From the NCBI GenBank assembly GCA_963677495.2, contig CAXXOU010000003.1, positions 477,872 through 541,871 on the forward strand: 64,000 bases of DNA. The letters run 5' to 3'. Below the pieces are notes generated by a model. That model was given only the letters and a program-made list of their open reading frames with translations. It was not told where the DNA came from and did no database searches. The position numbers were made by a program, and so were the translations under genes. Of this stretch, positions 1 through 64,000 are shown one piece after another. Every line of letters starts with the position of its first letter. Positions within the stretch are counted from its first letter, which is position 1. Source of the DNA: Candidatus Cloacimonadales bacterium (lineage in GTDB: Bacteria; Cloacimonadota; Cloacimonadia; Cloacimonadales; JAFGVF01).

Positions 1-332
1 TTAGTAATACTATATCTAACCCCAGCTTGTGCAGCCAGATTAACAACAACATCAAACTTCTCCTGTTCAAATAGTGCCATCAGGTTTTTCTGATCAGTTA
101 GATCAAGTTTGATAAATCTATAATTATTATGTTTCTTACTCTGGATAAGGATATTATGCTTAATATATTGCATTTCTATACCGGCTTCATGTAGTCTTCC
201 ATACTTAACACGAAGATCATAATAGTCATTAATGATATCTAATCCGACTACTTCAACATTCTCTAGTGTAACAAGTTTGTTTACTAAATGGTACCCAATA
301 AACCCAGCTGTACCTGTGACTAATATCTTCAT
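1..332 (-). CDS. NAD-dependent epimerase, UDP-glucuronate 4-epimerase-like (N-terminal part; runs off window edge)
   Basis: Manual translation from ATG at 332: MKILVTGTAGFIGYHLV...GLDIINDYYDLRVKYGRL...VVNLAAQAGVRYSI. The GxxGxxG and LAAQAGVRYS motifs are typical of the CapI/WbgU-like GlcA epimerase group. Not in the ORF track because it is truncated. Confidence 0.88.
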   Translation of the reverse strand, partial: MKILVTGTAGFIGYHLVNKLVTLENVEVVGLDIINDYYDLRVKYGRLHEAGIEMQYIKHNILIQSKKHNNYRFIKLDLTDQKNLMALFEQEKFDVVVNLAAQAGVRYSIT

Positions 333-341
333 TCTAACTCC

Positions 342-1298
342 TTAAATACATGAACTATCTAGTGATCTATATATATTGATAATTTTGGACGCTATAACTG
401 TATCTTTTAAATCTTCTATCATTTCTCTACCATTAGAGCCTTCTTGATCATTGATTAACTCTAATACCGCATCTTTGATGATTGATGAATCATATTTGAC
501 TAACCTGCATCCATTACATTTTGGTAAGATTTCTGGAACATCTCCACAAGGAGTGGATACAACATTTGCATTACAAGCAAGAGACTCCTTAATTACATTT
601 GGTGAGCCTTCGTAGATTGAAGTAAACAAAACTAAATTTGCTGCATTATAGTAATATACTAACTCTTCATTGGGAATGTTTTTGAAAGGGACAATTGTTA
701 CATCTAAACCAGTTTTTGCTAAACTCTCTTTTGTTAAGGAGAAATTTTTCTCTGGTCTTTCCGGATTACCAGGAAAAACTACATAGATTTTATCTGTATC
801 CCATCCTAAGTATTCTCTAGCTGTCTTAGTTGAGATTGGTTTAAATCTTTCGAACGAGACACCGTTTGGGATAACAGAGTAATTATTGTTTTCTTTGTTA
901 AGATGAGAAAGAAGTTCTTTAGATTTAACAATTACATGATCGTAATACCTGCAAAACAGATTGTTGATGGATTTATGTATACTACCAATAATCTTTTGTC
1001 CTGATATCTTATTCCAAAGCAACTCTGAGCCCATCATTGACACTACTAATTTTTCTTTGGTTCTAGCAAAATGAGCAACAATACCTAAATAACCGTAATG
1101 AGCATGTATAATGTCAAATTCATTATCTTTCAGATACTTTCTTAATAATGGAATAGATTTAATATAACCTTTGATTCCACTATGTTTCAATAGATAATAC
1201 TCTACTTCTATTCCTTGCTTCTTCAGAGACTCTCCCTGATTTTTAATTATGGGAGAAAGACCTATTCTAGTACCACTGCTTACAAACAAAACTTTCAT
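342..1298 (-). CDS. GT4 family glycosyltransferase
   Basis: IIHAHYG, VIPNGV and SIYEGSPNVIKESLAC (ExxxxxxxE) GT-B motifs. Confidence 0.88.
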   Translation of the reverse strand: MKVLFVSSGTRIGLSPIIKNQGESLKKQGIEVEYYLLKHSGIKGYIKSIPLLRKYLKDNEFDIIHAHYGYLGIVAHFARTKEKLVVSMMGSELLWNKISGQKIIGSIHKSINNLFCRYYDHVIVKSKELLSHLNKENNNYSVIPNGVSFERFKPISTKTAREYLGWDTDKIYVVFPGNPERPEKNFSLTKESLAKTGLDVTIVPFKNIPNEELVYYYNAANLVLFTSIYEGSPNVIKESLACNANVVSTPCGDVPEILPKCNGCRLVKYDSSIIKDAVLELINDQEGSNGREMIEDLKDTVIASKIINIYRSLDSSCI

Positions 1299-2911
1299 TA
1301 GTGACTTCTCTCTCTCTTAACGAGAATATTGAAAATACATTTAAAGAAATATGTAAAGTCAGTCCACAATGGATGTTTTAACTTCTTAAGTAAATAGCGT
1401 TTCTCTGACTGAACAATTTCCTCAAAACTATGAGGCATATCAGCATAGAATGGCGGTAATAATCCAGGTTTGGTTTTAATTCTCAATTCCTGTACATCTT
1501 CAGGATACAAACTGAAATAATGCTCGCTTAATGCTCTAACCCCAACCAATCCAACTTCTCCTTTAAAGAAGTTTATAAACTGAGGTAACTCATCAATCCA
1601 AAGTTTTCTAAATACTTTACCCCAACTTGTAACTCGTGGATCGTTTGCAAATTTACCTCCCTTCTGAAGGTTGTAAGTTTGAAAGATATATTTTTGAAGA
1701 TATTCTGAATAAGGGTGCATTGTCCTAACTTTATATAGGTATATGATTTTTCCATCTTTACCACGACGTTTTAACTTGATTAAAGGTCCATATGATGGAT
1801 TTATATCAGCACTTGGATGTTTCACCTTACGGGCGACTAAGTATAGTTTTGAGCCGATCTTTTTCTTCTTTATTAATTCAAACCCACAATAATACAATCG
1901 TCCAAGAACTTCTGTTTCTGAAAGTGCTCTGTTTCTACCTTTCGTAAGCGCAAAGTAAAATCCTTTAAGCAACATCATTTTTGGGAAAACTCTTCTGAAC
2001 CAGAAGTCAAAGACATAAATTATACTGCCAATAAAAGGTGTAAACTTCTTCATTAACTGTTTTTTTTGTTCATGGAAGGTTTCAACATTTGCAACAAGAA
2101 CACCATCTGGTTTGATAATCTCGTTCAACTGAATCAAGAATCTGTTTATACGTCTGAAATCGTTAATTCTATGTAGGTTAACAAAGAGTTCTTTTGATTC
2201 CTTCTCAATTACTTCAATGTTATAGAAGGTTTGACTATTTATCACCAAAGATTTCTCTTTGTTGAAAGTAGACAGTTCTAGATAACTATCTAAAAAGTCA
2301 TATAACTCTTGATCATTATTTAAGTAGTTTTGTTTTAAATCCTTCTCAAAAGAGTGACTAACATCATTAGAAAAAGGTGAGTACTTGTTTTCAGGTGAAT
2401 ACTCATCAATAAAAGATTTATCATTTTGAATTGGGTTATATTTTTTACTTTCAATACCAGAAGGTATATTTTCAAGTTTACTTGATTTTGTTATGAATGT
2501 AGTTTTAGCAAAGCTGGGATTATCAAGATAAAATCTGAAAGAGTAATATAGTAAGGTGAATATTATCAATTCTGAACCTAAAGAAAGTACCATTGTACCA
2601 AATACAAGCGATTGAGAGTAGGTGAACCTTTTAAAGAAAAGGATTGCACAAACTATTACTGCAATTGCAAAAACATCATTAACAACTATAGATTTCCAAA
2701 TATCATGGATAGAGTTCTTCTTTCTTATTGAAAATTTCCCCCCCCATAAACCTGTAAGTTGCCAAGTAAATAGGTATCCAAGAAATGGTTTACTATAGTC
2801 TTTTAAAATATTCCTTGTTCCCTTCATATACCACGCAACCAGGGCAAAAGATCCAAAAATCAATAAAGTATCTAAAATAAAGTAACTTACAAACCAGAAT
2901 CTCTTCTTCAT
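1298..2911 (-). CDS. Initiating (priming) polyprenyl-phosphate sugar phosphotransferase with N-terminal TM helices
   Basis: Four hydrophobic N-terminal segments; C-terminal bacterial sugar transferase motifs YKVRTM, DPRVTSWGKVFRKLWIDELPQFIN, LVGVR, KPGL. Confidence 0.88.
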   Translation of the reverse strand: MKKRFWFVSYFILDTLLIFGSFALVAWYMKGTRNILKDYSKPFLGYLFTWQLTGLWGGKFSIRKKNSIHDIWKSIVVNDVFAIAVIVCAILFFKRFTYSQSLVFGTMVLSLGSELIIFTLLYYSFRFYLDNPSFAKTTFITKSSKLENIPSGIESKKYNPIQNDKSFIDEYSPENKYSPFSNDVSHSFEKDLKQNYLNNDQELYDFLDSYLELSTFNKEKSLVINSQTFYNIEVIEKESKELFVNLHRINDFRRINRFLIQLNEIIKPDGVLVANVETFHEQKKQLMKKFTPFIGSIIYVFDFWFRRVFPKMMLLKGFYFALTKGRNRALSETEVLGRLYYCGFELIKKKKIGSKLYLVARKVKHPSADINPSYGPLIKLKRRGKDGKIIYLYKVRTMHPYSEYLQKYIFQTYNLQKGGKFANDPRVTSWGKVFRKLWIDELPQFINFFKGEVGLVGVRALSEHYFSLYPEDVQELRIKTKPGLLPPFYADMPHSFEEIVQSEKRYLLKKLKHPLWTDFTYFFKCIFNILVKRERSH

Positions 2912-3684
2912 AGCTTCTTAAACCTTAAGTATATCATTTTTACAAAATTACGGATTAACCTTTTATAATAGATTTTGTACCAATCAAATGTATTGCTTGC
3001 CCAATGCTCAGGATGGATATTAATCATTATCTTATCTGGTAGAGTCTCATTTTCAAAAGCTTTGATGAGCGAATCTAAACTATCAATATGTATCTGATAG
3101 CTTGTTTCAACTTTATCTCTTCGATTTACAGATTGTTTTCCCCAAGATCTACCAGCATCAGTTAAATAAAATATATCATTGTAATCAAAGTCAAAAAAAG
3201 TTTCACTTGAAATCCCTAAGTCTCTATAATCATGGCTTTCCCAGATTTCTTTACTATCATATGGGCTAGTAGGTCTACCATGCATAGCAATAGATTTAAC
3301 TGGATACCCAATATTCTTAAATCTTGTTATATCATTCCTAAATGATTGATAAGCAATATCAATATCACCCTTGCTATCACACAAATTCTCATAATGATAA
3401 CCAATCTCATGCCCTAGAGAACTAATATTATTTATACATTTTTCATCAAAGCTTACAGGCTTTGTTCTGAAATAATATGTTGCCTTACATAGCATATTGC
3501 TTTCTATTTCTGCCATAATATATGATCGACTTGGCTTTCTGTCTACATCATGTCTTAAGATTAATACTTTAGGGTCAGTTTCTGTTTTAAACTCAGTTAC
3601 ACCGACACATTTATAACCTTTAGAAATAGCCGTTTCAAGAAGAAGTCTATACTTTTGAAAAGAGAAATCTTTATTCATTAACAA
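2908..3684 (-). CDS. Polysaccharide deacetylase-like (NodB-fold) protein
   Basis: ILRHDVD, ATYYF, GHEIGYH, AMHG and IHPEHW motifs. Confidence 0.7.
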   Translation of the reverse strand: MLMNKDFSFQKYRLLLETAISKGYKCVGVTEFKTETDPKVLILRHDVDRKPSRSYIMAEIESNMLCKATYYFRTKPVSFDEKCINNISSLGHEIGYHYENLCDSKGDIDIAYQSFRNDITRFKNIGYPVKSIAMHGRPTSPYDSKEIWESHDYRDLGISSETFFDFDYNDIFYLTDAGRSWGKQSVNRRDKVETSYQIHIDSLDSLIKAFENETLPDKIMINIHPEHWASNTFDWYKIYYKRLIRNFVKMIYLRFKKL

Positions 3685-4747
3685 ACCTATCTTGGAAATC
3701 GGGTTTAACTGTCATCACTTTGAAGCTTTCAGGATAGTTTTCAATGAACCACTCTGTAAAAGAAGTTACATCTATCTTGTCGTTCATGAACTGCCTTGCT
3801 TTACTCTTATATGTATCGAAAAGATTATCTTTTGCTAGTACTGATGAAAGTTTATTCATAACACCTTCCGAGCTAGTGAAATTATAACATAAGTCATATT
3901 TCTCAAGATCCTGACAATATGATCTTTCAAGAGTATTAATATAGAATGAAGCCGTTCCAAGAACTCCGGCCTCCATAGCCATTGTAGCACCTTCTCCTAC
4001 AAATACTTCTGCAAAATATAGTGCATCATGCATCATTTGTGGAGGGATTTTTATCATGAAAGGTTTAAACTTATCTGGTAGTTCTGTTTCTCCAGAGATG
4101 AATACTTTATATCCTTCATCAAGAAGCTTGTTCAACACATCTTCTTTCAATTCACTTGTCATACCACTCTGACCTTCATCATGAGTTGCATTCCAAGAAA
4201 CAAATCTTAGGATCGAATATCTTGTGCCTTCAGTAATACCTAAGTACTTGAATATATTTTTATTAGGTTTAAAATAGTTGGGACTTAGATAAGCTATCTC
4301 ATGGTGTCCTCGATACCTAATCTGTTTTTTGGGATATTCAAACGGAAAAACATCAGAAGTCAAAATTGCCTTCGTAAATGGTAAGTAAAGTCTAACTTGT
4401 TCCCAGTTACCGGTGTCTTCAAAGGCAATATGGGGTTTTCTAAGTATAGCTGCCACCCATGCTGCATATGGAGATCCATGACTCATAAACAAGTCTGCTT
4501 TAAATCTTCTTGCTTTTCTTAGCATTTGATATGTAAACCTGAACAATCCCTTAATCTTGTCCATTTTAGTAGCTCTATGCTCGCCAAAAGATGTGAAATC
4601 AAAACCTGCGGCAGTTAGAAGTTCAATCTCGAACTCTTTTTGTCTTGCTGTAAACAAAACCTTATGCCCTTTATTTTGCATATTTAAAGCAAAATTTCTA
4701 AACAAGTGCACATGACCGGGATGCCCAATATCAATTAGTATTCTCAT
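3671..4747 (-). CDS. DUF354-like GT-B fold protein
   Basis: MRILIDIGHPGHVHLFR start, FEDT, LRFVSWNATHD, GEGATMAMEAGVLG. Confidence 0.8.
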   Translation of the reverse strand: MRILIDIGHPGHVHLFRNFALNMQNKGHKVLFTARQKEFEIELLTAAGFDFTSFGEHRATKMDKIKGLFRFTYQMLRKARRFKADLFMSHGSPYAAWVAAILRKPHIAFEDTGNWEQVRLYLPFTKAILTSDVFPFEYPKKQIRYRGHHEIAYLSPNYFKPNKNIFKYLGITEGTRYSILRFVSWNATHDEGQSGMTSELKEDVLNKLLDEGYKVFISGETELPDKFKPFMIKIPPQMMHDALYFAEVFVGEGATMAMEAGVLGTASFYINTLERSYCQDLEKYDLCYNFTSSEGVMNKLSSVLAKDNLFDTYKSKARQFMNDKIDVTSFTEWFIENYPESFKVMTVKPDFQDRFVNE

Positions 4748-5541
4748 TTTCTCGTCGCTATGATTGTTTTACCAGCATAAACTTGATCTTTAAGGTTAAC
4801 AAGTATCTTGAAATCATCTGGAATTATCAAGTCTACTTGTGAGCCAAACTTAATCATACCAACATATTCTCCTCGTTTAACAGAGTCACCAACATCCTTA
4901 TAAGAAACAATTCTTCTTACTCTTTTTGATGCAATTTGAACCATCCCAAAAAGGAGTCCGTCATCTCTTTTAAACACCATAGTGTTTCTTTCGTTTTCAA
5001 CTAGAGCTTCACCAAGCTTCAGTGAAAGAAATTTACCATCAAAATGTTTGTTTAGAACTATTTCACCACTTACTGGTGCGCAATTATTATGCACATCGTA
5101 AGGTGTCATATTGATTCCCACTAACCAACATGGTTGCTTTAATATATCTGTTTTAGTCAGTTCCTCAAGCTTAGCTATTGTAGAATTCTTAATTGATATA
5201 GGAACTTTGTTAGGCTCAATTCTTTTAATATAGATCACATTTCCATCTGCTGCAGATATTACATCATCCAATCCTGCATCCGTTACTCTTTTTGGTTTTC
5301 GGAAGAATCTAATCATTAAATCCAAGAAAACAAGCATGGGAATTGAAAAAACTGTCGCTAGAATACTTAACCAAGAAAAGCTACTAACACATATAAATCC
5401 TAAAATGAGTGAAGCAAACTGAACAAATAAAATATCTTTAACAATTAATGAGTAGCTAACATTCGTTTTCTTGTGAAGAAAAGCGTATATTAGAAAAGGA
5501 ACGACTAGTGCAATTGCTGCATTTATTGAATATAATATCAT
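4744..5541 (-). CDS. psd: Phosphatidylserine decarboxylase family (pyruvoyl-dependent) proenzyme with N-terminal TM segments
   Basis: FFRKPKR, ISAADG, DVHNNCAPVSG, ENERN, QIAS..VRRI and the self-cleavage motif KFGSQVD. The family is clear; the substrate is uncertain in this context. Confidence 0.8.
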   Translation of the reverse strand: MILYSINAAIALVVPFLIYAFLHKKTNVSYSLIVKDILFVQFASLILGFICVSSFSWLSILATVFSIPMLVFLDLMIRFFRKPKRVTDAGLDDVISAADGNVIYIKRIEPNKVPISIKNSTIAKLEELTKTDILKQPCWLVGINMTPYDVHNNCAPVSGEIVLNKHFDGKFLSLKLGEALVENERNTMVFKRDDGLLFGMVQIASKRVRRIVSYKDVGDSVKRGEYVGMIKFGSQVDLIIPDDFKILVNLKDQVYAGKTIIATRK

Positions 5542-5542
5542 T

Positions 5543-6706
5543 TTAACCTCTTTTATACTTCAAGTATGGAGTTAGTATAAGATACATTATAGCTGGAAGG
5601 GGGTCTTTTAGGTCCCAAACTGCATACTCTTTCTTTTTACTTAAGCTTGTTAAATATTCTTTTAGGGATATGCGGGATTTTTTACCTTTCATAAGTTCTT
5701 TAAACACAATATATGTATCGATAACTCTTTCAATCCAAGCTAAACCTTCGATTTTATTGTGTACTTCAACTAGACTTCTTTCATTGTTAAGATATTTGAT
5801 TAATGATTCAATAGGACTAACATTTACAACATTTGCCATTGAATGCCATTTCCAAGTACGTGGATTAATTTCCAAGAGCTTATATTCACCGGTTATCTCA
5901 TCATACATAAATTCAGTTTCTGAAACACCAAAATAGTCGATTTCTTCCAAGAGTTTGGTTGCTAAATCATCAATCTCTTTATTTACTACAGAAACCGCAT
6001 AAGTTGTAGCTCTACCAAATGTAAACGGCCTTTGTCTAGATCTATTAGCAACAAAACTACACCAAGATTTTCCATTGGCAAAAAAAGAACCATATGAATA
6101 AAGATTCTTTGGGCCTCCTGGAAGAAACTCTTGAATAATAATCTCACTAGAAGGTACAGCTTTAATTCCAACTTCATAGTTGCTGATTAGTTCTTCTCCA
6201 TTGTTACATAATAAGGCCTTTTTACCTGTTTTCTTTAGAAATGTAGACATTACTGCAGGTTTAATGATAACTGGATATCTTATTTGTGTCGCAATATACA
6301 GTAACTCATCCATAGTCTCAGGATAGTACGATTTAGGGTAAGGTATGCCAAGTTCATGAGCTTTTTTATAGGTTTTTACCTTGTCAAAACAGAGCATTGT
6401 CGTCTCGTGCGATGGAAGATTAATATGATACCCAGCTAACACATCACGATTATCACTTATCAACTTTACCAATGTATCGTTGGTTGGTATGATAAGTGTA
6501 TCGAGTGAACATCTTCGTTTCACTAACTGTTTTATAAGCTCTTTGTGATCATAATATCTGACAAATATATCAAGATTTTTAGAAAATTTAGCAATACTTA
6601 ATGCATAATCATTAAAAAGAACTGTTTTCAGTCCTAATCGCTTGCAAATTCTAATAACACCAAGCCCCTGTACATGATCACCTAAAATGAAAACTCTCTT
6701 AATCAA
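5543..6706 (-). CDS. ATP-grasp carboxylate-amine ligase (D-aspartate-ligase-like)
   Basis: PTND, DKVKTY..A..LGIPYP, YPVIIKP, IIQEFLPG, EFMYD...YKLLEINPR. Probable TTG start at 6706 after GAGGGAG (ORF track starts at 6733). Confidence 0.82.
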   Translation of the reverse strand: MIKRVFILGDHVQGLGVIRICKRLGLKTVLFNDYALSIAKFSKNLDIFVRYYDHKELIKQLVKRRCSLDTLIIPTNDTLVKLISDNRDVLAGYHINLPSHETTMLCFDKVKTYKKAHELGIPYPKSYYPETMDELLYIATQIRYPVIIKPAVMSTFLKKTGKKALLCNNGEELISNYEVGIKAVPSSEIIIQEFLPGGPKNLYSYGSFFANGKSWCSFVANRSRQRPFTFGRATTYAVSVVNKEIDDLATKLLEEIDYFGVSETEFMYDEITGEYKLLEINPRTWKWHSMANVVNVSPIESLIKYLNNERSLVEVHNKIEGLAWIERVIDTYIVFKELMKGKKSRISLKEYLTSLSKKKEYAVWDLKDPLPAIMYLILTPYLKYKRG

Positions 6707-8135
6707 TTGTCTCCCTCGGATAAGCTGATTCAACTTCGGAAAATTGAATCAGATCATAGTTTACTAATCCAACATCATTCCCACCAGGTTCATCAGTTTC
6801 GTCCCAAATAAGCTCTGCTATTTCAAGCAAATCTGTTGTACCCCAATAATTCCTATTAGCGTCGATAATATTTGGTCTCGAATGATACGCTAAATTAACT
6901 GCAAGAGTGCAATCAAGGAAATTGTTCTTCGTCAATCCTACATTTATATCTGAGAAACTTATAGCTTTATAGACATTATTGAATGTTGAAAAAATCACTT
7001 CAGGACTACATCTATCAGAACTCACACATGCACCATCAATATTTTCGAAATAGCAATACTGAATAACTGAATCAGCAGAAATCAGAGTATCATGGGATTT
7101 TTTATGGTGAATTCCACTTTGGCAATTGAAAAAAACGCAATCAGTTATTTGAGCATCACTTGAATCCCATATCTTAACTGCAGGTTCTTCAATATCAGAA
7201 AAATAGCAATGCGAAATTATTGGCGAGTTAAGTAAATTACTTGATCCCCACACTCCAATTCCAGAAAAACTATTAACGAAACTACTATTGTTTATATAAG
7301 TATACTCAGTAGTAATATCCAAGCAAGAATCAGTACAATTATAGAATAACACATTATTGAAAGAGCAGTCATTTGATTTTACTTCAATACCAGATATACT
7401 ATTTGAGAAGACAGCTGAATCTACTATCAATCTTCCAGTTTCAACAACTTCTATTCGTCTCCAATAGGAAGAAGTATCTTTTTCTAGGAATAAAACTGGG
7501 TTCTCATTGTTGCCTTGAATATCAAGTATTCCAGCAACAGTTATTTTAGAATTATCCATCTCGATTAAACAATTATCGAAAACTGTAACACTTTGTTCAA
7601 GGAATAAATCGCTTGATACAAGAATATGTTGATTTGGTCCAAGAGTTAGATCTTCGCTTACTATCCCAGAAAGTTCGATACTCTCTGCCATATCAATCAA
7701 TACATTCGTATCAGTTTTCACTTCAATCGTCTTAATATTACATCCATATCCTTCAGAAAAGTAGTATAACAAATAGTTTCCAGGCACTACAGCATCAAAC
7801 TCAAAATTTCTATTTGTTACAATTTCTTGCAACCAATCTGTTGAGTTTCGATAGTTAATTGTATAATCTAAAGGAATTGAAGAACCTACATACTGGAAAT
7901 CATCATTTGATTCAACTGCGCTTGTAGTACTCTGGAACAACTTAACAGTAATTACATCAGACTCATTAGCATTATTTATAAGGTTGATTGACCCACTTAT
8001 TTTAAATTTAATTTTTGGATCTGTGCCATTCTTACAACTACATAAAGTATTCAAACACACAACACCTAATAAAACATATAATATTATTAAGGAAATTTTA
8101 CGTGTTTTTGACTGTCTCTGCCGATTCATATACAT
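6699..8135 (-). CDS. Predicted lipoprotein with right-handed beta-helix repeats
   Basis: Basic N-terminus, hydrophobic stretch and lipobox-like LCSC; repeated I..C.F.N turns; IDANRNYWGT motif common at the end of beta-helices. Confidence 0.65.
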   Translation of the reverse strand: MYMNRQRQSKTRKISLIILYVLLGVVCLNTLCSCKNGTDPKIKFKISGSINLINNANESDVITVKLFQSTTSAVESNDDFQYVGSSIPLDYTINYRNSTDWLQEIVTNRNFEFDAVVPGNYLLYYFSEGYGCNIKTIEVKTDTNVLIDMAESIELSGIVSEDLTLGPNQHILVSSDLFLEQSVTVFDNCLIEMDNSKITVAGILDIQGNNENPVLFLEKDTSSYWRRIEVVETGRLIVDSAVFSNSISGIEVKSNDCSFNNVLFYNCTDSCLDITTEYTYINNSSFVNSFSGIGVWGSSNLLNSPIISHCYFSDIEEPAVKIWDSSDAQITDCVFFNCQSGIHHKKSHDTLISADSVIQYCYFENIDGACVSSDRCSPEVIFSTFNNVYKAISFSDINVGLTKNNFLDCTLAVNLAYHSRPNIIDANRNYWGTTDLLEIAELIWDETDEPGGNDVGLVNYDLIQFSEVESAYPRETID

Positions 8136-9501
8136 CTCCTTTCATAAATCTATCGCTAAGTAGCAAATATACAACTAAAAACAACTGACCTTCTGCGTAC
8201 ATTAAGTACCCAAATGTTTGTCTACTTGTAATATGAACTACTATTAAACCAAGCATACCTAGATTTAACATAAGACCAAGATTCTTTCTTTTTCCATCTT
8301 TATATCTAGCATTTTTCCTGAAATAGTCAGCCAAGAATGCTAGCCATAAAATCTGACCAAAAAGTCCAACTTGTAGGATTAAGTTCAACCAACCTACATG
8401 CCCATCAGCAAACTTAGAATACTCTTTTGATGCGCCTAGACCAATAATAGGACTTGAGACAAAGCCTGCAACAACATTACTTAGTCTGGTATCAAGCCTA
8501 GATAGAGTCCCTCCAGCTGTTACATCACCCTGCGTAATAGCCGAAACTGTTGAGAGTCTATCTCCAACACTCTCAAAAGCAGTAAAAATTGAAAGATTAA
8601 CAAATGAAAATACTAGAAGAATAAGAAGAACTCTTACTGAAGCTTTGCGATAAGCTGTTGAAGTAAATACTTTGATAAAGAATGCAATCGCAATTACGAA
8701 CGATAAACTGATAATCCATCCTCTTGTTCCAGTTAACACAATTGATAATGCTGCCAATAATAAGTTGAATGTAGCATTTATATTATGTTCAAAAATGAAG
8801 TATAGACTGAGTATAGCTACGTAATATGAGAATGCAGGATTTTCCATCAATCTAATGTACCCCCCCCAGTGAATCCTATTATACTGCTGGGAATTTGAAA
8901 TACCAGTTAATAACTCAGTAATATTAGTATTGGTATAATACTTAAATATCTGTCCTACTAATCCTATAATACAATAGAATGTCAAAATGTAGTAAATATC
9001 TTTAGCTGATACTTTGTTTCTATCGAAGCATGGTACAGCCAATATTAGTGTGTTAATCATCATTCTTCTTATTATTGGAACAATCTTTGAATAGTTAAAC
9101 CCTAAAAGGAAGGAGTACGAAAGCATAAAAAGTACACCAAAAATTAAGAATTGAATTCCCTTATTATATATCATCTTCTTTTTAATTTTAAGATGAGGAA
9201 CAATTAATAACAATAATGTCATATCAATAAAGTCAATTGATGCCCCTGGCATAATTGATATAATTGGTAATCTATGTAAAGATGAGATATTTTGTTCACT
9301 GAAGAAACCAAGTGGTTGATTAATGTATGAAAGTAATAAAAAAAAGACCTGCCAATACATCTTATTTTTGATCAAGTAAAATTGAATTATCAAGATAACA
9401 ACCCAACCAACATATTTTGGTAAAACATATACACTTACAACAGTTATTGCGAATAGAATGATTTGAGTGAGAACACTATTTTGTGAGATTTTTTTTAACA
9501 T
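8098..9501 (-). CDS. wzy: Wzy polymerase / O-antigen ligase family membrane protein
   Basis: About 11-12 hydrophobic segments; LTGTRGW, SPIIGLG and HVGWLNLILQVGLFG (Wzy_C motifs). Confidence 0.75.
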   Translation of the reverse strand: MLKKISQNSVLTQIILFAITVVSVYVLPKYVGWVVILIIQFYLIKNKMYWQVFFLLLSYINQPLGFFSEQNISSLHRLPIISIMPGASIDFIDMTLLLLIVPHLKIKKKMIYNKGIQFLIFGVLFMLSYSFLLGFNYSKIVPIIRRMMINTLILAVPCFDRNKVSAKDIYYILTFYCIIGLVGQIFKYYTNTNITELLTGISNSQQYNRIHWGGYIRLMENPAFSYYVAILSLYFIFEHNINATFNLLLAALSIVLTGTRGWIISLSFVIAIAFFIKVFTSTAYRKASVRVLLILLVFSFVNLSIFTAFESVGDRLSTVSAITQGDVTAGGTLSRLDTRLSNVVAGFVSSPIIGLGASKEYSKFADGHVGWLNLILQVGLFGQILWLAFLADYFRKNARYKDGKRKNLGLMLNLGMLGLIVVHITSRQTFGYLMYAEGQLFLVVYLLLSDRFMKGDVYESAETVKNT

Positions 9502-10840
9502 GACCCACCAAGTAAATTATTATTAAAGCTGAAAAAACTGCATACATATAATGTGCAGGATTAAAATGACGGTTAATACCTAGTAGAGGTATGGCTAAAA
9601 AATAAAAAGTAAATACAAATGATATTTTATAGTATTTCACGTAATATACTAATAAACCAACTACAGAAAGCATTCCGATTAGGTAAGATAGTGAAACGAG
9701 CAAAAACTTTAAGTATCCTGTATTATTTTTGTAATATAAAGGGCTTCTTGTATATAGACTCGTTGGAGTGGATAAATATTTTTTTATATCCACCCTTCTT
9801 TTGAGTTTACTAATAATACTATTACTTCTCTTATTTGACCCACGTTTTCTAATCTCTGTTAGGATAGAATCACGCTCGATTGCATAATAACCGTTAAATG
9901 ATTTTTTGAAACCAAGAGCTCCGTTAGCCCACTCCAACTGTTTGATTTGTAAAGCATCAACCTCACTAATGAGTCCTTCCTTTGCAGCTAACCTTACAGC
10001 TCTCACATATTCAAGCTTCTCAAAAGTTACTCCAGTTCCTACAGTCTTAATCACTTTCCAGTTTCTTGCAGCATTATAACTTCTGATAAGCCATGGAGTC
10101 ACCATCATTGCTGCAATAACAGAAATAATAAGAAATGTACCAACTGTTTTCTTTATTGTAAATCCTGAGAGTAGCAAAAACGGAACAATCAGTAAAATGA
10201 AGCCCCAATGAATTTGAAGAGTTAGTGTCATCAGACCAAATAAAACTCCACACAAGATGGTGTAGATAGTCTTTTTGGTAATAAGTAGTTTAGCGACAAA
10301 ATAATTCGTTATTAGTGAAATAAAAACAAGAAAACCTTCTCGCATTAGTTTCAAGAATGGAAATGAAATTGAGAAGAAAAGAATTACTAGCACTGAAACC
10401 CAGAATGATTTCTCAGGCTTCATACTTAACCTTAGAGTTAAGTATAGCACTAAAACGCATAACATATCTAGAATAAATTGCGCTAAAATTACATACTTCA
10501 TTACTGGCTTGTTAAACTGTCTCTTTTTAAAGACATTTTCACTAAAATGTCTAACTTCAACATTGAATAATCGAGCAATTCTATATATTGAACCAATAAA
10601 TAAAGGATACAATGGTTCTCGATAAAAGCATGCTTCATAAGGAGGAGAATTTTTTATACTATACCCATTACCATTAGCAATATTGACACCCAAAGTATGG
10701 TAGTCGAATGCATCCCAATTTTGCTTTACAGGATACATAGAACAATAATATATACCTTTAATAGTCAAAGAGAGTAACAATAGTATTAGTATATGTTTTA
10801 AAGTAATATTTATAGGTTTATTCATTGAAAATCCATACAT
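9476..10840 (-). CDS. GT-C (ArnT/PMT-like) membrane glycosyltransferase
   Basis: N-terminal TM then WDAFDYHTLG..IANGNGY, YREPLYPLF, LMRE and PWLIRSY; multiple TM helices. Confidence 0.65.
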   Translation of the reverse strand: MYGFSMNKPINITLKHILILLLLSLTIKGIYYCSMYPVKQNWDAFDYHTLGVNIANGNGYSIKNSPPYEACFYREPLYPLFIGSIYRIARLFNVEVRHFSENVFKKRQFNKPVMKYVILAQFILDMLCVLVLYLTLRLSMKPEKSFWVSVLVILFFSISFPFLKLMREGFLVFISLITNYFVAKLLITKKTIYTILCGVLFGLMTLTLQIHWGFILLIVPFLLLSGFTIKKTVGTFLIISVIAAMMVTPWLIRSYNAARNWKVIKTVGTGVTFEKLEYVRAVRLAAKEGLISEVDALQIKQLEWANGALGFKKSFNGYYAIERDSILTEIRKRGSNKRSNSIISKLKRRVDIKKYLSTPTSLYTRSPLYYKNNTGYLKFLLVSLSYLIGMLSVVGLLVYYVKYYKISFVFTFYFLAIPLLGINRHFNPAHYMYAVFSALIIIYLVGHVKKNLTK

Positions 10841-10872
10841 ACAGTTTAGTTAGTCCTATCTTTGCTTATTAG

Positions 10873-11931
10873 TTATGATTCTTGGTTTGTTACTGTTCTT
10901 ATAATTTTTTCGTAATTATCTACCATAATAGACCAGTGAAATTTATCAAAGGCAATTTCTTTTGAAGCTTTACTCATACTATTTCTTAGAACTTTATCGA
11001 CAATCAATTTCCTTATTGCTTGCTCTAGCTCGTTTTGTGAGCCAAAGCTAAACAGTATTGCATTCCTTACAGAAACAATTTCAGAATTTCCACCAACATC
11101 AGTTGCAATTATTGGTAAGCCTGATGCCATAGCTTCTATTATTGCATTTGAACACCCTTCACCTTTAGAGGAATGTATAAAAATATTAGAGTTTAAAAGG
11201 TAATCAGCAACATTCTTTACACTTCCCTGCAAAAAAACTGTACTAGATAAATCATTTTGATCTATATAGTTTTCAATAGAAGCTCTATTGCAACCTTCTC
11301 CAAGTATATGATATTCTATGTCAAATTCAGAACTAATTTTTTTAATTACCGGAAGTACAGTGAAATAGTCCTTATATGGTACTAAATTTCCGATTGATAA
11401 AAGAATAGTTTTATTACTCAAGTTAGAACTAGATCTTGGTTTAATACTTTTAATCAGCTCTTTATCTAAACCATTATACAGAACATATCCTTTTTTTAGA
11501 TTGTTAACTTTTAGTCCAGCCCTGCTATTAGCAACGACATTTTTTGTTAAATGCGACAAAAACATTCTAAAAGTTTGTGCTTTATTACCTTTAATTCTTA
11601 ATCCATGTCTTATTGACCCATTCACTAAATTGAATTTTGTAAACAATCTTGCGATTAATGCGATGCTAGTTTCCTTAATACCCCATGTATAAACAACATC
11701 AATTTTATGTAAGATTAACAATCGAGTTAAGTTAAACGCGTATGATAGATACCCTTTTCCTCTTATTTTATGAAACTTACTTAATAGATCATCGGGGATA
11801 TCATATCCCCATGTGCTTTCATACAAATAACCAACCATATTCTCAATATTTTTTGAGTATTTCATTATGGTTACGATTTGTCTTTCCTTTCCACCACGAT
11901 TTATAGATGAGACTAAATGTAAAACTTTCAC
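10873..11931 (-). CDS. GT4 family glycosyltransferase
   Basis: GGKERQ, VANS, LYNG, SKGEGCSNAIIEAMASGLPIIATDVGG. Confidence 0.9.
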   Translation of the reverse strand: MKVLHLVSSINRGGKERQIVTIMKYSKNIENMVGYLYESTWGYDIPDDLLSKFHKIRGKGYLSYAFNLTRLLILHKIDVVYTWGIKETSIALIARLFTKFNLVNGSIRHGLRIKGNKAQTFRMFLSHLTKNVVANSRAGLKVNNLKKGYVLYNGLDKELIKSIKPRSSSNLSNKTILLSIGNLVPYKDYFTVLPVIKKISSEFDIEYHILGEGCNRASIENYIDQNDLSSTVFLQGSVKNVADYLLNSNIFIHSSKGEGCSNAIIEAMASGLPIIATDVGGNSEIVSVRNAILFSFGSQNELEQAIRKLIVDKVLRNSMSKASKEIAFDKFHWSIMVDNYEKIIRTVTNQES

Positions 11932-11937
11932 AACTCT

Positions 11938-12927
11938 CTACCTATATTTTATTTTTGTTGGTAAGTATTCTAATTTCTGTTTTTTACTCAAAAATAGATA
12001 TCTTAAAGATGATCGCACTCTTCCCCAGCAAGTAACTGGTCTACATATGAACATGATTATTATATGTAAATAAAAGTTGTAGCTATGTTTCTGTTTTGAG
12101 GATAAAGGCTTAAGAAGAAGATAAATTAGATGTAATACTATAAATAATAGAAGCCAAGAAGAATAGAATATCGAGAGAATTAATATAATGCTATATAATA
12201 TATCTATCAAAGTGTCTTTATAATAATTCTTCTTTGCTTTTTTGAAAAATCTGGTTTGTCCAGGTAGTAAAAAATTGTAGGTAGAGACTTCCCCCCTAAT
12301 GTAGAATCTTCTGACTACACCCCAAAAAGAAGTAACTCCATAATTATGAATTCCCATCATTTCATCAATGTACCAGATTTTATAGCCTGCGTCATAGAAG
12401 CGCTCTCCTAATTCTGGTTCCTCACCTCTTTTGATTCTCTCATCATAACCATTTACATTCAATATAGCTTTTCTGGAATATGTCCCTCCTGCACTCGTAA
12501 ATCTAACAGGACCTTCCTTAAGTTTAGGTTTGTAACTTAGTAAAATTTTATTCCAACCTTTATTCGATAACTCTTTCAAATATCCTACTACACCATTTGC
12601 AGTACCAGCGTTAATGACATCAACTGCTCGCTTTAAGTACTTTTCACCAATGATTACATCTCCATCTATAAAATGAATAATATCATTAGAAGCTTCAACC
12701 ATACCTCGATTTCTATTTCTAGCTGGACCTGGATTTTCTTTTTCTACAAAAATCTTGTCAGTGAACGTTTTTGCAATTTCAATACTATTATCTGAAGATC
12801 CACTATCTACATAGATTAATTCAAGCTTAGAATTATCGAAATCCATATTCAAAATAGCGTTGAATGTTCTCTCTAGGTTTTTCCCCTCATTGTAACCAAT
12901 TACAACTATGCTTATATTTTGATCCAT
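11938..12927 (-). CDS. GT2 family glycosyltransferase with C-terminal TM helices
   Basis: ISIVVIGYNE, YVDSGSSD, ARNRNRG, FIDGD (DxD), GYDE...GEEPEL. Confidence 0.9.
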   Translation of the reverse strand: MDQNISIVVIGYNEGKNLERTFNAILNMDFDNSKLELIYVDSGSSDNSIEIAKTFTDKIFVEKENPGPARNRNRGMVEASNDIIHFIDGDVIIGEKYLKRAVDVINAGTANGVVGYLKELSNKGWNKILLSYKPKLKEGPVRFTSAGGTYSRKAILNVNGYDERIKRGEEPELGERFYDAGYKIWYIDEMMGIHNYGVTSFWGVVRRFYIRGEVSTYNFLLPGQTRFFKKAKKNYYKDTLIDILYSIILILSIFYSSWLLLFIVLHLIYLLLKPLSSKQKHSYNFYLHIIIMFICRPVTCWGRVRSSLRYLFLSKKQKLEYLPTKIKYR

Positions 12928-13584
12928 CTAAAGGCCTTCATTTTTTATAGTTTTGATAAATTTGGCAGGCACTCCACCAACCATTGTTCTTGACTGAACA
13001 TTTTTTGCAACAGCACTACATGGAGCGATTATTGAATGTTTTCCAATTTTTATACCTGGATATATCACACAATTAGCTCCGACATACACATTTGAATTGA
13101 TAGCTACTGGGCTTGTATCTCTCATAGATTCATCTAATTCATGATTCGTAAGTTTGTTAATTACCATATATGCAGAACTATGGGTCCACACACCTGTGGA
13201 AGCAGCAAAATGTACTCTATCTCCAATCTCTATGTTATCACTAAAGTCTAGATAACAACCAATACCAATATAGCAATCTTGACCAATACTAATTTTTCCG
13301 CTACCTTTTCCAGTAATAATAACACCATATTCTATAACTGAATTATTACCAATGCATGCCCTATCAACAACACTATTAGCACCAATTTTAATGTTATTGC
13401 CGAGTGAAACATCTTTGCCAATTCTAGCATTTGTTCCAAACTTACAGTTTTTTCCAATGATTGCAGAATCATCGACATACACATTCTTTCCAAACTTACA
13501 GGTGGGGTGTAGGATTTTATATTTCTCTTCTCTTGCAACTTGTTTCAGCTTCCTGAAGATTCTAACGAGTAACCTAAAAAACAT
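12928..13584 (-). CDS. Hexapeptide-repeat (left-handed beta-helix) O-acyltransferase
   Basis: Many [IV]GxxxxI hexapeptides; WTHS; VGGVPAKFIK C-terminus. Confidence 0.88.
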   Translation of the reverse strand: MFFRLLVRIFRKLKQVAREEKYKILHPTCKFGKNVYVDDSAIIGKNCKFGTNARIGKDVSLGNNIKIGANSVVDRACIGNNSVIEYGVIITGKGSGKISIGQDCYIGIGCYLDFSDNIEIGDRVHFAASTGVWTHSSAYMVINKLTNHELDESMRDTSPVAINSNVYVGANCVIYPGIKIGKHSIIAPCSAVAKNVQSRTMVGGVPAKFIKTIKNEGL

Positions 13585-14629
13585 TTTTCAATACCTCAAA
13601 GAATTCATCAGCTCTAATTTTCCAAGTATGCCTTTCAAGTACAATTTTATATAGCTTGTCTATATACTCTTGTCGTTCATTCTCATGATTTATGAAATAT
13701 CTTGCTTTCTCTTTTAACTCACCAATAGATTTGTACGTAACTATTTCATTATCGGTGAAATAGTTATCTAACTCAGTCCTATAATCTATTAACTGAAAAC
13801 CTTTGCAAGCTGCAATCTCGAAAACTCTTGATTGGAATGAGGTAAAGACTTGGGGATTAGGTATATTGAGGTTTATTTTTGATAAACGATAAAGTTTCCT
13901 TAATTCATCAAAGCTCAGCCTTTCACCCATATAAGCTCTTTCAATTACCGGAAAGTATTTAAATTTCTTATCCCATCCATCACTCCCAAAAATCTTCATA
14001 CTAAATCCATCTAGCTGGCCTAGAATTCCAGCTCTATATCCGCCTTCAGCTTTATCTCCATATGCTGAGCCCGTAAATGATAAGTCACAGCTTAATTTTG
14101 CTTTCTCATCATTACTAATCGCTTCATTTCTAGCTGGGAAAAAGGTGTCAGGATCAAAACCCTCAATGATGAAATGATAATGACAGTTTGGGGCTACATT
14201 CTGTAAATTTTGAAACCATATCTTTTCTCCATAAAAAATAACATCAAAATATGGTAATGAGAGAGGAAGATATTTGAATCTCATAGAATCAAAAGGATTA
14301 TCAGCTAGAAAACATGCAATTCCACATTTAGTTCTTTGCTTAATCTTAATGATAGTATCTGTGAATAGCCTACTCTCGTTAAAAACGAACAGTATGTCCG
14401 GTTTAAAGTCATCAGCTATATTCAAAACTTCTAAATTAAACTGTGAAAGTTGTTTATGGTCATCCCAAGATCGAATTCTTGTAATTTGATGAAGCTGAAG
14501 CTTTCGAGATAATGAAAATTTCTCTTTAAAAGAAACATACTTAACTTCTCCACCAATTTCTGAGATCCCTTTTTGTAGGTAATGCATTAGATTACCTACC
14601 CAACCACCATCAACACATAAAACTTTCAT
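13574..14629 (-). CDS. CgeB-like glycosyltransferase (Glyco_trans_1_2)
   Basis: SKINLN, SRVFEIAACKGFQL, HTWKIRA motifs. Confidence 0.8.
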   Translation of the reverse strand: MKVLCVDGGWVGNLMHYLQKGISEIGGEVKYVSFKEKFSLSRKLQLHQITRIRSWDDHKQLSQFNLEVLNIADDFKPDILFVFNESRLFTDTIIKIKQRTKCGIACFLADNPFDSMRFKYLPLSLPYFDVIFYGEKIWFQNLQNVAPNCHYHFIIEGFDPDTFFPARNEAISNDEKAKLSCDLSFTGSAYGDKAEGGYRAGILGQLDGFSMKIFGSDGWDKKFKYFPVIERAYMGERLSFDELRKLYRLSKINLNIPNPQVFTSFQSRVFEIAACKGFQLIDYRTELDNYFTDNEIVTYKSIGELKEKARYFINHENERQEYIDKLYKIVLERHTWKIRADEFFEVLKNVF

Positions 14630-14630
14630 A

Positions 14631-15818
14631 CTAATCCTTAAATTCTATCATAGAAATTATCTCGTTCTCATACAACTGCATTCGTCTCATCATCTCTTCA
14701 TATGAATCTGCTTGAACAATAATGAAACCACTCCTGGTCGCACTATGGGTAATATCACTAACTCTGTCTCCTTCTTTAATATAGAAATAAGTCAAGATCA
14801 ATCCTTCATATGTTATATCAGATATTCTCGGTAGGCACTTTACTTCTTTACCTACAGGGAGCTCTAAATATTTAACTAGACAATTATGGTCTTTAGTAGG
14901 AGTCACAAGTGGGTCATTTCCAATGCTAACTTCAACAAGAGCTTTATCCATATTTACTCCACATGAGTACTCTGGCAAATACGATGAAACAAAGTCACCG
15001 CCCAATCTTGCTGCCATTTCAATAACTTTAGGACCCTCATTTGTATACATAATTTCACAACATCCACCACAGTTATCCAATCCCAATGATTTGACTGTTT
15101 TTTCCATTAGCCTCTGAATTTCTTCCAATTGTTCTTCTGTTAAAATGGCAGGTTGAATTTGAGCTAGTTCTACTGTCCGAGGATAAGGTGTAATTAGTTT
15201 ACTCGTACATTGAACTATTGAAACATTACCTTTCCAGATTATCATCTCAATATTATATTCAGTTCCTTCCATAAACTCTTCAAGAATAACGCTATTATCT
15301 GAAGACCACATTGCAGATTCATCATATAATTCAGCAATCTGAGATCTATTATCTACTTTGAATACGCCCCGACTTGAAAAGGCATCAGCTGGTTTAATTA
15401 TTGCCGGGAAACTGATCTCCTTCCCTAGGGCATCATCAATAGAATTTGTAAGATATCCGTTTGCGCAAGGAACACCATGTTCGATAAACTTCTTTTTCAT
15501 TTGAAACTTATTCCTAGAACATTCGACAGCTATCTGAGTCGGGAAAATATAGCCCATCTCATTCGCTAGTTTTGCCATCAATATTAATGGGTTTTCCATT
15601 TGAGCAGTTACTATACCATCAATATTATACTTTTGAGCAATCTCTCTTGTTCTTATGTAATCTTTTGGCTCAACTACTTCGAAAACTGCAGCAAACTCCT
15701 TCGCATAAGCATTTGGGCTTGGGTCTATTACGACAGAGCGATACCCAAGTTCATTTACAGCCTGGATTAGGTGTAACTGATTTAATCCTGCTCCAAAAAC
15801 AAGAATAGATTTGGTCAT
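14631..15818 (-). CDS. ATP-grasp amino-acid ligase-like protein
   Basis: NKFQMKK, FPAIIKPAD.FSSRGV, LEEFMEG.E, IEMAARLGGD. Start at MTKSILV (15818) after GGAG; ORF track starts at 15857. Confidence 0.85.
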   Translation of the reverse strand: MTKSILVFGAGLNQLHLIQAVNELGYRSVVIDPSPNAYAKEFAAVFEVVEPKDYIRTREIAQKYNIDGIVTAQMENPLILMAKLANEMGYIFPTQIAVECSRNKFQMKKKFIEHGVPCANGYLTNSIDDALGKEISFPAIIKPADAFSSRGVFKVDNRSQIAELYDESAMWSSDNSVILEEFMEGTEYNIEMIIWKGNVSIVQCTSKLITPYPRTVELAQIQPAILTEEQLEEIQRLMEKTVKSLGLDNCGGCCEIMYTNEGPKVIEMAARLGGDFVSSYLPEYSCGVNMDKALVEVSIGNDPLVTPTKDHNCLVKYLELPVGKEVKCLPRISDITYEGLILTYFYIKEGDRVSDITHSATRSGFIIVQADSYEEMMRRMQLYENEIISMIEFKD

Positions 15819-15819
15819 A

Positions 15820-17001
15820 TTATTCTCCAAAAACCTTTTTAACAGCATTAACCACATGCTGCCTTTCTTCCTGAGTTAATGAAGGGTAAATTGGTAATCT
15901 TAATAATGAACCAAAGAATTCCATTGAACCAGGAAACTCTTCATCAGTTCCAAGTTTTTGATAATATCTATTACGATGAAGTGGAGTATAATGAACGTTA
16001 ACTAAAATATTTTCCGCTCTCAGTGCATCTAAAACCCAATACTTATCCTCATTTGGTACAAGTACATAGTATATATGCCAGTTAGGTGTGCCATTTTTAG
16101 TTGGACATGGTAGTTTTAATCCTTCGATTCCATGTAATTCTTTCGTATAAAAGTCGGCAATCGCAGCTCTTTCTCTTAGAATAAAGTCAATCTTGTTTAG
16201 TTGAGTAACACCCATAGCTCCAAGAATGTTGGACTGCACATAAGAATTACCTATATCTACATATTCGTAATATCCTCTAGACACATTATCAGTTAAGAAA
16301 GAATACTTATCAGTACCCTTCTCACGTAATATTTTAATTTTCTCGGCTAACTCATCATCATCAGTTACAATAGCACCACCTTCTCCGGTAGTAATATTTT
16401 TAGTCCCATGAAAACTGAAAGTGCTTACATGTCCCTGGCAACCTGTTTTCTTTCCTTTATACTCAGCACCAATAGATTGTGCCGTATCATGTACTACAAA
16501 AAGGTTATATTTTTCTGCAAGCTTCATTATCGGGTCCATATCTGCAGGATTCCCCGCATAATCGACAGGCATAATTGCTACTGTTTTATCTGTGATATAT
16601 GACTCTAATTTATCAATATCAAAGTTACCATTTTCTGGATTTACATCTGCAAGAATTATCTTTAAATCATTGTACAATGGTCCCAGTGCAGTAGAAGTAT
16701 ATGTAAAGTCTGGAACTATTACTTCGCTACCTTTAGGGAAATGTTTTAACTTAAAAGCTAACTCCAAACCACCGGTGCATGAATTTAAGAAGAATACATG
16801 CTTCACACCAAGATATTCAGATAGTTTCTTTTCGAACTCTCTACAGGCAGGACCATCACCACTAACAAAGGTAGTTTTGGTTGTCTCGTAAACCGCCTGC
16901 ATATCATCTTCTAAAATATATGGTTTATGGATTATTACCGGATCTGCTGAAACCGGGCTACCACCATTTATTGCTAAACTTGGATTATTTCTGTTTATCA
17001 T
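15820..17001 (-). CDS. DegT/DnrJ/EryC1/StrS PLP sugar aminotransferase (WecE/RffA-like)
   Basis: NSCTGGLE, VVHDTAQ, FSFHGTKNITTGEGG (PLP Lys), REKGTD, HYTPLH, LLRLP. Confidence 0.9.
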   Translation of the reverse strand: MINRNNPSLAINGGSPVSADPVIIHKPYILEDDMQAVYETTKTTFVSGDGPACREFEKKLSEYLGVKHVFFLNSCTGGLELAFKLKHFPKGSEVIVPDFTYTSTALGPLYNDLKIILADVNPENGNFDIDKLESYITDKTVAIMPVDYAGNPADMDPIMKLAEKYNLFVVHDTAQSIGAEYKGKKTGCQGHVSTFSFHGTKNITTGEGGAIVTDDDELAEKIKILREKGTDKYSFLTDNVSRGYYEYVDIGNSYVQSNILGAMGVTQLNKIDFILRERAAIADFYTKELHGIEGLKLPCPTKNGTPNWHIYYVLVPNEDKYWVLDALRAENILVNVHYTPLHRNRYYQKLGTDEEFPGSMEFFGSLLRLPIYPSLTQEERQHVVNAVKKVFGE

Positions 17002-17011
17002 GTCTTCTCCT

Positions 17012-17941
17012 TTACATGTTCTCTAGATACCAGTTAATGGTATCTTCAACACCCTTCTCAAAATCTATTGATGGTCTCCAGTTCATTAACTCTTCACCCT
17101 TTGTTCCATCTACAGTTTTAAAAGCAGCACCGTCCGGTTTAGAAGTATCTAATGTTAGTTTCCCTTCATACCCAGCAAGTTTCTTTATGAGTTCTGCAGT
17201 TTCAATTATAGAGTATCCTTTTGCAACACCAATGTTTACGATATCTGAGGTTTCCGGTAGGTCAATAGCACGTAACATTGACTCTGCACCATCATCAACG
17301 TGCAACCATTCTCTTACAGGTTTTCCTGTTCCCCAAACGATAACTTCTGGAAGATTTTCTCTCTTTGCTTTGACGATTTTCATTATTAAAGCTCCTAAGG
17401 CGTGAGAACGTTCCTCTTCAAAATGATCCATAGGACCATACATATTTGAAAGGATTATATTAATTACATTTAGTCCATGTTGCTTGTTGTATGCCCATGA
17501 ACCCATCCAGAAAGCTTTTCTTACAAATCCGTAAATCTGTACAGACTCGTGCATTGGACCATCCCAAACTTCCTCTTCTTTGAATAGGGTTGCTTTAGCA
17601 GGATATACACAGTTTGAGATTGGATTAACAATCCTAGACACTCTACATTCTTTTGCTGCTTCAAGGATATTAACATTCATCTCGAGGTTGTTCTTGAACA
17701 GGTCTGCAGGATATTTATATCCAAATTGAATACCACCAACAAATGAGGCACAATTCAAAATATTGTCTGGGGCAACTTCTTTAAACAGTTTCAATGTTTG
17801 TTCATAATTGCGCAAATCAACTCCCATACTCAATGAAGTTGCAGTGTGTTTAATTCCTTTGCTTTCAAGAAGCATACACAGTCTTTTGCCTAAAAAACCA
17901 GTAGCACCAAGTACCAATATTTTTTTACCATCAAGATTCAT
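17012..17941 (-). CDS. fcl: GDP-L-fucose synthase-like epimerase/reductase
   Basis: GATGFLG, VGGI, CVYP, NMYGP.D.F..ERSH, VWGTGKPVREWLHVDD, KPDG; adjacent to gmd. Confidence 0.8.
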   Translation of the reverse strand: MNLDGKKILVLGATGFLGKRLCMLLESKGIKHTATSLSMGVDLRNYEQTLKLFKEVAPDNILNCASFVGGIQFGYKYPADLFKNNLEMNVNILEAAKECRVSRIVNPISNCVYPAKATLFKEEEVWDGPMHESVQIYGFVRKAFWMGSWAYNKQHGLNVINIILSNMYGPMDHFEEERSHALGALIMKIVKAKRENLPEVIVWGTGKPVREWLHVDDGAESMLRAIDLPETSDIVNIGVAKGYSIIETAELIKKLAGYEGKLTLDTSKPDGAAFKTVDGTKGEELMNWRPSIDFEKGVEDTINWYLENM

Positions 17942-17949
17942 TGAAACTC

Positions 17950-19104
17950 CTATAAAATATCTTCAATTTGTGGGGAAATGTCGAATCCACCATTTTTTAA
18001 ATATGTGTCTTGCTTAATTAATTTAACATCATTATCAACCATCTCATTCACAAGCATTTCAAGATTATACTTTGGTTGCCATCCTAATTTTTTTCTTGCT
18101 TTACTGGAATCTCCAATAAGTAATTCAACTTCTGTTGGACGGAAGTAGTACGGTTCAACCTCAACAATTGTGTTACCAACTGCTAATTCTTTAGGAAGTT
18201 CTCCTATCTTATTATTAAATAGATCATTATTAATGCTTTCAATAACACCAACCTCTTCAAGCCCTTCACCCTTAAAACTTAGATTTATGCCTACTCTTGC
18301 AAAAGCCATTTTCACAAAGTCTCTAACAGTTGTGGTTACTCCGGTTGAAATCACGAAATCTTCCGGTTTCTCCTGTTGAAGAATTAGATACATTGCTTCA
18401 ACATAGTCTTTTGCATGACCCCAGTCTCTTTTTGCATTCAGATTACCTAAGTAAAGTTTATGTTGAATTCCAAGCACTATGTTAGCAACTGCTCTAGTGA
18501 TTTTTCTTGTGACAAAAGTTTCTCCTCTGAGTGGAGACTCATGATTGAATAAAATGCCATTACAGGCAAACATGTTGTAAGCTTCACGATAGTTAACAGT
18601 TATCCAGTATGCGTACATCTTTGCGCACCCATATGGAGAACGTGGGTAAAATGGAGTTGTTTCTGTTTGAGGAATCTCTTGAACTTTACCATATAACTCA
18701 CTGGTTGAAGCCTGGTAAACTCGAGTCTTATTTTCTAAGCCTAGTATTCTAACAGCTTCAAGAATCCTTAAAGTTCCAATACCATCTGCATTTGCAGTAT
18801 ATTCCGGAGTATCAAACGAAACTTTAACATGCGACATCGCGGCAAGATTATAAATCTCATCCGGTTGGATCTCTTGAATCAATCTAATTAAATTTGTTGA
18901 GTCAGTTAAGTCACAGTAGTAATACATGAACTGATTTTGCTCTTCTCTGTTTACTTTAAATAGATGGTCAATCCTTTGAGTATTAAACAATGATGCTCTT
19001 CTCTTTAAACCATGAACAACATATCCTTTCTTTAGAAGTAACTCTGCTAAATAAGCACCATCTTGCCCCGTAATCCCTGTTATAATTGCGTGTTTTTTAT
19101 TCAT
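17950..19104 (-). CDS. gmd: GDP-mannose 4,6-dehydratase
   Basis: [70 protein letters not shown]. Likely start MNKKH at 19104 after GAGGA. Confidence 0.97.
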
Positions 19105-19156
19105 TTTAGTCCTCATCACTAATTGCTCTATCTTAACAATCTTTCAGTAGTTTAAT

Positions 19157-20161
19157 TCATTGATCTTTTAATGATGCAATTTCTTCCATAGTCCCAATGA
19201 ATAGTTTCCCTTTATCTCTAAGCTTTGCAGCCTCTTTTAATACTCCTGGGAGAACATAATTTAGTGTATTTTCATCAAAAGACGGGTGAAACCATAAATT
19301 TATAACTGTACCAGTTCTTATTGCAACATCCATGTGATACTTCCATCTTTTTATCCTATATTGGTTACTCCAATTTTTCTTTATACCGATCATACCAGTA
19401 GAATGCGAAACAATTAACCCGTGTGAATCTGTTGCAATTCCCCCAATTCTTTCAGGTAAATTCTTCCTATAATTGGTAAATCCATGCTTTTTGAGAGTTT
19501 CAATATTACCGAAATAACCTCCAGGGAAGACCATAGATTTGAATCGATTTATTCCCCATGGTTTTGCTGCTTCTAAACAAGCCACAATCTCATCATCGGC
19601 AACCTGAGAAGGACATCTTTTGTCAGTAAAATCTATATGACTAAAGGTGTGACACCCAATCTCATGTTTGACTTTCGCTTTCAATATTTGTTCTATTAAA
19701 TCTGGAGCGTACCATGACTTGGCTTTTTCCCAAGACTTGCAAGGGTCTGCATCAAACCAATCACCAGTTTTATATATCCAATTTTTGTTTTCGAAATAAG
19801 GAATTCTATGCATCCAATCATGATCACCTTTTGAACAACCCTCAAGGAATAAATGACCAACAGTCGCCCAAGTTATTGGAATATCATATTCATCAAAATA
19901 CTTTATTAATTTATCAAAGTTTTTCCTAGCTTGAATAGCTCTCGCCTTAGGGTTTTTCTCAGTCTTAGAAAATCTGAAAGCCCATGCAAGTTCAAAATCA
20001 GCACTAATACACATCCCACCTGTAAAACTATTTGGAAAGTGACTCTTATTACCATTTTGTTTAACTGATGGTCTTACACCAGTTATAAAACTTAACTGAT
20101 CAAAACTACGTTTTATCTGACCATCAGGGATAGCATGATAAATTCTGTTAACTAATTTCAT
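19157..20161 (-). CDS. Polysaccharide deacetylase family protein
   Basis: ISADFELAW, ITWATVGHLF, HEIGCHTFSH, VFPG, LWFHP. Confidence 0.8.
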   Translation of the reverse strand: MKLVNRIYHAIPDGQIKRSFDQLSFITGVRPSVKQNGNKSHFPNSFTGGMCISADFELAWAFRFSKTEKNPKARAIQARKNFDKLIKYFDEYDIPITWATVGHLFLEGCSKGDHDWMHRIPYFENKNWIYKTGDWFDADPCKSWEKAKSWYAPDLIEQILKAKVKHEIGCHTFSHIDFTDKRCPSQVADDEIVACLEAAKPWGINRFKSMVFPGGYFGNIETLKKHGFTNYRKNLPERIGGIATDSHGLIVSHSTGMIGIKKNWSNQYRIKRWKYHMDVAIRTGTVINLWFHPSFDENTLNYVLPGVLKEAAKLRDKGKLFIGTMEEIASLKDQ

Positions 20162-20162
20162 C

Positions 20163-21500
20163 TTATACCTTTACTCTATCTATTAAAATTTTATGCTTGC
20201 CGTTTTTGCTAACCTTAATTTTCGTCACAACCTCTAGTTGCCATTCTATGTACCCTTCAAGTTGAGCTTTGAGGTTTTCATTAATTAAATTTATATCATT
20301 TGTGGATAGTGTTGATGAAGTTGCAAGTCTAACGATTAATAAATCTTCGGAAACTCTTTCAACTTGATATGCCGATATTGTCTGAAAATCCTTTATTAAC
20401 TTACTTCCAAAAAAACTTGGAATAACGAGTCTACCACCATTCTTTAATTGAAGTACATCACTTGATCTGCCAAGTACAGATTCAAAAGAACTGAGTGGGT
20501 ATCTCGCACACTTCTCTGTGGTTGGAATAATTAAATCACCTATTTGGTATTTAATTAAGGGCATTGAAAAGTTATCTAAGTCTGTTATAATTGCATGCTT
20601 ATATTCTTGAGTACTATCCTTATAGTCTAAGAATACATGAGTATCCATTACATGATAGTTACCACAAACTGGGCATTCATACCCAAGACCCAAGATTTCA
20701 GTACTACCATAACAGTCATAGACTGGACCTAAATATTTTTCTATCAAATCTCTTTGATAGGATTGAAGATTCTCTGCAGTTGTGAAAACATATTGAATCC
20801 TATATCCTATCTTTAAATTATTATCTCGCATAAAAACACATAAATAGTATATTGCATTTGTATATCCTGTAACACAAAAGAATCTCTTAGATTTCAGCAA
20901 GCCATAAAGCTCACTGAAAGACTTTATATCAGACAAACTATACGCTGGGAAAAGCGTCTCATTATACAGGTAGTTTTTTATCTTTTGTTTGAATGTCTTT
21001 GATCTAGCTACATTGATTGGATTTCCCCAAATTTTCAAAGTCCTCTTCCCTGGCTTCCAACCTGATAGCCTTTGACCAGTTTCTGCAATCATTGATCCAT
21101 AATCCCGTGAGTACTGACTAGCTAATAAACGGACTGGAACTCCTGTTGATCCACCAGATGCAACAAGTTTAGCGTTATATTCTTTAATCTTTGATGACTT
21201 TAGTGACTCGAAATTGTTTTGTAAATCATCTCGACTTAAGATCGGGATCATATCCATATCTCTTAACTCATTAAATTCATAGGGATTAAATCCTGCATCA
21301 TCAAATCTAGACTTATAAAAGGGTACTGTTTCATAAGCATGAATCAATAATCTTTTTAGCTTTTTTAGTTGTACTTTTCTAATTTGGAGCTTATCTAAAT
21401 CTAGAATACCTCTAATCTCTTTAAGGACTTCAAACTTACTTCCCCCTATCACAAGATCAGATATTTTCAAAAAACTAGTTCTTAAAATTTGCCTAAACAA
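20163..21500 (-). CDS. CapK / phenylacetate-CoA ligase-like adenylate-forming enzyme
   Basis: HAYETVPFY, SGGSTGVP, YGSTE, MPLIKYQIGD, GRSSD, NGKHK. Confidence 0.85.
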   Translation of the reverse strand: MFRQILRTSFLKISDLVIGGSKFEVLKEIRGILDLDKLQIRKVQLKKLKRLLIHAYETVPFYKSRFDDAGFNPYEFNELRDMDMIPILSRDDLQNNFESLKSSKIKEYNAKLVASGGSTGVPVRLLASQYSRDYGSMIAETGQRLSGWKPGKRTLKIWGNPINVARSKTFKQKIKNYLYNETLFPAYSLSDIKSFSELYGLLKSKRFFCVTGYTNAIYYLCVFMRDNNLKIGYRIQYVFTTAENLQSYQRDLIEKYLGPVYDCYGSTEILGLGYECPVCGNYHVMDTHVFLDYKDSTQEYKHAIITDLDNFSMPLIKYQIGDLIIPTTEKCARYPLSSFESVLGRSSDVLQLKNGGRLVIPSFFGSKLIKDFQTISAYQVERVSEDLLIVRLATSSTLSTNDINLINENLKAQLEGYIEWQLEVVTKIKVSKNGKHKILIDRVKV

Positions 21501-21509
21501 TGTACACCT

Positions 21510-22229
21510 TTATACTAAGTCTTTAATTATTGTGTGATAACTATATGTTTTTGTAAAAACGAATCCACGCCTAATATGAAACATTAATGACTGAATATTA
21601 TTTACCTGAGTACCAGCTTTTAGCAATTCAATGTTATTATCAAGTAAGTATTTCTCAACACTATTAAGTAATTTTGAAGCAATTCCTTTTCCAGCTAATG
21701 CAGGATCTACAGCAAGTAACTCACTAACAGAATAACCATTTGATAGACTGTTTATAAGAAAAGCACAATGTTGCTTTTCTTTATAATAACAAATGATCTT
21801 ATCTTTTCTGTTAAAGGAGTTTTTTACCCACTCAGCATAAACTTGTCTATTCTTTGGATATAATTCCTTTACATTGTAAAACCTAGAAAGACTGAATGCG
21901 TTTTCAGCAAGCTCCACTAATCCATCTACTTTTGGCTGCGACGCTTTAACTGGTAGTTCTTGTTGGGTTAGTTTATCAATGGATAATTTTTTCTCTAGCT
22001 CCAAATTTATATCAGTATAGAATGCCCCAATACTAGCAAGAAGACGATTATTTACTGGATTATTATTTATGTTAACAAAAGTAATAAATTTATACTTTGA
22101 AACTAAGTCTTTAACTTCCATTATCTCTTTCTCAGTTAACTGACTATTAAGTAGTACTTTTGCTGAAGAGATTCCATAGAAATTGGTTTCCCACTCCAAT
22201 TCAATGATCGAAAACTTGTTATCTTTCAT
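21510..22229 (-). CDS. GNAT N-acetyltransferase (WecD-like)
   Basis: LEWETNFYG, SRF, LAVDPALAGKGIAS (acetyl-CoA motif A), GTQVNN, GF. Confidence 0.8.
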   Translation of the reverse strand: MKDNKFSIIELEWETNFYGISSAKVLLNSQLTEKEIMEVKDLVSKYKFITFVNINNNPVNNRLLASIGAFYTDINLELEKKLSIDKLTQQELPVKASQPKVDGLVELAENAFSLSRFYNVKELYPKNRQVYAEWVKNSFNRKDKIICYYKEKQHCAFLINSLSNGYSVSELLAVDPALAGKGIASKLLNSVEKYLLDNNIELLKAGTQVNNIQSLMFHIRRGFVFTKTYSYHTIIKDLV

Positions 22230-22238
22230 AGTTTTATC

Positions 22239-22922
22239 CTAAAACCCCAGACTACTTATCTTTCTAATCTGCATGAATGATTCTGCTGCAGATATTCCAA
22301 CATCTAAACCATTTTTCTGAGCAAGTAATCTAATTGCTTTTATAGATCTCGGATGTGGAAATTCAGGTATTTCTGACTGATGAGTAGACTGATAAGCTTC
22401 TAATGCTTCAAGCTTTTGCTCTAACTCTGAAGAAATGTCAATGAACAAGTTAGGATAAAACATCATTTTAGATAGCTTTGGAGCCCATTCTGTTGATGAT
22501 GGTGTTTCATAACAAATTAGTTCTCTAACAGAATTTGATGGTGTTGGGCGAGCGATTATCAGAGTTGCATTAAATACAACTCTATGATCCTGATTAACAT
22601 CTCCACCATGATGTGTATAAATAATTGTCGGGTTATAGCCCTCTATCAACTTCTCGATTCTCTGAACAACTTCAATTAATGGGTATCCGTCTAATCTTTG
22701 GTCATCGAAATCACCAAACATAACCTTAGTAACACCTAGAATTTTACACGCATTTCGAGCTGCTTGCTTTTGTTGAGCTTTATATTCATGCCTTGCTCCA
22801 ACACCATCTGTAAGAATCAGAACAGTGACCGTATCTCCTTTCTTAACGTGTTTTATTATTGTCCCACCTAAACCCAATGACTCATCATCAGGATGAGCTG
22901 CTAACACCAATACTCGTTCCAT
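22239..22922 (-). CDS. PIG-L/LmbE family N-deacetylase
   Basis: AAHPDDESLG, YTHHGGDVNQDH, YETPSSTEW, HPRS, AESF. Confidence 0.9.
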   Translation of the reverse strand: MERVLVLAAHPDDESLGLGGTIIKHVKKGDTVTVLILTDGVGARHEYKAQQKQAARNACKILGVTKVMFGDFDDQRLDGYPLIEVVQRIEKLIEGYNPTIIYTHHGGDVNQDHRVVFNATLIIARPTPSNSVRELICYETPSSTEWAPKLSKMMFYPNLFIDISSELEQKLEALEAYQSTHQSEIPEFPHPRSIKAIRLLAQKNGLDVGISAAESFMQIRKISSLGF

Positions 22923-22933
22923 GAATTCTCCAA

Positions 22934-25078
22934 TTACTTTTTATAGGTTATAATGATGTCTTTTACTGCTTTTATAACTCGTTCAACATCTTCATCTTTC
23001 ATTTTTGTGTGTAATGGTAATGAAATTTCTCTATTATAGAACCATTCTGTGTGTTCAAACATTCCGTTTTGTAAACCAAGTTTCTTTTGATAATATGGAT
23101 GCAAGTGTATAGGGACATAATGAACTGAAGTAAGAATATTTTTCTCCCTTAGTTTTTTTATAAACTCATCTCTATTAATATTCATTTTATCAACTTCTAT
23201 CAAGAATGGGTAAAGATGTCTTGTTGGAAGGCTATTCTCAGTAATGTTAGGAGTAATTACTTCTCCAAGCTGATTAAACTCATTATCATAAAGTTCACAG
23301 ATTTCTCTTCTTCGTTCATTGAAGCTATCAATCTTTTTTAGTTGTTGCAAACCAAGAGCTGCCTGAATATCAGTGAAATTATACTTAAATCCAAGATCAG
23401 TTATCTCATAATACCAGCTACCAGTGTTTGAGTATCTCTTCCAAGCATTTCTGTTCATACCAAATGATACCATTCTTGAAATTTTGTCTGCTACTTCAGG
23501 ATTCTTTGTTGTAACTAACCCACCTTCACCAGTTGTAAGGTTCTTAGTAGCATAGAAACTAAACGCTGCAGAATCTTCATATGTACCAAATTTAGCACCT
23601 TTATACTCTCCACCAATTCCATGAGCAGCATCAGCAAGTATTAACAGATTATATTTCCTTGCAAGTGCTTGAAGTTTCTCATATTGTAAAGCATTACCAC
23701 TATAATACACTGGTACTATAGCCTTTGTATTTTTGGTGATTTTTTCTTCAATTTTGGAATAATCGATATTGTAAGTTTTCGGGTCTATATCTACTAGCAC
23801 TGGCTTAGCACCTGTCTGGATAATAGTACTTACTGTAGCAGTAAATGTCAATGGTGTTGTAATTACTTCATCGCCTGGACCAATGTTATAACCAAGTAGC
23901 TGTAAATGTAATCCTGCAGTACATGAACTTACTGGGATACAGAATAATTCATCATCGCCCAAATATTCTTTCACTGCTCGAGCAAATCGCTGGCTCTTTG
24001 GGCCTGTAGATAACCATCCTGAATCAAGAGTGTCCCAAATTTCAAGTTTTTCATCATCTGAAACATCAGGTACAGCAAAAGGTAGAATTCTATCCTTATC
24101 AATGTTTTTCCAAACTTTAACATTATGGTATACATCTTTATAGATATCCATTTGTTCTTTCGATACAAACCCGTATATCTCTTTCACTCCATTGGAAATG
24201 TTTTCCTTTGTGTCAAAGTTAAGAACTTGTTTTATTTTATCAAAACATACATGATAGTCTCTCTCATCATCTATAACTGAGGACTGTCTAACAACAGATT
24301 GTGGTATTTGATCTTTTATTGCTTCTCCTATCTCCAGTATACGATAGTTGTTCCTATTGCTTCCAACATTAAAAACCTGACCTCGGACGAGTTTATCTGG
24401 TGCTTTTAAGGCAGCAACAAAAGCCCTCGCTGCGTCTCTGCAGTGCAAGAATGGTCTCCATTGCTTTCCACCAAAAATCTCAACAGGTTCCTTTATGGCT
24501 GCTTTAGCTGACATAATATTAACTGCTAAATCAAATCTCATTCTATCTGACAACCCGAAAATTGTAGATAATCTCAAAATAACTGAGCTTAACTCAGTCT
24601 GGTGTTTATGTAGCAATTGTTCAGACATTACTCTTGTTTCAGCATACCATGAAACAGGATTCAGAGGAGATTCTTCAGTAAGGGTTTTAGCTTCACCCAT
24701 TTTCCCATAAACACTGCATGATGATGCAAAAACCAATCTTTTAATATTTCTTTCAATACACTTCTTCACAAGAAGTTCATTTGCTTTGTAATTGATTGTA
24801 TACGTTGTGTCTTTATTAACATTACAAGCAGGATCTCCTACAATAGCCGCTAAAGCAATAACACCATCAACCCCGGATAGTGATTTATCAATATCTTCTT
24901 CATCTCTGATATCACCTACTATTAATGAAAACTTTTCATTATTCTGGAATCTAGTAATACCTGAATCTCCATAGATTAACTTATCTAAAACAACTACTTC
25001 ATATCCATCAGTTAATAGCTGTGATACAACAAAATTTCCAATGTATCCAGCTCCACCAGTAACGAGAATTCTTTTCAT
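22934..25078 (-). CDS. Fusion: NAD-dependent epimerase/dehydratase (about aa 1-325) plus DegT-family PLP aminotransferase
   Basis: N-terminal half has GGAGYIG, LAAIVGDPAC, ASSCSVYG, RFDLAVN, WRPFLH; C-terminal half has SGWLSTGP, SSCTAGLHL, DAAH, FSFYATKNLTTGEGG, GFKYN, VHYVPIH, ISLPL; one uninterrupted frame. Confidence 0.9.
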   Translation of the reverse strand: MKRILVTGGAGYIGNFVVSQLLTDGYEVVVLDKLIYGDSGITRFQNNEKFSLIVGDIRDEEDIDKSLSGVDGVIALAAIVGDPACNVNKDTTYTINYKANELLVKKCIERNIKRLVFASSCSVYGKMGEAKTLTEESPLNPVSWYAETRVMSEQLLHKHQTELSSVILRLSTIFGLSDRMRFDLAVNIMSAKAAIKEPVEIFGGKQWRPFLHCRDAARAFVAALKAPDKLVRGQVFNVGSNRNNYRILEIGEAIKDQIPQSVVRQSSVIDDERDYHVCFDKIKQVLNFDTKENISNGVKEIYGFVSKEQMDIYKDVYHNVKVWKNIDKDRILPFAVPDVSDDEKLEIWDTLDSGWLSTGPKSQRFARAVKEYLGDDELFCIPVSSCTAGLHLQLLGYNIGPGDEVITTPLTFTATVSTIIQTGAKPVLVDIDPKTYNIDYSKIEEKITKNTKAIVPVYYSGNALQYEKLQALARKYNLLILADAAHGIGGEYKGAKFGTYEDSAAFSFYATKNLTTGEGGLVTTKNPEVADKISRMVSFGMNRNAWKRYSNTGSWYYEITDLGFKYNFTDIQAALGLQQLKKIDSFNERRREICELYDNEFNQLGEVITPNITENSLPTRHLYPFLIEVDKMNINRDEFIKKLREKNILTSVHYVPIHLHPYYQKKLGLQNGMFEHTEWFYNREISLPLHTKMKDEDVERVIKAVKDIIITYKK

Positions 25079-25093
25079 AAATCACCTCTATTG

Positions 25094-25867
25094 TTATATT
25101 TCATAATCAGATTTTCTTAATACTTTTATTGCCCCAACCCTACCTTTGTTGAATAGTAAATCTATAAAAGACATACCGGCAATAAAATCACCTTGTAATT
25201 GGGCATAAGCAGGATGCGTAAACTTTTGAAATACTAGTTTTACCCCATTTGATTTAAACAAATCTCTATCTAAATAATCTTTTCCGCTTACACCTGCAAC
25301 AAAAACATCAGCTTTAGCCACTTTGCACATATTTAAGACTAACTCAGAGGAAACTCCATCAATTTTGTAACCAGCTTCAATAAGTTTTGATGTCCTAAAA
25401 ACAGGTACTTTTATATCAAACATTTCGAAAGCATATTGAATTATTGCCAGATTCAAGTCTAATAAATGTGAATACTCCTTATTAAATATTAATTCGAGAC
25501 TGGGAAAAACATCTTTGAAGTAAGGTGCTTTTTTGTAGGAAGCCTTAATAGTATCTAGAAGCCTTTTAATTTTATCAGGATCATGTATTAGCACATTACG
25601 CATCAAATGAATCTCTCTTTTATTTTTTATTGGAATTGATAACCATTTCCACCCATTGTCAGAGTTAAATCTTATCTTGTTTCGATTTTCAAAATACTCT
25701 TTCTCAAACTGGACATGATCCAATAAAAAATATACATCCCCCATTGTTGCCTTAGAAATGAAACCTAACCAAGGGAGGAATTCAGCCTGATGAGAAACTA
25801 ATATCCTTTCACCAGCATCAATTCTCCTTGAGTCACTACTTTTTACGATATTGTCTAAATCCAACAT
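25094..25867 (-). CDS. WbqC-like protein
   Basis: HQAEFLPWLGF, LDHVQF, NRNKI, WLSIP, YKKAPYF, SGKDYLD, YAQL..FIAGMSFIDLLFN. Confidence 0.88.
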   Translation of the reverse strand: MLDLDNIVKSSDSRRIDAGERILVSHQAEFLPWLGFISKATMGDVYFLLDHVQFEKEYFENRNKIRFNSDNGWKWLSIPIKNKREIHLMRNVLIHDPDKIKRLLDTIKASYKKAPYFKDVFPSLELIFNKEYSHLLDLNLAIIQYAFEMFDIKVPVFRTSKLIEAGYKIDGVSSELVLNMCKVAKADVFVAGVSGKDYLDRDLFKSNGVKLVFQKFTHPAYAQLQGDFIAGMSFIDLLFNKGRVGAIKVLRKSDYEI

Positions 25868-25872
25868 TCCTT

Positions 25873-27381
25873 CTAGTCCTTCAATTCTGTTTTAACATAT
25901 TTAGTTAACATTTTGGGATTAACTGTGGCTAAATAATAGAAAAGATCCTCTTTGGTAAATTGCTTCGTTAAGAATAGTATCAACAAATAAACTAAACCTC
26001 CTGATATAGCTGTTAAGCCCAATGTAAACAAATTATTGGGAACATTTATCTGGTGGTATAAAAGATGAATAAAGTAAAATACTGAAACTCCTGAAAGTAA
26101 CTTTATAAGGGTTCTCCAGCTCGGTTTTGAACCCGAGATTTTGAAAGCATAATACCTAAAGACTGTCGTCCCAACAAAATTACTAACAAGCAAAGATAAT
26201 GCCGCCCCTGCTCCACCAAGATTCAAAGCAGTAAATGAAAGAAAACTCTCAGGTATAAACACAAAGTAGAACACTATGTTCATTATCAACATCAAAATAC
26301 TAATAATCATAGCGGCTACTATCTTATTCATCCCCATTAACTGACCAGTAAATGGTTGAGCACTAATCAATAAAACAGCATTGATTATTAAGAATTTCAT
26401 TATCAGAGATGATGGACCAAACTCACTTCCTAAAACTATAAGTTGAACTTGATCACTAAAGAAAAAAAGAAACGATCCAATCGCAAACAGTGGTATCGAC
26501 AAATAATGTTCTATCTTATGTGAAAGATTTCTTATCCCTTCAAGATTTCCTTGAGAATTTAACTTTGAATATGATGGTAATAATAGACTTACAAAAACCA
26601 CACTCAACATTGATATCATTCTAGTTAATGACTGCCCTGCAGTGTAATATCCTACTTCAGTTGCATTTGATAAAAGATTGATAAACACTTTATCAAGTTG
26701 CATCGCTAAACTTGAAGATACTCCTATTATGAAAGCAGGTCCAGCAAAAAGTGAGTAATCTTTTAAAAGGGGTTTATTGAAAGGTTTAAATTTTAACTTC
26801 CTGAATAACCAAATTGCAACTAACAAACTGACTATAACACCACCTAATTGTGCATAGGCTAAGCTCATAGTTCCTAAACCGATAATCGCAAACAATACTT
26901 TTAAAGATGCATTAGTCGCCTTATCAGAAATAAGTATACTCCACTCTTTCGCTTTTTCAAGTCTTGCAGCAAAAGTATCCGAAAAGAATCTGGTAAAATA
27001 TGCAATCGAAACAGAAAGAAGAACTATATAGAACACATTAATCGAATCTTCTGGAACAGGTAGCTTCCCCCCTGCTGACTTAATTAAAAGGAAGGAAGAT
27101 AAACACACAATACTCACTATAAAAATCAAAACTGATTTTATTACAATATACACTGTATTACATTCCGCTTGGTCTCTACCTTCTGAAATTCGTTTCTGAT
27201 GTGCTAAGCCAAAGCCTAAAGAGCTAAAACTAAAAAAACTAGCACAAAAAGCTAAGGCAGAAGATACTGTTCCCATTGCAGTTGGTCCCATGTACCTAGA
27301 AACAAAATATACTGACACAATTCCAAGAAACTGTGCGGATATATTCATTATAAATGAGAGAGCCGATTTTTGCTTAAGCAT
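25873..27381 (-). CDS. wzx: Wzx flippase (MOP/PST family)
   Basis: About 14 TM segments; SRYMGP..MG, LDKVFI, VGYYTAG, LLPSYS. Likely start MLKQK at 27381 after GGAGAG (ORF track starts at 27495). Confidence 0.88.
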   Translation of the reverse strand: MLKQKSALSFIMNISAQFLGIVSVYFVSRYMGPTAMGTVSSALAFCASFFSFSSLGFGLAHQKRISEGRDQAECNTVYIVIKSVLIFIVSIVCLSSFLLIKSAGGKLPVPEDSINVFYIVLLSVSIAYFTRFFSDTFAARLEKAKEWSILISDKATNASLKVLFAIIGLGTMSLAYAQLGGVIVSLLVAIWLFRKLKFKPFNKPLLKDYSLFAGPAFIIGVSSSLAMQLDKVFINLLSNATEVGYYTAGQSLTRMISMLSVVFVSLLLPSYSKLNSQGNLEGIRNLSHKIEHYLSIPLFAIGSFLFFFSDQVQLIVLGSEFGPSSLIMKFLIINAVLLISAQPFTGQLMGMNKIVAAMIISILMLIMNIVFYFVFIPESFLSFTALNLGGAGAALSLLVSNFVGTTVFRYYAFKISGSKPSWRTLIKLLSGVSVFYFIHLLYHQINVPNNLFTLGLTAISGGLVYLLILFLTKQFTKEDLFYYLATVNPKMLTKYVKTELKD

Positions 27382-28537
27382 TGAACTCTCCATTATACAC
27401 TTCCAGATGTGTGTTAATAACTTTTTCCCAACTGAAAGCCGAAAGTATAAATTCTCTACATTTTTCTCTATCAATATTTGATGATAACAACTCACTTAAC
27501 ATTGGCTTTAGGTCATCAAATTTCTCAGGGATTGCATAAAAAAGTTTAGTCGTTTGTTTTGGCAAGTGATGCAATGTCGTTGCTAAAACTTGAGTACCGC
27601 ATGCTAAAGCCTCTAACGGAACATAGGACGTCCCAGCAAAACTTAAGTCCTCTTTATCATGAGGTAGATAGATTAGCACATCTGCTGCATTATAAAAATT
27701 AGATAGCTCTTCATGACCTACATACTCAATAACCTTTTCCCCACGTATAATTAGCTCATCATAATATGGGTCACTAATATTAATTCCAACAAAAACAAAA
27801 AAGTATTCATCCGAAGATGCATCTAAAAAATCTATAATCCAGTCAAAACCTCTCTTCTTATAAGCTCTACCCACTTGCAAAATTACTTTTTTTTCTAGAG
27901 GTAATCCAAGTTTCTTTTTACTCTCAACTTTATCTTTAATTTCCATTCCTTTAGCATACATTCCTAAAATCGGACTATGCACAACAGGTAAATTTGCATG
28001 TCTAAAGTATGACTCTACTGGTTTACATATTGTTATGCATTTTGTATAGTGAGTTAGAAAGAAACTTTTACATAGATAATGCAGGATTAATCCGAGTTTG
28101 TTTCCGTTGTTATTATATTTCCAAAGTGGATCAGCTCCACCTATGTGTGTTACTGCTATATTGTGCTTTGCCACAAGTTTTGTCATAATACCTAAGCTAT
28201 ACTTCCAGGTTCCCATTACATGAAAAGCAATATCCCTATTCTTTTTAGTTCTTATCAGTTGTTTCATTAACTGTAAAGAAAACTCACCTAAAACAGGGAC
28301 CAAGATAGAAGGGAAAATAATATATTTTATACCTTCATCATAGTGAATTTCCGTCTTTTTAATTCTTTTATCCTGACGCCAGACTTCACATGAATAATCC
28401 TTAGACTGCTTTAGCAGTTCTCGAGCAATAAACTTACCCATGCCATAAATAATGAACCCTTTCGTACCTGGTCTATAGCACTCTAGATCTGCTTTATATT
28501 GATGAGCAGATATCGATTCAAGGAATATAATTTTCAT
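27374..28537 (-). CDS. GT4-like glycosyltransferase
   Basis: ILQVGR..KKRG, FYNAADV, PLEALACGTQV, FSWEKV. Confidence 0.8.
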   Translation of the reverse strand: MKIIFLESISAHQYKADLECYRPGTKGFIIYGMGKFIARELLKQSKDYSCEVWRQDKRIKKTEIHYDEGIKYIIFPSILVPVLGEFSLQLMKQLIRTKKNRDIAFHVMGTWKYSLGIMTKLVAKHNIAVTHIGGADPLWKYNNNGNKLGLILHYLCKSFFLTHYTKCITICKPVESYFRHANLPVVHSPILGMYAKGMEIKDKVESKKKLGLPLEKKVILQVGRAYKKRGFDWIIDFLDASSDEYFFVFVGINISDPYYDELIIRGEKVIEYVGHEELSNFYNAADVLIYLPHDKEDLSFAGTSYVPLEALACGTQVLATTLHHLPKQTTKLFYAIPEKFDDLKPMLSELLSSNIDREKCREFILSAFSWEKVINTHLEVYNGEFNA

Positions 28538-29034
28538 TATGTTGAAAGCACTCCCATAATCACTACATCTTGATACGAACCATTTACAAACATATCACTT
28601 TTCAATAAGCCCTCTTTGATGAAACCGGCTTTTTCATAAATTCTAACTGCAGCAATATTATCAGACAATACCTTCAGCCAAATACGATTTAAATTCAAAG
28701 TATTAAAACCATATTTTAAAAGCTCTTCAACTGCTTGCAGACCATAACCCTTTCCCCATTCATCTTTTTCACCAATCTTTATACGCAACTCTGCTTTTCG
28801 ATTTGGATAATCTATCTCAAACAATCCACATGTACCAATAAGTTTCTTTTCTTCAACTATCTCAATTCCAAATAGCGTCTGATTCTTCCTATCTGGTAAA
28901 GATTTATACCATGAGATGTGCTCTATTTCAGAAACTGGAGTAAAAGTATTGGTAAATCTAATAACTTCGTAATCATTGACCCAATTATACATTTGGGGTA
29001 AATCTGAATCTTTTAATCCTCTAAGTCTTATCAT
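28537..29034 (-). CDS. GNAT (RimJ/RimL-like) N-acyltransferase
   Basis: LIGTCGL, AELRIKIG, WGKGYG, LNLNRIWL, NIAAVRIYEKAGF.KEG. Confidence 0.88.
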   Translation of the reverse strand: MIRLRGLKDSDLPQMYNWVNDYEVIRFTNTFTPVSEIEHISWYKSLPDRKNQTLFGIEIVEEKKLIGTCGLFEIDYPNRKAELRIKIGEKDEWGKGYGLQAVEELLKYGFNTLNLNRIWLKVLSDNIAAVRIYEKAGFIKEGLLKSDMFVNGSYQDVVIMGVLST

Positions 29035-29045
29035 ATAAAAATCCC

Positions 29046-30149
29046 TCAGTTTCTCTTAGATACTAGTTCGAAAACTTCATTAGCTATCGCTAAACAAGAT
29101 GTCAAACCCGGTGATTCTATTCCGGTTAAATGTATAAAACCCGGGAATCCTACTTCCGCTTGATCTGCAATATAGAAATCTTTTACGCAATCATTTGGTC
29201 CCTGAAGTTTAGGTCTTATTCCACAGTCATCGAGATGCAATTTTTCCTTATCAATATCTATATATCGTGATACGGCAGTGTAAAAATCATTTTTGTATGA
29301 TTCGTCTATCGCATAATTTAGCTCATCAACATAATACGCATTTGGCCCAAATCTAACTTCTCCATTAAGGTTTATCGTTAAATGAATGCCAAGAAAGATA
29401 CCATTAGGATCTGGAACTGGATAAACAAGATGTTTCATGTCTTTGATTGAGTTATCTTTGTAATACTCTCCCTTACACCAGTACAATCTATTCATGTTCT
29501 CCTTATCAATGCCTATTAATCCACCTACTTCATGAGAATATAATCCGGATGAATTAATTATGAACTCACTCTTAAATTGCTCACCATTAGAAAAAGTTAC
29601 GTAGTAAAATGAGTCTCTATAATCAATATCTATTACTTCGGAATCGTAAATTACGAAACCATCGTTATCTTCAATATTACTCTCTAATTGTTTCATAACA
29701 GAATGAGTATCAACAATTCCTGTTGAGGGTACAAAAAGTGCACCAGTTGCTTTTACTCTCGGTTCAATCGTATTAACTTCACTTTGTGTTAAAAACTTAA
29801 TATCCTTAACACCGTTTTCAATACCTTTGCTTCTAAGAGTCTCTAAAGTGCTTAACTCTTCTGTCGTTGTTGCAACTATAAGTTTGCCACATTTGTTATA
29901 CTTTATTGAGTTTTTCTCTGCAAAAGCATATAGTAATTCAGCTCCTTCAACACAGAGTTTTGCCTTTAAACTGTCTTTTGGATAATAGATACCGGAATGG
30001 ATAACTTCACTATTTCTACTGCTGGTGTGCTTGCCAAAAGATGATTCTTTTTCAACCACTACAACGTCATCAAACTCTTTTGATAAACGCTCTCCAATTG
30101 CCAAACCAACTATCCCTGCACCAATAACAAGTATTTTTACTTCTTCCAT
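29046..30149 (-). CDS. FAD-dependent oxidoreductase, L-2-hydroxyglutarate oxidase (LhgO)-like
   Basis: VIGAGIVG, TSSRNSEVIHSGIYY, CGKLIVA, KGEYY, LGIHLT, GIRPKL, GIESPGLTS. Likely start MEEVK at 30149 after GGAGAG. Confidence 0.85.
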   Translation of the reverse strand: MEEVKILVIGAGIVGLAIGERLSKEFDDVVVVEKESSFGKHTSSRNSEVIHSGIYYPKDSLKAKLCVEGAELLYAFAEKNSIKYNKCGKLIVATTTEELSTLETLRSKGIENGVKDIKFLTQSEVNTIEPRVKATGALFVPSTGIVDTHSVMKQLESNIEDNDGFVIYDSEVIDIDYRDSFYYVTFSNGEQFKSEFIINSSGLYSHEVGGLIGIDKENMNRLYWCKGEYYKDNSIKDMKHLVYPVPDPNGIFLGIHLTINLNGEVRFGPNAYYVDELNYAIDESYKNDFYTAVSRYIDIDKEKLHLDDCGIRPKLQGPNDCVKDFYIADQAEVGFPGFIHLTGIESPGLTSCLAIANEVFELVSKRN

Positions 30150-30167
30150 TGCTCTCTCCAATTTAAA

Positions 30168-30207
30168 CACAGCTTCGCCCCGTGACTTACAGGCTTCTGC
30201 ATCACTT
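30168..30207 (-). promoter_or_regulatory. JUMPStart/ops-like leader element of the polysaccharide operon
   Basis: Minus strand reads AAGTGATGCAGAAGCCTGTAAGTCACGGGGCGAAGCTGTG, just upstream of the RBS of the first gene. It resembles the enterobacterial JUMPStart 3' half (AAGCCAGGGGCGGTAGCGTG). Confidence 0.5.
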
Positions 30208-30309
30208 AATTTGAATCTTTATGATAAACATAGAATGAGTTGAGGGCATATCTTGAGATCAAGATTAATCAATAACGGAACACCATCACACTCACCCCTG
30301 AGTTTATTC

Positions 30310-30338
30310 TAATTACAATCAGACAATAAAGGTGTCAA
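30310..30338 (-). promoter_or_regulatory. Candidate sigma70 promoter for the polysaccharide operon
   Basis: Perfect TTGACA (30338-30333) followed by an AT-rich, weak -10 (TGTAAT/TAATTA). Confidence 0.35.
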
Positions 30339-30473
30339 GATAATTGTTAAGATGAAACTACTGCTAAAACAGTATATCTAACAGGTTCTAATACTCTTAC
30401 ACTATTTTTTGTCTGTATCGAGTTTATCAATAATTAACGTTATCTTTATAATCAGGTCTTAGATTAATCTACC

Positions 30474-31199
30474 TTAACTCTCTGTCTTAATATTATTTAT
30501 CGCTTTATCAAGATCCTCTTCTGTATCAATCCCAATTCCTTGATAATCTGTCTGAACCATTCGGATAGAATACCCATTCTCAAGCAATCTTAACTGTTCT
30601 AGCTTTTCAACTTGTTCTAAATCTGATTGAGGTAACTCTACAAACTTAGCAAGTATCTCTTTTTGAAAGGCATATACGCCAATATGTCGATAAAAATCAA
30701 ACTTATTCTCATCACGTGCATATGGCAGCGGAGAACGACTAAAATACATGGCATCACCAAGTGTATCACATACTACTTTTACACAGTTAGGGTTGGAATA
30801 ATCACTCTCATTAATTATCTTGGTCATCAAAGAAGCTACCTTAACTTCACTATCATTGAAGGCTTCTAGAAGTTTTGCCAAAGTGTTTTTATCAATAAAC
30901 GGTTCATCACCCTGCACATTCACAATCACATCGCAATCCATATCTTTCGATGCTTCATAAACCCTGTCTGTACCGCTTTGACAATCAGTTGACGTCATTC
31001 TACAATTACCGGCAAAAGATTCTACTTCATTCATAATTCTTTGGTCATCTGTTGCAACTATTACTTCATCAAACAATCTAGTGTTATCTACAGCTTCATA
31101 GACTCGATGTATCATTGTCATACCACAAATATCTTTTAAAGGTTTTCCCGGTAAACGAGTGGACTCATATCTCGCTGGAATTACGGCGATATATTTCAT
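30474..31199 (-). CDS. kdsB: 3-deoxy-manno-octulosonate cytidylyltransferase
   Basis: VIPARYESTRLPGKPL, VATDD, SGTDR, VNVQGDEP, YFSRSP, HIGVY, LEQLRLLENG, IDTEEDL. Confidence 0.96.
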   Translation of the reverse strand: MKYIAVIPARYESTRLPGKPLKDICGMTMIHRVYEAVDNTRLFDEVIVATDDQRIMNEVESFAGNCRMTSTDCQSGTDRVYEASKDMDCDVIVNVQGDEPFIDKNTLAKLLEAFNDSEVKVASLMTKIINESDYSNPNCVKVVCDTLGDAMYFSRSPLPYARDENKFDFYRHIGVYAFQKEILAKFVELPQSDLEQVEKLEQLRLLENGYSIRMVQTDYQGIGIDTEEDLDKAINNIKTES

Positions 31200-31205
31200 T
31201 TTTCC

Positions 31206-33059
31206 TCACTTAAGATGCTTATTCTTCTTCAAATAGATCATCAATGCAGAAACATCGGTGAAGTTAACACCTGATATTCGCATAACTTGCCCCATATTCC
31301 TTGGTTGTATCTTCATCATCTTTTCTCTAGCCTCATATGAGATTGATTGGATTTGCATAAAATCAAGGTTCTCAGGTATATCCATATTCTCCATCTTCGA
31401 GAACTTATTTATATCAGCTAACTGTCTTTTCAAATAACCCTCATATTTACATTCAAGAGACAGCTTTCTAATCACTTCCTGTGTTACATCAGCAGGTTTT
31501 TTATAACCAAACCTCACCAAATCATCAAAGCTATAATTCGGTCGTTTCAGTATTTGATACAATTTCACCGGCTCAGCTAACTCATCAGACTTTAATGATT
31601 TTCTGTTCTTTAGAAACTCTAATTCTCTATCCTTAACTTCCATCACTTTGCAGAATCTTTGCCAACGTATATCAGATACTAAACCCAAGTCATAACCTAT
31701 CTTCATTAAACGCTCATCAGCATTGTCTTGCCTTAGAAACAATCTGTATTCTGCCCGTGATGTAAACAACCGATAAGGTTCTGTAGTCCCCTTAGTCACA
31801 AGGTCATCTAAAAGCACTCCAACATAAGAGTTAGCTCTATCAAAAATTAATGATTCTTTGCCATCCAAAGCCAACACTGCATTCACACCTGCCGAGAAAC
31901 CTTGGGCTGCGGCCTCTTCATATCCGGATGTCCCATTGATTTGACCTGCAAGATATAAACCCTCAATCTTCTTTGTCTCCATTGTCACTTTTATCTCTGA
32001 AGGAACAACATAATCATACTCAATTGCATATCCATAACGCATGATGATTGATTTTTCTAACCCGGGAATCGTACGAATCATCTTTTGCTGTATATGTGGT
32101 GGTAAACTGTTTGATACACCATTTACATATGCTTCAAAAGTGTTTATTCCCTCCGGTTCAATAAAAACATGATGGTGATCTTTACCTGTAAACTTAACAA
32201 TCTTGTCCTCTATGGACGGACAGTATCTTGGGCCTGTACCTGAGATAAATCCTCCATATAATGATGAATACTTTAAATTATCTTCAATAACTTTATGAGT
32301 TTCAGGATTAGTCCAACTTAGATAACAACTTACATCATTTCTTAATTTGATATCTCTATAATAAGAGAAACCTTCAGGGTTCTCATCACCGGGTTGTTCT
32401 TCTACTTTACTCAGATCAACTGAGCGCATATCAACTCTGGGAGGGGTACCGGTTTTAAATCTATCAACCTGGAATCCCTCTTTTACTAGCCAATCAGATA
32501 ATCCGTCAGATGATGGCTCGCCCGAACGTCCTCCGGGAACGTTGATTGAACCTACATGAATCTTACCCTTAAGAAAAGTTCCGTTAGCCAGAATAACTTT
32601 AGGTGCGAAATAGTTTTCCCCAATAGAAGTTTTTACTCCACACACCTTTCTATTATCTAGAAGAACTTCAACTACATCTGATTCGATTAGATGCAGATTG
32701 TCCTGCTTTTCAAGTAGTTCTCGCATAACTGTAGAATAGAGTTGTCTATCGTTCTGACTTCTTGGAGCCCAAACAGCAGGTCCCTTAGACCTGTTTAGCA
32801 TTCTAAATTGTATTCCGGTTAAGTCAGCAACATGCCCTATTGCCCCACCAAGTGCATCTAACTCTCTTGCTAAATGTCCTTTAGCCGGACCTCCAACTGT
32901 TGGGTTGCATGACATTCTGCCAATTGATTCCATTTTGAGTACAAAACAAGCAGTGTTTGCACCCATTTTTGCACTTGCAAGAGCTGCTTCGCATCCTGCA
33001 TGCCCTGCCCCAACAACTATTACATCAAATTTATTACTCATCAGTAAGTTATCCTTCAT
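31206..33059 (-). CDS. mnmG: tRNA uridine-5-carboxymethylaminomethyl modification enzyme MnmG (GidA)
   Basis: GAGHAGCEAA, MSCNP, SKGPAV, KTGTPPR, GPRYCPSIEDK, GYAIEYD, AGQINGTSGYEEAAAQG, EPYRLFTSRAEYRL. Confidence 0.98.
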   Translation of the reverse strand: MKDNLLMSNKFDVIVVGAGHAGCEAALASAKMGANTACFVLKMESIGRMSCNPTVGGPAKGHLARELDALGGAIGHVADLTGIQFRMLNRSKGPAVWAPRSQNDRQLYSTVMRELLEKQDNLHLIESDVVEVLLDNRKVCGVKTSIGENYFAPKVILANGTFLKGKIHVGSINVPGGRSGEPSSDGLSDWLVKEGFQVDRFKTGTPPRVDMRSVDLSKVEEQPGDENPEGFSYYRDIKLRNDVSCYLSWTNPETHKVIEDNLKYSSLYGGFISGTGPRYCPSIEDKIVKFTGKDHHHVFIEPEGINTFEAYVNGVSNSLPPHIQQKMIRTIPGLEKSIIMRYGYAIEYDYVVPSEIKVTMETKKIEGLYLAGQINGTSGYEEAAAQGFSAGVNAVLALDGKESLIFDRANSYVGVLLDDLVTKGTTEPYRLFTSRAEYRLFLRQDNADERLMKIGYDLGLVSDIRWQRFCKVMEVKDRELEFLKNRKSLKSDELAEPVKLYQILKRPNYSFDDLVRFGYKKPADVTQEVIRKLSLECKYEGYLKRQLADINKFSKMENMDIPENLDFMQIQSISYEAREKMMKIQPRNMGQVMRISGVNFTDVSALMIYLKKNKHLK

Positions 33060-33146
33060 TAATCTATCTAATACCTATTTCTCTTTGAATCATTTATGTC
33101 AAGTTGTGAGTGATTTTCAAGTAATCAATTTCAATCATATAAGTGG

Positions 33147-33259
33147 CTTGTCTGTATCATTGCTCTGCCTTAATTCTTATGAGACACCTATTGAATACCC
33201 GTTAGCTTCCCGTTGGATCCCCGTTACAGGAGATAGGATTCTGTTAAGCACGAGACAGG
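33147..33259. repeat. 11-bp-phased direct repeats within a weak inverted repeat
   Basis: CCTATT/CCCGTT/CCCGTT/CCCGTT start at 33187, 33198, 33209, 33220; flanks CTTGTCT..TGCCTTAA versus TTAAGCA..AGACAGG pair imperfectly. Confidence 0.55.
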
Positions 33260-33332
33260 TTAGAAATATGTCTTCAATCGTTATTGTAGCAGAGCAATGG
33301 AAATGCAATCAAGGTGCTTTGATAATATAGAG

Positions 33333-35066
33333 TTACATCTCTTCAAAAAATGGATTCATTTGATCTACTTCCTCATTCTGAAGAATCTCGAAAACCTCTT
33401 CTGCGCTATTTGCTTCAATAATCTGGTTCTTTATCTGATGATTATGTCCAAAGATTCTGGAAATAGTAGCCAATGCTTTTAAGTGATACTTGTAGTGCTC
33501 TTTAGGAGTCGCAATTAGGATAATAATATGGGCCGGTTTACCATCTAAAGATTCGAACTCTATACCTTTTCGAGATACCCCGATTACACCCTGAATAGTT
33601 GGACCACCCTCGATAATAGCATGTGGTATCGCGATATTATTTCCAATACCTGTAGACATCTCACGTTCACGTTTCTTTACACCTTCTTTTAACTGATCAA
33701 GTGTAACTGAATTAATATCATGAGTTCTATGCATTAGCTCTGTTAATCTATCAAGTGCTTCCCATTTATCAACATTATCAAGATCAAGTGTAATGTACTC
33801 CTCTTGCAGGAAATCCAGCAGACGAAGTCTATCCTTATTCACTTCTCCTGTTTTCTTCAACACCCATGACGTACAAACAGGACCAAGAAAATCAAATACA
33901 ATAATTGCTGTAAGGGCTATAGAGTTTATCTGCCTTGCATATTGATGAAAAGATGGTTCATACTGTGTTAGTGTAACTAAACCAAGTGCAAGAGCAGCCA
34001 TTGGGAACAGTGCATAACCAATATTGTTTCTTACAGTTTGCGATGAACCGGCAAAAAAGGCTCCAAGTCTTGCACCGGTAAACTTACCAATTAACCTTAC
34101 AACAATCAGGACAGCACCAATGAGTCCCGTTATCTTGAATATCTCTAAGTCGAAATGCACACCTGCAACAACGAAGAAAACATAGAAGATCTCCTTCTCT
34201 ATCTCCGATAGGGCATTGAAGATCTCATTCTTGTATCTGGACTTGTTAGTTAAAATTACACCCAAGATAAGAGTTGAGAGGATACTTGAGAAGTGGAAAG
34301 TCTCTGAAATACCAACTGTAATCAGGATAGCAATGAGAACCACTCCTGTGAAAGAAGATGGTTTTATCTTTCTTTTGTTTAACTTAATTAGCAGATATCC
34401 TGTAATACCACCAATCGCTACTGACTCCAGTATCATCAAAACAGGTTTAATTATCTGATGCAACAGGTCTGTTTCCTGATTCAAATGACTCACAATGTAG
34501 CTGTAGGCAAAGTAGAACATTGTAATAACAACTACATTATTCAATGCAATACTGGAGAGTACCGTCTTAGTAAGTATACCTTTTGAACGTTCTTTACGCA
34601 CCTCATGTATAATAGATTCAGGAGAAGTAGCACTGGCAATAACAGCAACTATCATTGATATTTCAATAGGCAACTTCAAAAGCCAATGCATCACAGCAAA
34701 AGTGAGACCACTTACGATAAACACATCTGTGAAGGTAATCCAGAAGATACGTTTCCCGGCATTGTGGAGTCGATTGTAATCGAGATGGCTACCAATAATC
34801 AGACCAAATAGACCAATAGCGAAATTGGTAATTGGATTGATTGCTTCGAAGTATTCTTCTGAGAAGATGTTAAAGAAGTATTTACCAATTACAATACCGC
34901 CAAGGATAAGAGCAATCTCAGTAGGTATTTTTATCTTCTTTGCAATCCAGGAGAACACAATACCTGTAATCAGGATTATTGAAAGGACTAACAAACTATT
35001 AGGATGCTCCACCAAAGGCCTTTGATGTTTCAAGTAGTTAAGTGCCGAGTAGAGAAATCCATGCAT
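33333..35066 (-). CDS. Cation/H+ antiporter (CPA family) fused to a C-terminal PTS IIA (fructose/Ntr-type) domain
   Basis: About 12 TM N-terminal region (ASATSP, FFVVAG, GKFTGA); C-terminal REREMSTGIGNNIAIPHA with the phosphorylatable His, GIEFESLDGKP, HLKALA. Confidence 0.88.
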   Translation of the reverse strand: MHGFLYSALNYLKHQRPLVEHPNSLLVLSIILITGIVFSWIAKKIKIPTEIALILGGIVIGKYFFNIFSEEYFEAINPITNFAIGLFGLIIGSHLDYNRLHNAGKRIFWITFTDVFIVSGLTFAVMHWLLKLPIEISMIVAVIASATSPESIIHEVRKERSKGILTKTVLSSIALNNVVVITMFYFAYSYIVSHLNQETDLLHQIIKPVLMILESVAIGGITGYLLIKLNKRKIKPSSFTGVVLIAILITVGISETFHFSSILSTLILGVILTNKSRYKNEIFNALSEIEKEIFYVFFVVAGVHFDLEIFKITGLIGAVLIVVRLIGKFTGARLGAFFAGSSQTVRNNIGYALFPMAALALGLVTLTQYEPSFHQYARQINSIALTAIIVFDFLGPVCTSWVLKKTGEVNKDRLRLLDFLQEEYITLDLDNVDKWEALDRLTELMHRTHDINSVTLDQLKEGVKKREREMSTGIGNNIAIPHAIIEGGPTIQGVIGVSRKGIEFESLDGKPAHIIILIATPKEHYKYHLKALATISRIFGHNHQIKNQIIEANSAEEVFEILQNEEVDQMNPFFEEM

Positions 35067-35128
35067 GTTTGTTATACTCCTAGATTATATTATTTGTGAT
35101 TATTTTATGCTTCAAGAAAAGATTGATT

Positions 35129-35158
35129 AATTTAGGTGTCTTTACAAATTCTTGTCAA
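35129..35158 (-). promoter_or_regulatory. Candidate sigma70 promoter for the antiporter gene
   Basis: TTGACA-N18-TAAATT on the minus strand, about 60 bp upstream of the start codon. Confidence 0.5.
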
Positions 35159-35189
35159 TCTTTAATTGGAGTATTTAATGTGCCATATT

Positions 35190-35477
35190 GAGCGGAGTGA
35201 GTTTTGCGAACGCAGTCGAACCGACTACCAGCAGAAGGAGCTCGCTTGCCATTGCAAGCAACTATAACCTCTCCGATAGCTTTAGCCTACCAGCTGAAGA
35301 AGAGCTTTTCCCTGAAAGTAGCAGTCACCAGTGCGAGTTTACGAGCTTGGGGAACCGACGACCATAGGGAGGAGCTCCTGAGCCGATAGGCGAACAACTA
35401 TTTACGGTCTTTACACTTGTTGTTTACTTCGAAGCCGCATTTCCCCGAACTCCCGATGGTCGTTATGGGGACTGCTA
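35190..35477. repeat. GC-rich cluster of REP-like imperfect palindromes
   Basis: Inverted pairs 35319-35330/35466-35477 (11/12) and 35358-35371/35450-35463 (13/14); direct repeat CTACCAGC(A/T)GAAG near 35225 and 35287; small GCGA-GTTTAC-GAGC-type hairpins. Confidence 0.6.
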
Positions 35478-35494
35478 AGGCTGTTCAACTTCAG

Positions 35495-35638
35495 TCATTG
35501 CACTATCATAATAAGCAATCCTCAAAGGTTATTCACTACCCTCTTACAAGAAACTCTCTTATCCTTTTGCCCCAGTGATGCCCAAGAGACTCATAGGATT
35601 TGATCGTACTTTTGTGCTCTATTATGATAGAGCAGTGA
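35495..35638. repeat. Inverted-repeat-bounded element (about 144 bp)
   Basis: TCATTGCACTATCATAATA (35495-35513) versus TATTATGATAGAGCAGTGA (35620-35638), 17/19 complementary; TGCCC at 35568 and 35579 (11 bp apart). Confidence 0.65.
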
Positions 35639-35656
35639 GACAGAGTTCAGGATAAC

Positions 35657-35691
35657 ATAAACAAAAGGCTGTTAGCAATGCCAACAGCCTT
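35657..35691 (-). terminator. Rho-independent terminator after the TonB receptor-lipoprotein operon
   Basis: Minus strand AAGGCTGTTGGC-ATT-GCTAACAGCCTT followed by TTGTTT, about 20 bp after the stop at 35713. Confidence 0.8.
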
Positions 35692-35712
35692 CATTGATTT
35701 ACTTGTAACTAA

Positions 35713-36660
35713 TTAGTTACTATATTCTTTCACTATGTTCGTATAATAGGTATTCACAATACTGGAACCGAAATAGCCTACACCACCATGGATTCCACCA
35801 TGGATGAAGCCTTCCGGTACAGTCTTGTACATATAGTAGTTTTCATCCATGATAATAATATCAAATCTATAACGACCATAGAAACTAAACCCACTTGCAT
35901 AAAAGTCATCATAAATTGAATAATCACCATTATCTTTTAAAACGGGGCTGTATCTTGAAGTCCAACTATTCTGTCGCATTCCACTACCAATAACAGGATC
36001 CCAGTAATCTTCATCATCTTCTTCCAAATGCTCTCTACCAGCGAATTGAATTGTGTATTCAATCTCAGTTGAGAAATCCTCAAGACAGTAATGCAAGTAT
36101 CTAACATAATGAGTTTCATCATTCGAAGTTGTAATTTCAACTGGGAACTGCTCATCACAAAGGTCGTAAACGATCTCAGGTAATGGTTCCATATAAGTGG
36201 TTGTATATCCTCTTGTAAGAGTCTGGTTGCCATTCACATCAACGTTTGTCTCTACTTCATCTGGCACAGTAGTTTCACCATAAGCAAACATGCTATCAAC
36301 GAGTGCCTCAAGTCTATATGTTTCTCCATAATGAATCTGCATCTCAAGTCCGGCATCTATATATCCGATCTTCATCTCTTGGTCAGCAGTGAAGTGTACG
36401 TTATATTGAAGTGAAATAGTATCCTGACGGGTAACATTGATGAGCTTAACTTCAGCGTCATCTGCGTACAAGTCATCAACACTACCACCATCAGCTTCAA
36501 CTGCTCTTCCTATTGTTATCGGATGCATCTCATCAACATAACCACCTGCAGGCAGATTACCTGTAATAACAACGATATTATCATTCCATCTGTCATCAGA
36601 GGTTAAATCACAACCTGCGATGAAAGCAATCAGTATGAGTATTGGTATTAATCTTTTCAT
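35713..36660 (-). CDS. DUF4249-like lipoprotein (TonB receptor partner)
   Basis: Lipobox FIAGC; GETYRLE; C-terminal IHGGVGYFGS; directly downstream of a TonB-dependent receptor. Confidence 0.75.
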   Translation of the reverse strand: MKRLIPILILIAFIAGCDLTSDDRWNDNIVVITGNLPAGGYVDEMHPITIGRAVEADGGSVDDLYADDAEVKLINVTRQDTISLQYNVHFTADQEMKIGYIDAGLEMQIHYGETYRLEALVDSMFAYGETTVPDEVETNVDVNGNQTLTRGYTTTYMEPLPEIVYDLCDEQFPVEITTSNDETHYVRYLHYCLEDFSTEIEYTIQFAGREHLEEDDEDYWDPVIGSGMRQNSWTSRYSPVLKDNGDYSIYDDFYASGFSFYGRYRFDIIIMDENYYMYKTVPEGFIHGGIHGGVGYFGSSIVNTYYTNIVKEYSN

Positions 36661-36669
36661 TTTAACCTC

Positions 36670-38982
36670 CTAAAACTCTATGTTCAACCCAAGGAATGGG
36701 AGGAATGGGAACATTGTTGTGTCTTCATATTCAGTACTAAACACACCATTAATATCAGCTGTATAGTTTCTATACCAAGTGTTTTCGTGATTAGTAGCAT
36801 TTATCACTTCAATATATGGTTCAATACTCCATTTCTTCATCTGCCATTTGAGTTTCATGTTTAAATCAAGACGGAAATAATCAGGTAATCTTACTCTATC
36901 AGCATAGCTATAAAGGAAGTGCAACTCTTCTCCATCAGTAAATACTCTTTCAGGTACACTATATGGTTGACCGGTATAATAGGAAAGGTTCATACCAAAC
37001 TTGAACTCAGCACCAAGAACCTCTTTTCCTGTCATTTCTGTATAGTTAAGGTTCTCAACAAGGTTTACCTGATGTGATCTGTCATAACGTGGATAGTATC
37101 TCTGATAACTACCATCTGTAGGGTCGCTATTAAACCCATCCATCTTTCTTTTGGTAATACCGAACGTATAAGCAACAAATCCCTGGATACCATTCCAATC
37201 ATTACGCAATTGAAGGTCGGCCCCAAAAGAATCACCGTCACCTTGATGGAAGGCATTTGACATTGTCATTACAGAGTTACTCCAAGTAGCATCAGTAGCC
37301 ATATCATACTCCATAATCTCCTCATAGGTCTTATAATAACCTTCAGTCTCAAACGCTATAGCATCGGATATCTGATGTTTATAACCAAGTATGAAGTGAT
37401 TTGATGCAGAAGGATTTACCGTATTATCAATAGGGAACCATAGATCAAGCGGGGAACTCTCATCAGCTGAAGCTAAAGCTAAATATTGATAATATCTACC
37501 TGTACTAAAGTATACATTACTGTTAAAATCCAGTTGTCTTCGAATTGAAAAGCGAGGAGAAATATTAAAACTGTCACTATCCTTAGATGAAGGAAGTGAG
37601 ATATCCATATTTCTATAATAGTTTAATCTCAAACCGGGTTCGAAAGTCCAGAAGTTCTCAGTAGTATAATTGTGATGATAGAAAACAGAGTTAATTATCG
37701 ATTTGCTATCAATAAAAGGCATTCCATCTTCATCATATTGCTCATCTGAATCAGTTTTGAAAAGGATACCCATGTATTTTGATTCAACACCATATTCTGA
37801 TGTGTGTTTATCATTGAATCTTTGACTTATAGAGCCTTTAAAAGTAACATCATCGATGTAGTTACTTCTTAAGAATAATAATGAACCATCATTAGTATAA
37901 TCAAGTGTTGATTCGAAATGACTATGAGATAAGACAAAATGTCCAAACACACCCGGATTAAAGATATGTGTCCATTGTCCTGTATAAGCAGAATTACCCC
38001 AAGAGATGAGGAAATCACCCCCGATATCCATAGTTAAGTTATCTTTTCCAGTATAGAAACTCACGCTTGCTTTATCACTATTGGAAATGTCAAAGTTAAC
38101 TTTCCCTTGTCCATCATAAAAGTAGTAATCAGGTATCTCATCAAAGAACGATTCTACAGCTTCAAGATACGTTCTTCTGAATGAACCCATCCATGAACCT
38201 TTCAATTTACCAATCTTCCATGGACCCTCAAGAGTTGTACTAGCACTTATCATGCTAACTTTTGCAGTACCATGAAACTCTTTTCTGTTACCATCTTTGT
38301 TAGTAATGTTAAGCACTGATGAAAGTCTACCACCATGAACAGCAGGATAACCACCTTTTAACAGCTCAACAGTATCAACTGCATCTGCATTGAATGTACT
38401 GAATACACCACCAAAATGGGCGGGATTATAAATATCAGTGTTATCAAGCTTAATAAGGTTCTGATCAGGTGAACCTCCACGTACATAAAGTCCACTTGAG
38501 AAATCTGAAACAGGAGTCACACCCGGAAGTGCCATTAAAGACCTCATCAGGTCAGATTCAGCGACTTGCGGAAGTGCTGCAAGTTCAGTTGCAGGTTGGA
38601 ATATTCTCCCAACTTTAATCTCTTTAGTGTTAATATCTGTAGTGATTTCACCAATAACTTGGATACCCTCAACTTTCACAGAGTTCTTGTCCATATCGAT
38701 TCTAAGTTCAATATTCTTGTTCTTATCTTCGATATTAATCTCTTGTAAAACAGTCTTATAAGAGATTTGAGAGAACTGTAAGACTCTCTTACCTCTATTT
38801 GCAAATGACAAGGAGAAATAACCCTGCCTATTAGTTTGTGTACCCATCGAGGACTTTCGAACTATGATATTTGCATATCTTATTGGTTCTCCTGTCGATG
38901 AGTCATAAATATATCCACTTACTATAGCTGAGTGTAGTAACCCCCAAGCAGCTAAAGCAAGTATAAGGATGATCCGTTTCAT
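36670..38982 (-). CDS. TonB-dependent receptor with N-terminal carboxypeptidase-regulatory-like domain
   Basis: Signal peptide; VSGYIYDSSTGEPIRYANI; plug LPGV..YVRGGSPDQNL..KGGYPAVHGGRLSSVL; RLPDYFRLD; terminal Phe. Confidence 0.92.
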   Translation of the reverse strand: MKRIILILALAAWGLLHSAIVSGYIYDSSTGEPIRYANIIVRKSSMGTQTNRQGYFSLSFANRGKRVLQFSQISYKTVLQEINIEDKNKNIELRIDMDKNSVKVEGIQVIGEITTDINTKEIKVGRIFQPATELAALPQVAESDLMRSLMALPGVTPVSDFSSGLYVRGGSPDQNLIKLDNTDIYNPAHFGGVFSTFNADAVDTVELLKGGYPAVHGGRLSSVLNITNKDGNRKEFHGTAKVSMISASTTLEGPWKIGKLKGSWMGSFRRTYLEAVESFFDEIPDYYFYDGQGKVNFDISNSDKASVSFYTGKDNLTMDIGGDFLISWGNSAYTGQWTHIFNPGVFGHFVLSHSHFESTLDYTNDGSLLFLRSNYIDDVTFKGSISQRFNDKHTSEYGVESKYMGILFKTDSDEQYDEDGMPFIDSKSIINSVFYHHNYTTENFWTFEPGLRLNYYRNMDISLPSSKDSDSFNISPRFSIRRQLDFNSNVYFSTGRYYQYLALASADESSPLDLWFPIDNTVNPSASNHFILGYKHQISDAIAFETEGYYKTYEEIMEYDMATDATWSNSVMTMSNAFHQGDGDSFGADLQLRNDWNGIQGFVAYTFGITKRKMDGFNSDPTDGSYQRYYPRYDRSHQVNLVENLNYTEMTGKEVLGAEFKFGMNLSYYTGQPYSVPERVFTDGEELHFLYSYADRVRLPDYFRLDLNMKLKWQMKKWSIEPYIEVINATNHENTWYRNYTADINGVFSTEYEDTTMFPFLPFLGLNIEF

Positions 38983-39206
38983 AAATGCTCCTTTCTTGTT
39001 TTTTCTCTAAGCCCTTAATCGGAGACAATAAATTATTGAACTCATTTCAATGCAAGTTAATTTTTTATAACTCATTGGTAATACAAATCATAATTAATAA
39101 AATTGTGAATGTATTTATTAATCGGAATATTTTGGGTGGGATCTCAAGACAGTTTTCAGTACGCATTATTTCTAGCCTTAACCAAATGTTTTTATACTTT
39201 ACTACC

Positions 39207-39345
39207 CTCTCTTTTCTCAGCAGTAATTCTTGGTCAACACTTGGCAAACCCTTGGCCAATCCTTGGCCTAATTACTAAGAAATTGCTAAGTTAATACCAA
39301 GATATCGCTATCCCATTACAAAGAATTACTGCTGAGACTAGAGAG
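39207..39345. repeat. 139-bp element: 25-bp terminal inverted repeats enclosing four 11-bp tandem repeats
   Basis: Perfect 17-bp core TCTCAGCAGTAATTCTT (39215-39231) / AAGAATTACTGCTGAGA (39321-39337), extending to 23/25; CTTGGTCAACA, CTTGGCAAACC, CTTGGCCAATC, CTTGGCCTAAT at 39229-39272. Confidence 0.8.
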
Positions 39346-39467
39346 TGCTATTGAGTTATTGTTTTAGATTGAAAAGTGTGAAAGCATAATAGAACATTGA
39401 AAGGTGGAAGGATTAGCTTATATTTAGGTTGGTTATCCTTAAAATCACATTTGGGTCCCTTGAATCT

Positions 39468-39599
39468 CTCATGAGCAACATGTGTATGAGTCCAATAACT
39501 ATCCTTTATGACTTTTATATGAAACCTGTATGAACATATAGGAATCTAATAACATGATTATGGGATAAATTTACTCTTCTTATATTTATTGCTCATGAG
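39468..39599. repeat. 132-bp inverted-repeat-bounded element with 11-bp-phased TATGA motifs
   Basis: CTCATGAGCAA (39468-39478) / TTGCTCATGAG (39589-39599); TATGA at 39485, 39507, 39518, 39529. Confidence 0.6.
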
Positions 39600-39634
39600 C
39601 GTATCGGTAGAATGAGAGGATATTTTCTTCATAG

Positions 39635-39661
39635 AAAAAGGGAATACGAAATCGCATTCCC
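39635..39661 (-). terminator. Rho-independent terminator after the C10 peptidase
   Basis: Minus strand GGGAATGCG-ATTT-CGTATTCCC followed by TTTTT. Confidence 0.75.
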
Positions 39662-39685
39662 ATGTATGAAAAAATAGTTAAGCTA

Positions 39686-41440
39686 TTACTTAAGAAGAAG
39701 CATCTTCTTTGTCTTAGTATATGAGCCCTTCTTGAGTTTGTAGAAGTATATTCCTGAAGGCATAGGGTTATTGTTATCATCATCCCCTTTCCAGTCAATC
39801 GAGTGTCTACCATCACCCATAAGGCTTGATTTAATTGTCTTTACCTTCTGTCCGAGAAGATTGTATACAGATAAATCAACCTCTCCTGCTTCTTTTAATG
39901 TAAATGATATTGTTGTTTTTGGGTTGAACGGATTAGGGTAATTACTCATCTTAATATCAGGAACAGTTTGCACAAACTCGTCAGCACTATCAATTGGCGC
40001 AGTTTTAACCGGTACAACCAGAACTCCATGCTCATGAATAACTTTGATGCGAGAATAAAGGTAAGGAATACGCACCGGAACAGCAATCCAAAGCTCCAGT
40101 TGAATTGTCTCCCCAAATGGAAGAAGGTATGGTAACTCTGTGGTTGATGAACAAGCCATACCTCCGAAGCAATCTTCAACTTCGATTGCTTCAATAAGTA
40201 ATCCATCTAGTTCTGTGTCATTAAAGATAGATATTGGTTCTGGATTACATAGTTCTTCAAAAGTATTTATAATCACTTCATCCGGGAAAGCTCCAACATA
40301 GTGTCGATGGTTTATATCCACAACAGCACCTTCGCAAACAGTCATGCCATACTGCATTTCATCGGGGACTAAATACCAGCCATCTGAACTACCTCCCCAA
40401 CCATAATTGATATGAAAGTAACCATCTGAGTTATAACCATCAAGCACAACATTATGACCACTATCCCAAGCAGGAGTAACCACAGCGTAGTGTACCGGTT
40501 TTCCTTCCATCATATTGTCTATCATGCGTTGCATTAAGTCTGGAGAAGATTCATCAAGAAGTTCCATACCTTCAAAGTTCATTCTTTCGTAAGCAGTCAT
40601 TGCTTGTCCTACACCAAAAGTACCTGACCCACCTGAATTATACACCTGCTCAGCTAAAACACCACATGCGAATACAAGCGATGCTTTGTCTTCATCTGTT
40701 AAATCATGCCCAAATCTCATTCTATATGATAATGAGTCTAGATAAGCATTTAATTGAGGAAAGGAAAGGAAATCGTATGCAAGGTAATCATCATCAATCT
40801 GGTAAGAGTTTCCTCCATAATTGTGGTAATAATCATCCTCATCAGTGAACTCTTTTTCGTTTACTGACGCATGATAGTTTACTATCTGTGCCATTGCAAC
40901 TGAAGGGCAACCTGCATAACTTCTACTATTGGAAACTAAATCCATGGGACAAAACATGCGATATACACCTGTTTGTGACCATTGAGTTTGCACCCAACCA
41001 CCGGTTGATGTAAGATATGATGGAGGCCAATATTCAACTTCCGGTTCATCTCTATCAGATAAAAGGCTATCCCACTTAAAATTACGTAAATACAATTCTC
41101 TTTCCGGCAAGCTGTAAACGTTCTGTAATCTATATGAAATATCTGTAGTAACAAGCTCATGGAACTTCTGTTCATCAGCGTTATTGGTAGTTGAATAAGC
41201 TATTATCGGAGGTAAGTTCTTATTAGCAGTTGTAACAATATAACCCTGAGGTTTTAGATTAAAGATAGTGCCAATTGATTGCCCACTAACAGTAATACTT
41301 TCCTCTGAAAAGATAGAATAACCAGAAGATACCTTCTGCAACTGTTTTTCTGCGACAACTCGCATCTCAATTTCAGACACTGTAACAGCAGTAAGCCCTA
41401 ATGTAATAAACAGAAAAAGAATAATCCATACTTTAGTCAT
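39686..41440 (-). CDS. Secreted C10 (streptopain/SpeB-like) cysteine protease with prodomain and C-terminal FlgD-Ig/T9SS-type-A-like sorting domain
   Basis: Signal peptide; I69-like prodomain (GYIVTTAN..LPPIIAYS); catalytic AGCPSVAMAQI, GHNVVLDGY, FHINYGWGG; C-terminal NYPNPFNPKTTISF..VYNLLGQKV..SGIYFY..KKMLLLK. Likely start at 41440 after GAGGAG. Confidence 0.9.
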   Translation of the reverse strand: MTKVWIILFLFITLGLTAVTVSEIEMRVVAEKQLQKVSSGYSIFSEESITVSGQSIGTIFNLKPQGYIVTTANKNLPPIIAYSTTNNADEQKFHELVTTDISYRLQNVYSLPERELYLRNFKWDSLLSDRDEPEVEYWPPSYLTSTGGWVQTQWSQTGVYRMFCPMDLVSNSRSYAGCPSVAMAQIVNYHASVNEKEFTDEDDYYHNYGGNSYQIDDDYLAYDFLSFPQLNAYLDSLSYRMRFGHDLTDEDKASLVFACGVLAEQVYNSGGSGTFGVGQAMTAYERMNFEGMELLDESSPDLMQRMIDNMMEGKPVHYAVVTPAWDSGHNVVLDGYNSDGYFHINYGWGGSSDGWYLVPDEMQYGMTVCEGAVVDINHRHYVGAFPDEVIINTFEELCNPEPISIFNDTELDGLLIEAIEVEDCFGGMACSSTTELPYLLPFGETIQLELWIAVPVRIPYLYSRIKVIHEHGVLVVPVKTAPIDSADEFVQTVPDIKMSNYPNPFNPKTTISFTLKEAGEVDLSVYNLLGQKVKTIKSSLMGDGRHSIDWKGDDDNNNPMPSGIYFYKLKKGSYTKTKKMLLLK

Positions 41441-41621
41441 GATACTGACTCCTCTCATAGTTTTCTCCATGTTTATTCCAATAACTACTAATAATTAAAT
41501 TATTGTCAATAAAGAATCTAACATTTAAAATTCTATCAACTAAAAACGCGATATGGGTTTAGTGATGCCCAAAGCAATCTTAACAAAAAAAATAGTACAC
41601 TTATGAATTGTGATTTTTAAC

Positions 41622-41681
41622 AAAAAAGGTTGCCCACGTTGATTGCATCTTAAATCAGTTCAGCATATCAAGGGGCAACCT
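41622..41681 (-). terminator. Long hairpin terminator after the giant protein gene
   Basis: AGGTTGCCC (41627-41635) / GGGCAACCT (41673-41681) with partial inner pairing, followed on the minus strand by a T tract. Confidence 0.65.
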
Positions 41682-41691
41682 AGTTTAATGT

Positions 41692-44600
41692 TTATTCTCT
41701 GCTACTCCTTAATCCGGAGTTAGAAGAGCTACTGAATGTTGGGAGTGCTAAAACTCCTCTAGTTTGTGTTAGATATTCGTTTAGAGCTCTTAAATCACCC
41801 ACAAAACCAATCAACTTATAATATTTCATACTATGTCTTACATTTTGATCAGTATATGTTGTTAACAATCCGCTATCTCCAAGATATCTAAACTCACTAT
41901 CCGGGCTGTCACTCCAGTAGATTAGATAATGATTTACAGTAACTGGATTACCATAATAGTCATTAACAATTGGATCCCAGTTCAATATTATATTGTTGCC
42001 TGCTACGAACGCAGTAAAATTCTGAGGAGCAGGGAGAGGTAACTGGCTTACTAGTACATGATTTTCGTGATAGACAGTATCTATAAGTGTATCTGATGCA
42101 ACGATAAGCCTCACTGAGTAAACTCCAGAATTAGCATAAGTGTATGTTACATCCTGCTGTGTAGAAGTTCCTCCATCACCAAAGTCCCAGCTAATTGTAA
42201 CAACTTCAGGAATATGACCATGAATATCAGCATGGTAGACTGAAGGTGTACCTTGAATTATTGTCTGATCATCCACGATAATGCTAACTTCATGATGATA
42301 ATAAATACCACCCATATCAAGTCTTGTACCATCAGGGTCAGAGTCATCCATATCCCCATCATAATATGTCCATCCGTCACCATCAGAATCAATATCACCG
42401 GCATCAATCAATGGACTTTGATAGTACAAGCTGTAATCTCCGTTAGCTGCATCAGTGAACATAGGATCTACGTTCAAGTTTCCAATCCCTGCAACAGGTG
42501 TAGTAGTATTGGAGTCACAATAACGAGCGGTAATGATAGCATTTGTAATATCATAAGGTTGTGCAATTGGGCTGTCGCTCCAAATAATTGAGTTATCCAA
42601 ATTTACCGAAACATTTTGAGCTTCCAGTGCATGTGGATAATTATCAATCGTGAACTTACTGACATCAAGCTCAGCATTATTAACAACCTTAACTGCCGAA
42701 ATCATTTGCGATGCCATATCAGAGGTTGCAATCACTACATTTTCATGCATCTCAGATAGAGTTGAGTTAAGATCAAAGCCAACTGCATTATTAGTTAAGA
42801 GGTTAGAAGATATTGTTGAGTTATTAGTTCCGCGAACTTTAACACCTGTGTGGAATCCATCAATTTTGCAACCTTCAATTAAGGCATCTACATTGTTACC
42901 TAAATCAAGTCCGATGCCGGTTAAACGAGATGAGTTCTCACTATTCCTAATTCTAACATTAGTTAACGTTGGAGTAGCACGATTAGAAGTTCTATTATCA
43001 AACACAAGGCCATAATCAATACCTGAAAGTGTATCACTATCGCAATAGATTCTAGGTATGTTTCTGAGATAGAAGCCATAGCTATTAGGACGGACACTGT
43101 TCTCGCTGTTTCGAACTCGAACATTGGTCAAAGTTGGAACTTCCCTTCCTAAGTCTCCATCTAACAAGTAAACGAGACCATTACCGGTATTCTCAGAGAT
43201 GTAATCCCTTACCTGAAGGTTGACTCTACCTGATGCTTTCAAACCGAATACAGTCTCATCTAATACACGAAGTGGTATTGGACGGGAAGAGTTTTCACTA
43301 TTTCTCACTCTTATGTTTGTAAGTACCGGAGTAGTCATATTTGCGGAGTTATCCGTATACAGTTCGATTCCTTGCGGATAGTTCTCTATCTCACAATCGT
43401 CTATCTCAAAACTGCAACTACCTGAAATTGAGATACCTTTTGTAGCAACACGACTACTATTTTCACTATTCCGAACCCGTACATTTGTAAGTGTTGGCAC
43501 ATCGAAACTGGAGTCTACATCATATAATTCAAGGCCAATACTCATATCTTCAATTTCAAGACCATCAATAGTTGGTGATAATGAACCGGTAACAACTAAA
43601 CCCTTAGTATCTGGTCTTACGCTGTTTTCACTGTTTCTAACCCGGACATTAGTAAGTGTTGGAGTTGCGGTAGTAGCCGAATCGTTTGTCAGAAGAATAC
43701 CTGACTCATAATCTTCTACAAGTAAGCTATCGATAGTTGCAGAGACAGAGCCGGAAAGAATGAATCCTTCTCCATTGTTTCTTGATGAGTTCTCACTATT
43801 ACGAATTCGAACGTTAGTCAAGGTTGGTGTAGTCTCAATAGTTCCTAATTGTTCATAGTAGACACCGGTATTGAAGTTATCAGTTTCTACATCGATAAGA
43901 CTAGTTGAGATTGAGCCTGAAACATAGATACCGTATGTATCAGTTCTGACACTATTCTCACTGTTCCTGACTCTTACATTTGTTAAAGTTGGTGTTGCAA
44001 GTGTTGCTGAATCATTATCCATCAATATTGCAGTACCATAACCTTCAATATCAAGTCCTGTAATATTTGCAGATGAGAACCCGTTAATTAACAGTCCTTC
44101 TCTGAGATTACGTACACTGTTTTCACTGTTTCTAATTCTAACATTGGTAAGGGTTGGCACTTGATCATCATCATCCAAGAGTAAACCTGTTTCATAATCT
44201 ATTATTTCCAGACTATCAACGATAGCTGCCCCGGAGATGTGACAACCTGTACCGTCCAGCGATGGATTATCAATGGTAATATTATTTAGTGATGGAGAGT
44301 ATCCGGCCGAAGTATCCAGCACCAGACCTGTACCATATCCACTTACTTCAATATAGGATAAAATAGGAGATGTTGCTCCTGAAATAGATAATCCGGTACC
44401 GGTTGAAAGTGACCTGTTCAATGTATCTGGTGCTGCAAGGAAAACCATATCACTGAATTCAGGGCTTCCACCCGTAATAGTTAAAGGAGTATCCGCATTT
44501 AGTACAATACAACCCGACATATCTGAGCTATCAGAACCATCCATAAACATGAAACCACCCCAATTAGTGTCTAATTCTGTTGTGAAGGTAGCTCCATCTG

Positions 44601-47600
44601 CTATCAATTCTCCTTCGATGAGGAATGGGTCGTCAGTGAAAACGTTCACTACAACTCCGGGTTCTACTTGTAAACGTCCAGTAGCAGGCACTGATACTTG
44701 TCCAAACACATTGTATGGTGATGATGCCGGAGACCAAGTTTCATCAATTATATCCCCACCCGGTACACCTGTACCATTAACTACAATTGGTGTGCTACTG
44801 GTATGAGAATATGCCGTTCCACCAGGCTCTGATCTAACTGTCAGAGTAACATAATAATCACCACTAATATTGTAAGTATGATTTGGATGCTGAGTAAACA
44901 GATCAGGAGTTCCGTCGGATTCGAAATCCCATTCCCAAACAGTTACATTACCTTCAGTAAGATCAGTAAAGTATATCTCTTCACCACCCCATGGAGCTAA
45001 GTTATCAACTGTAAATTGTGGAACTAATGCATCGAGAACTTCTATAGATAAAGTATCTGATGTTACAGAGCGTCCTTGATTGTCACTCACGTTAACTGTA
45101 ACAACTTCAACCCCACTCCAACTTGAATCAGCACTAATTGTGACATCAGTACCTATTACATTAAAGTGAGTATGAATATTGTCTGTAAATGTAAGTGTTA
45201 GCTCATCATCTGTCTGATCAGAATCATAGATATAATCAGCAAAATCGACTACTGAGCTTGTGTTCATCAAGATAGTAATGTCATCAGGTAGTGAAAGGAT
45301 TGGAGCCTCATTAACAGGCCTAATTCTAACAGATATCGTATCTGTGACAGCTGCATTATCGTCATCTCTACATGTAAACACTATCTGTTCTATGCCTTGC
45401 CAACTATAAGTATTAATAGTGACATATCCATTCTGAATAATCACTGAAGAATGACTTTGTCCTGTTGCATAGAAGCGTAATGGATCATTGTCTGCATCAT
45501 TAAAATAGTTGTTTAGATTTAAGTCATTATTAGATGAGTTAACAACTATCTCCATATCCGGAATATTACTAATCAAGCTAGGTGGAGTATTAAGGACATG
45601 CACATAATTCTCATAAACAGCAGTATTTGAAATACCATTTTCATTCGTGACAGTAAGCGAAACATCATAATATCCTTTTGAAAGATACTGATAGGAAGGA
45701 TTTTGTTCGTTACTGTCTATTATGCCATCAGAATCAAAATCCCACTCCCAGAGAACAATAGTTGAATTATCAATAGTGGTTGATGAATCAGTAAACTGAA
45801 CCAAATGAGGTGCCGGACCGGATGGATTATCAACACTAAATTGAGCAATTACAGGACGGTCAATAACCTCAAGATGTGCCTGTAGGTTAAGAGTCTCATT
45901 TCCTGGTTCGTTTGTTAAGAAAGTCAACTGTCCAAGGTAATGACCTCCTCCCATTTGGCCTGCATCAGCAGTGTATCTAAGATAACTGCTACCTGCCGGT
46001 GGGATTGTCATCGAGGTCTGCTCAAGATTAAGCCATGCCAGGTTATTTTTGATAATGTTATAGATATATAAGTTACCCTGTCCGTTATTACTTATAAGGA
46101 GTGAATCTACATTTGACATACCAAGATATACAGTTTTTGAGATGTTGAGAGGGTTGAATCCAATCTGAGGTGGATATGAAGCCTCTGCAGTAAGTGAAAC
46201 TGTTACAACCGGAACTGCCGGATCATTAGATGTAAAAGTAAGCTGTCCAGTATTAACTCCCTCATTAATAGCAGTAAATGCAATTGATAAGGTCTGGCTT
46301 TGCTCGACAGGTACTGAAATAGTTCTATCACGCATATTATTCATTAACTGTGAATTAAACGGTTGCACATCTAAATAAGAATAACCATCTCCTGAAACCT
46401 GAATGTTATCAAGAATAAGTGGAGCATATCCGTTGTTATAGATAACAGCATTTCTTGTTTCAGTAACACCGATAAAACAATTCTGGAAATCAACATTCTG
46501 ATTTACAAGCATAACTTGTGGAGCATAGGCATCGACTTCTACATTTATAGCTTCTACGTCTTCATCACTGCCTTTAGCAGGGTCATAAAGAGTTATCTCT
46601 ATCTGATACGTCCCCGGATTAGCATCTGGTGGTATGTTGAGAGTTGATTGGAGAGGCAAAGACGAATTAAAATCAAGAGTTTGAGGTATTATTGTCTGAT
46701 CCAGTACTGTATCACCCGATAATAATCGAGAATAAACAATAACATCTTGAGTGTTGAGATTACTACTTAATTCATAACTAACTGCAACACTACTTCCTTG
46801 ATATACATCTACAGATTCCAAGTTTAGATTATTAATCATAGCATTTGGTTGAAGACTATTAAGTATCAATAATCCTGAATCAATCATAGAACTGCCTGCA
46901 TCCTGGGAAGTGACATCCAAGTCAATTCTAACAGTATTTGGAGTGCTCGGACTTGTGTTTAAAATTGACGGATCTAAATTGAAATAGGAAGTATTCCAAT
47001 TATCTGGTGAGACTTTTAAATCACCAAGATATATGTTATTTAAATAAACCTGAGATACTTCATTATTATCAATATCTTTAGCCCTTATTCTTAATTGAGC
47101 AGAAGTAACAGAAGGCTCATCAATAAAGATATTGAATTCAACCGGTGCTAAAGCAGATTGCTCGTTGATATTTATATCCAAGTCATTATCAGCTATACCC
47201 GTCATTAAATTGTTTTCATTATCGTTAGTAGTGAAATTGTAGCCACCATAGCTAAGCAATAAAGGTATATCAATTATTCTATTATCCGGTACATTAGTTC
47301 TTAGCCTAAACTCTGCATTATGAAGACCGTAATCAAGCCCAATAGTATTTACGGTTAGTGTTATATCAGCTGAGTTATTAGGAGATATAGCCAAAGAATC
47401 CGGTGAAACAGAAAGCCATGGAACTCTCGAATCCAACTCCTCAGTAAGAATATACAAATCACTCAACCCATTGTTCGTAACAGATAGGAAGTTGTTCTGT
47501 ATATTTTCGTCCGTAATAAACCATTCAAAGGAAGTTTGGTCTAAACTTATTGAAGGTACATATTGGCCTGTACCACTTAGGGCAATTACCTTTTCTGTCT

Positions 47601-50600
47601 CAGTCAAGTCATTAGAATGAATCGTCATAGTTGCTTGCACATGCAGTTCATCAATCGGCGAGAAGAGTACATTCACTACACTATTTTGACCTGTTTCCAG
47701 GATTGTGTTCTCTAAAACATAATCAAAGAGATTATTATCAAAGGTAATATCAGAAATGTAAAGAGTACCAATACCGATATTGGAGATATTCAATGCTAAC
47801 TCACCTGTATCACCAACATTTATTAGTCCAAAATCAACTGTCTCTGAACTCACTATCATGTCAGCATCAGGTTCGAAACCTATACCGGATAAAGCAATTT
47901 CAAATAAAGGATTATCTTGGTCATTCGTATAAATCGTTAGGACATCATTAGCTTCACCTGAGTTTACTGGTTGGAATAGAACCCATAACGTACCAATATC
48001 ACTAGGCTGTATATTTAGGGAAGTGACTTCTGGAGAGAATACAGAAGTTTCTGTACTTATCGGATTTAAGCTAAGATCAAGAAGTCCGGTGTTTTCTATC
48101 TCTAAACCTACTCTTCCTGTATCTCCAATATTCACAGTACCTAAGACGATTTCATTGACTGTAATGTTAGCTTCAGGACGGGCAATAATTCCTGATCCCG
48201 TAAGATTAACTGTTATTGAAGGATTATCCGGGATATTGGTTTCTATTAAGAGTAGACCCGTATATTCAATTTCATTATTAGGGTTAAACGTTATTGTTAA
48301 CTGATCTGTCTGACCCGGTTCAAGAACCATGTTAGCATCAGAGACTGTAAATTCAGGCAAATCACACTGAATATTACTTAATACAAGTGCATCTGTACCT
48401 TCATTACTAATTTCAAGTTGTCGTTCTTCAGGAGTGATTGTAGTAACTAATCCAAAATCCAGTGATGTACTCGAAAGAGCTATATCAGGGATGCCGGTCA
48501 CAAACATTGACACCGGGATTGTTAAAACTGAATTTTGTGGATCATTACTTGTAATATAAACATTGCCATTATATTGTCCACCATTCAGATGATTACTATT
48601 CAAAGCAATTTCTACTGATTCACTTGAACCTGATTCCACAATACCTGAATAAGGTTGAGCACTTAACCAGAAACCATCATCAACTTTGTAGATTGGGCCG
48701 TCATAATCGCAGAAGAAGAAGTCTCTTCCATCAAAGGCAAGAGCATCACACTTTCTATCATCATATAGATCTTCCCGCTCTACGATATGAGCAGTTGAAC
48801 CACTTAATTCAAGTCTAATTATTTCCGCTGTCGGATAGATTATATTGCCGGCTCCATCATCAACTGCAGGGAAGAAATATGCCCAAAGATGATTATCCAG
48901 ATAAGATGGAACATAAATTATCTGTGTTAATAGTCCTTGTTCAGGAATGATATATTCTGACAGAATGTTTCCTTGATAATCCAAAGTTCTGATCACAGGA
49001 TTAATATCCCCTGCACTCACAGCATAGAAATCTGTACCATTGAAAGTAATCGATGAGAAGTCTGAGAATCCTGTATCAAAGCTGTTCCCTGTACTCATCA
49101 AACTGGCTGCATCATAACTGTAAACATATCCACTCTGATTTGATATCCAGATATCGGAACCATCATAAGTTAAACTATATGCTTCATCATGAACAGGATA
49201 TGAGTACCATATAGCTTGAGTCTCATTCCATTTCAAAAGCTGATCATTCTCTCTATCTAAAATATACAACTCATCGTTAATCCATGCCATACCACTACTA
49301 TTAGCAGGTACTGATTGAGGTAAAACATCATACAATTCAGCTAAAGTTCTTTGAGAAGGATTGAAATCAATCCTATCTGTTATACTATCTACATTGATAA
49401 CCTCTTCAGGAGCATAGTCCCCTAAATCATCTCTATTTCCATCTCTGAACTGTGGTTGAACTCTTCTTGAGGTATCTTTATCAAGCTGAATCTGATAACT
49501 TAATGGTGTCCCACCAATATTTTCAATCACTAAATCATATAGAGCGACTTCTGTATCGTGTAAGGCTGCCTGGAATGAAGTTTGGTTTATTTGTATAACT
49601 GGTTCACCAACAGCATTGGCAGTTATGAGAATTGTAATCATAGAATGCTCAGGGTCATTTGAGTTAAACTGAATATTACCACTATATTGTCCGGAAGCAT
49701 TAGCAGTAAACATAAACTCGATTGATTGTTGACTCCAAGGGCTGATATTCAACAATTGCTGCTGGAATTGAATCTCAGGTAAGTCAGAACTGAAGTTTGT
49801 TAGACTTAGGTCAGCATATCCGTTATTACTAACAACAATACTTCCTAATACCTGCTCTCCGGTATAAACAGTTTCTAAATCATAAGCACTTGGATAAACA
49901 ACTTCAGGATCAGCAGAAACAGATAGTTGAACTGGAATTACTATATACCTGTTGTTAGGGTCATTGGTTGTTATATTGATGTTAGCGAAATAGTTCCCGG
50001 CAAATAAAGAAGTTGCATCTATTATGAAATCAATATTTTCACTGGTATCTGCATTAACAACGCCACTGTAGTCACTATAAGATAACCAGCTAAACTCATT
50101 AATACCATCATCTACTCTATGTATGAATGTGTTGTATAGGCCAGCAACATACAAATCCCTGCCATCATGACAGATACTATATGATGTTCCCCAATCCGGT
50201 ACATTAATCAATTGCTGATGTTGAATTGTATTGCCAATTCTTAATCTTCTCAGCTGATTATTATCACTATTTAAGGCCCAGAGTTGACCTGTTTCATGTG
50301 ATTCAACCCAAGTTAAGGCATTAACAGCACCCGAGAATGAACGGTTATAAGTCTCAAGTACTGTACCATCAGATGATACTTTGTATACTTGAGCATAAGG
50401 GATTGAACTATCTGTTATATAAAGATTAGTACCATCACAACAGAAAGCCGGGTTTGTCATCAAATCATTTGAGAAAGTTCCCAACAATGTATCGTTTAAA
50501 TCGAAATGATAGAAAGTACCACTACTTGAACCAATCCAGTAACCTTCATTTGACTTAGCGATTCCCCAAGGAGCTAAATGGATATCTATGGTTTCAAGAA

Positions 50601-53600
50601 CCTGTTCTGTATCCTTATCATACTTAACGAGCTGACTGTCATCATAATCTATCAGGTAGAAAGTTCCAAATATTTCAGCCATTCCATGAATATTCTGTGG
50701 TATATTGGCATATTCTGCTTCGACATTGTTTCTACTACTTGTTTCTTCAATTTCGATGTAGTATTCTAATTGTGTTCCCTGAGTAATTGCATTACTCACT
50801 TGAATTGTTTCAATACCTGTAGTACCATTCTGCATATTTAATGCTAATTGAGCAGGTTGCACATTAGCACTTGGAGGAAGAACACCCTCACCTAAAAGGC
50901 CTATCTGATAATCTGAAGGTGATAAAGAAGTTGAAACAATCAAATCAGTATTATAAACAATATCACTATCCGGAGTGAAACTCACAATAACTCTCTCAGA
51001 ACTACCCGGAACAATTGTTGTAGTTGTTATTGAAGGCGTAAACGCAGGCAATGGACTTGATATGTTATAAATTTCAAGATTGTCAGTGCCTGTATTGATA
51101 ATACTAAAACTTAATGTATCAGTAATAGCAGTAACTACTGTGCCAAAATCAAGATTATCAGGAGTTAAGGCAATATTTGCTGTGCCAGTAACAACAAGAT
51201 TAATTGGTAGAAAAACTTCACTATTAATCGGATCATTGCTTTCAAACATTATATTAGCAGTGTAATCACCAGTAATCATACTGGCAGTATTAACTATAAG
51301 AACTAGGGTCTCATTAGTTGATTGTGTCGTATTGCCTTGAGGTAAGGAAGATGTAAGCCACTCAGGTGTATCAGTTAGAGTTGATCTTTCCAATTCATAA
51401 CTTCCAAACAATACTCCATCGTTTGCATATTGAGTAGTATCATCTAGTCCGGCATCCATGCTCCAATAACCATTTAATCCTGTTTCATCACCAATAAGCC
51501 GGGTATGTGAGTACATGAATATCTCTGTTTCTGTTCTTGCGTCATCCCAGACTCGGAAATCATCAACACTTCCATTAAGTCTATACCATCTTCTGTCGAT
51601 AGGAAGGAGTTTGCCAACGACCCAAGGATCGGTATTACCATTGTAGTTACTTAAAGTACTTTCAGCAACAAGCTCTTGATTTAAATAAAAATGCACTTGA
51701 TTAGCACTATATACTACAGAAGCCTGATACCAGATATGGTGCTCTATACAATCCGGTATTGTTAGATGTAACAAATCATTTGGAGCTCTCATCATTAAGT
51801 GTAATTCTTTCTTATCGTCTCCACTATCTAAGCCATTAGTATATATACCAAAGAAACCATCACTACTTTCATCAGACTTACTTATTATGTACTGAATACC
51901 TGTTCCGTTTGAAGTTATCACTCCTGTAGGTGATTGAGAGTAATCACTATCAACTTTAAACCATGTTTCTACAGTGAACTCCCCATCAAATAACTGAATT
52001 TCACTTGAGTTATCTATAACTCCATATTGCGAGTCACCCGGATTACCGTCTAACTGTAAAGCATTACCCATGTTTTGATGCATCTTCCAAATCAGGTCTG
52101 ATAAACCTGTATTCTGCACTTGAAGATTTTCTGTATGTGAAACACCGGACTGCAGGTAAAGATTATAAGCTTGGTTAGACAATTGCATTTCAGGTGCTAA
52201 TATACCGGTACCAACCATATTAATTGCTAGTGTAGGAGCATTAGGAGCATTAGACGTTATGTTTAACTGACCGTTGAACTGACCAGAAGACTGAGGTGCA
52301 AATGTCACTTCTAAAGTATGAGTTTCTCCAGTTTCAAGAGATGCTGTTCCTGCCTGAATAATGAAACTATCTTCAGTTGATTCCCAATTGAAATCAAGAG
52401 TTGCTGGACCGCTGTTAGTTATAATTACATCTTTAGTCTCCGGTATAACATTGAAGACATCTCCGAATTCTAAAGCGTCAATAGAGCTTTCCAGATAAGG
52501 GATATTCGCTATAGCTTCTCCATAAAGATTTAAAACAATAAATGATTCATCATCGTCATTTGAAGCAATAGTAAGGAAACCGTCATGATTGCCTACTTCT
52601 TGAGGTAAGAAGGTTACTGTAATTAACTGCTCGTTTCCAGGTAGTATATCTGCACTATTGGGAACAACTGTGTACTCAGGAATGTTAGTTCCTATGGATG
52701 TAACACTCAGAGTATTCAAACCTGAGTTAGCAATTGTAAATTCCCGAACAACAGGAACATTATCAGGTGTTACACCAAAATCTATCTCAGAAATACTGAC
52801 ATCAATATCAGGAACATGTGGTTCCACTTCAAGTGGTGTTACCAAATAATCATGGCACTTACCTAAAGAATCAAGGACATAAATATTTACGAAAGCAGTC
52901 CCTATTTCTGCAGTTATCGGTATTCCAAGATTCACTGTAATAGCATCATCATTAGAACCATAAACATGCTCAAAATCTACTGAGTTCGAAAGAGCTGTTC
53001 CACTCTGTGTTAACGTTGTATTGATATTTGCTGCAAAGACACTATTACTTGTATCTATCTCTTCGATAACTGCAACAGAACTACCGGGGTAGTATCTTGA
53101 TGAATCAAGATTTACGGACCTAATATGGGCATCACCTTGTTCATTGTTGATAATCAATTGTCCACTATCAATAAATAGGTTATCTCCCATCATATCAACA
53201 TCAAGTTCAATTTTTACAATGTTTATTCCATCAGCACTCAGAATATCCGGAGATATTGGGAAGTTGTTTATCGATGTAGTTACATCAAGTCCTGTTAATA
53301 CACCAACTTGATTTTCATTTAGGTAAACTATACACCTTTCTCCAAGGGCACTATCGATATCTCGTCCCCTAATAATCAAATCAACTGTATTTACTTGTTC
53401 ATTTGGATCACTGTAGATAGCAAATTCAACAGGCTGTATTGCTGAACCATGGCCTAAAGACACACTTAAGTCATTATCTGGACTAAACTCACCTTGGTTG
53501 TTCATATTATCAAAGTTAGTGTAATTCAAATACTCTTTACGAACAGTAACATTAAAATCAAATATAGGATTATCAGGATCGTTGGTCATGAAAGTAACTG

Positions 53601-56600
53601 TGCCATTATTAACTCCCTGCACCATCAACAAGGTATTTAATGTGATTGGAAGTTGATAAGTTTCATTCATATCAACAACTATCTCATCAGTAGGTACTGT
53701 TAGCCAAGTTTGATTAGTACTTAGTGTGAAGCTCAATTCCGTTCCACCCTCATTTTCTATTGCAAGATATTCAATACTTTCAGAGCTTCCAACAACAAGT
53801 ACGTCCAATTCATCCGGTTGCACGAATATTGAAGGTGGTGTTACAACTGAACCTGTAACCGGAATATTGATTGTTTCGCTTCCAACAACATTCGTATTGA
53901 ATGTTATATTGAAATCACGATCTCCAAGAACTTGAACTGTTCCCGTTAAGTTTATATCTTCAGAACTTAGCGGTTGAATAGTCACTCCATCTATCGAAGT
54001 GATTAGTTCTGCATCTTCAGCCAAAATATTACTTATTACTAAATCAGCAAAACTAGTATTAGATACTGTAATTGTTTCATTCACCAATGTTCCGGAATAC
54101 AACTCTCCTAAATCTATGGATTGAGGAGTGTAAGAAATAGAGGGGATAAAATCTCCAGGTAACTCTATTGCTCCCATATCTGGTGCACTTCCAAAATAGT
54201 GCTGAGGAGAAAGATCAACAAACACTTCGTCATCTAACATCAAATATGCTGTTCCTGCATTAATACATGGTGACAAGTATGAGAGAGAAAAATCACCCAT
54301 CGCTATATCATTAAATTGTGGATTCCCTTCAATACAGTTAGCGTCAAAGGAAACAGTTGAGCCATTATCATTCTCAATAGCAGTAGGAGCTTGCGAAATC
54401 AATGAATAATAGAAGTCAAGTGTACTTGGTGAACCGGTAAATCCAACTTCAGAAGGTCCATTAGAATGGAAGATACTATTTACAAATTTGCCTTCTAATG
54501 CACCATTTACATAGAAACAGTTTCCACCCATTGATGACATGTTTTCTGCTATTGTACAGAAGTTAGTAGTTATATTACTATCTCCCATTGAATAGAATCC
54601 ACCACCTCTTCCTGCGTTGTTATTGAAGATTTGACAATACTCCATCTCAATATTTGATTCTTCTGAATAAATACCTGCTCCATTATTACTTTGATTCTCT
54701 CGAATCATACAATTCTTCAGAAGAACATCACTTTGATAACAATATAATCCACCTCCGTAACTAGCATTACCATAACTTATTTCAAAACCATTTATCTCAA
54801 CTTGCCCTGTATTGCTACTAATACTAACACAATGATTTGCGAAGTTACCATTTAGAACAGTTGTTTCAATGTATGTTGTATCGTTAGTTGTTTCAAATAG
54901 CGATGTAAGCTTAATAGATTTATTATTTATAGTTAGATTCTCATTGTATACTCCGGGATGAACCGATATTGTATCACCATCAATAGATGCAACAATAGCA
55001 TCTTGTATTGTTGCAAAGTCCAGTGGAACTATTATCGTCATTGGGACACGAGTAGTAGTAAAACTCCAAATTGGACAGTTTGTTGCATCGTCTCTAGTAT
55101 TGTTACTATCAAAATTAACACTGCTCAAAGAACTAATTCGAGAACCGGAAATGCTTCCAGATGTTCTAACATCATCAATATCTGTAGGTACAACTTGCCA
55201 GTAATAAGTACTACTGTTCTGTAGCTGCGTAGGTACCTGACACGTATGAACTCCATCACCATTATAAGAAACTGAAATGAAGGAAACATCTGAGAAATCA
55301 TTATCTGTATCAAAATAAACTTTGAACCTGACCGGATATGTATAACCAAGTTCATGAATATATTCCCATGACAACTCATTTAAACCAATTGGAACACCAT
55401 CTTCTCCATCCAATGGTATCGGATTTATGGCTATGTATGGTTCATTATTCGGTTGAGGTTCATGGTTATCAGTTTCGATAGTAATCAGATAAGATGTCTC
55501 ACCTTCCCTTGAGTTTCGAATCAGCCTTGAGTTACTTACTTCCGGTTGATTACTTGGTCTTGTGACCCTTAAGTAATAGAATCCTGCATCGGTAATGTTA
55601 GTTTCAATCCAAGGATTTGTACCATCATAGCTATTATCATCTGATGCAATATATGACATTTCATCAACATATATACCACCATTGTTATAAGGACCATAAA
55701 GATGCATCATGAGATCTACATTTGAATCTAAAATGTGCTCTGTATGCATACTTAATGTTGCTGGAGCTGCTTGCCAGAACAGATACCAATCAACGTCTGT
55801 TGATGGTTCCATCTTTGCTGGTATCTCATCAAAATCTAACTGAATCTCCGCTGCTGTATATGAAACTTCTCCATCATCAAAGAGATATTGAAGCTGGATA
55901 TTAGTAAATGCTGTCGGAGAGTAAGCATTATTAGTATAGTTAGCTCTAACTGCCCACTTATAAACATCAGGTTCTTGTATGTTCCAATCCATATCAACAT
56001 ACGTTGTGTCAGTTACTGTTGCTAACTCTTCCCATGAGTTTGAATCGTTCTCTTCTCCAGACAACAAACGATATACAGTATAATTAAGTAAAGAACGTGG
56101 ATTACTAGATGAAACTAAGGGATGAACTGGTTCAAATGGATTTCTGTATCTGCTTTGTTGTGTTATTCTAGTATGATCTACTTTCTCCTTTGATTTACTC
56201 CCACTGCTGAAATCACTATTATTAAAAGCAGTTCTACCAGTTGTATTTCCTACAGAAACATTATCTATGAATGTAGAATACCACAGTCCATCATCTGTTG
56301 GCCCATCATAGAAGTGCCAAGCAAGTTGGGTTGATTGTCCGGCATAGGGGCTTAGATCTAATATTACCGGTTCGGTATAATGATTATCTGCTTCAGGAAG
56401 TAAAGATGCATCCCATAGAGATGCCCAATTTGCTCCACCATCTGTCGTTACTTTAACTTCATAATGATCTTGGTTCGTTGAGCCATAGTGTCCATAAAAG
56501 TCAAACGTAAGATTAGCATTCTCAGGGCATGTAAACACATAGGTCTTCAACCACTCATCTTGATTAGTGTAAGCCCATTGTACACCTGTCTGATATGAAC

Positions 56601-59600
56601 CTTCTGTTGGAACTACAGGTGGTGAATAAGCAACTGTTCCAAACTGTAAGAATGTGCTTCCATCTGGATTCGTGTCTTGTACACTCCATCCTGTTGGAGG
56701 AAACTCATTTTCAAAGCCTTGTACATATCCTGAGACATTTCCGGCTCCACCTTGATATGGTAAGTTCCATGATATACGAACATTATTTCCTTCTACCTCA
56801 GAAATAGCATTTGTTGCAGGATAAGTTATCTCTTGCACTGTTATCTGTCCTAAATCAAGATCTGTGACTCCAACATCTGCAATAACGCTTGTGCTATAGT
56901 ACCCATCAGCACTCGCTACACAACTATATTGGGTTTCAACCTGCACAGGTAGTGTAAAGTATCCCTGATTATCAGTATCAACTGTATAGTTAAAATCACC
57001 AAACAGTTCTACTAAACCTACTATGCCGGAGGATGTATCGGATGCAATAATCTGCCCTGATAGCTGCACAATATCCTCTGTTTCAAATGACCATATTGGA
57101 CAGTTCACTGCATTCCCAAACTGGTTATAAGGAACTACTTGCCAATAGTAGGTTGTGTCCATTTGTAAGTTGTTAAAATCATGATAAAGATTAGTCTCAG
57201 CATCTGACATATAGAATACATTTGTAGGTGGGTTATCAGTACCTAAACTAACATAATAGCCTGCAGAAAAAGCTGAACTATTCCACTCCAAAGCACCATT
57301 AATCGGTACATGATCTTGACCATCCATAGGTTGAACAAATGATGTAAATAATGGAGGTGATGTGCTTAGGTCAAACTCATATACTTCTATATCATCTATT
57401 ATCTGAGGAGTATTATATGACCTTCCGTGTGCAACCAAAGCTTGATTTGTGTACAAAGATACATCAACGCTATTTGTACTTGTCCAAACATGACTTCCAT
57501 TTCGATAGAATGAAACTGTGTTATCTGAGTTTATCTGAACTCTGTAACTAATCCAGATATCATTAAACTCATTGTCTGTCCAAAGTTCAACATAATATTC
57601 GTCTGGAATAAAGTACCTTACCTCCAAGTCATCAGTTGATGGTTGTATCATTATACCAATTAAATCTGCCGGTTGAGAACTTGTTCCATTAAAGTCATCT
57701 GCTATTGTTGACGACCATGCTACAGATAAATTTTGCCAATGAGGATAACTGCTATTACCCTTTCCAACAAATTCAAATGACGGTCTTTCTGTTAAATCAA
57801 AAGTTTGGTAAGTTGTTGCACCACTTTGATAACTACTATCACCATTAGCATCAAAACCGTCAGTTCCGTTAAATCCTTCACCACTTCGTAAAAGTGGTAC
57901 CGGGCTTCCCCATGTCTTCCAAACTACAGGGTCTATATCGTTTTCCCAATCTTCACGGAACATACATCCATCATAGGTTGTAAAACTCCAAATAGGACCA
58001 CTTGTATAATCTCCGTTTGCATCATAAGGAGTAACTTGCCAATAATATGTTGTTAAGGGTTGTAAGTCAGCAAAGGAGTAATTGGTTGAATTTCCATTAT
58101 CATATAGACTAAGGATATCAGCTGGAGGATTATCACTACCAAATGATAACCTATATCCTGTTGCTCCTACAGCTTCATTCCAATCAAGTAAACCCGAGAA
58201 TTGCAAATCAGTTTCACCATCAGTTGGATTGCACGATGGATACCACAACCACTCTTCTAACTGCTCGGGTGAAGCAGCATAGCATAATGCCATATTATCT
58301 ATCACTGGTCCACCAATCTCATTGTTTCTATATTCATGCCCAATTGTACCATCTGCATTCTCGATACCAATACATACGTCTCCAAAAATCGAATCAGAAC
58401 CTGAATCTCCATTAGGATTGTTATAATTCCGATATTGTATTTTTATTCTTCCTGTTGGATATAAAATCAGCTGAACATCAACATATTCTGAAGTATCTCC
58501 ATAATCACACCACTGTAATGCAGTGAAAACAAAATTACCCCAATCATCATTTCCATAAAAATAAGTTGATGGTATAGTCCCTAAATCTAAGTCCATAGCA
58601 AGCAGGGAAATTACATCATTTGGACTAGAGTTATCAGGTATTGTCATATTGCGTTCTTCAGTATAGTTACATGTAGGATTAGAAAACATCACTGTTCCAT
58701 TAGAAGAAATGTAAACACTTGAATACTCATTACCGAAATAGTTAAACGTGAATCCTAAAGGTATTGGAGGATCTGTATATCCTTCATCTGTTGAAGTGTA
58801 TGTACTTGTAGCTATTAAAGCTGGAACTATGCCTGTTGTACTGATATCAATCCAATCATAAGTAGGTTGATACCCTAAGCCATTCCCATTAACTTTACTA
58901 TTAGCAAAGTAGTAGCCACCATAAAGAGTTCCATCACCACCATAGTTCTGGTTAGACCTAACAGTGAAGCTATAACTTGATGCAGGAATAGGACTTTCAC
59001 CATTATCATTATATCCTGTAACATACCAATAATATGTTAACTCATTAACTAATTGGTTAGTTAGTGTATATTCATTCACTAGCCCCAAATTTGTTTGAGT
59101 AAAGTTTGAATTATCATCACTCAAATACAAATAGTACCCTTGTGCCCAATTATCTATACTCCATGAAAATACAGGAAATTCACTCACACCGGTAGCTGTA
59201 TCATTAGGTGTACTCAATGAAATCACATCAGGTAAATTTGCAGTTGTTGAAAAACTCCAAGTCTCGTAACCTATAGCATTACCATTTGAGTTATAGGGAA
59301 TTACTTCCCAATAATATGTTGTATTACCATTTAGATTGTTGACATCAAGTGTTATACCATCATCAATATCATTCAAGTAATAGATATTTGTTGGGGGATT
59401 ATCAGTACCAAGATTGATGTAGTATCCATCAGCATGACTATCTTCATTCCATTCTAATGTTACATCAAAGAATTGATTAACAGCTCCATTACTTGGTGCA
59501 ATATAAGTAACCGGGTTAGGAGGAGAGGAAGTTGTTATAAAGCTCCAAATTGGACAATTAACAGCATCACCATTCACATTGTACGGTACTATTTGCCAGT

Positions 59601-61806
59601 AATATGTTGTTCCACCTATTAAACCATTGTAATCATAGGTAAGTGCATTACCTTGGTCAACCCCGTTAACTATGTCTGTCGGAGGGTTATCAGTACCTAA
59701 ACTTAGTTTATATCCATCACTTAAGAATGATACATCCCATTCTAGCACTCCTCCTGTTAACTGATCAATTGAACCATCCAAGGGAGAAATACATGATGTT
59801 GCGTTTGGAGGAGCTGAATTATCATAAACGATTAAGTTATCGATAAAAAGATCTGGTCCATAACCGGAAATTGCATCAAATTTTAGCATAAATACTGTGT
59901 TTGCATAAGAATGAAGAGCCACTGTTTCCGTAATAAATGAGCCAGCAGATGTATTTCCTGCTCCATCATTTGATTCAAATGTATCTCCAGTTTCATTCCA
60001 GATTGAAACCCATGATAAACCATTATCAATTGAAATACTAACATCTAGTTCATCGTCAGGATAACTTGAATCATAATGATGTGACCAATCAAATGACATT
60101 GCTGGATTGATTCCAGTTGCATCAAACGAAATTGTAGTAAATTCTGCATTATTGGGTACTTGCCAATTCCAAAAACTAGCTTCTAGTGATGGAGCCGGAG
60201 TGCCGGCCGATGAGTACAATGACCAGTTTTGAGTTCCATTTTCTTGATATCCTATTGGAGGATATGAATCAAATGATTGGATATATGGATATGTAATTGC
60301 AATTGTTTCGTACGTTGTAAAACTCCACACAGGACAATTAGAAGCGTTTCCGTTAGCATTATATGGTGTTACTTGCCAATAATACGTTGTTGAATCAGTT
60401 AAGTTATTATAAGCATATGATAGAACAGTTCCTTGATCTCCTCCGTAAACAATGTTTGTTGGCGGGTAGTCACTACCAAAGTATAAGTAATAACCATCTG
60501 CATTGCTTACAGAATTCCATTCAAGGATACCGGATGTCAGCTGACCTGAAGAATTGTCTAATGGAGCAACAAGAGTAGTTGGTGTTGGAGGATTAGCATT
60601 ATCGAAGATTTCAATATCATCAAGACAAATATCACCACGATAGCTAGATGATTCCATTCCTCTAAAGTCAAATGAAACTGTTTGTCCGGTATATGCTACT
60701 AGACTAACTGAACCAAGTGTCCACCCATCAGTTACTGCTCCGCTAGGGTTAGTAAATACAGCAACAGATGCATCTGTACCTGTATCAGAGATTACATCAA
60801 TATGAAGTTCTGAACTATTCGAACCATCTCCAATCCAATAATATAATGAAAGCACAGGATTAGTAAGACCGACTAAGTCGAATTCCGGTGAATAAAGATG
60901 AGCTGGAACTGTCTGAGGTGTTGAGTCATCAATCACCATCATATATCCTCCGTTTCCTGTATGTTCAGCTATAGCACCATGACCTCCGATTTCATAGTTA
61001 GCAACTTCCCAACTGTCACCTGTAACTACAGGATCTACAGTCCAGCCTAAAGGAACAGAACTTGTATCAAATGTTTGTTCATAAGGGAAAGTATCGAATA
61101 ATGTTTGATAAGTCGCAAAACTCCACACCGGACATCCAACAGCTGAACCTGAATTATTATATGGCACAACTTGCCAATAGTATGTAGTATTACTGGTCAA
61201 TCCTGTAGCATTATAAGTAAGGACATTTCCGTTATCCCACATATGTACAATGTTCGTTGGAGGGTTATCAGTTCCTAAGTTTAAGTAGTAACCTGTAGCA
61301 TCTGGGTCGATACCCCAATTAAGTGTTACGTTTAATAACTGATTCACACTTCCATCATTTGGAAATACAGCTATGACTGGATTAGGAATAACCAGTGAAC
61401 CATCAATCATAGTGATTTCATTATATGTTGGGTCCCAAACATCAAAACTGCTACTTGTCAAAGTCATTGAAGTATTTAAATAATCACCTGAGGATATTTC
61501 TTCAACATAAATCTCAACTACATCACCTGCCGACCACGGATTTACAAAGTCAGCACATTGAATTTGAAGTATTGATATCATGCCGTTAGGTGCTTCAATT
61601 TCATTTATAAAAGATGTTGAAGGTGATGTTGAGGGACTTAATACATCTCCCGGCCAATTTGTAGGTCTTTCTGCACTCCAAGTGAAATCACTCTCATTTA
61701 TGGTGTTTCCCTCAGAGTCTACGAACCCTATATATGCAGTATGTGGCTGTGAAAAGATAGCAAAAATTAATAAACAAATAAATAAACATAGAATAACTCG
61801 CTTCAT
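41692..61806 (-). CDS. Giant 6704-aa secreted multidomain surface protein (FN3-like repeats, MAM/cleaved-adhesin-like, beta-helix, LamG-like, many ASH/choice-of-anchor-D Ig-like, PKD and cadherin-like domains)
   Basis: 20.1-kb uninterrupted ORF; signal peptide MKRVILCLFICLLIFAIFS; about 8 'GY.L.LGTDNPP...TTYYWQV.PYN..CP.WSF' repeats; repeated 'DFG...I.N.G...L' Ig units; FTVETW..NGSVDDFRVW (LamG); WEWDF..G..S..QNP (PKD); very acidic composition. Confidence 0.9.
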   Translation of the reverse strand: MKRVILCLFICLLIFAIFSQPHTAYIGFVDSEGNTINESDFTWSAERPTNWPGDVLSPSTSPSTSFINEIEAPNGMISILQIQCADFVNPWSAGDVVEIYVEEISSGDYLNTSMTLTSSSFDVWDPTYNEITMIDGSLVIPNPVIAVFPNDGSVNQLLNVTLNWGIDPDATGYYLNLGTDNPPTNIVHMWDNGNVLTYNATGLTSNTTYYWQVVPYNNSGSAVGCPVWSFATYQTLFDTFPYEQTFDTSSVPLGWTVDPVVTGDSWEVANYEIGGHGAIAEHTGNGGYMMVIDDSTPQTVPAHLYSPEFDLVGLTNPVLSLYYWIGDGSNSSELHIDVISDTGTDASVAVFTNPSGAVTDGWTLGSVSLVAYTGQTVSFDFRGMESSSYRGDICLDDIEIFDNANPPTPTTLVAPLDNSSGQLTSGILEWNSVSNADGYYLYFGSDYPPTNIVYGGDQGTVLSYAYNNLTDSTTYYWQVTPYNANGNASNCPVWSFTTYETIAITYPYIQSFDSYPPIGYQENGTQNWSLYSSAGTPAPSLEASFWNWQVPNNAEFTTISFDATGINPAMSFDWSHHYDSSYPDDELDVSISIDNGLSWVSIWNETGDTFESNDGAGNTSAGSFITETVALHSYANTVFMLKFDAISGYGPDLFIDNLIVYDNSAPPNATSCISPLDGSIDQLTGGVLEWDVSFLSDGYKLSLGTDNPPTDIVNGVDQGNALTYDYNGLIGGTTYYWQIVPYNVNGDAVNCPIWSFITTSSPPNPVTYIAPSNGAVNQFFDVTLEWNEDSHADGYYINLGTDNPPTNIYYLNDIDDGITLDVNNLNGNTTYYWEVIPYNSNGNAIGYETWSFSTTANLPDVISLSTPNDTATGVSEFPVFSWSIDNWAQGYYLYLSDDNSNFTQTNLGLVNEYTLTNQLVNELTYYWYVTGYNDNGESPIPASSYSFTVRSNQNYGGDGTLYGGYYFANSKVNGNGLGYQPTYDWIDISTTGIVPALIATSTYTSTDEGYTDPPIPLGFTFNYFGNEYSSVYISSNGTVMFSNPTCNYTEERNMTIPDNSSPNDVISLLAMDLDLGTIPSTYFYGNDDWGNFVFTALQWCDYGDTSEYVDVQLILYPTGRIKIQYRNYNNPNGDSGSDSIFGDVCIGIENADGTIGHEYRNNEIGGPVIDNMALCYAASPEQLEEWLWYPSCNPTDGETDLQFSGLLDWNEAVGATGYRLSFGSDNPPADILSLYDNGNSTNYSFADLQPLTTYYWQVTPYDANGDYTSGPIWSFTTYDGCMFREDWENDIDPVVWKTWGSPVPLLRSGEGFNGTDGFDANGDSSYQSGATTYQTFDLTERPSFEFVGKGNSSYPHWQNLSVAWSSTIADDFNGTSSQPADLIGIMIQPSTDDLEVRYFIPDEYYVELWTDNEFNDIWISYRVQINSDNTVSFYRNGSHVWTSTNSVDVSLYTNQALVAHGRSYNTPQIIDDIEVYEFDLSTSPPLFTSFVQPMDGQDHVPINGALEWNSSAFSAGYYVSLGTDNPPTNVFYMSDAETNLYHDFNNLQMDTTYYWQVVPYNQFGNAVNCPIWSFETEDIVQLSGQIIASDTSSGIVGLVELFGDFNYTVDTDNQGYFTLPVQVETQYSCVASADGYYSTSVIADVGVTDLDLGQITVQEITYPATNAISEVEGNNVRISWNLPYQGGAGNVSGYVQGFENEFPPTGWSVQDTNPDGSTFLQFGTVAYSPPVVPTEGSYQTGVQWAYTNQDEWLKTYVFTCPENANLTFDFYGHYGSTNQDHYEVKVTTDGGANWASLWDASLLPEADNHYTEPVILDLSPYAGQSTQLAWHFYDGPTDDGLWYSTFIDNVSVGNTTGRTAFNNSDFSSGSKSKEKVDHTRITQQSRYRNPFEPVHPLVSSSNPRSLLNYTVYRLLSGEENDSNSWEELATVTDTTYVDMDWNIQEPDVYKWAVRANYTNNAYSPTAFTNIQLQYLFDDGEVSYTAAEIQLDFDEIPAKMEPSTDVDWYLFWQAAPATLSMHTEHILDSNVDLMMHLYGPYNNGGIYVDEMSYIASDDNSYDGTNPWIETNITDAGFYYLRVTRPSNQPEVSNSRLIRNSREGETSYLITIETDNHEPQPNNEPYIAINPIPLDGEDGVPIGLNELSWEYIHELGYTYPVRFKVYFDTDNDFSDVSFISVSYNGDGVHTCQVPTQLQNSSTYYWQVVPTDIDDVRTSGSISGSRISSLSSVNFDSNNTRDDATNCPIWSFTTTRVPMTIIVPLDFATIQDAIVASIDGDTISVHPGVYNENLTINNKSIKLTSLFETTNDTTYIETTVLNGNFANHCVSISSNTGQVEINGFEISYGNASYGGGLYCYQSDVLLKNCMIRENQSNNGAGIYSEESNIEMEYCQIFNNNAGRGGGFYSMGDSNITTNFCTIAENMSSMGGNCFYVNGALEGKFVNSIFHSNGPSEVGFTGSPSTLDFYYSLISQAPTAIENDNGSTVSFDANCIEGNPQFNDIAMGDFSLSYLSPCINAGTAYLMLDDEVFVDLSPQHYFGSAPDMGAIELPGDFIPSISYTPQSIDLGELYSGTLVNETITVSNTSFADLVISNILAEDAELITSIDGVTIQPLSSEDINLTGTVQVLGDRDFNITFNTNVVGSETINIPVTGSVVTPPSIFVQPDELDVLVVGSSESIEYLAIENEGGTELSFTLSTNQTWLTVPTDEIVVDMNETYQLPITLNTLLMVQGVNNGTVTFMTNDPDNPIFDFNVTVRKEYLNYTNFDNMNNQGEFSPDNDLSVSLGHGSAIQPVEFAIYSDPNEQVNTVDLIIRGRDIDSALGERCIVYLNENQVGVLTGLDVTTSINNFPISPDILSADGINIVKIELDVDMMGDNLFIDSGQLIINNEQGDAHIRSVNLDSSRYYPGSSVAVIEEIDTSNSVFAANINTTLTQSGTALSNSVDFEHVYGSNDDAITVNLGIPITAEIGTAFVNIYVLDSLGKCHDYLVTPLEVEPHVPDIDVSISEIDFGVTPDNVPVVREFTIANSGLNTLSVTSIGTNIPEYTVVPNSADILPGNEQLITVTFLPQEVGNHDGFLTIASNDDDESFIVLNLYGEAIANIPYLESSIDALEFGDVFNVIPETKDVIITNSGPATLDFNWESTEDSFIIQAGTASLETGETHTLEVTFAPQSSGQFNGQLNITSNAPNAPTLAINMVGTGILAPEMQLSNQAYNLYLQSGVSHTENLQVQNTGLSDLIWKMHQNMGNALQLDGNPGDSQYGVIDNSSEIQLFDGEFTVETWFKVDSDYSQSPTGVITSNGTGIQYIISKSDESSDGFFGIYTNGLDSGDDKKELHLMMRAPNDLLHLTIPDCIEHHIWYQASVVYSANQVHFYLNQELVAESTLSNYNGNTDPWVVGKLLPIDRRWYRLNGSVDDFRVWDDARTETEIFMYSHTRLIGDETGLNGYWSMDAGLDDTTQYANDGVLFGSYELERSTLTDTPEWLTSSLPQGNTTQSTNETLVLIVNTASMITGDYTANIMFESNDPINSEVFLPINLVVTGTANIALTPDNLDFGTVVTAITDTLSFSIINTGTDNLEIYNISSPLPAFTPSITTTTIVPGSSERVIVSFTPDSDIVYNTDLIVSTSLSPSDYQIGLLGEGVLPPSANVQPAQLALNMQNGTTGIETIQVSNAITQGTQLEYYIEIEETSSRNNVEAEYANIPQNIHGMAEIFGTFYLIDYDDSQLVKYDKDTEQVLETIDIHLAPWGIAKSNEGYWIGSSSGTFYHFDLNDTLLGTFSNDLMTNPAFCCDGTNLYITDSSIPYAQVYKVSSDGTVLETYNRSFSGAVNALTWVESHETGQLWALNSDNNQLRRLRIGNTIQHQQLINVPDWGTSYSICHDGRDLYVAGLYNTFIHRVDDGINEFSWLSYSDYSGVVNADTSENIDFIIDATSLFAGNYFANINITTNDPNNRYIVIPVQLSVSADPEVVYPSAYDLETVYTGEQVLGSIVVSNNGYADLSLTNFSSDLPEIQFQQQLLNISPWSQQSIEFMFTANASGQYSGNIQFNSNDPEHSMITILITANAVGEPVIQINQTSFQAALHDTEVALYDLVIENIGGTPLSYQIQLDKDTSRRVQPQFRDGNRDDLGDYAPEEVINVDSITDRIDFNPSQRTLAELYDVLPQSVPANSSGMAWINDELYILDRENDQLLKWNETQAIWYSYPVHDEAYSLTYDGSDIWISNQSGYVYSYDAASLMSTGNSFDTGFSDFSSITFNGTDFYAVSAGDINPVIRTLDYQGNILSEYIIPEQGLLTQIIYVPSYLDNHLWAYFFPAVDDGAGNIIYPTAEIIRLELSGSTAHIVEREDLYDDRKCDALAFDGRDFFFCDYDGPIYKVDDGFWLSAQPYSGIVESGSSESVEIALNSNHLNGGQYNGNVYITSNDPQNSVLTIPVSMFVTGIPDIALSSTSLDFGLVTTITPEERQLEISNEGTDALVLSNIQCDLPEFTVSDANMVLEPGQTDQLTITFNPNNEIEYTGLLLIETNIPDNPSITVNLTGSGIIARPEANITVNEIVLGTVNIGDTGRVGLEIENTGLLDLSLNPISTETSVFSPEVTSLNIQPSDIGTLWVLFQPVNSGEANDVLTIYTNDQDNPLFEIALSGIGFEPDADMIVSSETVDFGLINVGDTGELALNISNIGIGTLYISDITFDNNLFDYVLENTILETGQNSVVNVLFSPIDELHVQATMTIHSNDLTETEKVIALSGTGQYVPSISLDQTSFEWFITDENIQNNFLSVTNNGLSDLYILTEELDSRVPWLSVSPDSLAISPNNSADITLTVNTIGLDYGLHNAEFRLRTNVPDNRIIDIPLLLSYGGYNFTTNDNENNLMTGIADNDLDININEQSALAPVEFNIFIDEPSVTSAQLRIRAKDIDNNEVSQVYLNNIYLGDLKVSPDNWNTSYFNLDPSILNTSPSTPNTVRIDLDVTSQDAGSSMIDSGLLILNSLQPNAMINNLNLESVDVYQGSSVAVSYELSSNLNTQDVIVYSRLLSGDTVLDQTIIPQTLDFNSSLPLQSTLNIPPDANPGTYQIEITLYDPAKGSDEDVEAINVEVDAYAPQVMLVNQNVDFQNCFIGVTETRNAVIYNNGYAPLILDNIQVSGDGYSYLDVQPFNSQLMNNMRDRTISVPVEQSQTLSIAFTAINEGVNTGQLTFTSNDPAVPVVTVSLTAEASYPPQIGFNPLNISKTVYLGMSNVDSLLISNNGQGNLYIYNIIKNNLAWLNLEQTSMTIPPAGSSYLRYTADAGQMGGGHYLGQLTFLTNEPGNETLNLQAHLEVIDRPVIAQFSVDNPSGPAPHLVQFTDSSTTIDNSTIVLWEWDFDSDGIIDSNEQNPSYQYLSKGYYDVSLTVTNENGISNTAVYENYVHVLNTPPSLISNIPDMEIVVNSSNNDLNLNNYFNDADNDPLRFYATGQSHSSVIIQNGYVTINTYSWQGIEQIVFTCRDDDNAAVTDTISVRIRPVNEAPILSLPDDITILMNTSSVVDFADYIYDSDQTDDELTLTFTDNIHTHFNVIGTDVTISADSSWSGVEVVTVNVSDNQGRSVTSDTLSIEVLDALVPQFTVDNLAPWGGEEIYFTDLTEGNVTVWEWDFESDGTPDLFTQHPNHTYNISGDYYVTLTVRSEPGGTAYSHTSSTPIVVNGTGVPGGDIIDETWSPASSPYNVFGQVSVPATGRLQVEPGVVVNVFTDDPFLIEGELIADGATFTTELDTNWGGFMFMDGSDSSDMSGCIVLNADTPLTITGGSPEFSDMVFLAAPDTLNRSLSTGTGLSISGATSPILSYIEVSGYGTGLVLDTSAGYSPSLNNITIDNPSLDGTGCHISGAAIVDSLEIIDYETGLLLDDDDQVPTLTNVRIRNSENSVRNLREGLLINGFSSANITGLDIEGYGTAILMDNDSATLATPTLTNVRVRNSENSVRTDTYGIYVSGSISTSLIDVETDNFNTGVYYEQLGTIETTPTLTNVRIRNSENSSRNNGEGFILSGSVSATIDSLLVEDYESGILLTNDSATTATPTLTNVRVRNSENSVRPDTKGLVVTGSLSPTIDGLEIEDMSIGLELYDVDSSFDVPTLTNVRVRNSENSSRVATKGISISGSCSFEIDDCEIENYPQGIELYTDNSANMTTPVLTNIRVRNSENSSRPIPLRVLDETVFGLKASGRVNLQVRDYISENTGNGLVYLLDGDLGREVPTLTNVRVRNSENSVRPNSYGFYLRNIPRIYCDSDTLSGIDYGLVFDNRTSNRATPTLTNVRIRNSENSSRLTGIGLDLGNNVDALIEGCKIDGFHTGVKVRGTNNSTISSNLLTNNAVGFDLNSTLSEMHENVVIATSDMASQMISAVKVVNNAELDVSKFTIDNYPHALEAQNVSVNLDNSIIWSDSPIAQPYDITNAIITARYCDSNTTTPVAGIGNLNVDPMFTDAANGDYSLYYQSPLIDAGDIDSDGDGWTYYDGDMDDSDPDGTRLDMGGIYYHHEVSIIVDDQTIIQGTPSVYHADIHGHIPEVVTISWDFGDGGTSTQQDVTYTYANSGVYSVRLIVASDTLIDTVYHENHVLVSQLPLPAPQNFTAFVAGNNIILNWDPIVNDYYGNPVTVNHYLIYWSDSPDSEFRYLGDSGLLTTYTDQNVRHSMKYYKLIGFVGDLRALNEYLTQTRGVLALPTFSSSSNSGLRSSRE
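42925..44157 (-). repeat. Eight copies of the in-frame peptide motif P(T/V)LTN(V/I)R(V/I)RNSENS(V/S)R
   Basis: Counted in the translation at about 55-65 aa spacing within the C-terminal beta-helix; codons differ synonymously between copies. Confidence 0.92.
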
Positions 61807-61886
61807 TTTCTTTCCCCTTGTATTTTTATAGAATATACTTAGCTTTCTTAGACCCGCTCAAAATGAAACTCGATACCTACATTAAC

Positions 61887-61916
61887 AAAATACGTTGTTT
61901 ATTATCGCAAAGTCAA
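61887..61916 (-). promoter_or_regulatory. Candidate sigma70 promoter for the giant protein gene
   Basis: TTGACT-N18-TATTTT on the minus strand, about 80 bp upstream of the ATG; RBS-like AAGGGGA before the start. Confidence 0.4.
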
Positions 61917-62202
61917 GTTATTTATATTTCATCCTAGCAACAAGTTAGCATATACAACTTTTACCCTATGACTAAATCACAGGTGACTTATGCCCTGTTG
62001 ATTCTTCTAACTTCCATTGAATCCATTTATCTTCAATATGCCTTATTTTACTATAAATTGAATAATACTTAACTAAAAGAGCTTAATCCGGTACTTTTAT
62101 CGATCAATTTAGTTTTGATATAGTCTTGAATCTATTTTATTATGATATAACTGCTTTACTAACAGGCTCTTGAAATACTTACTTTTGTTTTAATTTTTAC
62201 TT

Positions 62203-62390
62203 AAATTGCCCTCCTGCATCCCTTCCAGTCCCGTGACTACGAAAGGTGTTTCAAAGGTCTCCCACAGGTGACCCTCTCGTGACCCTCTCGTGGAACACCA
62301 CGATTTATCCACATCATGTGGATAACTTGAAAACTTCTCCAACACTTTCGTTCAGCACGGGACTGGAAGGGGTGGGGAAGGCACAAATTT
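62203..62390. repeat. About 185-bp GC-rich hairpin element with 11-bp-phased repeats
   Basis: Perfect CCCTTCCAGTCCCGTG (62220-62235) / CACGGGACTGGAAGGG (62356-62371), extended inward by ACGAAAG.TGTT/AACACTTTCGT; GTGACCCTCTC twice in tandem; (G/C)GT at 62245, 62256, 62267, 62278, 62289. Confidence 0.85.
62305..62325. promoter_or_regulatory. Two perfect DnaA boxes in inverted orientation
   Basis: TTATCCACA (62305-62313), 3-bp spacer, TGTGGATAA (62317-62325). Confidence 0.6.
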
Positions 62391-62712
62391 TGCGATAGAC
62401 ATTTGATTGAGGTGTTATCTGATTTGTCATATTGCAATTCTAAATATCATCAATCAGTGTTATTGATATCAGTTATTTGTATAAGTTTTGTTAAGTTACA
62501 ATAACTTTATGATATACAGATACAAGCTTAACAACATTCAGATTCAGTAATCTGTTGCAATCCAATAGAAATAAAACCTTTACATCATACAAATTAAAGT
62601 GATAATAGAATTTGGTTGCACTGAGTACTCGTAACATATTCAAAATAAGGGGAATGGGTATATTGCAACTCCGAAAATGTTATTGTAAATATATATAAAT
62701 AAAGGAAAACAA

Positions 62713-64000
62713 ATGGAGAAAAAATGGGAGTTTGAAGAAAAGTTAGCTCCTGAATTGAAGGCAAAACGTAGACTCTTTCGTGAAAAAATGAAATGCCCTC
62801 GATTAGTTGCTGACCTTCTTATCCGAAAAGGGTTTGAATCTGTGGAAGCTGTAACAGCTTTCTTTGAGCCCTCTGCAGATGAAATCGTAGATCCGTTCAT
62901 GTTTTGCGACATGGAAAAGGCTGTTGAGCGTATTCTTCGTGCAATTGACAGTCGCGAGAAGATTACAATTTATGGCGATTATGATGTTGATGGAACAACC
63001 GCTACTTCGCTCCTCTATCTAGGACTAAAGCGTCTTGATGCAATTGTTGAGTTTTATATCCCTCACCGTATGATTGATGGATATGGTCTTTCAAAAGCTG
63101 GACTCCAACAAATATGCCAAGAGGGGACCAAGCTAATAATCACAGTTGATTGTGGTATTAATGCTTTAGAAGAAGTGGATATGATTAACAACATGGGAAT
63201 GGAAGTGATTATTACTGATCATCACAACCCCAAAGAGACACTTCCCAATGGTTATGCAATCATCAACCCTAAGGTAGAAGGGTGCGGTTATCCTTCACAA
63301 CAGCTTGCCGGAGTTGGAGTTGCCTATAAACTACTGATGGCAATCTACAAAAAACTGGGTATTGCCACTAAAGAGAATGTGAACAAATACTTAGACCTTG
63401 TTGCGCTTGGAACTATTGCCGATATCGTGCCTCTTACAGGTGAAAACAGGGTATTCGCTTCTTTAGGCTTAAAGCATCTTTCAGATAAAAAGAATTACGG
63501 TTTAAACGCTTTAATTGATATCGCTAACCTTAACGATAAGACAATTAGTACTTCCAATATTGTGTTTGTACTTGCACCAAGAATCAACGCAGCCGGAAGA
63601 ATGGGTTCTGCAGCAATCTCCGTAGAACTACTAATTTCTAATGATGAAAAGAGAAGCTATGAACTTGCTGAAATCATTGAGCAACAGAACTCATTACGTC
63701 AACAAGCAGACCAGAAGACATATCATGAAGCATGCGATATTATCAAAGCTAAGTACAAAGACTTGGATAATACATATTGTATTGTTGTCTCGTCAGATGG
63801 TTGGCATCCCGGAGTTATCGGAGTAGTAGCCTCTAAGCTTGTAGAAAGATATTACAGACCTGTAATTATGATCTCGTTCAAAGATGGATTAGGAAGCGGT
63901 TCCGGTCGCTCAATTTCCAGTTTCAATCTCTTTGATGCCATTACATCAGTAGAACACAATCTCTATAGTTTTGGGGGACATAAATATGCCGTAGGTTTAA
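62713..64000 (+). CDS. recJ: Single-stranded-DNA-specific exonuclease RecJ (partial; runs off window edge)
   Basis: Manual translation from ATG 62713 (RBS AAAGGA): MEKKWEF...IYGDYDVDG...YIPHRMIDGYGL...ITVDCGI...ITDHH...GTIADIVPLTGENR...PRINAAGRM...WHPGVIGVVAS...GSGRS...FGGHKYAVG. Absent from the ORF track because no stop lies in the window. Confidence 0.97.
   Translation, partial: MEKKWEFEEKLAPELKAKRRLFREKMKCPRLVADLLIRKGFESVEAVTAFFEPSADEIVDPFMFCDMEKAVERILRAIDSREKITIYGDYDVDGTTATSLLYLGLKRLDAIVEFYIPHRMIDGYGLSKAGLQQICQEGTKLIITVDCGINALEEVDMINNMGMEVIITDHHNPKETLPNGYAIINPKVEGCGYPSQQLAGVGVAYKLLMAIYKKLGIATKENVNKYLDLVALGTIADIVPLTGENRVFASLGLKHLSDKKNYGLNALIDIANLNDKTISTSNIVFVLAPRINAAGRMGSAAISVELLISNDEKRSYELAEIIEQQNSLRQQADQKTYHEACDIIKAKYKDLDNTYCIVVSSDGWHPGVIGVVASKLVERYYRPVIMISFKDGLGSGSGRSISSFNLFDAITSVEHNLYSFGGHKYAVGL

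Follow-up and report, generated by a model that had tools for sequence, protein, structure and literature searches.

A phosphatidylserine decarboxylase homologue paired with an ATP-grasp ligase as a probable glycan-tailoring module of bacterial polysaccharide loci

Introduction

Phosphatidylserine decarboxylase (PSD) is a textbook phospholipid enzyme. Amine groups determine the charge of capsules and O-antigens, how these are recognised by phages and the immune system, and whether they behave as zwitterions. The D-aspartate ligase Aslfm/AslA of the peptidoglycan cross-bridge is an ATP-grasp enzyme that joins the beta-carboxyl of Asp to an amine of the precursor and leaves a free alpha-amino acid end; we know of no decarboxylase partner for Aslfm. 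In the supply line of the Campylobacter jejuni HS:2 glucuronamide pathway, the decarboxylase is the PLP enzyme Cj1436. The amide ligase of this pathway is described in PMC11800379 as the C-terminal ATP-grasp domain of Cj1438 (Cj1438C), which has a TupA-like fold and works with ethanolamine phosphate or serinol phosphate, and Cj1435 is given there as the phosphatase. Pyruvoyl decarboxylases form a Schiff base with the free amine of the substrate, and Ser166 of Escherichia coli Psd binds phosphate, as described in PMC7952604. The PSD fold is also found acting on substrates other than phosphatidylserine (PS), in the L-tryptophan decarboxylase (8zia, 8x4q) and, according to PMC12904898, in the Aspergillus oryzae arginine decarboxylase Ao-ADC1.

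Here, a PSD homologue and an ATP-grasp gene were analysed in the window, that is, the whole stretch of 64,000 nucleotides from a Cloacimonadales genome. In the full-text literature, with subscription-only papers outside the scope, no description of an ATP-grasp/PSD polysaccharide module was found.

Results

The two genes are contained in a same-strand polysaccharide gene run that spans 1-30 kb of the window and includes GT1, GT2 and GT4 glycosyltransferases, Bac_transf, Wzy-like, Wzx, DegT, Gmd and deacetylases (Table 1), in agreement with a preceding sequence-only reading that had placed the pair among glycosyltransferases. The pair is located between the Wzy-like and the DUF354/Bac_transf genes, with reading frames that overlap or abut. 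In detail, the ATP-grasp stop codon TAA at 5545-5543 is followed after one base by the PSD start codon ATG at 5541, the same 1-nt gap as reported by that reading; AAGAGG stands ahead of this ATG, and the PSD and DUF354 genes share 4 nt. The ATP-grasp reading frame at its longest covers 5543-6733 (396 aa from TTG at 6733), while the TTG at 6706, which is preceded by GAGGGAG, is the likelier start judging from the sequence, and the 387-aa form is the one found in the protein collection. The Bac_transf gene is context and lies outside the module core.

Table 1. Positions of the ATP-grasp/PSD pair and adjoining genes in the window
Feature	Position	Strand	Length	Family assignment
ATP-grasp ligase	5543..6706	minus	387 aa from TTG at 6706	Pfam CPSase_L_D2 (E 1.5e-12), ATP-grasp_3 (E 5e-7), ATP-grasp
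PSD-family pyruvoyl-type decarboxylase	4744..5541	minus	265 aa	PF02666
DUF354 protein	3671..4747	minus	358 aa	PF04007, 54.3 bits vs. cut-off 22
p258, cytoplasmic CE4/NodB-like hydrolase, candidate de-N-acetylase	2908..3684	minus	258 aa	no Pfam match at E up to 0.01
Bac_transf, polyprenyl-phosphate sugar-phosphate transferase, initiating enzyme	1298..2911	minus		PF02397, E 7.9e-22; TIGR03025-like

The PSD-like protein matched PF02666 (PS_Dcarbxylase) with an E value of 6.6e-43 and a score of 147.1 bits (cut-off 22), over residues 72-262 and profile positions 1-198. It consists of about three N-terminal hydrophobic helices (residues 1-80), to which the hydropathy peaks are confined and in which L22, K25 and D36 are invariant among the aligned relatives, and of a catalytic domain (residues 81-265). 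The cleavage motif F232-G233-S234, correctly noted as intact in the sequence-only reading, was unchanged in 37/37 aligned relatives, and D99 and H151, which a profile alignment equates with D90 and H144 of E. coli Psd, were invariant in the 37 sequences. C154 occupies the position of E. coli H147, where the short housekeeping PSDs also carry a residue other than His, and the phosphate-binding Ser166 of E. coli Psd corresponds to the invariant S173. The active-site Asp and His of the PF02666 superfamily and its Gly-Ser site, where self-cleavage is predicted to yield the pyruvoyl group, are present. The protein reached none of the NCBIfam PSD equivalog cut-offs (PRK05305.x, TIGR00164), the cut-offs of all 15 listed models being above its score; the best scores were 173.2 vs. 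225, 165.5 vs. 183 and 165.6 vs. 230, and the nearest models were those of the short-type PSD/archaetidylserine decarboxylase (Asd). A phmmer search of the PDB sequences with the protein returned no match, and its profile reached E. coli Psd weakly (E 0.01) and the L-tryptophan decarboxylase chains 8zia and 8x4q marginally (E 0.03-0.045).

For the ATP-grasp protein, Foldseek with an AF2 model (pLDDT 89.3) retrieved nothing but generic matches to biotin-carboxylase, CPS and PurK folds, which give no clue to the substrate. Its homologues are named 'carboxylate--amine ligase' by NCBI and 'D-aspartate ligase' by JGI, the latter an automatic name from one source. Pfam searching at E up to 0.01 returned only the three families in Table 1 and no TupA-like ATP-grasp family, so that a ligase of the Cj1438 type was not supported. 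A complex prediction for the ATP-grasp protein with PSD residues 78-265 scored 0.00, which speaks neither for nor against binding.

The DUF354 protein gave an AF2 model of pLDDT 92.9 with a GT-B fold. In VIA-align, the top 32 entries were all 2-epimerases (Z 27.1-23.2), while glycosyltransferases had Z values of at most 21.9; by fold only, the modelled protein appears 2-epimerase-like and nearest to the UDP-N-acetylhexosamine 2-epimerases, to which no sequence-family match was found in Pfam or in a profile search of the PDB sequences. It is the sole 2-epimerase-like protein; the gene at 17012-17941, previously taken for UDP-GlcA epimerase-like, turned out to be GDP-L-fucose-synthase-like and adjoins a bona fide Gmd. 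No UDP-sugar 6-dehydrogenase was found in the window; two are encoded on another contig of the genome, and these are a point against the mechanism favoured below. p258 carries the invariant residues R44-H45-D46-x-D48 (HDVD at 45-48), H92...H97, H135 and H224, its profile matched the peptidoglycan GlcNAc deacetylase PgdA (2c1g) only at E 1e-4 and over the first two motifs, and hydropathy revealed no hydrophobic segment in it.

The PS supply was surveyed in the genome, which is 99.5% complete. The window gene was its only PF02666 match, and pssA was absent from the window, as previously stated, and from the rest of the genome, so that the separate pssA-psd pair to be looked for elsewhere was not found. 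The only CDP-alcohol transferase is pgsA (142 bits vs. a cut-off of 109; 29.5 vs. 107 with the pssA model), and the only PLD protein is a cardiolipin synthase (506 bits vs. 290; 19 vs. 314 with the E. coli-type PssA model). A search for PF03034, the base-exchange PS synthase, was empty, but as the controls were empty too this is uninformative. In the family of the window genome, PSD was absent from 10/11 other genomes and pssA was present in none. When the PSD and pssA tables of 41 Cloacimonadales genomes were cross-read, pssA was found in 15/17 genomes with a long-type PSD and in 0/3 genomes with a cassette-type PSD (G000, G001 and G022). Being the only psd would by itself tell against a role in glycans, as the sequence-only reading had recognised; because this genome lacks a PS synthase, it argues for such a role instead.

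Further, the cassette gene was compared with housekeeping psd genes. A separate psd of 218-220 aa was present elsewhere in 4/4 Bacteroidota genomes carrying the cassette; its identity to the window protein is about 32%, and it has cdsA as neighbour in 2/4 and a CDP-alcohol transferase in 1/4 genomes. In a FastTree phylogeny of 222 rows with SH-like supports, all 77 cassette rows fell inside a 181-row 'GSQ' group (support 87) and the 4 housekeeping rows in a separate 24-row group of mainly 'GSR'-motif rows (support 94), these two supports being not decisive, and the long-type PSDs formed a group of their own (support 100). The window protein was placed in the 'GSQVD' clade, away from the short PSDs linked to cdsA/pssA, as the earlier idea of a distinct clade had anticipated. 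Judged by sequence, the cassette PSD is a paralogue distinct from the housekeeping gene, and the PSD-like gene of the window is no housekeeping PSD. In a 50%-identity library, the sister clade is represented by 89 clusters (E up to 1e-30), and it gave 263 hits in genomes.

The linkage of the two genes was conserved. The PSD-like gene was immediately preceded by a same-strand ATP-grasp gene in 76/80 related genome loci, mostly of Bacteroidota; the remaining four have less than 300 bp of upstream DNA, so the pair is found in 76/76 loci where the upstream DNA suffices. Nafulsella turpanensis ZLM-10 and Saccharicrinis sp. FJH62 are cultured carriers of the cassette. It was also present in 27/27 soil-metagenome loci of at least 9 kb; the whole metagenome set of 80 loci has a median GC of 0.64, and its neighbouring genes are GT4, DegT, Wzx, Bac_transf and Wzz-kinase genes. 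In P0200 and P0211, an orthologous ATP-grasp domain and a PSD-like domain are fused in one protein, whose ATP-grasp part matches that of the window over 391 columns (E 1e-47). Among the 47 long related genome loci, DUF354 was found in 43, p258 in 39, a CE4-like deacetylase in 41 vs. a UDP-sugar dehydrogenase in 10, UDP-sugar dehydrogenase or AsnB-like genes in 20, and a Bac_transf homologue within 10 kb in 15. The co-occurrence with ATP-grasp and DUF354 genes in polysaccharide loci proposed by the sequence-only reading was thus confirmed, for DUF354 in the genome loci only, as the soil-metagenome version had DUF354 in 1/27 and p258 in 0/27 loci. Since both are missing there, the deacetylase step is not universal. 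Other fusion partners of the PSD-like domain were a formyltransferase (P0142), a methyltransferase (P0220) and, with a weak match, a GNAT domain (P0246); when the metagenomes were scanned with P0142, no relative of this fusion turned up. A Lys/Orn-N-monooxygenase-like enzyme was encoded in 20/80 metagenome loci, and an MprF-type LPG_synthase_TM gene in 4/80.

Discussion

As the genome lacks a PS synthase, the pair most likely adds an amine-ended decoration to a sugar. We consider it rather probable that the ATP-grasp/PSD pair is a glycan-tailoring module outside phospholipid metabolism, in which ligation through a side chain is followed by decarboxylation, and we infer its substrate, step order and product as follows. 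Working on the cytoplasmic side of the membrane, the ATP-grasp enzyme would use ATP to link the side chain of an amino acid to one sugar in the repeat unit carried by the polyprenyl lipid. The PSD-like enzyme, anchored by its three helices, would process itself at G233/S234 to generate a pyruvoyl group, and this group would form a Schiff base with the still-free alpha-amine, upon which the alpha-carboxyl would be lost and an amine-ended substituent left. The attachment must be by the side chain because a pyruvoyl enzyme needs a free alpha-amine. The DUF354 protein probably supplies or transfers the 2-acetamido sugar to be modified.

Several features are consistent with this mechanism. The three N-terminal helices with the invariant L22, K25 and D36 are signs of a membrane-bound substrate; the formyltransferase, methyltransferase and GNAT fusions and the Lys/Orn-N-monooxygenase-like neighbours hint at an amine as the product; and the prevalence of CE4-like genes over UDP-sugar dehydrogenases in the long loci points to a sugar amine as the acceptor. 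Which amino acid and which acceptor are used is guessed from context. In the likeliest version, which we advance tentatively, p258 would bare the sugar amine, the ligase would add Asp or Glu through the beta- or gamma-carboxyl, respectively, which is the reaction type of D-aspartate ligase, and decarboxylation would give a beta-alanyl or 4-aminobutyryl amide. Less likely, and doubtful in our view, Ser, Lys or Orn would be attached by its side chain to a carboxylate of the sugar, and the resulting group would be of the ethanolamine or diamine type. The retention of E. coli Ser166 as S173 leaves room for a phospho-ester substrate. A phosphoserine-type substituent (glycan-phosphoserine converted to phosphoethanolamine) is conceivable as well but was set aside, as it would leave the ATP-grasp enzyme without a role.

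The reverse order is unlikely but is the most serious alternative: the PSD-like enzyme would make a small amine from Ser, Asp or another amino acid, in free or phosphorylated form, and the ATP-grasp enzyme would join this amine to a glycan carboxylate, as in Campylobacter. Such an order is conceivable since PSD-family enzymes acting on free amino acids exist, namely the L-tryptophan decarboxylase (8zia, 8x4q) and Ao-ADC1 (PMC12904898), and the C. jejuni HS:2 ATP-grasp domain is described as amidating GlcA with ethanolamine phosphate or serinol phosphate (PMC11800379). The adjacency and fusion of the two genes are compatible with either order, and UDP-sugar dehydrogenase or AsnB-like genes do occur in 20/47 long loci. 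However, a soluble substrate would leave the conserved three-helix anchor and its invariant charged residues without a role, the fused formyl-, methyl- and acetyl-transferases would cap the very amine needed by the ligase, a UDP-sugar dehydrogenase is missing from 37/47 long loci, and the window ATP-grasp is not of the TupA type.

It is improbable that the pair modifies another membrane lipid or lipid-linked carrier, such as an aminoacylated glycolipid or a lipid head group, and came into polysaccharide loci through gene shuffling. The ancestral substrate of the PSD family is a lipid, the PSD-like enzyme has a membrane anchor and the MprF-type gene occurs in a few metagenome loci, whereas the neighbours in both locus sets are glycosyltransferases, Wzx, Wzy, Bac_transf and chain-length proteins, and the window pair is flanked by Wzy-like and DUF354/Bac_transf genes, the reading frames overlapping or abutting.

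The scheme of the sequence-only reading was right in its general idea, a ligase/decarboxylase pair tailoring a glycan, which the conserved linkage, the fusions and the polysaccharide loci support, while its chemistry, an amide between the alpha-amine of Ser or Asp and a uronic acid that PSD would then decarboxylate to an ethanolamide or beta-alanine-type group, is very improbable. Such uronamides are known from C. jejuni (PMC11800379), and the gene pair and its context are real, but an amino acid joined via its alpha-amine has no amine left for the pyruvoyl Schiff base (PMC7952604), the window holds no UDP-GlcA epimerase or dehydrogenase, and a uronic-acid route is not conserved, UDP-sugar dehydrogenases being present in 10/47 long loci vs. 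41/47 with a CE4-like deacetylase. Equally hard to credit is an ordinary housekeeping PSD that lies by chance in a polysaccharide locus, for although the gene is the sole PF02666 member of the genome, has intact catalytic motifs and is nearest to short-type PSD/Asd models, there is no pssA-type or E. coli-type PS synthase in the genome, of the 11 other genomes of the family 10 lack PSD and all lack pssA, every NCBIfam PSD cut-off is missed, and its clade is separate from the cdsA/pssA-linked psd genes, of which the Bacteroidota carriers keep their own; neither the grouping with housekeeping PSDs nor the loose gene linkage that would have spoken against a glycan role was seen.

A large sister clade of PSD appears, from its sequences and gene neighbourhoods, to have been recruited to sugar tailoring. 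Within it, a widespread and so far undescribed 'ligate, then decarboxylate' route is possible, by which Asp or Glu would be attached by the ATP-grasp enzyme, through its side chain, to an amino sugar on a lipid carrier and converted by the PSD paralogue into beta-alanyl or 4-aminobutyryl groups, with primary amines that are free or later capped. If true, capsules and O-antigens would receive amine groups by a new route, and the genes could serve as a new marker of zwitterionic glycans across Bacteroidota, with the Bacteroidales of gut and rumen among them, Cloacimonadota and numerous bacteria of soil. The automatic 'phosphatidylserine decarboxylase' labels in polysaccharide loci would then be wrong, as would the inferences of phosphatidylethanolamine (PE) synthesis drawn from them; here, the label would falsely predict PE in a lineage without pssA.

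Comparison with known systems

Similar to the short-type PSD/archaetidylserine decarboxylase, which is found beside cdsA and pssA in Bacteroidota, the window protein has PF02666, the membrane-anchored layout, the ADG...DVH...FGS motifs and no His at the E. coli H147 position. However, it is only about 32% identical to that type, belongs to a separate clade, and has one additional N-terminal helix and about 20 extra residues inserted at 108-131. The signatures also differ, being GSQVD and SLK in the window type and GSRVD and (V/A)A in the housekeeping type, and the partner is an ATP-grasp gene, also in genomes without pssA, instead of cdsA/pssA. The L-tryptophan decarboxylase and Ao-ADC1 resemble the window enzyme in using the PSD fold on other substrates, but these are free amino acids, and neither an ATP-grasp partner nor a glycan context accompanies them.

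A decarboxylase also stands in the supply line of the C. jejuni HS:2 glucuronamide pathway. This pathway, as described in PMC11800379, is alike in that an ATP-grasp enzyme puts a small amino-alcohol or amine on a capsule sugar. In contrast, Cj1438C is TupA-like while the window ATP-grasp is of the CPSase_L_D2/ATP-grasp_3 type, the window decarboxylase is a membrane-bound pyruvoyl enzyme and Cj1436 a PLP enzyme, the order of the steps is probably reversed, and a uronic acid is no conserved part of the window-type loci. The D-aspartate ligase is likened to the window ligase from its chemistry and from the name given to homologues, as the free alpha-amino acid end it leaves is what a pyruvoyl decarboxylase could use; the acceptor of Aslfm is the epsilon-amine of Lys, whereas the window ligase would use the amine of a sugar.

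Gene order of the polysaccharide locus

Every gene in the first 33 kb of the window is on the minus strand, forming a single long polysaccharide locus, and the phosphatidylserine decarboxylase (PSD)-like gene and its ATP-grasp partner are embedded in it, as the sequence-only reading had placed them. The one-base spacing described there was also recovered, as the ATP-grasp stop TAA occupies 5545-5543 and the PSD-like ATG at 5541, preceded by AAGAGG, follows after a single nucleotide. The ATP-grasp start is most likely the TTG at 6706, preceded by GAGGGAG, which agrees with the end coordinate first proposed and gives a 387-aa protein, a form also present in the protein collection. A UDP-GlcA epimerase-like gene had been assigned to the same operon, but the gene in question proved GDP-fucose-synthase-like, adjoining a true Gmd (578 bits vs. 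cut-off 415), and both UDP-sugar dehydrogenases of the genome are on a different contig.

Features of the polysaccharide locus in the window
Feature	Coordinates	Strand	Description
GT4-like gene	342-1298	minus	
Bac_transf initiating transferase	1298-2911	minus	
p258	2908-3684	minus	258 aa; no Pfam match
DUF354	3671-4747	minus	downstream of PSD-like gene, 4-nt overlap with it
PSD-like gene	4744-5541	minus	265 aa; PF02666 matched end to end, E 6.6e-43
ATP-grasp ORF	5543-6733	minus	CPSase_L_D2 and ATP-grasp_3 matches
NosD-like beta-helix protein	6699-8135	minus	between Wzy-like and ATP-grasp genes; lipoprotein-like N-terminus (…LCSC…); homologue in 1 of 80 related loci
Second, unrelated ATP-grasp gene	14631-15857	minus	L-amino-acid-ligase type (ATP-grasp_4, LAL_C2)
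DegT aminotransferase	15820-17001	minus	
GDP-fucose-synthase-like (Fcl-like) gene	17012-17941	minus	with Gmd, 17012-19119
Amino-sugar gene group	20163-25867	minus	WbqC-like, PIG-L deacetylase, GNAT and PaaK/CapK-like adenylating genes, after the 714-aa fusion
SDR/aminotransferase fusion	22934-25078	minus	714 aa
L-2-hydroxyglutarate-oxidase-like FAD enzyme	29046-30170	minus	273 bits vs. cut-off 299; at locus edge, beside GNAT and kdsB

The second ATP-grasp gene, which adjoins the DegT aminotransferase and the Gmd and Fcl-like genes, may load an amino acid onto a GDP-4-amino-6-deoxyhexose by N-acylation. The 714-aa protein joins an SDR epimerase/dehydratase domain, weakly similar to ArnA-C and UDP-xylose synthase, to a PseC/ArnB-like aminotransferase, and with the genes that follow it looks like a separate amino-sugar line within the same locus.

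Conservation of the ATP-grasp/PSD-like pair

Linkage of the PSD-like gene to ATP-grasp and DUF354 genes, proposed from the window, held in other genomes. Scanning a single genome for each species gave 263 relatives, of which 80 loci were retained; cultured carriers among these are Nafulsella turpanensis ZLM-10 (L036) and Saccharicrinis sp. FJH62 (L046). By tblastn with the window's proteins, an ATP-grasp gene immediately precedes the PSD-like one in 76 loci, and the four others each have <300 bp of upstream DNA. Unbiased clustering of the 1050 ORFs, counted by loci, ranked PSD (80) and ATP-grasp (76 loci; 88 genes, all on the same strand) ahead of DUF354 (65), p258 (51), an unnamed 600-aa protein (36), GT1 (35), and GT4-like genes (32). 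Among the 47 loci spanning 17 kb or more, ATP-grasp was found in 47, DUF354 in 43, any CE4-like gene in 41, p258 in 39, UDP-sugar dehydrogenase and AsnB-like genes in 10 each, and DegT in 6. The ~600-aa protein has no Pfam match and its gene is absent from the window; the 36 loci that carry it lie among the genome loci L018-L097 (in L022, region 3725-6786), where it precedes the PSD-like gene by ~3.4 kb. In the loci inspected, a second paralogue of the same ATP-grasp family stands just before it.

An all-against-library search brought in 3679 relatives with E ≤1e-3, 89 of them with E ≤1e-30. Two of these relatives, P0200 and P0211 (~695 aa), are fusions of PSD-like and ATP-grasp domains, and the ATP-grasp part of P0200 matches that of the window over its full length (27% identity, E 1e-47). 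In other fusions the PSD-like domain is joined to a formyltransferase (P0142), a methyltransferase (P0220), or a weakly matching GNAT (P0246). A metagenome scan seeded with the fusion proteins provided 80 further loci (L112-L191; median GC 0.64); of those at least 9 kb long, 27/27 carried the pair, while DUF354 occurred in 1/27 and p258 in 0/27. Therefore, the invariant core is the ligase/decarboxylase pair in polysaccharide loci, and DUF354 and p258 are features of the genome-locus version, mostly from Bacteroidota with some Cloacimonadota. Neighbors in the metagenome loci included GT4, DegT (13 loci), Wzx, Bac_transf, and Wzz-kinase genes. Two more neighbors in these soil-type loci, a Lys/Orn-N-monooxygenase-like flavoenzyme in 20 and FemAB-like GNATs in 11, may N-hydroxylate or further acylate the amine product.

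A distinct clade of PSD-like proteins

Homologs of ~265 aa with 47-55% identity are numerous among Bacteroidota MAGs and isolates. Four Bacteroidota genomes with the cassette, that is, the ATP-grasp/PSD-like pair, each carry an additional psd of 218-220 aa elsewhere, ~32% identical to the window protein and located beside cdsA in two and beside a CDP-alcohol transferase in one. An alignment of three types showed what distinguishes the cassette type: FGSQVD at the cleavage site, where short housekeeping proteins have FGSRVD and long-type ones FGGST; an invariant S173-L174-K175; a ~20-residue insert at 108-131; and an additional N-terminal helix. In a profile alignment to E. coli Psd, D99, H151, N144, and S173 corresponded to D90, H144, Y137, and S166. 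In the E. coli enzyme, the departing carboxyl is kept in place by His-144 and the phosphate by Tyr-137 and Ser-166, and the pyruvoyl group forms a Schiff base with the substrate amine (PMC7952604).

The FastTree phylogeny of 222 rows (77 cassette proteins, 4 from the housekeeping type, 9 from the long type, and 132 library representatives, restricted to lengths of 190-300 aa) set the cassette type apart from the housekeeping one. All cassette rows clustered within a GSQ group of 181 rows (support 87), whereas the housekeeping rows belonged to a group of 24, mainly with the GSR motif (support 94); the long type was separate (support 100). The window protein and that of L018, a same-genus relative, were nested among Bacteroidales rows (support 96), which hints at transfer from Bacteroidota. 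The GC content was 0.30-0.365 in the polysaccharide locus (1-30000) vs. 0.356-0.391 at 32000-64000, and together with the nesting this fits a horizontally acquired locus.

Absence of a recognizable phosphatidylserine source

The window's genome (3.4 Mb, 99.5% complete, order Cloacimonadales) contains one CDP-alcohol phosphatidyltransferase, which is pgsA (TIGR00560, 142 bits vs. 109) and scored 29.5 bits against the pssA model (cut-off 107), and one PLD-family protein, a cardiolipin synthase; it is therefore without a recognizable phosphatidylserine (PS) source. The sequence-only reading had noted no pssA in the window and looked to a separate pssA-psd pair elsewhere: pssA was absent from the entire genome, and so was a second psd, the window gene being the sole PF02666 match. 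No NCBIfam PSD model scored the encoded protein above its threshold (highest score 173 vs. 225).

Psd and pssA tables were then cross-read over 41 Cloacimonadales genomes. The long-type PSD (310-360-aa frames, 167-221 bits) occurred in 17, 15 of which also have pssA, while the window type (132-148 bits) occurred in three, the window's genome, G001, and G022 (each 98-99.5% complete), none with pssA. In the window's own family, pssA was found in 0/11 other genomes and PSD was missing from 10, the remaining one being G001 with its cassette gene. Several further Cloacimonadales families also lack both genes, and the usual pathway to phosphatidylethanolamine is probably not in use in these members of the order. 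The window contributes a natural control in the form of a near-complete genome whose only PSD-family gene is the cassette one and which has no PS synthase. Its enzyme is a PSD superfamily member, yet fails the tests of a housekeeping enzyme.

Partner proteins

The DUF354 protein was modeled with high confidence (pLDDT 92.9). By VIA-align, its best 32 PDB entries were all UDP-HexNAc 2-epimerases, including WbpI-type enzymes and NeuC (Z 27.1-23.2), ahead of GT-B glycosyltransferases (Z ≤21.9); by Foldseek alone, the two were intermixed. Candidate deacetylase p258 has invariant HDVD, H92...H97, H135, and H224, a weak profile match to the CE4 enzyme PgdA, and no hydrophobic segment, and is read from its sequence as a putative cytoplasmic NodB-like hydrolase. 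Structural matches of the ATP-grasp model (pLDDT 89.3) were limited to generic folds (carboxylase, CPS, PurK), and homologs of the protein are labeled 'carboxylate--amine ligase' or 'D-aspartate ligase' at source.

Proposed chemistry

The pair very probably forms a glycan-tailoring module of some kind. The PSD-like protein has three hydrophobic segments in residues 1-80, with L22, K25, and D36 invariant, predicting an N-terminal membrane anchor. We propose that the ATP-grasp enzyme would attach an amino acid through its side chain, leaving the alpha-amine free, and that the PSD-like enzyme would then decarboxylate it to give a terminal amine. This order of ligation before decarboxylation is moderately favored, since a membrane anchor points to a substrate attached to lipid, and PSD-like domains fused to amine-capping enzymes point to a product that ends in an amine. 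The alternative route, in which a free amino acid is decarboxylated first and the resulting amine ligated, is less favored.

For the ligate-first route, the acceptor may be a sugar amine bearing beta-Asp or gamma-Glu, and the product is tentatively a beta-alanyl or 4-aminobutyryl version. A sugar amine fits better than a uronate, in agreement with the conserved CE4-like gene and the D-aspartate-ligase-like names given to homologs of the ligase, while the presence of UDP-sugar dehydrogenase in only 10/47 long loci weakens a uronate acceptor. The N-uronoyl amino acid first suggested as substrate is excluded, as its alpha-amine is blocked and decarboxylation by a pyruvoyl enzyme requires that amine to be free.

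Comparison with known systems

Full-text literature searches found no description of the ATP-grasp/PSD-like module. PSD-family enzymes with non-lipid substrates are represented by L-Trp decarboxylase chains, identified by profile comparison to PDB sequences, and by Ao-ADC1 (PMC12904898); the substrates of both are free amino acids. In C. jejuni, Cj1438C is described as ligating ethanolamine-P or serinol-P onto GlcA (PMC11800379). This glucuronamide system is alike in purpose to the window pathway, but the two differ in ligase family, decarboxylase cofactor, and likely step order.

Follow-up and report, generated by a model that had tools for sequence, protein, structure and literature searches.

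The window analyzed here, a stretch of 64,000 nucleotides from a Candidatus Cloacimonadales genome, carries a very large open reading frame in which one 16-residue motif recurs eight times almost unchanged, and the locus raises the question of what keeps these copies alike while the sequence between them diverges. We find that the motif is a lineage-specific barcode, i.e. near-invariant within a gene and different between lineages, and that a co-inherited STAND protein with two cyclase domains is probably its co-evolving reader.

Eight motif copies in a predicted beta-helix

The carrier gene encodes a multidomain protein in which Pfam places MAM, Ig/FN3-like, ASH/HYDIN-type Ig, LamG, and PKD domains, followed by the beta-helix, a further PKD domain, and a C-terminal tail. 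Its features in the window are as follows.

41692..61806, minus strand: carrier open reading frame (barcode carrier), 6,704 aa, multidomain
61735..61806, minus strand: predicted Sec signal peptide, with basic start and hydrophobic core, judged by eye
42307..44796, minus strand: predicted right-handed parallel beta-helix domain, from AlphaFold2, Foldseek, and rung register
44110..44157, minus strand: motif copy 1 (aa 5884)
43945..43992, minus strand: motif copy 2 (aa 5939)
43780..43827, minus strand: motif copy 3 (aa 5994)
43615..43662, minus strand: motif copy 4 (aa 6049)
43450..43497, minus strand: motif copy 5 (aa 6104)
43282..43329, minus strand: motif copy 6 (aa 6160), with two conservative changes
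43090..43137, minus strand: motif copy 7 (aa 6224)
42925..42972, minus strand: motif copy 8 (aa 6279)

The eight copies that the sequence-only reading had reported between positions 42925 and 44157 all lie within the 6,704-aa frame (aa 5884–6294) and follow the pattern P[TV]LTN[VI]R[IV]RNSENS[VS]R. Their spacing, given there as about 60 residues, is in fact 55, 55, 55, 55, 56, 64, and 55 aa, while the remark that copies differ by conservative changes only holds, including for copy 6 (PVLTNIRVR). Spacers have indeed diverged strongly, with a mean pairwise identity of 0.29 (first five spacers, ungapped) compared with 0.90 in the motif, and codons vary synonymously as claimed, their identity among copies being 0.40 where 0.38 is expected from the codon usage of the gene. 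Both observations support the proposed selection at the protein level, and recent duplication of the repeats is rejected, as the spacers are so unlike and are orthologous across species. An exact run of more than 10 nt is common to only 5 of the 28 copy pairs, the longest having 19 nt. The contrast drawn between an arginine-rich motif and an acidic protein is also borne out, since 24 of the 141 Arg fall in the motifs while Asp and Glu together number 876 in the whole protein. Searches with a regular expression and with a hidden Markov model of 463 homologous motifs find no copy elsewhere among the 10,690 open reading frames (3.4 Mb) of the genome, so the recurrence in this gene is far beyond chance.

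AlphaFold2, run on a 55-sequence alignment, confidently predicts a right-handed beta-helix (pLDDT 89.8, pTM 0.83), and the fold is also backed by rungs of the xLxNxxI type, by Atlas leads (0.87–0.89), and by a Pfam NosD match on aa 6228–6348. In the predicted model, each 55-aa repeat forms two rungs, one acidic and one bearing the motif, such that TLTNVRIR makes a long strand on every second rung and is followed by a ten-residue loop. This agrees with the idea that every second coil projects a loop, but the motif is a displayed loop only in part, because its first nine residues belong to the strand. The exposed loop, rich in Ser, Thr, and Asn, is modeled with lower confidence (pLDDT 72–80), and strand alternation predicts core-facing side chains for Leu0, Val3, and Ile/Val5. 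Two further suggestions are not supported. Specifically, a stacked Arg/Asn/Ser ladder is not expected, because acidic rungs stand between the motif rungs, and a polyanion-binding track is at odds with a repeat region that is net acidic (36 R+K vs 52 D+E). The rung register instead suggests a column in which the motif Arg alternate with acidic residues: the residue above the two strand Arg is acidic in 4/8 and 7/8 rungs here, and the same positions are acidic in 55% and 71% of 391 homologous rungs.

As the first reading supposed, the repeat belongs to no named family. Pfam gives only the generic NosD on the last two copies, and no curated model spanning the 55-aa repeat turns up in NCBIfam (best 33 bits against a cut-off of 300) or in PADLOC. 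Foldseek likewise returns generic beta-helices only; proteins such as Fap2, tailspikes, and antigen 43 have the same fold as the repeat domain, but with no more than 13% identity, a TM-score below 0.3, and a best E of 9.5e-4.

A lineage-specific barcode

The repeat is matched in 92 of 232 Cloacimonadota genomes, one of which (G170) is without the motif and is probably a false positive. A scan of GTDB with a paired-motif DNA pattern yields 68 loci, 64 of them titled as Cloacimonadota or members of this phylum; two more are titled "uncultured bacterium", and the remaining two (Vibrio and Bacilli) have no in-frame motif. The same pattern has 33 untitled matches in metagenomes and none in viral contigs. 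A length-limited protein search returned six matches, and a search for related loci with a single carrier protein as query found none. Homologous genes hold 2–23 motif copies in open frames of about 900–7,600 aa, and carriers with complete N-termini look secreted by eye.

We compared 463 motifs from 76 distinct genes. Where the motif varies, copies in one gene have an identity of 0.82–0.97 and copies in different genes one of 0.21–0.67, while outside positions −3 to +13 the two values are nearly equal. With further loci added, 93 genes present 61 different heptapeptides after the strand (e.g. NSENSVR, HTTNTSR, NTTSPVR, and NSGSASR). Core-facing positions are homogenized too, with values within and between genes of 0.94 and 0.48 at position 3, and of 0.88 and 0.50 at position 5. 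Conservation then stops sharply at the final Arg, where within-gene identity is 0.98 and falls to 0.16 at the next residue.

Close relatives show how the copies change together. For example, three species of one genus (G059, G063, and G064) have IN in 6/7 copies, TY in 7/7, and VN in 7/7, respectively, in place of TN, although their spacers are orthologous; a fourth species has GN in the two copies listed. Similarly, two further genes (G156 and G150) differ by Q/E in all four matched copies while their DNA differs at only 3–6 of 60 bases and 47 of 58 synonymous codons stay copy-specific (cross-comparison 0.47). In another pair (G115 and G116), one Ser column is encoded by AGC in three copies and by TCN in five, in both genes.

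The barcode also extends over unlike genes of one genome. Paralogues that are less than 25% alike outside the motif have a motif identity of 0.83 within a genome (12 pairs), compared with 0.55 for the same type of comparison across genomes (526 pairs). Thirteen genomes have at least two carrier loci, and one barcode is common to all loci in nine of them, counting one genome (G105) whose two loci may be a single split gene, and not in the other four. A motif common to unlike paralogues points to a reader that acts in trans. That the copies of a motif within a folded domain should all be substituted in parallel is itself an unusual evolutionary pattern.

A dual-cyclase STAND-TPR gene as candidate reader

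In 13 of 20 carrier neighborhoods, the next gene encodes a protein of about 1,250 aa, the STAND protein, and BLAST clustering of the neighbors finds no other recurrent non-carrier cluster in more than two of the 20 loci. The downstream C10 peptidase was considered as a partner and rejected, as it is not a recurrent neighbor. An amyloid-type pairing of receptor and effector was also set aside, since the STANDs hold no motif copy and no single copy lies elsewhere. The genome of the window (G000) has its own STAND of 1,244 aa, unlinked to the carrier gene.

G000:C1:864137-867868, plus strand: cyclase-cyclase-STAND-TPR gene, the proposed reader; outside the window and the only match in the genome at E<=1e-40

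In five homologues Pfam resolves the same architecture, in which a pair of class III cyclase domains precedes an AAA_16 STAND module and the TPRs (Guanylate_cyc, AAA_16, TPR_12, and TPR_MalT). The alignment retains the metal Asp pair, the Lys, and the Asn/Arg of the catalytic site together with intact Walker A and B motifs, and the cyclase is predicted to be intact. The C-terminal TPR region is conserved, acidic, and Asn-rich. By eye the STAND has no signal peptide, and it looks cytoplasmic while the carrier looks exported. In a PDB profile search, the closest natural solved TPRs are those of LGN/GPSM2/Pins (E about 1e-47), which bind long extended peptides, and NprR and RapF are weak matches.

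The repeat and the STAND occur together in 85 of the 232 genomes and are both absent from 135, while seven have the repeat only and five the STAND only, counts that genetic linkage inflates and that come from related, non-independent genomes. Nine of these 12 discordant genomes are less than 90% complete; exceptions include G079 (93% complete), with the motif and no STAND match, and G086 (94%), with a STAND and no motif. Both genes are also missing together from five genomes (G113, G003, G016, G030, and G025) whose genus or family includes genomes with both, and the genome of G113 is complete and of the same genus. In 50 of 79 genomes no more than 10 kb separates the two genes, and against a reader it may be held that they are apart or on different contigs in the other 29, the genome of the window included. 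STAND copy numbers are lower bounds, since two candidates were scored per genome; on this basis, all four genomes with two barcodes have at least two STANDs, six others (G022, G006, G012, G002, G077, and G021) have one STAND for several carriers, and G130 has two STANDs and one barcode gene found. A second version of the pair occurs in G108, G109, and G110, where the carrier is a helix protein whose motif, PTTPTMDVIRIYYSPDSWK, is invariant and its own, and the STAND directly after it is only 24% identical to the main type.

Barcode and STAND also covary. Over 63 inferred barcode-STAND pairs, the similarity of barcodes correlates with that of the C-terminal TPRs (Spearman 0.43) more than with that of the cyclase (0.22), NTPase (0.08), or N-terminal TPRs (0.10), and the C-terminal value is 0.49 after N-terminal similarity is removed. 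For 48 predicted groove positions the correlation is 0.46, a value that none of 60 random TPR sets reaches (mean 0.29, maximum 0.43); these positions derive from TPR periodicity and a conserved Asn ladder and were picked after the mutual-information result was known. By mutual information, motif positions −3 and −1 pair with STAND residues 1178, 1211, 1215, 1218, and 1219 (numbered from the upstream stop, 15 higher than from Met1), which lie on one helix face in the last TPRs, and motif position 7 pairs with residues 1005–1055. This pattern suggests that the peptide binds antiparallel, with the motif start at the last TPRs. The TPR part is not enriched among the top matches overall, with 33 of 110 for its 288 columns and also 33 for the 342 columns of the NTPase.

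Individual substitutions point the same way. Where motif position 3 is polar, the STAND has both E1204 and K1208 in 8/11 pairs, compared with 0/52 of the others, and each trait has three origins in a FastTree phylogeny of the non-TPR part; against this, three of the 11 pairs with a polar position 3 lack the two residues. In the divergent pair of G108, G109, and G110, the motif has lost Asn2 and Arg6 and the STAND carries D1131N, D1135Q, H1168N, N1172L, and N1175T, while motif Arg4 and STAND E1164 are both kept; acidic TPR residues may hold the motif Arg. One unlinked STAND (G066:C9) has the groove signature common to STANDs of similar barcodes. From this evidence, all of it genomic, we infer that the STAND probably binds the motif directly.

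Proposed recognition, alternatives, and known systems

A single receptor that reads all copies would explain why every copy, and every paralogue it serves, changes jointly. Because such a reader is sensitive to both faces of the strand, it must meet the strand outside the folded helix, and because folding hides half of the read residues, a folded and exported carrier would be silent. We give about even chances to the more specific proposal that the barcode is the ligand of the cytoplasmic cyclase-STAND and is read in the unfolded precursor, probably at stalled export. Under this proposal, a precursor that fails export or folding would expose its motifs in the cytoplasm, the TPR groove of the STAND would take one up as an extended peptide, with several copies giving avidity, and the cyclase would be switched on to make a cyclic nucleotide as a self-made alarm, which the three cNMP-binding proteins of the genome could receive. 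The system could thus serve as a sentinel of export or folding, perhaps as a guard against attack. Taken as a whole, two-gene self-surveillance in Cloacimonadota, in which the barcode of a giant surface protein is hidden once the protein is folded and exported and is read by a STAND resembling soluble adenylyl cyclase (sAC), so as to report export failure, attack, or kin, falls a little short of an even chance.

The same receptor could instead be reached from outside, with proteases freeing the motif from the exported carrier and the peptide re-entering as a kin-specific quorum or damage signal. All evidence for the barcode-STAND partnership applies equally to this route, which we regard as unlikely. 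The abrupt end of conservation at the final Arg, the secreted look of the carriers, 18 matches to C25 gingipain-type peptidases in the genome, and the pherotype-like differences at motif positions 1–2 among four species of one genus all fit with it, as do phr genes with repeated autoinducers that co-evolve with Rap receptors (PMC5199041). By contrast, no Opp-type binding protein (PF00496), OPT (PF03169), or SbmA (PF05992) is found in the genome of the window, and Opp is present in only 3 of 27 system-bearing genomes, which favors exposure of a cytoplasmic precursor. Furthermore, the two other Arg of the motif would themselves be cleavage sites in a freed peptide, an upstream Arg is present in the preceding loop of only two of the eight copies here, and the residue following the final Arg is Pro in 26 of 455 motifs (3/8 here), which is no depletion. 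Pro at this place, and the lack of an Arg-context bias in 109 secreted-type proteins, led us to reject obligatory Arg-X cleavage.

A reading without any reader is very unlikely in our view. It holds that structural constraint fixes the Leu/Asn/Arg scaffold, with Arg kept between acidic rungs, that short-tract gene conversion between the 48-nt stretches, which alone are similar, homogenizes the rest, and that the STAND link is regulatory or historical. The alternating Arg/acid register accords with it, as do several signs of conversion: 70 of 74 genes have more synonymous identity than codon usage predicts (0.53 vs 0.36), adjacent codons show a 4% excess of linkage (3498 vs 3357±20 in 57 genes), motif DNA is near-identical in G120 and G075, a Leu codon has switched beside a swept codon in G063, and the pooled orthologous signal is nil up to two codons from swept sites (P = 0.57). 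Other codon evidence opposes it. In eight close orthologue pairs, four-fold sites of the motif follow repeat position (0.525 between orthologous copies, 0.433 in cross-comparisons, and 0.455 within genes), much as the spacers do (0.50). Twelve independent swept pairs keep orthologous codons (379/746, permutation P = 0.0025), an excess also seen at every distance from the swept codon in 11 hand-picked pairs that are closer and not independent, and both Ser codon families appear in 51 of the 178 Ser columns that are homogeneous. The gene in the window is itself at the synonymous baseline, with few long exact runs, and the reading without a reader predicts neither two STANDs for two barcodes nor covariation specific to the groove. 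We read the pattern as selection for a match, aided by occasional conversion. A DNA element or a template resembling diversity-generating retroelements (DGR-like) is dismissed, because synonymous sites are free while adenines at first and second codon positions are fixed.

We give little credence to a barcode that acts outside the cell, as a homotypic adhesin zippering between kin, a site for a lineage-specific protease or glycosyltransferase, or the polyanion track, since the large adhesin-like carrier, its exposed Ser/Thr/Asn-rich loop, and the many secreted peptidases of the genome are set against homogenized core-facing residues and a match to a cytoplasmic STAND, the only recurrent neighbor in 20 loci, that it leaves unexplained, and against acidic rungs that separate the copies in a net acidic region. 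An N-glycosylation sequon is excluded by its absence from several barcodes.

Should the STAND indeed read the barcode, it would be an NLR-like receptor of bacteria whose cryptic ligand is self-encoded, the motif would provide a defined peptide activator for a sAC-type STAND cyclase, and some 60 natural receptor-peptide pairs would expose a TPR recognition code. A 17-residue candidate ligand can be named, for which dozens of naturally occurring pairs, both cognate and non-cognate, offer controls, and orthogonal peptide-gated cyclases would be useful tools. The novelty hinges on binding; otherwise, what is left is an undescribed, phylum-specific repeat that evolves in concert. In the literature searched, we find no description of the repeat or of its pairing with the STAND, nothing on Cloacimonadota together with adenylate cyclase, and no signaling system of this kind, here from an uncultured phylum; the STAND may be listed in the clade tables of bioRxiv 10.64898/2026.01.04.697583 or the source data of PMC7159879. 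The comparisons below also draw on that preprint, PMC8195603, and PMC8542988.

The pair is not a member of the RRNPP or FxSxx systems, and probably not of the Avs systems. Like the RRNPP systems (Rap-Phr, NprR-NprX, and AimR-AimP), it combines a precursor that looks exported, a TPR protein that looks cytoplasmic, and a lineage-specific co-evolving peptide, and peptide copies repeated in one gene occur there as well (PMC5199041). RRNPP propeptides are exported by Sec, and carrier N-termini resemble signal peptides by eye. The STAND has TPRs (Pfam TPR_12 and TPR_MalT, and the PDB profile), as RRNPP receptors do. However, the RRNPP propeptide has 10–100 aa (PMC10075063), compared with a carrier of 6,704 aa here and of 900–7,600 aa in relatives, and the receptor has 250–500 aa, compared with 1,244 aa including cyclase and STAND domains. 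The RRNPP genes are adjacent; here the two are unlinked in the genome of the window and no more than 10 kb apart in 50 of 79 genomes. Finally, RRNPP peptides return through the oligopeptide permease, and this diderm phylum is mostly without Opp; the 16–17-mer here is, moreover, part of a predicted beta-helix.

AP-ATPase/TPR (STAND-TPR) genes are tied to fast-diverging peptide precursors in PMC7159879, with a proposed role in signaling or as toxin and sometimes in cNMP sensing. These systems (FxSxx-COOH, RxD, HaaT, and the TOMM kinase/cyclase fusion) combine a STAND-TPR protein with a diverging precursor, as here. In FxSxx-COOH and HaaT, however, a small precursor carries a C-terminal core, while the present pair has no small precursor and its ligand would be internal, multi-copy, and structural. 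The NCBIfam models NF041717, TIGR03903, and NF040586 match the STANDs far below cut-off (44/1125, 88/706, and 29/300 bits, respectively). The known systems also have a linked zincin peptidase and radical SAM enzyme, and the BLAST clustering of neighbors in 20 carrier loci shows no recurrent cluster of this type.

The partner also resembles the soluble adenylyl cyclase ADCY10, with two class III cyclases, a P-loop STAND module, and a helical C-terminus. The sAC-like STAND cyclases are presumably the SWACOS clade. The specificity motif of sAC contains a Thr, and this residue is Gly in the 12 main-clade partner sequences compared, which makes the product of the partner cyclase uncertain. What binds STAND-regulated soluble cyclases is an open question: in PMC12802110, the C-terminal part of sAC is autoinhibitory, and the nucleotides tested have no isoform-specific effect, leaving full-length sAC with no isoform-specific nucleotide regulator. 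The partner differs in having a candidate peptide activator encoded in the genome.

Avs and other NLR-like receptors, and plant NLRs under the guard model, have a STAND module, a TPR sensor, and an N-terminal effector, as does the partner; PADLOC gives the STAND only domain-level TPR and PycC matches, and Avs senses a phage protein, whereas the proposed STAND ligand is self. The DegS/sigmaE pathway, in which a periplasmic PDZ protease reads the C-termini of unfolded outer-membrane proteins, is like the proposed system in that failure of folding or transport exposes to a reader a motif otherwise hidden in the folded protein. There, one conserved tripeptide is read in the periplasm, while here a lineage-specific, multi-copy tag of 16–17 residues would be read by a cytoplasmic cyclase.

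Neighborhood and Arg-bearing inserts of the giant gene

The giant gene, which encodes the 6,704-aa motif-bearing beta-helix protein (the carrier), shares the window with the following features:

342-30170 (-), long glycan biosynthesis cluster
36670-38982 (-), TonB-dependent receptor, after the C10 peptidase and downstream of the giant gene
39686-41470 (-), C10 peptidase with a Spi inhibitor prodomain and a T9SS/FlgD-type tail, downstream of the giant gene

The glycan cluster includes glycosyltransferases, a Wzx-like flippase, GDP-sugar enzymes, WbqC, and two ATP-grasp proteins, together with phosphatidylserine decarboxylase-like and PMT_2-like genes. The C10 peptidase is not a recurrent neighbor of carriers at other loci.

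The carrier itself (41692-61806, minus strand) is otherwise Arg-poor, but short polar inserts that bear Arg lie between domains (near aa 1880-1905, 2090-2102, 3690, 4110-4127, and 5155). These inserts look like Arg-specific processing loops. In G000, the 3.4-Mb genome that holds the window, a genome-wide family search for C25 gingipain-type peptidases returns 18 matches, every one of them above the cut-off. The Lys content of secreted-type proteins in this genome is low (1.5% vs 6.9%).

STAND locus, cNMP-binding proteins, and Opp distribution

The gene for the STAND NTPase, the proposed reader of the motif, lies elsewhere in G000, which also encodes three cNMP-binding proteins:

L174:5667-13627 (G000:C1), STAND neighborhood
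G000:C4:1438312-1439430, cNMP-binding protein fused to a histidine kinase (fusion labeled by eye)
G000:C4:1327706-1328998, cNMP-binding protein fused to a SurE-like domain (fusion labeled by eye)
G000:C3:433113-433619, stand-alone cNMP-binding protein adjoining a channel-like gene

Upstream of this STAND lie a secreted beta-helix protein of 685 aa, which lacks the motif, and a short spacer with internal repeats; downstream is a dnaA-like gene (labeled by eye). Among 61 genomes, Opp-type (oligopeptide permease) binding proteins are found in 3 of 27 with the carrier-STAND system vs 14 of 34 without it.

Carriers of other genomes

L255:4253-7213, L256:4170-7325, and L257:5037-8066, second carrier class, each adjoining a divergent STAND
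L237:4486-10182 (G103), carrier with a decayed motif, adjoining a second STAND
L192 (G122:C9), 6,262-aa carrier frame, with a convergent STAND downstream

Carriers of the second class have an invariant but divergent motif and long Asp runs, and whole repeats were duplicated recently. The L192 frame holds 23 motif copies (identity 0.99). In G103, the motif copies have decayed and are now mutually unlike, and the groove of the paired STAND, i.e. its predicted peptide-binding face, is altered too; this is possibly a system losing its match.

In many carriers, Asp-Ser/Thr-hydrophobic triplets recur in the acidic rungs that alternate with the motif rungs, and these triplets resemble the Bacteroidota O-glycosylation sequon.
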